A DNA stretch of 25,611 nucleotides, from the NCBI GenBank assembly GCA_031362565.1, contig JANLSU010000083.1:1-25611 (forward strand). The letters run 5' to 3'. Both the position numbers and the translations under genes were made by a program. Below the pieces are notes generated by a model. The model was not told the DNA's origin and ran no database searches. It worked only from the letters and a program-made list of their open reading frames with translations. Shown in pieces: positions 1 through 25,611 of this stretch. The stretch is from a bacterium (GTDB lineage Bacteria > Krumholzibacteriota > Krumholzibacteriia > G020349025). Each line of letters starts with the position of its first letter. Position 1 is the first letter of the stretch.

Positions 1-46
1 AATGGCCGTGGGATCGCCAGCGTCTGCCCGGTTTCGCCGCGCCGAC

Positions 47-134
47 AGGGGGGGAAAGGTGCTGAAAAACTCAGCCCTCAAGGGGGGAAAGCATCTGAAA
101 AACTCTGTCTGGAAGGGTCCCTAGCATCTGAAAA
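47..134. repeat. Short imperfect direct repeats, unit A (AGGGGGGAAAG-N-CTGAAAAACTC)
   Basis: Copies at 47-72 and 81-105; partial third copy AGCATCTGAAAA at 123-134, identical to 90-101; period about 33-34 bp. Confidence 0.7.
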
Positions 135-140
135 TCGACA

Positions 141-227
141 ATCTCGGGAGACGGAAAACGTCGGGACGGTCTGTGGTTCGATCTCGCGAGACGCGAAAAC
201 GTCCGGACAGTCACTGGGTCCATCTCG
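141..227. repeat. Imperfect direct repeats, unit B (ATCTCGSGAGACG(C)GAAAACGTCSGGACRGTC)
   Basis: 141-171 vs 181-212: 28 matching bases, 3 substitutions, 1 gap. Third ATCTCG at 222-227; period 40-41 bp. Second copy contains palindromes TCTCGCGAGA (182-191) and GTCCGGAC (201-208). Confidence 0.7.
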
Positions 228-760
228 TGAAGGCACGTTGGCTGGGCTCCGGGAGCACGGTTGTTTGGATCGTGTTGGTCTGCTTCGCACCTTCCACCAG
301 TCGAAGGTGATTTCACTCGTTCCAGAACGAGTAACGTTTTTGCAACTTGTCGTTGATTCCTTGGATTCGTGCGGTTTGTTTGGCGGTGTGTCAACGCCGT
401 GGACAGCAACTTCGTCGCTCAGCCAGCAGACCTGTTGGGGCCATGCAAACACCCCTTGGTGCCGCGAAGCGTTCCTCGCCAGTTCGCCTCGTTTTCAAAG
501 ACCACACCGGCGCTCATGGCGCGGGTGGATTGGCGGTCGAACCGATCTTGGCAATCGGCGGGCCATGAAGCCTGATGGCGGAATGTGGCTCTACGGGCCC
601 CGGTATTTCGAAAACGCGGCGCGCGAATCGTCAACCGGCAGGCCGCAGAACTGTCAATGTTGTTGACGCATTCGATGCCGGCACGCCGTTGCCACGAAAC
701 GGACCGCGGGAACGCGGATCGGCGGGCGACAAATCGAACCCGCGCCGCTCGGGCGACCGG

Positions 761-1789
761 TTAGAAGAGCACGGTCAGGGCGGCAGGTTCCAGCGTCAGC
801 TCGGTAGTTGCGAGCCGGCCCACCAGTTCGCAGTCGGCGTGGGCGGCCACGGGCTCGCCCAGCGATTCGAGCCGAATCGGGCCGGGGCTCTGGAAGTAAC
901 GCACGTTCGGATTCCGCAGATGCGTGTGCCGCAACACTTCGGCGCCGATCCGCATCATCTCCTTCTTGTCGCGGGTCGTGACGACCAAAACATCCAAGAG
1001 TCCATCGTCGACGCGCGCCAGCGGATGGAACGGAAACCAGCCCGGGCCATAGTCCTGCACATTGCCAACCGCCACCAGGTAGCCGCTCTCGTCCGCGATG
1101 CCGCCGAGCGCCGTCGGGCCGGTCACGCGCATGGGTGTCGGCACGTAGGTTTCGGCACGCTTCTCGGGCGGCCCCCATTCGAACAAGGTGCGAAACGCCG
1201 AAGTCACGAAGGCCCACTCGCGAAACATCCGCTTCTCGCCGGGCGGCACGTTTTCGATGACCGCCGCGTCGTAGCCAAAGCCCGCAAAGCAGACGAACGG
1301 CGCGCCATCGATGCGCGCCACATCGACGCGTGACGTTCGCGCCCAAAAAATCTGCTTCATGCAGGCATGAAACGTATCGGGAATCGGGCCGACCTGCAGT
1401 TGCAACGTGCGCGCGAAGACGTTCACCGTGCCCTTGGGCAACACCGAAAACTTGGGCCGGCGCTCGACCGGCACCTGCATGAGTCCGGTCGCGACCTCAC
1501 GCACCCCGCCGTCACCGGAACACGGCATGACGAGCGTCGCGCCACGTTCCGCCGCCTCGCGTGCTAAGCGCACGGCGTCGCCAGGGCCTTCGGTCGAGAC
1601 GATTTCACAGTCGTAGCCGAGCAAGCGGTAGATTTGATAGGCGCGCTGCCCGTGTGCCGCGTATCGTCCGCCGCTCGCATTCGGATTGTCGACAATAACG
1701 ATGCGTTCATCGCGCGACAACTTGGGGCGCATGCCGGACGGCAGGCGATCGATCTGAGCGCGAACCGCCTGTTCGACGGCGGTGTCCAT
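761..1789 (-). CDS. Diacylglycerol/lipid kinase family protein (YegS/DgkB, DAGK_cat domain)
   Basis: NPNASGG (NPxSG motif), CSGDGGVREV (GGDG ATP-binding loop), LPKGTVNVFARTL (PxGTxNxFA), AGFGYDA, DDGLLDV, and HADCE at the DGE position. Confidence 0.9.
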   Translation of the reverse strand: MDTAVEQAVRAQIDRLPSGMRPKLSRDERIVIVDNPNASGGRYAAHGQRAYQIYRLLGYDCEIVSTEGPGDAVRLAREAAERGATLVMPCSGDGGVREVATGLMQVPVERRPKFSVLPKGTVNVFARTLQLQVGPIPDTFHACMKQIFWARTSRVDVARIDGAPFVCFAGFGYDAAVIENVPPGEKRMFREWAFVTSAFRTLFEWGPPEKRAETYVPTPMRVTGPTALGGIADESGYLVAVGNVQDYGPGWFPFHPLARVDDGLLDVLVVTTRDKKEMMRIGAEVLRHTHLRNPNVRYFQSPGPIRLESLGEPVAAHADCELVGRLATTELTLEPAALTVLF

Positions 1790-1807
1790 GCTGTACCCCC
1801 TGCCGCC

Positions 1808-3862
1808 CTAGATCTCGAACGCCTCGGGCTCCCAGGGAATCCCGAGCGCACTGGGCGGCGCCATGTAGCCGAGCAGCGCCGATGCCGCGACCACAGCCGG
1901 CCCGGCCAGGTAGCCTTCGCCGCCCAGCCCCATGCGGTTCTGCCAGTTGCGATTGAACGTCGTAATCGCGCGCTGTCCCGCGGTGAGTGCGTCCGGGCCC
2001 TGGCCGAAACAGGGGCCGCACCACGAGTCGCGAATCTGTCCGCCGGCCGCCCGCAGCACGTCCGCGATGGACTCACCCGCGAGGCGCGCCTCCGGCGTTT
2101 CAATGCGCCGTTTCACGCCGCCCGAACCGGGGAAAATGACGAATTCCTTCGCTGCCCGCGTATGCCCGGCACCGCGCGCCGCGCGCAACACGAGGGCGGC
2201 TTGCAGCAGATCGTCGTAGCTGCCGTTCGTGCATGAACCGATGAAGGCCTTGTCGAAGGTGCAACGCTCCAGGGCGACTTCTTCCGCCGGAAACGCATTG
2301 CCGGGACTGAAAGGCTTGGCGATCATCGGCATCAAGTCGGAAAGATCGAACTCTTCGTCGATTGCGTAGACCGCATCGACGCCCGGACTGAAGTGCGGAT
2401 ACGGCAGGTGGCCGGCGCCGCGCTCCCGGTACCACACATAGGTGATTTCGTCCGGCGCGAAGATGCCATTCTGCGCTTCGGCCTCGGCCATCATGTTGCA
2501 AATTGTGTTGCGATAGGCGATCGGCAGTTGCTGCGCCGCGTCCACAAATTCGACCGACATGCCTTGAGATTGCTGGGCGCCCCAGCGCTCGAGAAGCCGC
2601 AGCACGATGTCCTTGCCCGATACCCAAGGCTGCAGCTTGCCCCGCAGCGTCACGCGCCGCGCCTTGGCCGGCGTGAAGTAAACGGCCCCCGTCGCCCAAC
2701 CGAAGCCGAGCGTCGTCGACCCGACACCGATGCCGAGCGCGCCATAGGCGCCATAGGCACGGCTATGCGAATCGGCGCCCGGGATGAACTGCCCCGGCAA
2801 GACGAGCCCCTGCTCCGGAAAATAAAAATGAAAGATACCGTCGCCGGCCGTCGCGTAGTGCGGCTTGCGGAGTTGCTGCAGCTCCGCGAACTGGCGGCCG
2901 ATGGCCGTCTGCCGGTCGTCCGCCTCCTTGCCGGTGAACACGAAGTGATCGTTGGCGATCGCCGCTTGGCGCGGATAGATCGACTTGCCGCCGGTGATCT
3001 GATTGAACGTATGAATCGCGAACGGCGCCGTGCCGTCGGAAGCCGGCAAGAGATCGGCATAGACGCGCAGCGTCGTGCCGGGCTTGACCACTGCATCTTT
3101 GTTGACGCGGTGCGCCCAAACAATCTGCTCGGTGCTCGTGAGATGTCGCGCGACATCCGGACCCGGCCATTCGACGACCGGCGCCGTTTCGACCGCGCGC
3201 CGGAACTCGCGTCGCCCGATGGCAAAGATGCCACCGCTCGTGCGGTTCTCGTCTTCCTTCGGCGTCAGCCGCAGCGGCTCGTAGGCCTGACCGCGCGTTT
3301 CGTTGACGATTTGCCGGCTCTTCGGATCGAACGTGAAGGTATCGCCATCCTGCGCTGCATCGACCGCCGCCCGGCACTGCACAACGTGCAACCCCAAATT
3401 CAACGCATTGCGCCGGAAGATGTCGCCCATGTTGTCGCCGCACACGATCACCATCTCGAGCCCGGCTTCGTCGGCAATGGCCTTGAGACCCGCCGGACTC
3501 ATTTCCCGCGACGAGCCGATCGCAAACCGGTCGCCGGCGACGACGAACGTCTCACCGCGATGGACGCGGGCGCGAAAATCGGGGATCAGATAGCGAAACG
3601 TTCCCGCCTTCCAACGCTCGTCGAGCGCTTCGAGGCTCTCGGAAACACAGTCCGCGGCGGGCGTGATCTGATCGGTGTCGATGGCGTCCAGTTTGTGGCC
3701 GGGCCGCTTCTTGTCCCAAATGACCAGCGCGCGGCCGCGCAAGAGCGCGGTGCTGCCGGTGGCTCCGGAGTGATCGGGTGCTGGTGCGGGCAATGCATCG
3801 ACCGTGACGCCCGGATGCAAGCGCGCCGGTCGCGCGACTTGCCAATCGTCCGGGGCGGTCAT
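1808..3862 (-). CDS. Aconitase-family [4Fe-4S] hydro-lyase, single-chain fusion of an N-terminal LeuD-like swivel domain and a C-terminal LeuC/HacA-like catalytic subunit
   Basis: N-terminal: IDTDQITPA, VAGDRFAIGSSRE, IFRRNALNLGL (small subunit/swivel). C-terminal: NDHF, GADSHSRAYGAYGALGIGVG, KDIVL, RNTICNM, FIGSCTNG, CGPCFG (three cluster Cys), TTFNRNWQNRMG, YLAGPAVVAASAL. Start is probably ATG 3862 or ATG 3880; the track start at 3961 overlaps the upstream gene. Confidence 0.88.
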   Translation of the reverse strand: MTAPDDWQVARPARLHPGVTVDALPAPAPDHSGATGSTALLRGRALVIWDKKRPGHKLDAIDTDQITPAADCVSESLEALDERWKAGTFRYLIPDFRARVHRGETFVVAGDRFAIGSSREMSPAGLKAIADEAGLEMVIVCGDNMGDIFRRNALNLGLHVVQCRAAVDAAQDGDTFTFDPKSRQIVNETRGQAYEPLRLTPKEDENRTSGGIFAIGRREFRRAVETAPVVEWPGPDVARHLTSTEQIVWAHRVNKDAVVKPGTTLRVYADLLPASDGTAPFAIHTFNQITGGKSIYPRQAAIANDHFVFTGKEADDRQTAIGRQFAELQQLRKPHYATAGDGIFHFYFPEQGLVLPGQFIPGADSHSRAYGAYGALGIGVGSTTLGFGWATGAVYFTPAKARRVTLRGKLQPWVSGKDIVLRLLERWGAQQSQGMSVEFVDAAQQLPIAYRNTICNMMAEAEAQNGIFAPDEITYVWYRERGAGHLPYPHFSPGVDAVYAIDEEFDLSDLMPMIAKPFSPGNAFPAEEVALERCTFDKAFIGSCTNGSYDDLLQAALVLRAARGAGHTRAAKEFVIFPGSGGVKRRIETPEARLAGESIADVLRAAGGQIRDSWCGPCFGQGPDALTAGQRAITTFNRNWQNRMGLGGEGYLAGPAVVAASALLGYMAPPSALGIPWEPEAFEI

Positions 3863-3872
3863 GGGCGCCCGC

Positions 3873-4424
3873 TCATCCATGCGTCGGTGCGGCAGGTTCA
3901 GGAACCGCGGTTGGAGCGTTGGGCGCAACTGGCGCCGCCGGCGTTTCGACACCCATGTCACCGGTCGACGGCGTCACCGTCGCGGCGGGGGCCTGCGGGA
4001 AACCGGCAAAGACCGCCACGCCGGCATGCGTCGCCGCCGGCAGGAACTGCGAACGGTACGGTTCGAAGGTGATCGAGCGCGGCAGCATGAGAATGTCCGC
4101 AACCTGGCCCTCGAGACCGCGCTCTGTGAGTCGCTTCATCGCCGACGGCGACGTGTACGGGCTCTTGGCGATGAACTCGATGCGCACCGGCGCATTGGTG
4201 TCGAGGCGCACGCCGCTCACGATCGCTTGGTCCGGCTCGCCGCTCCCCACGTACTGCACGCCGTCGATGCGGACGTGCGTCCAGGGCTCACGCGACAAGA
4301 GCGCCAACTGATCGTGGACGCGCTTTTCGGGCGTGATCTTGGGGACCGCGAAATACAAAATGGCCGCGAAAACGAGCCCCACGGCGCTCCCGATCAAATA
4401 GAACGGCCGGCGATCGAACAGCAC
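3873..4424 (-). CDS. Hypothetical protein with N-terminal membrane anchor and Pro/Ala/Thr-rich C-terminal tail
   Basis: GTG start preceded by GAGGGGAG; hydrophobic segment FYLIGSAVGLVFAAILYFAV; stop abuts the aconitase-family start, giving an operon-like arrangement. No family recognised. Confidence 0.7.
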   Translation of the reverse strand: MLFDRRPFYLIGSAVGLVFAAILYFAVPKITPEKRVHDQLALLSREPWTHVRIDGVQYVGSGEPDQAIVSGVRLDTNAPVRIEFIAKSPYTSPSAMKRLTERGLEGQVADILMLPRSITFEPYRSQFLPAATHAGVAVFAGFPQAPAATVTPSTGDMGVETPAAPVAPNAPTAVPEPAAPTHG

Positions 4425-4752
4425 CCTTGCTCCCCTCGCGATAGACCTCGCCCGCGGACTCCAGACTGAAGGCCCATCCTAACGCATTCGGGGAGCCCGC
4501 GCCAGAGCACCAAGGCCACGCAGGGCAGGTGTTGCGGAACCCATTGCCGCGGTCGCGGACGGCAAGGTCCACACGCTCGTGCTCCCTGACCCGGCGCCCG
4601 GGGTCGAGCGACGCATCGCACCTCGGGCGCCGCCGCGATGGACCGCACCGCCGTCTGGAGAGGCGTTTCCAGCCACCGCGTCACCTGGCATGGAACTGGA
4701 TTTCAGACCCTCTCGGTCAGAGTCGCAACGGGCCATGCTGTGGAAGGAACCC

Positions 4753-6513
4753 ATGACGGAGACACTTCTCGTCGGACGCGAATGCCAGGCGCGCTTGTGT
4801 CAGAACTTCAATGACCCGCCGCTCGGCAAGTCGGCGTGGAACCGCCTCTTGGCGCGCAGCGAGACGCATAGCGTGTTCCTGACCTGGCAATGGCTCTCCA
4901 CCTGGTGGGAGTGCTTCGACGAGGGTGCGACCCTCTTCACGTTCGCCGTCGAGCGCGACAACGAACTCGTCGGCATCGCGCCGCTCATGGTGCGGCGCGA
5001 AAACGGCATTCGCTATGTCGAATTCCTCGGCATGGGCTCGTCGGACTACTGCGATGTCATCGCGCTGGAAGAAAACAAGGCCGATGTGCTGCGCGCCGTA
5101 CTCGACGCACTCTTCAAGCGCCGCGATCGCTGGGACCGGATCCGCCTGCGCTACTTGCCGGCGCACAGCAATACCGCCAAGAGCCTCGCATCCCTGCCGT
5201 TGCCGGCGGGGTGGGAATACCTGCAGGAAGTCGAAGCGACCTGTCCGGCACTGTCGATCGAGGCGAGCCGCGTCTTCGCCGAGAGCTGCGCCCAGAAGAA
5301 GAGCTTGGTGCGCCATGCGCGCTATTTCGAGCGCCTAGCGCCGCTTCGGTTCCACCATGCGCTGGATGCGGACGAGATTCTCGACCGCTTGCCGGAGTTC
5401 ATCGAACAGCACCGCGACCGGCGCTTCATGGCCGGCGACCACAGTCTGTTCGATGACCCGCGCCACAAACGTTTTTACGAACGCATGATCCCGGTCATGC
5501 TCGAGGCCGGTTTGCTGCGGTTCGGTGTTCTGCAGTGGAAGGACGAGGTGCTGGCCTATCACCTCGGATTCCATTACGACGGTGTGTTTACGTGGTACAA
5601 GCCGACGTTCAACGTCGACTGGGCGCGCTATTCGCCGGGCGAGGTGCTTCTCAAGTGCCTGCTCGAGGACGCGCTCGAGAACGGTGTGCGGGTGTTCGAC
5701 TTCACGGTCGGCGATGAAGCGTTCAAAGAGCGCTTTGCCAATGTGAAGAACGAGAACCTCAAGATTCAAATCGTGCGCGGTTCCAAGCGCGGCATGCGCG
5801 AGCGGCTGAACGACGACACGAAGCGCTGGCTCAAGACGAGCAACCCGGATCTCTTCCTGCGCCTGAAAGCGGCGCGTGACGATCTGCACCGCATCCCAGT
5901 GGCGTCCGACAACCTGAGTGACGTGGTGTCGACGTTCAAGCCCGGGCAGCAGGCGCCGATCCGGAGGCGCATGGCGGCTCCCGTCTCGGTCCTGTCGCGC
6001 ATTCTGTGGCGCGCCGCACCGCTGCAAGCCGTGCCGTCGGAGTTCAGCGCGCAGTGGGCGCGGTACTCACATCTCAAGATGATCACCCGGCGCGAAGGAT
6101 TGCATCAGCAGTTCCTGATCGCTTGCCTCGAGAAGCTGCGCCGCGGCGAGCGTGCGGTTGTGGCGCTCTGGCAAGACCGGCCCGTGGCACTCGTGTGGCT
6201 GGCGCGTGATGCGCGCGCGGCGCTCGACGACGCCGGCTTCCAGGATGCACTGCCGGATGGCGCGGCTGTCGTCACCGACTCGTACCTGGCGCTCGACCTG
6301 CGTGTGTCGCCGCGCCGCGAGTCGATGCCGGCGACGATTGTCACGTTCCTGGCCGCCGAAGGCGTGACCGCGTTGTACGGCGTTCAAGACACCCGGCACA
6401 CGGCGCCCGTCCTGGCGCTTTGCGGCAGCCGGCTCTTGCCCGTCGCGCGCCGCATGGACGTGACGCTTGGACGCTGGACGCGGCGGCACGACCACCGGTT
6501 CCAAGACGCATAG
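4753..6513 (+). CDS. GNAT family acyltransferase, CelD/BcsL (Acetyltransf_6) type, with an additional C-terminal degenerate GNAT-like domain
   Basis: ATG 4753 after AAGGA. Motifs FLTWQWLSTWW, ELVGIAPL, FLGMGSSDYCD, YSPGEVLL and FDFTVGDEAFKERFA are typical of this family. About 200 aa C-terminal extension with PVALVW. Confidence 0.82.
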   Translation: MTETLLVGRECQARLCQNFNDPPLGKSAWNRLLARSETHSVFLTWQWLSTWWECFDEGATLFTFAVERDNELVGIAPLMVRRENGIRYVEFLGMGSSDYCDVIALEENKADVLRAVLDALFKRRDRWDRIRLRYLPAHSNTAKSLASLPLPAGWEYLQEVEATCPALSIEASRVFAESCAQKKSLVRHARYFERLAPLRFHHALDADEILDRLPEFIEQHRDRRFMAGDHSLFDDPRHKRFYERMIPVMLEAGLLRFGVLQWKDEVLAYHLGFHYDGVFTWYKPTFNVDWARYSPGEVLLKCLLEDALENGVRVFDFTVGDEAFKERFANVKNENLKIQIVRGSKRGMRERLNDDTKRWLKTSNPDLFLRLKAARDDLHRIPVASDNLSDVVSTFKPGQQAPIRRRMAAPVSVLSRILWRAAPLQAVPSEFSAQWARYSHLKMITRREGLHQQFLIACLEKLRRGERAVVALWQDRPVALVWLARDARAALDDAGFQDALPDGAAVVTDSYLALDLRVSPRRESMPATIVTFLAAEGVTALYGVQDTRHTAPVLALCGSRLLPVARRMDVTLGRWTRRHDHRFQDA

Positions 6514-6589
6514 GGCGACGGCCCCGGCGACGTGATCGGGCCGCGGTCTTTGCAACGTGCCGTTTGCGGAGTGCACCGAGGAGGACAAC

Positions 6590-7963
6590 ATGCGCGCGCT
6601 GGCGCTCATCGACGGTGAGCACTATCCGCCCGTGATTCGGCACGCGCTCGATGTTCTCACGAACACCGAAGGTTTGGAGTTTGTCGGCGCCGTGTTCCTC
6701 GGCGGCACCGAGAAGCTGAAGACTTCGGATGCGTTGGCAGCTCTCGGCCTGCCGATCGTGCACGAACCGGTGCTCCTGCGCGGTGTCGAACGCGGTCTCG
6801 CCGAGTACCACCCGGAAGTCGTCATCGACCTCTCCGACGAACCGATCACCGGTTACGCAGAACGCTTCGCGTATGCGGCGGCGGCACTCGCTTCGGGCGC
6901 CGCCTACCGCGGCGCCGATTTCGAATTTCGCCCACCGCGCTTCGAGCGCGTCACGAACCGGCCTTCGTTGGCCGTATTCGGCACCGGCAAGCGCATCGGC
7001 AAGACGGCCGTGTCCGGATATCTGGCGCGCTGGCTGCGCGACCAGGGGCTCACGCCCGTCGTTGTCGCCATGGGACGCGGCGGTCCCGAAACTCCAGAAA
7101 TTGTCGATGGTGCGGCCCAAAGCCTAGACGTCGAGTCCTTGCTGCGTGCAAGCCGCGCCGGCCACCACGCGTCTTCGGATCATTTCGAGAATGCGCTCTT
7201 GTCGCGCGTGACTGCGGTCGGATCGCGGCGCTGTGGCGGCGGACTCGCAGGCGCCCCGTACGTGTCGAACGTCGTCGAAGCGGGCCGCGTTGCCGACCGT
7301 CTGGCACCGCGGGCCATCTTGTTCGATGGCAGCGGGGCGGCGATTCCACCGGTCGCCGTCGACCGCCGCGTGCTGGTCATGGGCGCACACCAGAAACTCG
7401 ACACGCTGCGGAGCTACTTCGGCCCGTATCGTATTCGCATTGCTGACGTCGTTCTGTTGACGATGTGCGAGGAACCGCTCGCCGATGCGGCACGTATCGC
7501 CGAAATTCGCGCCGCGGTAGCGTCGATTCAGCCGCGCGCCCGCTGCATTGAAACTGTGTTTCGGCCGCGCCCATGGTTTTCGGGGTCGCTCGCCGGGCGC
7601 CGGGTCTTCCTGGCGCTCACGGCCCCGGAATCCATGGGTACGACGCTCGCATCGCACCTCGAGCGCACGCATGGGATGACGGTCATCGGCGTGACGCATG
7701 CCCTCGCCGATCGCCAGCGCCTGCGGGAAGACTTGGCGCGCGGCCTAGCAGCGCATCCGGACGTCGTGCTGACCGAGATCAAGGCGGCGTCCATCGACGT
7801 CGTGGCCGAGGTCGCAACCCAGGCCGGCGTCCAGGTGGGCTTCCTCGACAACATCCCGGTGGCGCGCGACTCGAGCATCGACTTGGATGGCTGGCTCGTG
7901 GACGCACTCGATCTCGAACCCTTGCGCCAGCGAGCGGCGCTCGATGCCGGCGATCGGAGCTGA
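6590..7963 (+). CDS. cpgS: Cyclic 2,3-diphosphoglycerate synthetase
   Basis: GAGGAGG RBS before ATG 6590. Motifs LIDGEHYPPV, FLGGTEKL, DLSDEP, GTGKRIGKTAVS (P-loop), VAMGRGGP, HASSDHFE, RRCGGGLAG, GSGAAIPP, LTMCEEP and TEIKAASIDVV match Methanothermus-type cDPGS along the whole length. Confidence 0.93.
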   Translation: MRALALIDGEHYPPVIRHALDVLTNTEGLEFVGAVFLGGTEKLKTSDALAALGLPIVHEPVLLRGVERGLAEYHPEVVIDLSDEPITGYAERFAYAAAALASGAAYRGADFEFRPPRFERVTNRPSLAVFGTGKRIGKTAVSGYLARWLRDQGLTPVVVAMGRGGPETPEIVDGAAQSLDVESLLRASRAGHHASSDHFENALLSRVTAVGSRRCGGGLAGAPYVSNVVEAGRVADRLAPRAILFDGSGAAIPPVAVDRRVLVMGAHQKLDTLRSYFGPYRIRIADVVLLTMCEEPLADAARIAEIRAAVASIQPRARCIETVFRPRPWFSGSLAGRRVFLALTAPESMGTTLASHLERTHGMTVIGVTHALADRQRLREDLARGLAAHPDVVLTEIKAASIDVVAEVATQAGVQVGFLDNIPVARDSSIDLDGWLVDALDLEPLRQRAALDAGDRS

Positions 7964-7968
7964 GTGCG

Positions 7969-8898
7969 GTGACCGAACTGCTCGTGCGTCGTGGAACGTC
8001 CGTCGTTCCATTCTCGCGCGGCATCCTGGCCCGCTCGCTCTTGGAGCTCGGGTTCGATGCGACGCGCGCCTACGACATTGCCGCCCACCTGCACTCCGAG
8101 CTGCAGAACGACGGTATGTCGCTCGTCACCACGGCCCACCTGTCGCGCATCGTCAGTGAACGCCTGGGCCGCTATGCGCCGACAGACATGGTGATGCGCT
8201 ATGAGAAGATGCGGCACTTCCGCCAGAGTCCGCGGCCGTTGGTGCTGTTGATCGGCGGTTCGACCGGTTCGGGCAAGTCGTCGCTCGCGACCGAAGTCGC
8301 GCACCGTCTCGATGTCACACGCATCTTGTCGACCGATTCGGTGCGCCACGTCATGCGGGCGATGATCTCCGACCGGCTGTTGCCGTCTATTCACCGCTCG
8401 TCGTTCGAGGCTTGGCGTGACCCGGCGATCATCGCGCTGCCGAACTTGGATCCGACCGTCGGCGCCTTTCGCGAGCAGACGCAGCATGTCGCGGTCGCCG
8501 TCGAAGCGGTGCTCGAACGCGCCGTGCAGGAGAATCTGTCGATGATCTTGGAAGGCGTGCACCTGGTGCCAGGGCTCTTCAAGCGGTTCGCGAGCAATAC
8601 GACACTGCAGTTCCTGCACATTGTCGTGCATGTGCAGGACGAAACGATGCATCGCCTACGCTTCGTCGAACGCGGCCGCGGCGCGCGCGAGCGGCCGGGG
8701 CACCGCTATCTCGACAATTTCGACGCCATCCGCACCATCCAAGCGCACCTGGTCGAGCGCGCCCACGCCGAGTCCGTGCCCGTGCTCGAAAACCGCGACT
8801 TCGACACCACCGTGCACGCGCTGCTCGGGCATGTGCTCGATGCGGTCGGAGCTTCGACGCCGCTTATTCCACCCGTGGCGCGTAAGCCGACGCTCTGA
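7969..8898 (+). CDS. pgk2: 2-phosphoglycerate kinase (ATP-cone + P-loop kinase)
   Basis: GTG 7969, 5 nt after the cpgS stop, with GGAG upstream. PFSRGILARSL (ATP-cone), LIGGSTGSGKSSLATEVAHRL, STDSVRHVMR, IHRSSF, ILEGVHLVPG, YLDNFDAIRTIQ. Adjacent to cpgS, its pathway partner. Confidence 0.9.
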   Translation: MTELLVRRGTSVVPFSRGILARSLLELGFDATRAYDIAAHLHSELQNDGMSLVTTAHLSRIVSERLGRYAPTDMVMRYEKMRHFRQSPRPLVLLIGGSTGSGKSSLATEVAHRLDVTRILSTDSVRHVMRAMISDRLLPSIHRSSFEAWRDPAIIALPNLDPTVGAFREQTQHVAVAVEAVLERAVQENLSMILEGVHLVPGLFKRFASNTTLQFLHIVVHVQDETMHRLRFVERGRGARERPGHRYLDNFDAIRTIQAHLVERAHAESVPVLENRDFDTTVHALLGHVLDAVGASTPLIPPVARKPTL

Positions 8899-8919
8899 CG
8901 GAGTCGGAGTTGCAAGTTT

Positions 8920-9069
8920 GGCGCGCGGCGGGGCGCCCGGGTGCGGGCGGGCTCGCGGTCGTTCGCCAACCTCCTGTCGGCTCACTCCCTCGCTCGTCGC
9001 CTCTCGGCCCTCCAGGCCTCCGGCTCCTCCCGACTCGCCCGCCCACACCCGTGCGCCCCACCGCGCTCC
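8920..9069. repeat. Long inverted-repeat element 1 (33-bp arms around an 84-nt core)
   Basis: Arms 8920-8952 and 9037-9069 pair at 29/33 Watson-Crick positions; 2 further positions are G-U on the minus strand. Confidence 0.8.
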
Positions 9070-9116
9070 GTAGTTGCGGGCTCATCGTCGTGAGGTTCAA
9101 GCCTTGTTGGTCGCAC

Positions 9117-9238
9117 GTCTTCCGGTGCGGGCGAGCGTGGCCGGCGAGTTCACGGGCTCGCGCATCTAATTTGCGCGCGAAGCGCGCGGCGCGGTCCGTG
9201 CTGTTTGAGCAAGGCCGCGCTCGCCCGCGCCGGAAGAC
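9117..9238. repeat. Long inverted-repeat element 2 (26-bp arms, nested GCGCGC-GAA-GCGCGC hairpin), REP-like
   Basis: Arms 9117-9142 and 9213-9238 give 24 Watson-Crick + 2 G-U pairs on the plus strand. Inner CACGG...CCGTG stem and a GAA-triloop hairpin. Confidence 0.8.
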
Positions 9239-9285
9239 CGCCCCGTTGCCTGCAATTACGCCGCCGTTGCAACGACGTTCCTGCT

Positions 9286-10389
9286 TCAGCGGGCGAAGCC
9301 GTAGGCGCCCGCGTTCCGAAGCGCTGGTAACGACCGGCGCGGCAGAAGCACCGTTCGCACAGCCCAGAGTTCGGTGAAGATTCGATAGCGGGTCGTTTGA
9401 TCGAGATAGTCGACGCCGGCGGAGCCGCCGGTGCCCATGCGGCGGCCGATCGTGCGCTCGACCATGCGCGCGTGGCGGGTGCGCCAGAGCACGAGTTGTT
9501 CTTCGAGCTCGACGACCGTGTCGACGAGCAGGCGCGGCCAGGCGAGAAGCGGCAGCTCGCGGTAGGATTCAATGAAAAGGAGGCCAGCGCGGATGCGTTG
9601 GGCGCGCGGGCGGAGCGGCGCATCGACATCCTCGGCCAGCAGGAAGGCACGCGCGCCGGCCGCTGACTGGGCGACGCGGCACTGGACCGTTGAGCGATCG
9701 CCACCCTGCGTCTCGAGAACACGCTCGGCTTGCTCTGCTTGCAGGGCTTCGAGTGCCCGCAGATAGTCGTGGAGAAATGCCTCCACGGCCTGCGCGTCGC
9801 CTGGATCCTGCGGTCCCGAACCGTGAATGGGCGTGCGGTAGAGCCAGTCGTTGAGCGCGGCACGCAACGTCAGTTCTTGCCCGGCGGCGGCGATGCGCTC
9901 CATGGCCAGGTGACCACCGGGTGTCGCAGCCGCAAGCGTCTTCACTTGCTGCATGGCCGCGACCGCTTCAGTTGCGCGCTCGGCCTCTTCGAATCCCAGC
10001 AAGATCTCGATTTCCCGCATCTGGAACGACTGGAAGCCACTCGCCGGGGTCAATTTGTCGCGAAAGCCCAGGAAGTCCTGCGGCGTGAGCGTTTCCATGA
10101 CGCGAAACTGGTCGACCGCGAGCTTGAGGATCTCGTTGATGCGCCGCAAGTGGTGCACGACGTGCGGTACGGTCTCTTCCGCCACCCGTGGTGCGGCCAG
10201 GTGGTCGCGGGCCAGGCGCAGTTCGCGCAGGATGAGCTTGAACCATAGCTCGTAGACTTGGTGGACGACGATGAAGTGCAGTTCGTCAGGCATGAGCGAC
10301 GCATCGTCGTCCCCGAGTCCACTCTGCAGATCGAGAAGCCGGTCGAGCTTCAGGTAGTCCCAGTAGGTGGGAACTTGCGGCGCGGCCAT
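9286..10389 (-). CDS. kynA: Tryptophan 2,3-dioxygenase (long form, 367 aa)
   Basis: ATG 10389 after GGGAG. YWDYLKLDRLLDLQ, DELHFIVVHQVYELWFK, FRDKLTPASGFQSFQMREIE, WRTRHARMVERTIGRRMGTGGSAGVDYL (proximal His and GTGGS loop), FTELWAVRT. Confidence 0.96.
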   Translation of the reverse strand: MAAPQVPTYWDYLKLDRLLDLQSGLGDDDASLMPDELHFIVVHQVYELWFKLILRELRLARDHLAAPRVAEETVPHVVHHLRRINEILKLAVDQFRVMETLTPQDFLGFRDKLTPASGFQSFQMREIEILLGFEEAERATEAVAAMQQVKTLAAATPGGHLAMERIAAAGQELTLRAALNDWLYRTPIHGSGPQDPGDAQAVEAFLHDYLRALEALQAEQAERVLETQGGDRSTVQCRVAQSAAGARAFLLAEDVDAPLRPRAQRIRAGLLFIESYRELPLLAWPRLLVDTVVELEEQLVLWRTRHARMVERTIGRRMGTGGSAGVDYLDQTTRYRIFTELWAVRTVLLPRRSLPALRNAGAYGFAR

Positions 10390-10527
10390 GGGGGCTCCCG
10401 TTCGGTTCGTTCGTTCGAGCGGTGCAGTATCGCAGACCGGCGGGCGTGGCTCAAGCGCCCAAAGCATCGCCAATCGTGGTATTTTCCGGCGTTCGAGGCG
10501 CCCGGCAAGGGTTCGAGAGGAAAATGC

Positions 10528-11949
10528 ATGGCCCGCAAGATCATTCTCTTCGAACTGAACGAAGTTCCGAACCGAATCGTCGAGGAATACTGCCGCTGGC
10601 AGCCGGACTCGGCATTCGCCCGGCAACTCGCGGTGTGTTTACGCTACGAGACCGTCACCGAAGACATCGGCAACCTCTCGCCGTGGACGACCTGGCCGAG
10701 CTTGCATCGCGGCGTCAGCAATGCACAGCATCAGTTGTCGGACTTCGGCCAGAACACTGCCGAACTCGACACCGCCTACCCGCCGCTCTGGAGTCTCTTG
10801 GCGCGCCATGGCGTGCCGGTGGGGGTGTGCGGTTCCCTGCACACCTATCCGATGCCGGCGGACCTGACCAGCTACGCGTTCTATCTTCCGGACACCTTCG
10901 CGGCCGGCGCCGAGTGCTTCCCAGCCGTCCTCGAGTCATTCCAGGAATTCAACCTGATCATGGCGCGCGAGTCGGCGCGCAACGTCAGCACGCGGGTGCC
11001 GTGGGCCGCGGCGTTGCGTCTGCTCGCCAACATTCCTGGTCTCGGCATCAAGCCCGCGACGCTGCTCGACCTGGGACAGCAATTGATGGCCGAACGCGGC
11101 GCGCCGGAGCGCCGCGTGCGCCGCCGCACCTACCAGAGCGTTCTGGCGTTCGACGTCTTCATGCAACAACTGGCGCGCACCGAGCCGGCGTTCGCGACGT
11201 TCTTTACCAATCATGTCGCGTCATCCATGCACCGTTACTGGGCCGCCACTTTTCCCGGCGACTACGACACGATGGAGTTCACGCCCGAGTGGATCGCGAC
11301 CTACGGCGACGAGATCCGCTTCGCCATGGACAAGGCGAGCGCCATGATCGGGCGCGTGCTGCAATTCGCGGATCGTCATCCCGAGTACACGGTGTGGATC
11401 GCAACGAGCATGGGGCAGGAGGCAACGATCGCCCAACCGGTCGAGACCCAGCTCTACGTGACCGATCCCGGACGGCTCATGGCAGCGCTTGGATTCACGG
11501 CCGGCGAGTGGGAACCACGTCCTGCCATGCTGCCGCAGTTCAACGTCGTCGTCTCACCCGAGCGGCAGCACGCCTTCACTGACCGTTTATCGCAGCTCCG
11601 CATTGCGGGTGACCCACTGGTGTTTCGCGTTGCGGCGGCCGGCTTCGTGAGCCTCGACTTTGGCCACTACAACCTTGCACCCACGGCGCACGCCGAACTC
11701 GACGGCGACACCACGAGTTTCGCCGCCCTGGGTCTCTCGAATACCGAAATCCAAGACAAGTCCGGAACCTGCGCCTATCACATCCCGCAGGGCTGCTTGT
11801 TCATCTACGATCCGCGCGACAAAGCTGCGAAAACCGGGGCCACCCAGCAGGTGTCGACGCTCGACATCGCACCTACAATCCTGCAAAACTTCGGTGTTGC
11901 AGCGCCGGGTTTCATGCACCCCGCCGCGCGGCTCGGGGTCCCCGGTTGA
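10528..11949 (+). CDS. Alkaline phosphatase/sulfatase-superfamily protein with a non-canonical metal site, function unknown
   Basis: ATG 10528 after GAGAGG. KIILFELNEVP (first strand), LSPWTTWPSLHRG (nucleophile helix), HVASSMHRYW, YHIPQGCLF and C-terminal STLDIAPTIL, which is typical of the AlkP fold. Confidence 0.7.
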   Translation: MARKIILFELNEVPNRIVEEYCRWQPDSAFARQLAVCLRYETVTEDIGNLSPWTTWPSLHRGVSNAQHQLSDFGQNTAELDTAYPPLWSLLARHGVPVGVCGSLHTYPMPADLTSYAFYLPDTFAAGAECFPAVLESFQEFNLIMARESARNVSTRVPWAAALRLLANIPGLGIKPATLLDLGQQLMAERGAPERRVRRRTYQSVLAFDVFMQQLARTEPAFATFFTNHVASSMHRYWAATFPGDYDTMEFTPEWIATYGDEIRFAMDKASAMIGRVLQFADRHPEYTVWIATSMGQEATIAQPVETQLYVTDPGRLMAALGFTAGEWEPRPAMLPQFNVVVSPERQHAFTDRLSQLRIAGDPLVFRVAAAGFVSLDFGHYNLAPTAHAELDGDTTSFAALGLSNTEIQDKSGTCAYHIPQGCLFIYDPRDKAAKTGATQQVSTLDIAPTILQNFGVAAPGFMHPAARLGVPG

Positions 11950-11980
11950 CCGCTGGGGCTCGTTCCGATAAGGATGGCGC

Positions 11981-12790
11981 ATGTCGGTTTCAGAACCCTT
12001 GGGTGGGACACTTTCGCTTGCCGGGCGGCATGCCCTCGTCTGCGGCGCCTCGGCCGGGATCGGGCGCGCGTCGGCGCTCGCTCTCGCATCACTCGGTGCC
12101 CGCGTCACGGTGCTCGCGCGCCGGCGCGATGTACTGGAGGCGCTCCTGCCGGCATTGCGGACAGCCGGCGCGGCTTCGCCCGCGGCAGTCGCCGCCGATC
12201 TCGACGACCCCATGTCTTTCGAACCCGCGGTGCGGGCCCTCTTGGCAACCGGCGGGCCCGTCCACGTCTTAGTGAACAATTCGGGCGGTCCGGCACCGGG
12301 CGCCGTTCTCGCGTCTTCGTCCGAGCACTTCGCCGCGGGATTCGCGCGCGTTTTGTATTCGGCGCAGAGCCTGGTGCAACTGTGCCTGGCGGGAATGCGC
12401 GACGCAGGCTTCGGGCGCATCGTCAACGTGCTGTCGACGTCGGTGCGCGAGCCGATTCCAAATTTGGGCGTCGGCAACACGGTGCGCGGTGCGATGGCGG
12501 GCTGGGCGAAGACATTATCGCGTGAACTGCCCGCCGGAGTGACCATCAACAGCGTGCTGCCGGGCTACACCGCGACCGAGCGTCTGCAAGAACTGGCCGA
12601 GCTCACGGCCCGCAACACCGGCCGCACCGTCGCCGACATTCACGCCGACTGGACGCGCGAGATCCCGGAGGGGCGCCTCGCATCTCCGGATGAGATTGGC
12701 AACGTCATCGCTTTCCTGTGCTCACCGGCCGCCGCTTACGTCCGCGGCCAGAGCATCGCCGTGGATGGCGGCCGCATGCGCAGCATCTGA
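11981..12790 (+). CDS. SDR family oxidoreductase, atypical BKR-like subgroup
   Basis: CGASAGIG nucleotide-binding loop, LARR, LVNNSGGP, RIVNVLSTS, PGYTATER, VDGG. Canonical YxxxK is replaced by GNTVR. Confidence 0.9.
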   Translation: MSVSEPLGGTLSLAGRHALVCGASAGIGRASALALASLGARVTVLARRRDVLEALLPALRTAGAASPAAVAADLDDPMSFEPAVRALLATGGPVHVLVNNSGGPAPGAVLASSSEHFAAGFARVLYSAQSLVQLCLAGMRDAGFGRIVNVLSTSVREPIPNLGVGNTVRGAMAGWAKTLSRELPAGVTINSVLPGYTATERLQELAELTARNTGRTVADIHADWTREIPEGRLASPDEIGNVIAFLCSPAAAYVRGQSIAVDGGRMRSI

Positions 12791-12805
12791 GGAGGGCGAG
12801 GCGGC

Positions 12806-14047
12806 GTGCACTTCGACATCTTCTTTTCGATCTCGCAGACGCCAGTCGGTGGCGTCGTCCCGTCCGAAGCCACCATGTTCGGCAATTTCTTCGATCAGGT
12901 GCAGGCAGCCGACGAGTTGGGCTTCGGCACCGCTTGGATCGCCGAGTCGCACTTATCGTCCGAGGTTCAGAAGCGCCACAAACAACCGGTGATTCCCCAC
13001 TGGCAGGGTGAAGTCGGTCTCAATGTCGATTTCCTGCAGTTGGCGCAGCACATCTTCCGCCGCACGCGCCGGATCGAAGCCGGCTCGGCCGTCATGAACA
13101 TCATTTGCAACGGTGGGCCGATCGCGCACGCCGAGCGTGTCGCGGCGTTTGCGGCCCTCCACGGGCTCGATCCCGCCGAGCACCGCCGCATTCATGTGGG
13201 ATTCGCCGCCGGCCGTTTCGAATTCATGAATCGGGCGGCCGGCATCGTGCCGCGTGACGCGGTCGAGGCGGCGGCGTGGCCAGCGCTCAAGGGCAAGGTT
13301 TTCACCGAAGCCGCTGAGATCTTCCTGAGCCTCCTGCGCGGCGATACTCTCGCGAGTGCGGACGTCACGCCGACACTGCTTACGCGAAGCGACTTTCGGA
13401 CGGACGAGGACTGGCAGCGTGTTCAGGGGGCGGCCGCGGAGACGCGCGGTGCAAGCGTCACAGATTCGGTCGAGATCGCACCGCGCTGGGTCTTCGAACC
13501 GCTCAAGATCGTGCCGCAAGAATGGCGGCGCGATGTCGTGCAACTGCTCATCGGCTCCCATGAACCGCGCCTGCAGGAGGCCGTCAACGCGATCCTGCCG
13601 GTGCAGGTGTTCAATCTCTCGATCACGCGGCCCGAGATCATCGAGGACACCCACACGCGGCTGGCGCGCGCCTATCACCCGAGTGGCGGGCCGTGGCAAC
13701 GCTCCTACATGCCGCGCACCGTGTTCGTTTTCCTGAATGAGCAGCCCGGATTGTCGGCCGAGCGACGGCGTGTCGCGGCGCAAGACGAGGCGCGAACTGC
13801 GCTCGGTGCCTACTGGACGGCACTCGAAGGCACGCTCGATCCTTCGAAGGTCAACAATGCGGCCGACAACGCTCTCATCGGCAACGCGGAAGACGTCGCG
13901 CAGCAAATGATCGAGCGCTTCCATCCCGAAGACCGGCTCATGCTGTGGTTCGACTTCTTCAACCATGACAGCGGGCGCGTGATCGCCAACATGGAAGCCT
14001 TCATGCGCGAGGTCGCGCCACGGGTCGAGCGAGCGGTGGGCGCATGA
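12806..14047 (+). CDS. LLM-class (bacterial luciferase-like) flavin-dependent monooxygenase
   Basis: GTG start after GAGGAGG. QVQAADELGFGTAWIAESH, RTRRIEAGSAV, PIAHAERVA, RIHVGFAAG, ALIGNAEDVAQQM and MEAFMREVAP follow the luciferase TIM-barrel pattern. Confidence 0.85.
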   Translation: MHFDIFFSISQTPVGGVVPSEATMFGNFFDQVQAADELGFGTAWIAESHLSSEVQKRHKQPVIPHWQGEVGLNVDFLQLAQHIFRRTRRIEAGSAVMNIICNGGPIAHAERVAAFAALHGLDPAEHRRIHVGFAAGRFEFMNRAAGIVPRDAVEAAAWPALKGKVFTEAAEIFLSLLRGDTLASADVTPTLLTRSDFRTDEDWQRVQGAAAETRGASVTDSVEIAPRWVFEPLKIVPQEWRRDVVQLLIGSHEPRLQEAVNAILPVQVFNLSITRPEIIEDTHTRLARAYHPSGGPWQRSYMPRTVFVFLNEQPGLSAERRRVAAQDEARTALGAYWTALEGTLDPSKVNNAADNALIGNAEDVAQQMIERFHPEDRLMLWFDFFNHDSGRVIANMEAFMREVAPRVERAVGA

Positions 14048-15216
14048 GTCCAAAACAAGACAAGGTACTGCCGAGCGCCGTTTCACCTGGGAAGCCCGGC
14101 AGTGACATCTACCCGCGCTCGCCGCTCGGCGAATCGGACCCGCGCATTCCGACCGGCCGCGACGTCGAATGGGTGCCGCTCGTCGACTACCGGCGGAACG
14201 GCGTCAGTGAGACGACGATTCATGGCGCGCTCGCTTGGGCGGCAGGCGACCGCGTGATGCATTCCTTCGGCGGCAATGTGCTCTGTTATGGCCGCAGCAT
14301 GATGAAGCCGCTCATGATGAAGGTGTTCACCTCGGCGCTCGACCCGGTGCTCGACTGGCGGCAGAAGGCGATCGCGGTCTCGAGCCACAATGGCAGCACC
14401 GAACACGTCGCAGCGGCGCAATCGCTCTTGCCGGAGAGCGAGTGGGGCTTGATGCAAACGCCGCTCGATGTGCCGCTCGTACAGTTCGGCCGCCAGGTGC
14501 GCCGGCCGCGCCGTTGGTATCACACCTGTTCCGGCGAGCACGCCGGCATCCTGCTCGGTTGCCGGCTGCGCGGCTGGAGCCGCGCCGGCTACACGCTCCC
14601 CCAGCATCCTTTCTTCCGCGGCTATCTCGAGCAGGTGCGCCGCCACCTGGGAGCGGATTGGGAGCCGTTGCGCATCGCTCGCGACGGCTGCGGATTGCCT
14701 ACGATCTCCAACACGGTCGGCGAATTGGCCGTGCTCTACGCGAGCTTGGCGCGCACCCACGACGAGGATTGGATCTGGGAGTCCATGGTGCGCTACCCCG
14801 ATCTCATCGGCGGTTTCAATCGCTTGGACAGCACCGTCATCAAAGCCTGCGGCGGCAGTGTTATCGCCAAAGAAGGCGCCGACGGGCTCTTGGGGCTCGC
14901 GATCCGGCATCCGGACTATCCACAAGGGCTGGGTGTCGTCATCAAGATCGCGCACGGATGGAATCCGCGCGCCACGTGGTACGTAGCTCGTGCCGTTCTG
15001 GGCGTGCTCGGATTCGAATTGCGCAATCCCTATGCCTTGCACCGGCAGAAGGCGTTCCTGGTGCCGGGCGTCGTGCCGCCTGGGCTCTTGCCCAAGATCG
15101 AAGCCATCCCGACGTGGGATGAATGGGATCCGGATCGCGACCGGTGGTACTACGACTTTCATCGCTATCCCGACGCCTTCGGCACCGACGATTCGGATGA
15201 CGGGAGAACGCCATGA
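14044..15216 (+). CDS. Asparaginase II (Rhizobium etli AnsA/class 3) family amidohydrolase with a variant active site
   Basis: ATGA overlap with the LLM gene. RSMMKP (Ser-Lys pair), SSHNG, TCSGEHAG (family motif NCSGKHAG), DGCGLP, AKEGADG, IKIAHG. Confidence 0.85.
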   Translation: MSPKQDKVLPSAVSPGKPGSDIYPRSPLGESDPRIPTGRDVEWVPLVDYRRNGVSETTIHGALAWAAGDRVMHSFGGNVLCYGRSMMKPLMMKVFTSALDPVLDWRQKAIAVSSHNGSTEHVAAAQSLLPESEWGLMQTPLDVPLVQFGRQVRRPRRWYHTCSGEHAGILLGCRLRGWSRAGYTLPQHPFFRGYLEQVRRHLGADWEPLRIARDGCGLPTISNTVGELAVLYASLARTHDEDWIWESMVRYPDLIGGFNRLDSTVIKACGGSVIAKEGADGLLGLAIRHPDYPQGLGVVIKIAHGWNPRATWYVARAVLGVLGFELRNPYALHRQKAFLVPGVVPPGLLPKIEAIPTWDEWDPDRDRWYYDFHRYPDAFGTDDSDDGRTP

Positions 15217-16667
15217 CACCGGCCGAACCCTCGGTCCTCGCGCAGTTCATTGGGGGACGCTTCGTGCCGCCCGCCGGCGGTGCGTATCTGGATGACATCG
15301 CACCGGCGACGGGAGCGGTCGTTGCGAGGGTGCCGCGCGGCGACGCGCGCGACGTCGAAGCGGCCGTCGCGGCCGCACGCGCCGCGTTCCCCGGCTGGTC
15401 GGGACGCTCCGTCGGCGAGCGCGCCGCCATTCTGGATGCGGTCGCGGCACGCATCGAGGCACGCGCCGATGAACTCGCGGCCTTGGAGTCGCTCGACACG
15501 GGCAAGCCGGTCCAACTGGCGCGCAGCGTCGACATTCCGCGCGCCGTGCTCAATTTTCGCTTTTTCGCAGGCGCCGTGCGCCACGACTCGACGGGCTGCC
15601 ATGAGATGCCCGGCGCGATCAACTACACGCTCCGCCGCCCCGTAGGAATCGCGGGCCTCGTGACACCGTGGAACCTGCCGCTCTACTTGTTGACGTGGAA
15701 AGCGGCACCAGCGCTCGCGCTCGGCAACACCGTGGTCGCCAAGCCGAGCGAGTTGACGCCGCTCACCGCCGCCGCACTCTGCGAAATCATGGCGGAGGCT
15801 GGCGTGCCGAACGGCGTCTTCAACTTGGTGCACGGGCTTGGCGGGGAGGCCGGGCAAGCGCTCGTCGAGCATCCGGACGTGCGCGCCATCTCATTCACCG
15901 GCGGTACCGCAACCGGGGCTCGCGTCGCTGCGACCGCAGCACCGCTCTTCAAGAAGCTATCGCTCGAACTGGGGGGTAAGAATCCGACCCTGGTGTTCGC
16001 GGACTGCGACTTCGAAGCGGCCGTCGAGGGGACGGTGCGCGCCGGATTTCAGAACCAAGGGCAAGTATGCCTCTGCGGCTCGCGGGTCCTGGTCGAGGCC
16101 TCGATCGCGGATCGATTCACCGCTGCCCTCCGTGACCGCGTCGGGGCGCTCCGGATCGGCGACCCAAGCGACCCGGCGACGCAGTTCGGCGCCCTCGTCT
16201 CGGCAGCGCATCGCGACAAGGTCGAGGGCTATCTGCAACTCGCACGCACTGAGGGTGGCACCGTGACCGGTGGCATCCGTCCGACGCTCGAGCCGCCCTT
16301 CGATGCCGGCGCATTCCTGTCGCCAGCGGTCGTCACCGGGCTCGGCCCCGACTGCCGCACCGCGCAGGAAGAAATCTTTGGGCCAGTCGTGACCGTGCAC
16401 CCATTTCGAGACGAGACGGAAGCGATCGCGATTGCGAACGGCGTGCGCTACGGACTCTCGGCATCGGTGTGGACGCGAAATCTGGGCCGCGCCCACCGCG
16501 TCGCGGCGGCCCTCGACACCGGTATGGTGTGGGTGAACACCTGGCTCTTGCGTGATTTGCGAGTGCCGTTCGGCGGCGTCAAGGCAAGCGGCGTCGGCCG
16601 CGAAGGCGGCGACTTCTCGCTCGAGTTCTTCAGCGAGTCCCGCAACGTGTGTATCAAGCTGGACTGA
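15213..16667 (+). CDS. amnC: Aldehyde dehydrogenase, 2-aminomuconate/2-hydroxymuconate-6-semialdehyde dehydrogenase (ALDH8/HMSD) type
   Basis: ATGA overlap. DIPRAVLNFRFF, PWNLPLYLLTWKAAPALA, KPSELTP, SFTGGT, SLELGGKNP, NQGQVCLCGSR, EEIFGPV, WLLRDLRVPFGGVKASGVGREGG. Genomic context of aminophenol dioxygenase and RidA. Confidence 0.85.
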   Translation: MTPAEPSVLAQFIGGRFVPPAGGAYLDDIAPATGAVVARVPRGDARDVEAAVAAARAAFPGWSGRSVGERAAILDAVAARIEARADELAALESLDTGKPVQLARSVDIPRAVLNFRFFAGAVRHDSTGCHEMPGAINYTLRRPVGIAGLVTPWNLPLYLLTWKAAPALALGNTVVAKPSELTPLTAAALCEIMAEAGVPNGVFNLVHGLGGEAGQALVEHPDVRAISFTGGTATGARVAATAAPLFKKLSLELGGKNPTLVFADCDFEAAVEGTVRAGFQNQGQVCLCGSRVLVEASIADRFTAALRDRVGALRIGDPSDPATQFGALVSAAHRDKVEGYLQLARTEGGTVTGGIRPTLEPPFDAGAFLSPAVVTGLGPDCRTAQEEIFGPVVTVHPFRDETEAIAIANGVRYGLSASVWTRNLGRAHRVAAALDTGMVWVNTWLLRDLRVPFGGVKASGVGREGGDFSLEFFSESRNVCIKLD

Positions 16668-16813
16668 GTCAATTTGAGCTGAAATGGCTCCGACCGAACC
16701 GGTGTCACGCGACGTGCCGGGAGCCGCGAACTCGTCGGACCGATAGGGCACCGGCGACCCATACTTGCACATGTTTCTGAAGTGCAAGCACTAACATGCT
16801 GTAAGCACATATG

Positions 16814-16852
16814 TTGACATGCTTGACAGCCCCGGGCCGCGCATGCAAACAT
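16814..16852 (+). promoter_or_regulatory. Putative sigma70-type promoter of the downstream secreted-protein gene
   Basis: Two perfect TTGACA hexamers (16814-16819, 16823-16828) in a locally AT-richer stretch; only a weak -10 (AAACAT, 16847-16852). Confidence 0.4.
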
Positions 16853-17052
16853 GAAAGGGTCAATCAACCGTGTCTTTGTTCGTGACCGGGTTCCGCGGCT
16901 GCCGTGGAACGCCAGGGGATCCGCGCCACGTCCCAGAAGCTCTTTCGAAGCAATCCGGGGACCAAGCCCCGCATGCCGGTGTGCAGCTTCAAACGCTTGC
17001 GGCGTCATAGAGAAGTGAGGCCGTTTGATTCATCACCTTTGGGGGTACGGAC

Positions 17053-17856
17053 ATGAGATGGGCCCATATCGGCAGAACGATGGTGTTCGCCGTAACAGCA
17101 TTGGGACTCGCTGCCGCCGCGAGTGCAACGACGATTCCCAACAGCGCCGTTCTTCACACGCGAGTCTTCGACGATTGTCCGATTTCGATTCTTTCCACCA
17201 CGAACCTCTTTCCAAGCCTCATTGAAATCAACGACCAAAACCAACCGCCACAACCTCTTTGCGCCGGCTTCGCGAATCTTCATACTTGGCGATTCTCGAC
17301 CGACGGTGTCAACGCAGAGCAATTCGTGAACAGCGATGGCTTCCACTACAAGGCAACGCTCGTACTGAACGGCGGCGGTGAAGGTGGTCTGTCGATGGCG
17401 CCTTGGTACAGCCCGGACGCGGATGGCTTGTTCAGTGTCAGAACGACGGACGGCGAGATCGCTTGCTTCGGAGGTCGCATGCCGTTCTTCACGTTCACTG
17501 GAGCGTTTGGTCTCGTGTACGTGAACAACACTCCGATCACTCTCGGCATCGACTATGTGCCGCGCGGGCTTTCGGCGGTGTCCCCGGCGCAGGTCACCTA
17601 TACGGTTCGGTACAACAACGTCGACTACACGAGCGGGCCGCTCGACTTCGACCAGGGGAATGCAGCGGAGGATCCGCCGCACGGGCTCTGGGGAGCACTC
17701 AATCCATGGTACGCCGGTGGCCATGTCAAGGCGTTCCAATTCCCCGCCGGTCAACCCCATGGCATCGTCGCCGATTGGACCGACATCACCTTCGGAGATG
17801 GCGTTGTCTCCGTCGCGCCGAGCGACTGGGGCCGTGTGAAGGCATTGTATCGTTGA
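17053..17856 (+). CDS. Secreted hypothetical protein with C-terminal WGRVKALYR tail
   Basis: Signal-peptide-like N-terminus (R..R..MVFAVTALGLAAAASA); beta-rich mature region; ends VVSVAPSDWGRVKALYR; followed by an intrinsic terminator. Confidence 0.85.
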   Translation: MRWAHIGRTMVFAVTALGLAAAASATTIPNSAVLHTRVFDDCPISILSTTNLFPSLIEINDQNQPPQPLCAGFANLHTWRFSTDGVNAEQFVNSDGFHYKATLVLNGGGEGGLSMAPWYSPDADGLFSVRTTDGEIACFGGRMPFFTFTGAFGLVYVNNTPITLGIDYVPRGLSAVSPAQVTYTVRYNNVDYTSGPLDFDQGNAAEDPPHGLWGALNPWYAGGHVKAFQFPAGQPHGIVADWTDITFGDGVVSVAPSDWGRVKALYR

Positions 17857-17873
17857 TATGGAAGACCCGTTCC

Positions 17874-17911
17874 AAGGCCTCTTACTGCCGCCCGGTGGTA
17901 GGAGGCCTTTT
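17874..17911 (+). terminator. Rho-independent terminator
   Basis: 16-bp stem AAGGCCTCTTACTGCC / GGTGGTAGGAGGCCTT (fully paired when G-U is allowed), loop GCCC, short T run, 17 nt after the stop codon. Confidence 0.75.
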
Positions 17912-18067
17912 CGCATGCAGCACCAGGACATGGGGGGCGATGGGTCAGGGTTCTACGACGACAAGCCACTATGAGATGCGCGTGCTGCAAACGGGCCGGA
18001 GCCTGGCACATCCAGCGAATCTTTCGTAGACTCCCGGTTCCGAACGGGCACTACGAGGGAGGCTGGA

Positions 18068-18997
18068 ATGGGCGGCAAGGGACGTATCGTCGCGGGGTAT
18101 CTCGCGCCGCATCCGCCGCATCTTGTCTATGCCGAAAACCCGCCGCAGAACGAGCCGCGCTCGGAGTGCGGCTGGGAAGTTCTGCGCTGGGGGTACGAGC
18201 GTTGCCGCCAGAACCTGGCGACCAAGGACTTCGACGTCATCGTGGTGCATTCGCCGCACTGGCGCACCTTCGTCGGGCATCATTTTCTAGGTGTGCCCCA
18301 CTTTGAGAGCCTGTCAGTGGATCCTATTTTCCCGAATCTGTTTCGCTACCACTACAAGTGCGACGTCGACGTGCAGCTTGCGGAAGCGATCCACGATTCG
18401 GCGCGGGACGCGGGACTCGGCGTGCAGATGATGCGCAACCCGGACTTCCGGCTCGACTACGGCACCATTGCCGCGTGCCATCTGATTCACCCGGCTTGGG
18501 ACATCCCGATCGTCGGTATTTCTTCGAACGGCGCGCACTTCTACTACAGCAATGACGTGGGCCAGGCGCAGATGCAGGCGCTCGGGCAGGCGACGCGCAA
18601 AGCCATCGAAGCCACCGGGCGCAAGGCGTTGCTCTTGGCCAGCAACTCGCTCAGCCACCGGCATTTCACCAGTGAGCCCGAGACCCCCGAGGACATGTCG
18701 CACGAACGCATCTACCACCATGGACAGTACCTGTGGGACATGCATGTGCTGGATTTGATGCGCAAAGGCCAGACCCGGCAACTCTTCGATGAGCTCCCGG
18801 ACTTCATCGACCAGTCGGAAAGCGAAGCCAAGGCCGGGTGCCTGGCGTGGCTTTTGTCGGCCCTCGACTTCCCCACCTGGCCTGCCACCGTGCATGCGTA
18901 CGGCACCGTCATCGGAACCGGGAATGCGGTCGTCGAGTGGGACGTCGACGCGGCGATGGCACCAGCTGGGGCGACGCGTGCAGGAGGCAAACGATGA
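18068..18997 (+). CDS. amnB: 2-aminophenol 1,6-dioxygenase beta (catalytic) subunit, LigB-type extradiol dioxygenase
   Basis: AGYLAPHPPHLVYAENPPQNEPRS, VHSPHW, VGHHFLG, SVDPIFPN, MMRNPDFRLDYGTI, LLASNSLSH, PEDMS, SEAKAG and YGTVIGTGNAV match AmnB/CnbCb as I recall them, including the His/His/Glu iron ligands and catalytic Tyr/His. Confidence 0.93.
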   Translation: MGGKGRIVAGYLAPHPPHLVYAENPPQNEPRSECGWEVLRWGYERCRQNLATKDFDVIVVHSPHWRTFVGHHFLGVPHFESLSVDPIFPNLFRYHYKCDVDVQLAEAIHDSARDAGLGVQMMRNPDFRLDYGTIAACHLIHPAWDIPIVGISSNGAHFYYSNDVGQAQMQALGQATRKAIEATGRKALLLASNSLSHRHFTSEPETPEDMSHERIYHHGQYLWDMHVLDLMRKGQTRQLFDELPDFIDQSESEAKAGCLAWLLSALDFPTWPATVHAYGTVIGTGNAVVEWDVDAAMAPAGATRAGGKR

Positions 18998-20412
18998 CGG
19001 CGGGGACAGGCCACGTCATTCGCGGCTACATCGTACCGGGCATGCCGCAGCCGCTGTTGGTGCCGGATCAGTCGCCGGGATGGCGTTCGCTCCGTGACTC
19101 GTTCGAGCGCGTGCGGCAGGAGATCGAGGCCTCGGATGCCGACCTCTTGCTTCTCTACAGCACGCAATGGACCAGCATCATCGGCCATCAGATCCAAGCC
19201 GACCCTGAGCCCGAATGGGTGCATGTCGATCCCGAGTGGCATGCGCTCGGCTCGATGCCGTACCGGTTCCGCATGGACGCCGAGTTCGGTGCGGCCTACG
19301 AAGCCGCGGCGCGCGCCCGCGGCCTGCAAGCGCGTACCGTCGCATACCACGGCTTCCCGATCGACACCGGCACCGTCGTCGCGCTGCAGCTCCTGAACCC
19401 GGGCAATCGCCGCGCTGCGAGCGTCGTGTCGTGCAACATGTACGCGGACCGGGGCGAAACGCTCGTCCTCGGCAAGGCGGCCGCGGATGCCGTGCAGGCC
19501 ACCGGACGCAAATGCATCGCCATCGCGGTGACGCTGCTCTCGAATCGCCTCTTCACGGAAGCCATCGATCCTGCCAAGGACCACATCGCATCTCTCAAGG
19601 ACGACGAGTGGAATCGCAAGATTCTCGAGATTCTGGGTGAAGGCCGCTTGGAGGACGTGTCGCAACTGGCGCGTGAATTCACCGCCCAAGCCAACGCCGA
19701 TCAGAAGATGAAAGCACTCTGGTGGCTGGCGGCGACCATGGGACAACACAACCGTTACGACGGGCAGGTCTTCGACTACCAGCCGGTGTGGGGCACGGGT
19801 GCTGCACTCGTTGGTCTCGTGCCGACGGGCCGCGCCGCCGCCGATCAAGAGTTCGACGAGGAAAGCGTCGATGTGTATCGCGGCGATCGCAATGTGCTGT
19901 CGGCGGCGGATGCCGCAACAGAGAGCGAATCCACAACCGGCGCTGGGACTGCGGCCGTGCCTGCGGTGCCGGTCACAGCGCCAACGGGCGCGATCCGGGT
20001 CGATTCCGCACCGCGGCCCGTGGGCGCCTATGCGCACGCACGCCGCGTCGGCGATCTGCTCTTCCTCGCCGGCATCGGCCCCCGCCGGGCGAGCGACGAC
20101 GCCATTCCCGGCGGCCCGGTGCGCGACGCCGGTGGCGCGCCCCTCGACTACGATATCGAAGCGCAAACCCGCGCGTGCATCGCCAACGTGCAGCACGTCC
20201 TCGAAAAAGCCGGTTCGTCGCTCGATCAGGTCTTCGACGTCACGGCGTACCTCATCGATATGGAGCGGGATTTCCCGGTGTTCAATCGCGTCTACGCGGA
20301 GTACTTCCCAAATGCCAGCGCGACCCGGACCACCGTTGCGGTCTCCGCGCTGCCGACCCCGATCGCCGTCGAGCTCAAGGTGATTGCGGCGGCGGGAAAG
20401 ACATCCACATGA
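18994..20412 (+). CDS. amnA: Fusion: 2-aminophenol 1,6-dioxygenase alpha subunit + RidA-family 2-aminomuconate deaminase-like domain
   Basis: ATG 18994 (ATGA overlap, AGGAGG RBS). N-domain VPGMPQP, LYSTQW, VHVDPEW, YHGFPIDTGT, DDEWNRKIL (AmnA/CnbCa). Acidic then Ala/Thr/Pro linker at about 19826-19990. C-domain PVGAYAHARRVGDLLFLAG, QTRACIANV, DMERDFPVFNRVYAEYF, TRTTV (catalytic Arg), VELKVIA. No in-frame stop between the domains. Confidence 0.9.
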   Translation: MTAGTGHVIRGYIVPGMPQPLLVPDQSPGWRSLRDSFERVRQEIEASDADLLLLYSTQWTSIIGHQIQADPEPEWVHVDPEWHALGSMPYRFRMDAEFGAAYEAAARARGLQARTVAYHGFPIDTGTVVALQLLNPGNRRAASVVSCNMYADRGETLVLGKAAADAVQATGRKCIAIAVTLLSNRLFTEAIDPAKDHIASLKDDEWNRKILEILGEGRLEDVSQLAREFTAQANADQKMKALWWLAATMGQHNRYDGQVFDYQPVWGTGAALVGLVPTGRAAADQEFDEESVDVYRGDRNVLSAADAATESESTTGAGTAAVPAVPVTAPTGAIRVDSAPRPVGAYAHARRVGDLLFLAGIGPRRASDDAIPGGPVRDAGGAPLDYDIEAQTRACIANVQHVLEKAGSSLDQVFDVTAYLIDMERDFPVFNRVYAEYFPNASATRTTVAVSALPTPIAVELKVIAAAGKTST

Positions 20413-21050
20413 CGCGGCTCATCGATATTTCGCCGCTCATTTCTGACCGCATCGGCGTCTTCCCAGGCGACGTGCCGTACCGGCGTGACGTCAGCCTGCG
20501 GATCGCGGATGGCGCCAATATCGATCTCTCAGCGCTGCATTCGACACTGCATGTTGGAGCGCACGCCGACGCACCGAATCACTACATTGCCGGCGGAGCG
20601 CCGATTGCCGCCCGGCCGCTCGACCTCTACTACGGCCCGTGTCAGGTGGTCCGGGTCCAGGCGGCGCGTGGAGTACGCATCCAACCCGGCGACCTCGGCG
20701 TCGAGATTGAAGCGCCGCGCGTCCTCTTCCAGACCGCGACGTTTCCGGACCCGAACACCTTCAACGAAGACTTCGCCAGCCTCTCGCCGGCGCTCATCGA
20801 CTGGCTCGCGGAGCGCGGGGTGCGTCTGGTCGGCATCGATACGCCGTCCATCGATCCATGTCACGATCCGGTCCTGGAGAGCCACCAGGCGGTTGCACGG
20901 CACGATATGGCGATCCTGGAAGGTCTTGTCCTCGCGCACGTCGATCCAGGTCTGTACACGCTCGTCGCCCTCCCGCTGCGTTTGGAAGGCGCCGATGCCT
21001 CACCCGTCCGTGCAGCGCTCATCGCGGCCAGCAGCGTTTTTCCCGCCTGA
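20409..21050 (+). CDS. kynB: Kynurenine formamidase (cyclase family)
   Basis: ATG 20409 (ATGA overlap). LIDISP, FPGD, HVGAHADAPNH (HxGxHxDxPxH metal motif), LVGIDTPSIDP, ILEGL, LPLRLEGADASPVRA. kynA is in the same cluster. Confidence 0.92.
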   Translation: MTRLIDISPLISDRIGVFPGDVPYRRDVSLRIADGANIDLSALHSTLHVGAHADAPNHYIAGGAPIAARPLDLYYGPCQVVRVQAARGVRIQPGDLGVEIEAPRVLFQTATFPDPNTFNEDFASLSPALIDWLAERGVRLVGIDTPSIDPCHDPVLESHQAVARHDMAILEGLVLAHVDPGLYTLVALPLRLEGADASPVRAALIAASSVFPA

Positions 21051-21115
21051 GGTTCTCGCCTTTTTCAACTAGTGCGTTCCAGCGTCGGGTTTTCTGCCGC
21101 ACGAAATGCGGTGCA

Positions 21116-21132
21116 TTGGCACGAGATCGGCT
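21116..21132 (+). promoter_or_regulatory. Possible sigma54 (-24/-12) promoter upstream of sthA
   Basis: TTGGCACG-AGAT-CGGCT: perfect -24 element and exact GG-N10-GC spacing, but -12 is CGGC rather than TTGC; about 60 nt before ATG 21193. Confidence 0.35.
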
Positions 21133-21192
21133 TCTCCTCACTGCGTACCGACACGCAAGACGGCGCGACCTTTTCAGATCGGTGTGGGGACT

Positions 21193-22680
21193 ATGGAAGC
21201 GGTGCGTTACGACCTTATCGTGATCGGCAGCGGGCCCGCGGGCCAAAAGTCGGCGGTCGCGGCCGCAAAGCTCGGCAAACGCGTCGTCGTCATCGACCGC
21301 GGCCACATGGTGGGCGGCGTCTGCGTACAGACCGGCACCATTCCGAGTAAGACCTTGCGTGAGGCCATCGTCTATTTATCGGGGCTGCGGCAACGCGCCT
21401 TCTACGGCCAGAACTATGCGGTCAAGGACCAGATCACGGTCGCCGACCTTGCGACGCGTGTGACTCAGGTGGTTCGCCGCGAGACCGAAGTCATTCGCGC
21501 CCAGCTCAAACGCAACCGCATCGAACTCCTAGCGGGAACGGCCCATTTCGTCGATCCGCACACCGTCCTCGTCGAAACCGACCACGGACCGATGACGCTC
21601 AGGGGCGATTTCGTTCTCATCGGCTGCGGTACGAGACCGGCACGCGACCCGAATATCGCCTTCGACGGCAAGCTCATTTTCGATTCGGATCAGTTCTGTT
21701 CGCTCGAACGTCTACCGCGCGAGATGATCGTCGTCGGAGCGGGTGTCATCGGGCTCGAGTACGCATCGATGTACACCGCTCTCGGCACCGAGGTTACGAT
21801 CATCGACCAGCGTCCAACCCTGCTCGAATTCGTCGACCGCGAAGTAACCGACGCGCTCTGCTACCACATGCGGCGCTCGGGTGCGACGTTCCGGTTGGGT
21901 GAAAAGGTCGCCAGCATCGAAGGCGATGGTCAGGACACAGTCACCGCGGTGCTCGAAAGCGGCAAGAAAGTTCGCGGCGACGCCCTCTTGTACGCCGTCG
22001 GGCGCCAGACGAACGCCGATCTCTTGCATCTGGAAGCGGCTGGATTGACTGCCGATGGGCGTGGCCGCATTACGGTCGACGAACATCTCAGGACCGCAGT
22101 GCCGCACATTTATGCGGCCGGTGACATCATTGGTTTCCCGTCCCTGGCGGCATCGTCTGCGGAACAGGGCCGCCTTGCGAGCTGCCACATGTTCGGACTT
22201 CCGAGCCGCCACTCGCCCGAACTGTTTCCCTACGGCATCTACACGGTTCCCGAGATCTCGATGCTCGGCAAGACCGAGCAGCAACTCACCGACGCGAAGG
22301 TCCCGTACGAATTCGGCATCGCCAAGTACGAGGAGCTGGCGCGCGGCCAGATCGTCGGCGATCAGACGGGCATGCTCAAACTGCTCTTCGACCCCGAGAC
22401 GCTCAAGGTGTTGGGTGTGCACGCCATCGGTGAGCAGGCGACCGAGATCATCCACATCGGCCAGGCGGTCATGTCGTTGGGTGCGACGATCGAGTACTTC
22501 CGCGACACGGTCTTCAACTACCCGACGTTTGCAGAAGCGTACAAGGTGGCAGCGCTGGATGGCTTGAACAAGCTGTCGCGACCGCCCCGCGGTGTGCCCA
22601 AATCGGCTGCAGACGCCGACGCCTCGGCACCAGCCGCGAAGCCGGCGCTCGTCTTGGCGACAGGTCCGCAGGGTTCCTGA
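21193..22680 (+). CDS. sthA: Soluble pyridine nucleotide transhydrogenase (Si-specific NAD(P)+ transhydrogenase)
   Basis: YDLIVIGSGPAGQK, GGVCVQTGTIPSKTLRE (CxxxxT instead of the redox CxxxxC), VGAGVIGLEYAS, YAAGDIIGFPSLA, GIYTVPEIS, FNYPTFAEAYKVAALDGLNKL. Confidence 0.95.
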   Translation: MEAVRYDLIVIGSGPAGQKSAVAAAKLGKRVVVIDRGHMVGGVCVQTGTIPSKTLREAIVYLSGLRQRAFYGQNYAVKDQITVADLATRVTQVVRRETEVIRAQLKRNRIELLAGTAHFVDPHTVLVETDHGPMTLRGDFVLIGCGTRPARDPNIAFDGKLIFDSDQFCSLERLPREMIVVGAGVIGLEYASMYTALGTEVTIIDQRPTLLEFVDREVTDALCYHMRRSGATFRLGEKVASIEGDGQDTVTAVLESGKKVRGDALLYAVGRQTNADLLHLEAAGLTADGRGRITVDEHLRTAVPHIYAAGDIIGFPSLAASSAEQGRLASCHMFGLPSRHSPELFPYGIYTVPEISMLGKTEQQLTDAKVPYEFGIAKYEELARGQIVGDQTGMLKLLFDPETLKVLGVHAIGEQATEIIHIGQAVMSLGATIEYFRDTVFNYPTFAEAYKVAALDGLNKLSRPPRGVPKSAADADASAPAAKPALVLATGPQGS

Positions 22681-22867
22681 CGCAGACGCCTCGGTCACAT
22701 TTCCCGCTTGATCAAGGCCCCGCCACCGTCGCGCCCCGCGTCCGGCCGCCCTGGCTTGCTCCAAAGATCGACCTCCACCTAGACTGCGGGCCTCGAGTCC
22801 GCTCTCACACCAAGGCGGAGGTTCGCTGGAGCGGACTTCCCCGCCTTGCCCGATCTTGGAGGTCTCC

Positions 22868-25611
22868 GTGCGTGCACGTCGCGTCCCCTTGGAGCATGTC
22901 GGACTGTGGCTCGCATCGATTGCGTGGACTGCGGTTGCAGTTGCGGCCGACACGGCTCCGGCCGGCGCGCCCGGCACGACCACCGATCGCGTCGTCACCG
23001 TCGACGACTTCAAGGGGCTCGCCTGGCGCTCGGTCGGACCCGCCAACATGGGCGGCCGAGCGTCGGCCATCGCGCTCATTCCCGGCAGCCGCACGAGTTT
23101 CTACGTCGGCTTTGGCACCGGCGGCGTCTTTAAAACCGACAACCTCGGCGTGACGTTCAAGCCGGTGTTCGACGCGACGGGAATCGCTTCCATCGGCGCG
23201 ATTGCGGTGGCGGATGCGCCCGCCAACTGGCGCGGTTGGGCTGCCGAGGACAAGGACCGTAAGACCGAGGATGCCGCAGCGGCCGCCGACACGAAGAAGG
23301 CCAAACGCGACGCCCACAAGCCAAAGGACACCGCGAAGTCTGCCGACGACGATCGCACCGAGCGCGGCAAGGGCAAGATTGTTTGGGTCGGCACGGGCGA
23401 GGGCAACAACCGGAATAGTTCATCTTGGGGCCATGGTGTCTACCGCTCGACCGACGCCGGCGCGACGTTCAAGTCGGTGGGGCTCGAAGAAACCCGCGAC
23501 ATTCCGCATCTCGCCGTCGATCCACGCGATCCGGACGTGTGCTATGTCGCGGCACTCGGTCACCTGTGGGGCGCCAATCCCGAACGCGGCGTGTTCAAAA
23601 CGACCGACGGCGGCGCCACCTGGCAGCACGTTCTCAAGGTCGATGCCGAAACCGGCGCCTGTGATGTCGTCCTCGATCCTGCCAGTCCCAACACGGTCTA
23701 CGCCGCGCTCTACGCGCGCCGCCGCACCCCGTGGAGTTACACCGGCAACTCCGACAAGGGCGGCATCTTTCGCTCCGATGACGCGGGGCGTACCTGGAAG
23801 AAGCTCACCCAAGGACTTCCGCCGCGCACGGGCCGCATTGGACTCGCCGTCTACGCCAAGGATCCACGAATCCTCTACGCCGAGGTCGAAAGCGACTTCG
23901 GCGGCACGGGACGCGATCCATTCGATGACCGCTCGCCAAACGGCGGACTCTTCCGCAGCGAGGACCGCGGTGCAACCTGGGTGCGGGCTTCCGAATTCAA
24001 TTTCCGGCCGTTCTACTTCTCGCGTTTGGCCATCGACCCCGACAACGATCAGCGCGTCTACCTGCCGGGCTGGGACCTCGGCATTTCGGATGACGGTGGC
24101 AAGACGGTGCGGCGAAGCGGCAGCGAGAACGTTCACGTCGACATGCACGCCATCATCGTCAATCCCGCCGATCCAAATCAGATCCTGATCGGCTGCGATG
24201 GCGGGGTCTACATTTCGCACGACCGGGCCGCGACGTGGGATTTCCTGGATCATATGGCGGTCGGCGAGTTCTACCGCATCGCGGTCGACAACAGCGATCC
24301 GTATCGGATCGCGGGCGGACTGCAAGACAACGGTTCTTGGGTCGGCCCATCGGAGACGCTGTCGCAGACCATGGACGAAGCCAAGGACGGCATCTTGAGC
24401 TCGGATTGGCGCATGGTCTTCGGCAGTGACGGCTTCACCGTGGCCTTCGATCCCGCTGACGCGAATCGCATGTACGCGACCGGCCAAGGCGGCTATTTGG
24501 GCCGCCTCCGGCTCGACGACAACGTGCAGCGTTTCCTGCGCCCAACGCCCCGCGAAGGCCAGGAACGCCTGCGCTTCAACTGGAACGCACCGTTTCTCAT
24601 CTCGCGGCACGACCCGTCGGTGCTCTATCACGCCGGCAATCGCGTCTACAAACTGACCGAGCGCGGCGACCATTGGTTCGCGATCAGCCCCGATTTGACC
24701 CGCAACGAAGCCGACAAGACGGCGACCGTGGGTTCGGATGCCGAGACTTACGGCACCGTCGTCTCCCTCGCCGAATCGCCGCTCGCCAAGGGACATCTGT
24801 GGACCGGCAGCGACGACGGCCGCGTGCAGGTGACAACCGACGAGGGCAAGAATTGGAAGGACGTGACGCCGGCTGCGGTCAACGGCATGTATGTTTCGCG
24901 CATCGCGGCTTCGGGGCTCGATGCGCGCACCGCATATGTCGCCGTGAACGGACACCGGAGCGACGTGCTGACGCCGATTGTTCTGATGACCCAGGACGAC
25001 GGTGCCACATGGTCGAATATTGCCGGCGATCTGCCGGCCGACGAACCCGTCGAATCCGTGACCGAGGACCTAGGGAACCGCGACGTCCTCTACTGCGGCA
25101 CCGAGCATGCCTGCTTCGTGACGCTCGACCGTGGGGCCCACTGGTTGAATTTGAACGGCAAGTCGCTGCCGCCGGCCGCCGTGCACGACATCGCCATCCA
25201 ACCGCGTGAGCGTGACTTAGTCGTTGGAACGCACGGGCGAAGCATCTGGGTGCTCGACAACGCCGGGTTCCTGGGGCAGCTCGCCGCGGTCCGCAATCAG
25301 AAGATCGCGGTTTTCGACGTGCTACCCGCAGTGCCGCGCCTCTACGCGGGACGCGCGTACGGGGCTGGGCACGGGCTCTTCCGCGCCAAGAACGGCCCCA
25401 TGGGTGCGATCTTCGATGTCTGGGTCCGCGATGCCGCCGGCGAGGCCTTGAGTGTCTCGATCGCCGATTCGACGGGCTTCACGGTCCGGGAACTGACCGC
25501 AACAACCCGCAAGGGCGTCAACCGCGTGGTCTGGGACTTGCAAATGGATCGCAAGCACCTCTTTACGAGCGTCGACGAAAACGAACTCGGGCAAACTCAG
25601 TTCGTGCGGGC
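22868..25611 (+). CDS. Secreted BNR/Asp-box repeat beta-propeller protein (VPS10/sortilin-like 'glycosyl hydrolase'), 3'-truncated by the window edge
   Basis: Absent from the ORF track, presumably because there is no stop in the window. GGAGG at 22858-22862, GTG 22868. Translation: MRARRVPLEHVGLWLASIAWTAVAVAA..., WRSVGPANMGGR, VWVGTGEGNNRNS, Asp-boxes (STDAGATF, TTDGGATW, SDDAGRTW, SEDRGATW, SHDRAATW), GGLQDNG, RFNWNAP, GTHGRSIW, GVNRVVWDL. Confidence 0.9.
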   Translation, partial: MRARRVPLEHVGLWLASIAWTAVAVAADTAPAGAPGTTTDRVVTVDDFKGLAWRSVGPANMGGRASAIALIPGSRTSFYVGFGTGGVFKTDNLGVTFKPVFDATGIASIGAIAVADAPANWRGWAAEDKDRKTEDAAAAADTKKAKRDAHKPKDTAKSADDDRTERGKGKIVWVGTGEGNNRNSSSWGHGVYRSTDAGATFKSVGLEETRDIPHLAVDPRDPDVCYVAALGHLWGANPERGVFKTTDGGATWQHVLKVDAETGACDVVLDPASPNTVYAALYARRRTPWSYTGNSDKGGIFRSDDAGRTWKKLTQGLPPRTGRIGLAVYAKDPRILYAEVESDFGGTGRDPFDDRSPNGGLFRSEDRGATWVRASEFNFRPFYFSRLAIDPDNDQRVYLPGWDLGISDDGGKTVRRSGSENVHVDMHAIIVNPADPNQILIGCDGGVYISHDRAATWDFLDHMAVGEFYRIAVDNSDPYRIAGGLQDNGSWVGPSETLSQTMDEAKDGILSSDWRMVFGSDGFTVAFDPADANRMYATGQGGYLGRLRLDDNVQRFLRPTPREGQERLRFNWNAPFLISRHDPSVLYHAGNRVYKLTERGDHWFAISPDLTRNEADKTATVGSDAETYGTVVSLAESPLAKGHLWTGSDDGRVQVTTDEGKNWKDVTPAAVNGMYVSRIAASGLDARTAYVAVNGHRSDVLTPIVLMTQDDGATWSNIAGDLPADEPVESVTEDLGNRDVLYCGTEHACFVTLDRGAHWLNLNGKSLPPAAVHDIAIQPRERDLVVGTHGRSIWVLDNAGFLGQLAAVRNQKIAVFDVLPAVPRLYAGRAYGAGHGLFRAKNGPMGAIFDVWVRDAAGEALSVSIADSTGFTVRELTATTRKGVNRVVWDLQMDRKHLFTSVDENELGQTQFVR

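Follow-up and report, generated by a model that had tools for sequence, protein, structure and literature searches.

In the window (the whole stretch of bacterial DNA analysed here, 25,611 nucleotides) lies a gene cluster, shared with hundreds of uncultured bacteria and marine archaea, whose most likely function is tryptophan degradation by a route that has not been described, in which the ring is opened with enzymes so far known from pollutant degraders. We consider it probable that this route is independent of kynureninase and converts kynurenine to aspartate and 2-aminophenol, followed by ring opening. Homology supports the steps assigned to tryptophan 2,3-dioxygenase (TDO) and kynurenine formamidase (KynB), to the aminophenol dioxygenase, to the semialdehyde dehydrogenase (ALDH) and to the RidA-type deaminase; the bridge between them, formed by a luciferase-like monooxygenase (LLM) and an asparaginase homologue, we infer from sequence. 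Tryptophan catabolism is considered well mapped. No description of it emerged from a full-text literature search covering the pathway and its enzymes.

If the proposed route is correct, tryptophan is converted into central metabolites by nine genes and with no use of kynureninase, KMO, HAAO or ACMSD, and this would constitute a third bacterial/archaeal tryptophan branch with two unprecedented reactions. A broader reading, to which we give about even weight, is that PLP-independent kynurenine cleavage is widespread: an LLM would catalyse the Baeyer-Villiger oxidation of a free amino acid, aspartate and 2-aminophenol would be released by a remodelled class 3 asparaginase, AmnBA would thereby receive its natural substrate, and a tyrosine-less SDR would close the route to 2-oxoadipate. 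The origin of pollutant-degrading amn genes would then be explained, with AmnBA given a natural substrate, and LLM oxygenases and class 3 asparaginases would each gain a new substrate class. Abundant heterotrophs of the sea (Marine Group II archaea, Planctomycetota and Bdellovibrionota) would need revised pathway annotation, and thousands of proteins labelled 'L-asparaginase II' or 'LLM class oxidoreductase' would receive names.

Table 1. Genes of the cluster and intervening genes, in window coordinates.
Feature	Position	Strand	Profile evidence or remark
Tryptophan 2,3-dioxygenase (TDO, kynA)	9286..10389	-	PF03301, 209 bits; TIGR03036, 169 bits (below cut-off)
473-aa protein, outside the system	10528..11949	+	No family match; between TDO and SDR
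Atypical SDR	11981..12790	+	adh_short_C2, 131 bits
Divergent luciferase-like monooxygenase (LLM)	12806..14047	+	PF00296, 31.1 bits (cut-off 27.9)
Class-3-asparaginase homologue (Asparaginase_II)	14044..15216	+	PF06089, 164 bits, above cut-off
2-Aminomuconate-6-semialdehyde dehydrogenase (AmnC/NbaE type), ALDH	15213..16667	+	ALDH profile, 560 bits; PDB matches
267-aa protein, outside the system	17053..17856	+	Signal-peptide-like N-terminus; lower-GC stretch
2-Aminophenol 1,6-dioxygenase beta (catalytic) subunit, AmnB-like	18068..18997	+	LigB
AmnA-like alpha subunit (to ~19860) fused to RidA-type 2-aminomuconate deaminase (~20020-20412)	18994..20412	+	LigB + RidA
Kynurenine formamidase (KynB)	20409..21050	+	TIGR03035, 202 bits (cut-off 223); PF04199 (Cyclase), 61 bits, above cut-off

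Genes were called by a Pfam profile search of 34 window ORFs, supplemented with NCBIfam (Table 1). The kynA, kynB, AmnB, AmnA, dehydrogenase, RidA, LLM and asparaginase-II genes claimed in an earlier note on this DNA are all present, and the scanned ORFs contain no kynureninase, 3-hydroxyanthranilate 3,4-dioxygenase (3-HAO) or ACMSD-type domain, as it had also stated. Its description of AmnA and RidA as separate genes needs correction, since a single 472-aa ORF, uninterrupted by a stop codon, encodes both, and the SDR, which it passed over, belongs to the conserved set. Direct reading of the sequence confirmed the reported translational coupling: ATGA overlaps join LLM to the asparaginase homologue and the latter to ALDH, so that the asparaginase gene has one at each end, and two more join the LigB genes to each other and the AmnA-RidA fusion to KynB. 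TDO is transcribed divergently from the plus-strand genes, which are divided into two blocks by the genes for the 473-aa and 267-aa proteins. Neither protein has a counterpart in any of 80 related loci; the former has no Pfam match up to E=1, and the latter, encoded in a stretch with a GC content of 0.59, has no Pfam match. The gene arrangement is far beyond chance and the same order is found in related loci.

Assignment of the 2-aminophenol lower pathway was upheld by PDB comparisons, in which dioxygenase, dehydrogenase and deaminase each match characterised pathway enzymes best. The AmnB-like beta subunit aligns over almost its full length with 3vsg_B (401.6 bits), 8ihg_A (382) and 7txy_B (353), which represent enzymes characterised on 2-aminophenol and 2-amino-5-chlorophenol. 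The AmnA-like part scores 189, 164 and 159 bits against the alpha subunits 7txy_A, 3vsg_A and 8ihg_B, above the 107-109 bits that it reaches against beta subunits. For the RidA part the best match is the 2-aminomuconate deaminase 6izh (87 bits; next match 66), and the top seven matches of ALDH are all 2-aminomuconate 6-semialdehyde dehydrogenases (484-500 bits; best 4i1w, 500). The cluster thus shares a two-subunit LigB-type dioxygenase, a 2-aminomuconate-semialdehyde dehydrogenase and a RidA-type deaminase with the meta-cleavage pathway for 2-aminophenol (amn/cnb/nbz; AmnBA/CnbCaCb, AmnC, AmnD). It differs from that pathway in that searches for 4-oxalocrotonate decarboxylase, hydratase, aldolase and acylating dehydrogenase found none, that its alpha subunit is fused to the deaminase, and that TDO/KynB, an LLM and an asparaginase homologue accompany it in uncultured heterotrophs and archaea.

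Conservation was examined in 80 loci retrieved from Planctomycetota, Myxococcota, Bdellovibrionota and Marine Group II archaea, in 151 genomes of the window's own phylum and, separately, in 46 other cluster-bearing genomes. The set SDR-LLM-asparaginase-ALDH-AmnB-AmnA-RidA(-KynB) recurs across the 80 loci in several phyla and in archaea (SDR in 55, LLM 69, ALDH 76, AmnB 59, AmnA 57 and RidA 48), many of these loci being truncated by contig ends. KynB lies directly 3' of RidA in 18 loci, and the AmnA-RidA fusion was seen in 17 of 47. As the earlier note would have it, the asparaginase variant, LLM, AmnB-like gene and TDO occur together, being common to the same 10 of the 151 phylum genomes, and no asparaginase homologue, LLM or AmnB of this kind was found in the other 141; the LLM and asparaginase genes also keep their order beside the amnAB-like genes in different phyla, archaea included. 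In a one-genome-per-species collection, at least 546 stretches carry relatives of the asparaginase homologue; they come from Marine Group II archaea and from several phyla of bacteria. The related-locus neighbourhoods contain no further conserved neighbour able to bridge the gap from kynurenine to 2-aminophenol.

TDO occurs in 45 of the 46 other cluster genomes and in all 10 cluster-bearing phylum genomes (55/56), against 12 of the 141 phylum genomes without the cluster. Its Pfam scores in the 46-genome set range from 66 to 363 bits, in one or two matched stretches; TDOs of such differing types suggest that linkage to the cluster is functional rather than inherited. These observations argue against a reading that we regard as very unlikely, in which the cluster degrades some other aminoaromatic compound that yields 2-aminophenol and its link to TDO/KynB is a regulatory or historical accident. 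PDB titles do link AmnBA-type enzymes to degraders of nitroarenes and aminophenols, and the fetched loci include TDO in no more than 16 of 80 cases and KynB in 20, but the hosts are uncultured heterotrophs and archaea, including oligotrophic marine archaea, and not pollutant degraders.

A Cyclase/KynB family protein is present in 35 of the 46 other cluster genomes; the 11 in which no Cyclase-type formamidase was found are all among the smallest of the set (1.4-2.2 Mb). These 11 genomes, together with the position of KynB as the last gene of the dioxygenase block, coupled to it, could indicate an altered order in which the LLM acts on N-formylkynurenine and KynB or another formamidase removes the formyl group after oxygen insertion or hydrolysis. 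We think this unlikely, given that KynB matches the arylformamidase equivalog (TIGR03035) at 202 bits and that in Bdellovibrio-type genomes TDO and KynB adjoin each other apart from the cluster, an arrangement that fits kynurenine as a free intermediate.

Known bacterial kynurenine pathways (the anthranilate branch via KynU, and the 3-hydroxyanthranilate/ACMS branch via KMO, KynU, NbaC, NbaD, NbaE and NbaF) share the TDO and KynB top and the AMSDH and 2-aminomuconate deaminase bottom with the proposed route, which would differ in having no kynureninase, 3-HAO or ACMS decarboxylase step, in deriving 2-aminomuconate semialdehyde from 2-aminophenol instead of ACMS, and in releasing aspartate instead of alanine. 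A search of the window's own genome (100% complete), which the earlier note had called for, found neither kynureninase (no TIGR01814 match at E<=0.001) nor 3-HAO (no PF06052 match); the latter search is able to detect the family, since it picked up a 207-bit copy in another genome (G153). The anti-correlation with kynU expected by the earlier note holds in one set, with kynureninase above cut-off in none of the 46 other cluster genomes, but is not strict in the phylum sample, where 2 of 10 cluster-bearing genomes carry it (27 of 141 without the cluster do). G113 carries both kynureninase (289 bits) and the cluster, as G145 probably does (228.6 bits, truncated at a contig end), so the two routes are not mutually exclusive. 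Moreover, 12 genomes of one family (f5) have TDO with neither cluster nor kynureninase, which makes kynureninase absence alone weak proof. The route as first formulated is in part supported, by co-occurrence, gene order, the lack of kynureninase and 3-HAO in its own genome and the PDB matches; reservations concern the imperfect kynU anti-correlation, the conjectural Baeyer-Villiger step, and an SDR and a fate of 2-aminomuconate for which it does not account.

In the proposed route, TDO and KynB would make L-kynurenine, as homology predicts. The LLM, using FMN, would place an oxygen atom between kynurenine's gamma-carbonyl and its aryl ring in a Baeyer-Villiger reaction, giving the 2-aminophenyl ester of the aspartate beta-carboxyl, which may rearrange to N4-(2-hydroxyphenyl)asparagine. 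The retained serine nucleophile of the asparaginase homologue would attack the beta-aspartyl carbonyl and release L-aspartate and 2-aminophenol. By homology, the AmnB/AmnA-like dioxygenase would then form 2-aminomuconate semialdehyde, ALDH would oxidize it to 2-aminomuconate and the RidA domain fused to AmnA would deaminate this to 4-oxalocrotonate. The same logic, aryl ketone to aryl ester to phenol, operates in 4-hydroxyacetophenone catabolism, where a Baeyer-Villiger oxygenase works with an esterase; in the window, the substrate would be an amino acid and the hydrolase an asparaginase homologue.

The AF2 model of the LLM (pLDDT 90.9) folds as a luciferase-like TIM barrel. All top Foldseek matches are LLM TIM barrels (probability 1.00 to structures including 8cbb, 7bip and 1luc; TM on the target as high as 0.78) at 12-18% identity, which is as near as any solved structure comes, and no characterised protein is closely related to it. 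Type II Baeyer-Villiger enzymes of the 3,6-diketocamphane monooxygenase type (5aec and 4uwm) share the fold at about 14% identity and are no nearer to it than luciferases, RutA or SsuD; because they rank only 25 and 31, the comparison does not distinguish oxygen insertion from hydroxylation. Its proposed role as kynurenine Baeyer-Villiger oxygenase fits homology and is otherwise pure inference. The LLM could alternatively be a KMO analogue that hydroxylates C3: AmnBA would cleave 3-hydroxykynurenine, itself an o-aminophenol, and the asparaginase homologue would hydrolyse the beta-aspartyl-ketone C-C bond in the product of ring fission, giving aspartate and 2-aminomuconate semialdehyde. The same genes and downstream products are involved, so locus and genome profiles fit equally well, and no KMO-like protein was recognised in the window's own genome, whose sole strong FAD_binding_3 protein, found in a search not specific to KMO, best fits the PRK06184 and rifampin-monooxygenase type models. 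We nevertheless judge 3-hydroxykynurenine cleavage unlikely. LLMs rarely hydroxylate aromatic rings, the enzymes that the beta subunit matches at 353-402 bits were characterised on 2-aminophenol and 2-amino-5-chlorophenol, and proteins of the class 3 asparaginase fold, of which the solved members attack an amide carbonyl, are not known to hydrolyse C-C bonds.

The asparaginase homologue, proposed here as a beta-aspartyl-(2-aminophenol) hydrolase in keeping with its homology, shares PF06089, two Ser-Lys tandems and Arg47, His139, Tyr156 and Asp187 with the class 3 L-asparaginases ReAV and ReAIV of Rhizobium etli (7os3, 8cly and 9g66). Its R84, S85, K88, S114 and K276 correspond to ReAV Arg47, Ser48, Lys51, Ser80 and Lys263 and are invariant in the 80 covering sequences of 81 aligned; in ReAV, all five are essential and Arg47 holds the alpha-carboxylate of the substrate (PMC12292245). 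The metal site differs: the ReAV zinc site is Cys135, Lys138 and Cys189 (plus Cys249), whereas the window ligands are C162, E165 and C216. Among the 81 orthologues the site is C-E-C in 59-60 and S-H-D in 20-21, so that Glu or His replaces Lys138 and, in about one orthologue in four, Ser/Asp replace the Cys ligands; Asp stands in place of Cys249 in 81/81. A conserved C-terminal tail is additional, and the gene context is different. This altered site counts against the proposal, as in ReAV it anchors the amino-acid end of the substrate. An ordinary L-asparaginase, with the LLM in an unrelated job and 2-aminophenol arising elsewhere, would agree with the above-cut-off PF06089 match and the retained catalytic residues. 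It is highly improbable in our view: similarity to ReAV and ReAIV is only 59 bits, and the Lys138 ligand and Cys249 are replaced. The protein also keeps 68-87% identity between phyla and domains, is coupled in translation to both neighbours, and was never found without LLM and AmnB in the 151-genome sample.

Consumption of 2-aminomuconate was left unexplained in the earlier note, the usual lower pathway not being found, and the conserved SDR had no role there. The window's own genome lacks a detectable classical lower meta-pathway (4-oxalocrotonate decarboxylase, hydratase, aldolase and acylating dehydrogenase): TIGR03218 (4-oxalocrotonate decarboxylase) has no match, and is above cut-off in 1 of 46 cluster genomes, and TIGR03217 stays at 41-55 bits, well short of its cut-off of 286. 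The SDR may accordingly reduce 4-oxalocrotonate or 2-aminomuconate towards 2-oxoadipate, or supply reduced flavin to the LLM; it could be either a 4-oxalocrotonate/2-aminomuconate reductase or a flavin reductase. In an alignment of 52 sequences it keeps the Gly-rich NAD(P)-binding motif G-A-S-x-G-I-G and has S/G165-N166-x-x-R169 in place of the catalytic YxxxK, the position of which we take from comparison with the usual SDR motif. N166, R169 and R47 are invariant in 52/52, while at position 165, 50 sequences have S and 2 have G. One FAH-family protein encoded elsewhere in the same genome could still decarboxylate 4-oxalocrotonate.

Homology and gene context show that the window encodes a cluster that would open tryptophan to kynurenine and carry out 2-aminophenol-type ring fission, oxidation, and deamination. 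Six-frame open reading frames (ORFs) were scanned against Pfam (34 ORFs) and NCBIfam to give the gene map below. The gene set and translational couplings described in the earlier note are confirmed, and reading of the DNA bears out all four of its ATGA overlaps. The gene for the luciferase-like monooxygenase (LLM) starts with GTG, nine bases downstream of GGAGG. The cluster is interrupted by a protein with a signal-peptide-like N-terminus, which has no counterpart in any of the 80 related loci retrieved through the asparaginase homologue.

Gene map of the window, with the number of the 80 related loci in which each protein has a tblastn match. Counts over the loci are lower bounds because many loci are short contigs.
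Feature	Position	Strand	Match or remark	Loci (of 80)
Aconitase-family protein	1808-3961		717 aa; upstream, unrelated to the cluster	
2-Phosphoglycerate-kinase-like protein	7573-8898		282 bits to PRK04220, below its cut-off; upstream, unrelated to the cluster	
Tryptophan 2,3-dioxygenase (TDO)	9286-10389	-	PF03301, 209 bits	16
473-aa protein	10528-11949	+	No Pfam/NCBIfam match, even at E=1; between TDO and SDR	0
SDR	11981-12790	+		55
LLM	12806-14047	+	PF00296, 31.1 bits (cut-off 27.9), match in N-terminal third only	69
Asparaginase_II protein (asparaginase homologue)	14044-15216	+	164 bits	
Aldehyde dehydrogenase (ALDH)	15213-16667	+	TIGR03216-like, 597 bits, below its cut-off	76
267-aa protein	17053-17856	+	Signal-peptide-like N-terminus; no family match; lower-GC stretch (0.59)	0
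LigB protein (AmnB-like)	18068-18997	+		59
LigB domain + RidA domain (AmnA-RidA)	18994-20412	+	One 472-aa ORF, no stop between domains	AmnA 57; RidA 48
KynB	20409-21050	+	TIGR03035, 202 bits	20
SthA transhydrogenase	after KynB			0

Relatives of the asparaginase homologue occur in at least 546 stretches of a one-genome-per-species collection (546 of the 601 matched stretches listed), and many Marine Group II archaea are among the best 80 of these (68–82% identity). All 80 related loci are titled as metagenome-assembled genomes, and no cultured host of the cluster was found among them; six cluster look-ups likewise yielded no named isolate. The usual gene order is SDR-LLM-asparaginase-ALDH-AmnB-AmnA-RidA-KynB, and a Bdellovibrio-type variant has the order SDR-LLM-ALDH-AmnB-AmnA-asparaginase-RidA. 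Genes upstream of the cluster in the window have no tblastn match in any of the 80 loci. Clustering of 2699 ORFs from these loci revealed no further recurrent partner, such as a flavin reductase or a lower meta-pathway gene; apart from an amino-acid permease, it grouped only housekeeping genes and antisense shadow ORFs. This permease carries a C-terminal EF-hand and is present in 9 of the 80 loci (representative L057:12804-14477, after ALDH).

Assignment of the lower pathway draws on sequence searches of the PDB. The first LigB protein matches beta subunits of 2-amino-5-chlorophenol/2-aminophenol 1,6-dioxygenase with 401.6, 382, and 353 bits, and the second LigB domain matches the alpha subunits with 189, 164, and 159 bits. 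For the ALDH, each of the seven top matches is a 2-aminomuconate-6-semialdehyde dehydrogenase (484–500 bits), and the RidA domain is closest to the 2-aminomuconate deaminase 6izh (87 bits; the next RidA scores 66). These four best matches support a predicted sequence of steps in the window from 2-aminophenol through 2-aminomuconate semialdehyde and 2-aminomuconate to 4-oxalocrotonate. Of the 47 loci that hold both AmnA and RidA, 17 encode them in a single ORF, with one of the 17 (L065) undecidable as it runs off the contig. The fusion suggests that the unstable semialdehyde and aminomuconate intermediates are handled in one complex.

The window's own genome (5.4 Mb in 133 contigs, 100% complete, 1.85% contaminated) has no kynureninase available. 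Profile searches gave no match to kynureninase or to 3-hydroxyanthranilate 3,4-dioxygenase (3-HAO); the same 3-HAO profile finds a 207-bit copy in another genome, G153. The window's genome holds a single strong FAD_binding_3 protein, whose best matches are PRK06184 and rifampin-monooxygenase-type models and not anything named kynurenine 3-monooxygenase (KMO). It also has one Amidohydro_2 protein (139 bits) and one FAH-family protein that falls below all equivalog cut-offs. No KMO lies around the kynureninase and 3-HAO genes of G153.

Genome-wide profiles were obtained for 46 genomes, each the source of one of the 80 loci; most of the other 34 loci were short contigs, and content played no part in leaving them out. 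Kynureninase exceeds the cut-off in none of the 46 (11 weak paralogue matches, ≤48 bits), and TDO is present in 45. The cyclase family to which KynB belongs is found in 35, and the 11 genomes without it all rank with the smallest (1.4–2.2 Mb). The window's own phylum was sampled evenly with 151 genomes. Here, an identical set of 10 (G000, G048, G056, G147, G156, G062, G088, G104, G113, and G145) carries the asparaginase homologue, LLM, and AmnB, and all 10 have TDO; the co-occurrence anticipated in the earlier note therefore stands. TDO is found in 12 more genomes of the sample, all in family f5 (e.g., G057, G058, G065), that have neither the cluster nor kynureninase. The f5 TDO Pfam match is split into two stretches in 11 of these 12, with open frames of 258–725 aa. 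Overall, TDO accompanies the cluster in 55 of 56 genomes compared with 12 of 141 genomes without it, so the linkage between cluster and TDO is very strong among these genomes, which are related to one another. Kynureninase occurs in 29 of the 151 genomes (28 over the cut-off), and it coexists with the cluster in G113 (289 bits) and probably in G145, where the gene (228.6 bits) is truncated at the end of its contig. The proposed anti-correlation with kynureninase is thus strong among the 46 cluster genomes but absent in the phylum sample (2/10 with the cluster versus 27/141 without). The 27 kynureninase-bearing genomes lack a PF03301 TDO.

We infer that the LLM and the asparaginase homologue are the only conserved genes left to join kynurenine to 2-aminophenol. 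The asparaginase homologue is highly conserved: its best 120 relatives, with the window's own set aside, are 75–87% identical and are labelled Planctomycetota, Myxococcota, Latescibacterota, and Alphaproteobacteria. It scores only 59 bits against ReAIV and ReAV, class 3 L-asparaginases of Rhizobium etli. Defining residues of this class were taken from PMC12292245 and compared in an alignment of the window protein with 80 orthologues (81 sequences). The zinc of class 3 asparaginases is not catalytic and anchors the alpha-amino and alpha-carboxy groups of the substrate, according to PMC12951835. ReAV residues Arg47, Ser48, Lys51, Ser80, Lys263, His139, Tyr156, and Asp187 are invariant wherever covered. 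At the positions of the metal ligands Cys135/Lys138/Cys189, 59–60 sequences, including that of the window, have C/E/C and 20–21 have S/H/D, and Cys249 is replaced by Asp in 81 of 81. The invariant catalytic residues and altered ligands indicate a protein in which the alpha-carboxylate clamp and acyl-enzyme machinery typical of a beta-aspartyl hydrolase are preserved and the anchoring site is rebuilt.

The LLM has no sequence relative in the PDB below E=0.06. A 34-sequence alignment gave an AlphaFold model (pLDDT 90.9) that matched only LLM TIM barrels in Foldseek, at 12–18% identity (including luciferases, RslO1, RutA, SsuD, and F420 enzymes), and the type II Baeyer-Villiger enzyme 3,6-diketocamphane monooxygenase appears at ranks 25 and 31. 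The model settles the predicted fold of this protein as that of an LLM. An SDR-LLM fusion in L025, the only fused ORF, was considered as a Rosetta stone and rejected as an artefact, since the two parts are joined solely by ambiguous bases, read as X in translation. The one longer fused form, a 1501-aa eukaryotic gene model (P0246, EukProt), begins with a domain that aligns full-length with the LLM at 42% identity and continues with GATase-like and ApbE (FMN transferase) domains. This record, which may have arisen by merging of gene models, matches no window protein other than the LLM and is uninformative.

As a beta-aspartyl aryl ketone, kynurenine would yield a beta-aspartyl aryl ester if oxygen were inserted on its aryl side, and this ester could become an N4-aryl asparagine after an O-to-N shift. 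The retained Ser-Lys apparatus of the asparaginase homologue would attack such a beta-aspartyl carbonyl, and its retained Arg would hold the alpha-carboxylate. The same catabolic logic, in which an aryl ketone undergoes Baeyer-Villiger oxidation and the ester is hydrolysed to a phenol, is known from 4-hydroxyacetophenone degradation. Comparative genomics makes the pathway-level interpretation well supported, and the proposed two-step chemistry, with the LLM acting before the asparaginase homologue, is the most economical reading. A full-text literature search, with most subscription journals outside its scope, found no description of this route in the accessible texts. A term search of a paper on an actinobacterial 2-aminophenol microcompartment (mBio 2023, PMC10470539) found no mention of kynurenine, tryptophan, luciferase, asparaginase, or monooxygenase.

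The SDR is a member of the conserved set that the scheme in the earlier note leaves unused. An alignment of 52 sequences retains the Gly-rich motif and the Arg after beta-2 (R47). In place of YxxxK stands S/G-N-x-x-R, whose N and R are invariant in 52/52, and this replacement indicates that the SDR does not belong to the classical carbonyl reductases. In the PDB, its closest relatives are SDRs from structural genomics with titles that give no function. The SDR may reduce 4-oxalocrotonate or 2-aminomuconate towards 2-oxoadipate, since searches for the decarboxylase/hydratase/aldolase branch did not find it: profile searches of the window's own genome gave no match to 4-oxalocrotonate decarboxylase and nothing above 55 bits for 4-hydroxy-2-oxovalerate aldolase (cut-off 286), and the decarboxylase exceeds its cut-off in 1 of the 46 cluster genomes, with any match in 4. 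An NAD(P)H-dependent step towards 2-oxoadipate has long been postulated in animals, according to bioRxiv 10.64898/2026.06.05.730449. Alternatively, the SDR may supply FMNH2 to the LLM. Its gene mostly lies directly upstream of that for the LLM; in L039 and L044, it adjoins the ALDH gene, and the LLM gene lies on the opposite strand.

Follow-up and report, generated by a model that had tools for sequence, protein, structure and literature searches.

The window analyzed here, i.e. the whole stretch of 25,611 nucleotides of contig JANLSU010000083.1, carries a gene for an asparaginase II-like (AsnII-like) hydrolase within an operon for aromatic ring cleavage, which raises the question of what such an enzyme does among genes of tryptophan oxidation and 2-aminophenol degradation. 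On the plus strand, the operon comprises an atypical SDR (11981..12790), a very divergent luciferase-like flavin monooxygenase of 413 amino acids (LLM, 12806..14047; PF00296 31 bits), the AsnII-like gene (14044..15216; ATG start, 390 amino acids) and an AmnC-like (2-amino/2-hydroxymuconate semialdehyde) dehydrogenase (ALDH, 15213..16667; PF00171 560 bits, TIGR03216 596.7 bits, under the cut-off of 693). These are followed by the AmnB-like beta subunit of a 2-aminophenol 1,6-dioxygenase (18068..18997; 3vsg_B E 2.4e-119, 8ihg_A E 2.1e-113), one open frame fusing an AmnA-like dioxygenase alpha subunit to an AmnD-like, RidA-type 2-aminomuconate deaminase (18994..20412; 7txy_A E 3.5e-54, 6izh_A E 1.1e-24) and the kynurenine (aryl)formamidase KynB (20409..21050; PF04199, TIGR03035 202 bits and slightly below the cut-off of 223). 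A tryptophan 2,3-dioxygenase (TDO; PF03301 209 bits) lies upstream on the minus strand, with a longest open reading frame of 9286..10626 and a true start probably at 10389 or 10467. ATGA overlaps link LLM, AsnII and ALDH as well as AmnB, the AmnA-AmnD fusion (ATG at 18994) and KynB (ATG at 20409), and the AsnII-like gene, which overlaps with both neighbours, is translationally coupled within the operon.

As judged from their sequences, the ring-cleavage genes are true relatives of 2-aminophenol dioxygenases. AmnB, AmnA, the AmnC-type ALDH and the RidA-type deaminase are strongly similar to those of the amn cluster of Pseudomonas sp. AP-3 and the cnb cluster of Comamonas CNB-1 (3vsg, 7txy, 8ihg, 6izh), whereas AmnA and AmnD are fused in the present operon. 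Clusters known so far receive their aminophenols from nitrobenzene or chloronitrobenzene and, to our knowledge, contain neither TDO and KynB nor an LLM or a PF06089 gene. No lower-pathway genes of the AmnE/F/G/H type were found among the Pfam matches of the window, and a related locus (L112) has two FAA_hydrolase genes.

The AsnII-like protein is a hydrolase of the PF06089 family (class 3 asparaginase fold), and its residues 47-327 match the profile with an E-value of 5.7e-48 (164 bits, cut-off 25). Its AF2 model (pLDDT 92.3) retrieved ReAV and ReAIV of Rhizobium etli (PDB 7os3, 8cly, 9g66) as the top 41 Foldseek matches (E 4e-19 to about 1e-18, TM 0.63-0.74), followed by a glutaminase and a beta-lactamase at E about 2e-3; strong matches are confined to ReAIV and to ReAV, against which the initial annotation had proposed to model the protein. 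Although the fold is the same, the protein is only 21-25% identical to ReAV and ReAIV and has N- and C-terminal extensions. In phmmer alignments with both (8cly, 7os3), RSMMK falls on RSxxK, SSHNG on SHNG, DGCGLP on DGCxxP, AKEGADG on K-x-GA(D/E) and HTCSGEH on NCSGKH. The latter motif, H160-T161-C162-S163-G164-E165-H166, is encoded on the plus strand at 14521..14541 (cac acc tgt tcc ggc gag cac). Arg47, both tandems Ser48-Lys51 and Ser80-Lys263, His139, Tyr156 and Asp187 of ReAV are retained as Arg84, Ser85-Lys88, Ser114-Lys276, His166, Tyr183 and Asp214, and the zinc site Cys135/Lys138/Cys189 corresponds to Cys162/Glu165/Cys216. As all other residues are kept, only the zinc-ligand lysine typical of the ReAV type is changed within the active-site set. 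R84, S85, K88, S114, H166, Y183, D214 and K276 are invariant in 106/106 sequences linked to this gene context, which confirms that the hydrolytic core is intact; the initial annotation had read this, the motif and the numbering of S85/K88, S114, C216 and K276 correctly from the DNA. The aromatic and acidic C-terminal tail that it had pointed out, TWDEWDPDRDRWYYDF (residues 357-372, 15112..15159, plus strand; pLDDT 75-88), is conserved as well: its core WD(E/D)WD is present in 72 of the 78 orthologous reading frames, two of the 80 loci having no frame by the criterion used, and shorter relatives end without the tail.

For ReAV, two papers describe Ser48 as nucleophile, Lys51 as base and Arg47 as the residue holding the alpha-carboxylate (PMC12292245, PMC12951835), and the latter has the zinc anchoring the alpha-amino and alpha-carboxy groups of the substrate and not the leaving group (PMC12951835). 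Given this anchoring and the retained residue set, the substrate of the AsnII-like enzyme should be an L-amino acid with a C-gamma carbonyl, i.e. a beta-aspartyl-X compound. By analogy, the hydrolase probably shares with ReAV an acyl-enzyme mechanism on the C-gamma carbonyl of an L-amino acid.

The exchange of lysine for glutamate is no chance change, since 59/80 orthologous genome loci encode C-S-G-E-H, as do 122 of the first 125 homologues listed. This stands against a conservation of the zinc-ligand lysine of 97% in ReAV-type enzymes, as given in PMC11024299. In quick LG+G4 tree searches, with support by SH-aLRT only, the AsnII-like protein belongs to a clade apart from the canonical N-C-S-G-K-H asparaginases (98-99 for the separating branches), in line with the distinct subfamily that had been suggested. 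The expectation that a TCSGEH clade would be tied to kyn and amn neighbourhoods held for the clade and its context but failed for the glutamate: the trees require at least 4-5 changes at this position, Glu occurs on several other branches, and we rejected Glu165 as a clade marker. In 21/80 orthologues with the same operon, the three metal-ligand positions are Ser/His(Gln)/Asp and not Cys/Glu/Cys, with Asn at position 161, and distant relatives that retain the lysine (C-F-S-K-H, P-C-S-G-K-H) occur as fusions with kynurenine formamidase next to LLM and TDO. On the present alignments, Lys->Glu does not mark the role in the pathway. Together with the anchoring function of the ReAV zinc, these variants speak against the original proposal that Lys->Glu and Asn->Thr re-tune the pocket. 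Context-linked and ReAV-type sequences are told apart by I59 (His in 22/22 canonical sequences), M86/M87, W158, F191 (Gln in 20/22), E277 and W306. Most of these differences bring a bulky or aromatic residue next to a catalytic motif (M86, M87, W158, F191 for Gln, W306). An aryl beta-aspartyl substrate is still the most economical guess, because the clade is tied to kyn and amn neighbourhoods.

The gene set recurs in 80 orthologous loci of Planctomycetota, Bdellovibrionota, Myxococcota and Marine Group II archaea with 68-83% identity. The LLM is present in 69, the ALDH in 75, AmnB in 57, AmnA/RidA in 56, the SDR in 55 and TDO and KynB in 19 each, with many loci stopping at contig ends. In the own phylum, LLM, ALDH, AmnB and AmnA accompany the gene at 8/8 orthologue loci, whereas canonical PF06089 copies lie outside such an operon, with LLM, ALDH, AmnB or AmnA neighbours at 0/9 loci. 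This bears on one alternative, in which the protein would be an ordinary L-asparaginase, or would hydrolyse some other small amide or a formamide, and would be co-located with the pathway, e.g. for aspartate/ammonia balance or as a back-up of KynB. All ReAV catalytic residues are kept, and ReAV K138A retains some activity (kcat 4.8 vs 416 s-1, according to PMC11024299), which would be compatible with an asparaginase. However, a further PF06089 copy, of the canonical type, is encoded in the own genome (278 bits vs 164 bits), and no other protein of the operon is as well conserved across two domains as the AsnII-like protein (median identity 72.5% vs 49-64% for its neighbours). Nor is it a KynB substitute, as KynB is found alongside it and even as its fusion partner. 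We therefore regard an ordinary asparaginase as very unlikely.

If the enzyme belongs to tryptophan catabolism, the fate of kynurenine has to be considered. Kynureninase (TIGR01814) has no match in the own genome (100% complete) and exceeds the cut-off in none of 30 other cluster-bearing genomes, mostly MAGs without a completeness figure; a few other carriers do have it (G097 and G243 with scores above the cut-off, G129 with a partial match of 228 bits). All samples together comprised 201+201 genomes and 35 genome entries. In the 201-genome sample of the own phylum, kynureninase is absent from 9/11 orthologue-bearing genomes and TDO is present in 10/11, but both kynureninase and the cluster are missing from 19 further genomes with TDO. 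A clean complementarity of kynureninase and cluster was therefore rejected, and because of these 19 genomes the absence of kynureninase is a weak argument when taken alone. The PF06052 (3-HAO) profile had no match in the own genome, its control being silent in every genome too, and the two matches of an Amidohydro_2 search are not telling with respect to ACMSD.

We propose the LLM as a kynurenine Baeyer-Villiger oxygenase and the product of 14044..15216 as a beta-aspartyl-(2-aminophenyl) ester / N4-(2-hydroxyphenyl)-asparagine hydrolase. L-kynurenine would be supplied by TDO and KynB, and the LLM would insert an oxygen atom into the bond that joins the ketone carbon to the aryl ring (Baeyer-Villiger reaction with aryl migration) to give the beta-(2-aminophenyl) ester of L-aspartate, which might rearrange by an O-to-N acyl shift to N4-(2-hydroxyphenyl)-L-asparagine. 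The AsnII-like hydrolase would then bind the alpha-amino-acid end by Arg84 and the metal site, and Ser85 would attack the C-gamma carbonyl, as in the reaction of ReAV with asparagine, releasing 2-aminophenol and L-aspartate; ring opening and deamination could follow by AmnBA, the ALDH and the RidA domain. In a variant, N-formylkynurenine would be the LLM substrate and KynB would deformylate afterwards. The Baeyer-Villiger chemistry of the LLM is inferred, because kynurenine must become 2-aminophenol, and so are the substrate and the products; we give this two-step conversion to aspartate and 2-aminophenol, via the ester or the anilide, a slightly better than even chance. The proposed pair would take the pathway place of kynureninase (KynU) in removing the kynurenine side chain; kynureninase performs a PLP-dependent C-C cleavage to anthranilate and alanine, whereas the pair would use O2 and reduced flavin and yield 2-aminophenol and aspartate.

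The AF2 model of the LLM (pLDDT 92.2) predicts a luciferase-like TIM barrel. A PDB sequence search gave no match, and the structural matches are of a general kind, comprising luciferases, RutA and F420 enzymes; the type II Baeyer-Villiger enzyme 3,6-diketocamphane monooxygenase (5aec), which has the luciferase-like barrel in common with the LLM, comes only at rank 36 (E 6.3e-10). An aryl-ketone Baeyer-Villiger/esterase pair is known from Pseudomonas fluorescens ACB, where the 4-hydroxyacetophenone monooxygenase HapE is a type I (FAD/NADPH) enzyme and HapD an unrelated esterase. The two-step logic from aryl ketone over aryl ester to phenol and acid would be the same, but in the present system the oxygenase is a divergent LLM and the hydrolase has an asparaginase fold. 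Migration of the alkyl group instead would lead to O-anthraniloyl-L-serine and, after hydrolysis, to anthranilate and serine, bypassing kynureninase without 2-aminophenol. This would suit modules without amn genes (L085, L103, L115), but an electron-rich aryl migrates in preference to a primary alkyl group, and most loci carry genes for 2-aminophenol dioxygenase and not for anthranilate degradation. Moreover, the scissile carbonyl would be one atom further from C-alpha than that of asparagine, yet the nucleophile, the base, the Arg and the metal anchor have kept their positions. We consider alkyl migration highly improbable.

Rearranged and minimal versions of the cluster are informative on the order of steps. 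In Bdellovibrionota, the AsnII-like gene lies between AmnA and RidA, and three LigB-PF06089 fusions occur. Both arrangements would agree with a hydrolysis after ring cleavage, in which the LLM C3-hydroxylates kynurenine, the AmnBA-like enzyme opens 3-hydroxykynurenine and the AsnII-like protein performs a retro-Claisen C-C hydrolysis to aspartate and 2-aminomuconate semialdehyde, with the same gene set and the same beta-aspartyl-enzyme logic. However, the metagenome locus L085 is a TDO-LLM-AsnII-KynB operon with overlapping stops and no amn genes nearby, and L115 has the same set, likewise without nearby amn genes. All five tested Bdellovibrionota genomes with LLM and AsnII contain TDO and KynB, and AmnB gave no match at E<=1e-10 in three of them, one of which has a 2.17-Mb contig in a genome of 2.2 Mb; therefore, the hydrolase needs no prior ring cleavage. 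The AmnB protein also stands very near to true 2-aminophenol dioxygenases, aromatic hydroxylation is unusual among luciferase-like monooxygenases, and we know of no C-C hydrolysis in the class 3 asparaginase fold. Hydrolysis after ring cleavage thus seems unlikely. It would be conceivable, too, that the cluster degrades another aminoaromatic compound, the LLM and the hydrolase acting on an unrelated amide or ester with TDO and KynB as mere neighbours, as the latter two are found at only 19/80 loci each. Apart from the contig ends that cut many loci, the frequency of TDO in orthologue-bearing genomes of the phylum sample and of TDO and KynB in Bdellovibrionota argues against this. In addition, the four-gene operon L085 and fusions of PF06089 to PF04199 (AsnII-KynB) beside LLM and TDO (L115, L112, P0131, P0239, P0248) tie the LLM/AsnII pair directly to kynurenine formation, which makes another aminoaromatic substrate quite unlikely. 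If the LLM acts on N-formylkynurenine, the AsnII-KynB fusions would catalyze consecutive steps.

We are thus inclined, somewhat beyond an even balance, to place the AsnII-like enzyme, as a Ser-Lys hydrolase with the fold of class 3 asparaginases, in a kynureninase-independent catabolism of tryptophan. The wider reading has about equal chances of being right or wrong: a large part of PF06089 'asparaginase II' would not be asparaginase and, with the divergent LLM, would form an undescribed O2-dependent replacement of kynureninase in Marine Group II archaea, Planctomycetota, Bdellovibrionota and Myxococcota, the anchoring metal site having been exchanged as a whole among Cys/Glu/Cys, Cys/Lys/Cys and a Ser/His/Asp form that is probably metal-free. 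In the openly accessible literature, we found no paper joining kynurenine to a luciferase-like or Baeyer-Villiger oxygenase, to asparaginase II or to a 2-aminophenol pathway. If true, the proposed route would be a third logic of aerobic tryptophan catabolism beside the kynureninase/anthranilate and 3-hydroxyanthranilate routes, present in predatory bacteria and in heterotrophic archaea that are among the most abundant in the surface ocean. It would also provide a natural substrate source for 2-aminophenol dioxygenases, so far mainly known from pollutant degraders, lead to the re-annotation of thousands of 'L-asparaginase II' genes and offer a natural series of metal sites (Cys/Lys/Cys, Cys/Glu/Cys, Ser/His/Asp) with which to study what zinc does in class 3 asparaginases, a question not yet settled. 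The hypothesis is directly testable with two recombinant proteins and commercial kynurenine.

With regard to further partners, a complex prediction for the LLM and the AsnII-like protein, both entered as alignments, scored 0.00 and gives no verdict. Neither a conserved flavin reductase nor other conserved cluster genes were found in the 80 loci; the atypical SDR adjacent to the LLM, in which the catalytic Tyr and Lys of YxxxK appear to be replaced, is a candidate only for the flavin-reductase partner. A minus-strand open reading frame at 11587-12549 seemed to be conserved in 51 loci, but represents the antisense strand of the SDR gene and was discarded. Eleven archaeal loci have an amino-acid permease and a class II aminoacyl-tRNA synthetase in common.

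The gene at 14044-15216(+) is an open reading frame of 390 amino acids with an ATG start, and the codons cac acc tgt tcc ggc gag cac at positions 14521-14541 are read as H160-T-C162-S-G-E165-H166. Its product matches PF06089 (Asparaginase_II) over residues 47-327 (164 bits, E 5.7e-48), and by sequence its only relatives of solved structure are ReAIV (8cly, E 1.7e-15) and ReAV (7os3, E 2.6e-15), both class 3 asparaginases of Rhizobium etli. In the alignment with these enzymes HTCSGEH falls on NCSGKH, RSMMK on RSxxK and SSHNG on SHNG; the DGC motifs coincide, and AKEGADG matches the Lys263 segment. In a Foldseek search with an AlphaFold2 model (94 input sequences, mean pLDDT 92.3), only ReAV and ReAIV matched strongly (E about 1e-18, TM 0.63-0.74), followed by glutaminases and beta-lactamases at E about 2e-3. 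By structure the protein belongs to PF06089. The acidic and aromatic tail TWDEWDPDRDRWYYDF comprises residues 357-372, and its WD(E/D)WD core is present in 72 of 78 orthologous frames. The DNA reading, the alignments and this conservation bear out the motif and the tail described in the initial annotation. As the protein has neither the full set of ReAV-type zinc ligands nor a place in the ReAV-type clade, we do not class it as an L-asparaginase.

The start of the gene overlaps the upstream stop (ATGA, 14044-14047) and its stop overlaps the downstream start (ATGA, 15213-15216). It is preceded by an atypical SDR (11981-12790, +) and a very divergent luciferase-like monooxygenase (LLM; 12806-14047, +; PF00296, 31 bits), for which a sequence search of the PDB gave no match, and is followed by an aldehyde dehydrogenase (ALDH; 15213-16667, +) nearest to 2-hydroxymuconate semialdehyde dehydrogenase (TIGR03216, 597 bits, below the cut-off). 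Further downstream, and likewise linked by ATGA overlaps, are the genes for the 2-aminophenol 1,6-dioxygenase beta subunit AmnB (18068-18997, +; 3vsg_B, E 2.4e-119), the alpha subunit AmnA fused to a RidA-type 2-aminomuconate deaminase, AmnD (18994-20412, +; 7txy_A, 3.5e-54; 6izh, 1.1e-24), and the kynurenine formamidase KynB (20409-21050, +; TIGR03035, 202 bits). A tryptophan 2,3-dioxygenase (TDO; 9286-10626, -; PF03301, 209 bits) is located upstream on the opposite strand. AmnA and AmnD also share one open frame in many Planctomycetota loci and are separate genes in Bdellovibrionota and most archaeal loci. Two open reading frames interrupt this arrangement, one at about 10530-11949(+) between TDO and SDR and one at 17005-17931(-) between ALDH and AmnB; neither has a Pfam or NCBIfam match or was found in any of 80 related loci. 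The G+C content around the latter is 0.57-0.62 compared with about 0.65.

A word-index search returned 1632 homologues, the best 120 of which are 75-87% identical to the protein and, where labelled, come from Planctomycetota, Myxococcota, Latescibacterota or Alphaproteobacteria. Among 546 stretches encoding a relative (one genome per species), the best 80 loci (68-83% identity) belong to archaea of Marine Group II and other Thermoplasmatota-type lineages (34), Bdellovibrionota (20), Planctomycetota (12), records labelled Pseudomonadota (6), Myxococcota (2), Holophagae (1) and a record labelled Streptomyces (1), with four unlabelled. Using tblastn with the window proteins we recovered LLM in 69, ALDH in 75, AmnB in 57, AmnA/RidA in 56, SDR in 55 and TDO and KynB in 19 each of these 80 loci, many of which end at contig ends; the remaining window genes had no match there. 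Of the whole set, the asparaginase-like protein shows the strongest conservation, with a median identity of 72.5% versus 49-64% for its neighbours. In a control sample of 201 genomes of the same phylum, LLM, ALDH, AmnB and AmnA were all present at 8/8 orthologue loci, versus none of the four at the nine canonical, ReAV-type PF06089 loci (3.9-18 kb examined each, three stretches below 10 kb). The genome itself carries a second, canonical-type copy on another contig (C8:6470-7480, 278 bits), in which Asn replaces the zinc-ligand Lys (N-N-C-S-G-N-H ... D-D-C); no pathway gene lies on this 9.7-kb contig.

The initial annotation regarded the Lys-to-Glu and Asn-to-Thr changes as consistent with a distinct subfamily; the Glu is not its marker. 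Cys/Glu/Cys (H-[T/C/G]-C-S-G-E-H ... D-G-C) occurs in 59/80 orthologous loci, and the other 21, mostly Pseudobdellovibrionaceae, have Ser/His/Asp or Ser/Gln/Asp (N-N-S-S-G-[H/Q]-H ... D-G-D) within the same operon. Carriers of this second type include L027, L035, L039, L044 and 17 others of the best 80 loci, and also L103 and L107-L111. When orthologues and context-linked relatives are pooled (n = 106), the first and third ligand positions always change together (C...C 74, S...D 32, mixed 0); between them stands Glu (66) or Lys (8) in sequences with the Cys pair, and His (26), Gln (5) or Leu (1) in those with Ser/Asp. Cys/Lys/Cys is found in 21 of 22 canonical sequences, a set that leaves out 7/9 control loci with fewer than 250 aligned residues. 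Relatives that keep the Lys (H-x-C-F-[S/P]-K-H; 30-34% identity) occur in five Bdellovibrionota loci, with a kynurenine-formamidase domain directly downstream in 5/5, TDO in 4/5 and LLM nearby in 3/5. Single-protein PF06089-PF04199 fusions were identified by Pfam in L115 (8585-10117, -; 511 aa), L112 (9614-11176, +; 521 aa) and the stored proteins P0131, P0239 and P0248; such fusions, of about 500-530 aa, retain the zinc-ligand Lys and adjoin LLM and TDO. P0125, a Glu-type relative of 309 aa and 48% identity that lacks the N- and C-terminal extensions, is encoded at locus L085 in a compact TDO-LLM-AsnII-KynB operon (AsnII, the PF06089 protein), in which the stops overlap and amn genes are absent.

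Trees from a quick IQ-TREE search (LG+G4, SH-aLRT support only, with long-branch warnings) placed context-linked and ReAV-type sequences on opposite sides of one branch (support 98-99). The Cys/Glu/Cys group of the window forms a clade (21 rows, support 99); it is nested within Ser/His/Asp sequences, and Glu at the middle position requires at least 4-5 changes across the tree. This nesting suggests that the three residues were exchanged together on more than one occasion. The positions that separate the 106 context-linked from the 22 canonical sequences are I59 (His in 22/22 canonical), M86 and M87 within the Ser-x-x-Lys turn, W158, F191 (Gln in 20/22 canonical), E277, which adjoins the catalytic Lys and is Glu in 105/106 context-linked sequences, and W306.

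For ReAV, published work gives Cys135, Lys138, Cys189 and a water as zinc ligands, a family conservation of 99% for Ser48, Lys51, Ser80, Cys135, Cys189 and Lys263 and of 97% for Lys138, and a drop of kcat from 416 to 4.8 s-1 in K138A (PMC11024299), with Ser48 as nucleophile, Lys51 as base and Arg47 holding the alpha-carboxylate (PMC12292245). According to a further report, the metal has no direct catalytic part and anchors L-Asn via its alpha-amino and alpha-carboxy groups (PMC12951835); the changed residue therefore belongs to the anchor of the amino-acid end and not to the leaving-group side.

TDO and KynB of the cluster would make kynurenine, and AmnBA, ALDH and RidA would consume 2-aminophenol, which leaves two uncharacterised enzymes, LLM and the AsnII hydrolase, in between. 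Kynurenine is an aryl ketone, formally a C-linked beta-aspartyl-aniline. The simplest chemistry towards 2-aminophenol would be a Baeyer-Villiger insertion with aryl migration, giving the beta-(2-aminophenyl) ester of aspartate, which should shift readily to N4-(2-hydroxyphenyl)-asparagine. As the whole asparaginase apparatus is kept, an N4-substituted asparagine or the matching ester would be expected as substrate of the hydrolase, which probably works in asparaginase fashion, with a Ser85 acyl-enzyme on the beta-aspartyl carbonyl and an aryl leaving group. We infer the functions of both enzymes from their gene context, from fusions and from the residues that are retained; in the literature outside subscription journals we found no route of this kind described. 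LLM is modelled (pLDDT 92.2) as a luciferase-like barrel that matches luciferases, RutA, RslO1 and F420 enzymes, with 3,6-diketocamphane monooxygenase, a type II Baeyer-Villiger enzyme, at rank 36, so that the predicted fold is compatible with the proposal without discriminating. AmnB was not found in three of five Bdellovibrionota genomes with TDO, KynB, LLM and the hydrolase, one of them essentially a single 2.17-Mb contig, which argues that the hydrolase acts before and not after ring cleavage. The stored proteins P0277, P0278 and P0279 (719-736 aa) combine an N-terminal LigB (AmnA-like) part with a C-terminal PF06089 part 73-75% identical to the window protein; these putative fusions, or merged gene calls, and the AmnA-AmnD fusion of the window are further links within the gene set.

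Kynureninase (TIGR01814) had no match in the own genome (completeness 100%, contamination 1.85%) and none over the cut-off in 30 other cluster-bearing genomes (best score 48 bits). Its absence from cluster carriers is not strict, as it was found in carriers G097 and G243 and as a partial match (228 bits) in G129. In the own-phylum sample another 19 genomes carry TDO in the absence of both kynureninase and this cluster. Kynureninase occurs there in 32 genomes, PF03301-type TDO in 29 and both in only 2, so most genomes with kynureninase have no recognisable TDO, and most of those with TDO have no kynureninase.

In 11 archaeal loci the cluster is followed by an amino-acid permease whose C-terminus carries an EF-hand pair (e.g., L016:13495-15165), a possible tryptophan or kynurenine importer. 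The SDR, which is always paired with LLM, keeps the GASxGIG nucleotide-binding motif and, aligned by eye, has S-N-T-x-R-G-A-M-A-x-W-x-K in place of the classical N-Y-x-x-x-K. It thus seems to be devoid of the catalytic Tyr and Lys, and it could serve as flavin reductase for LLM or as enoyl reductase of the lower pathway.
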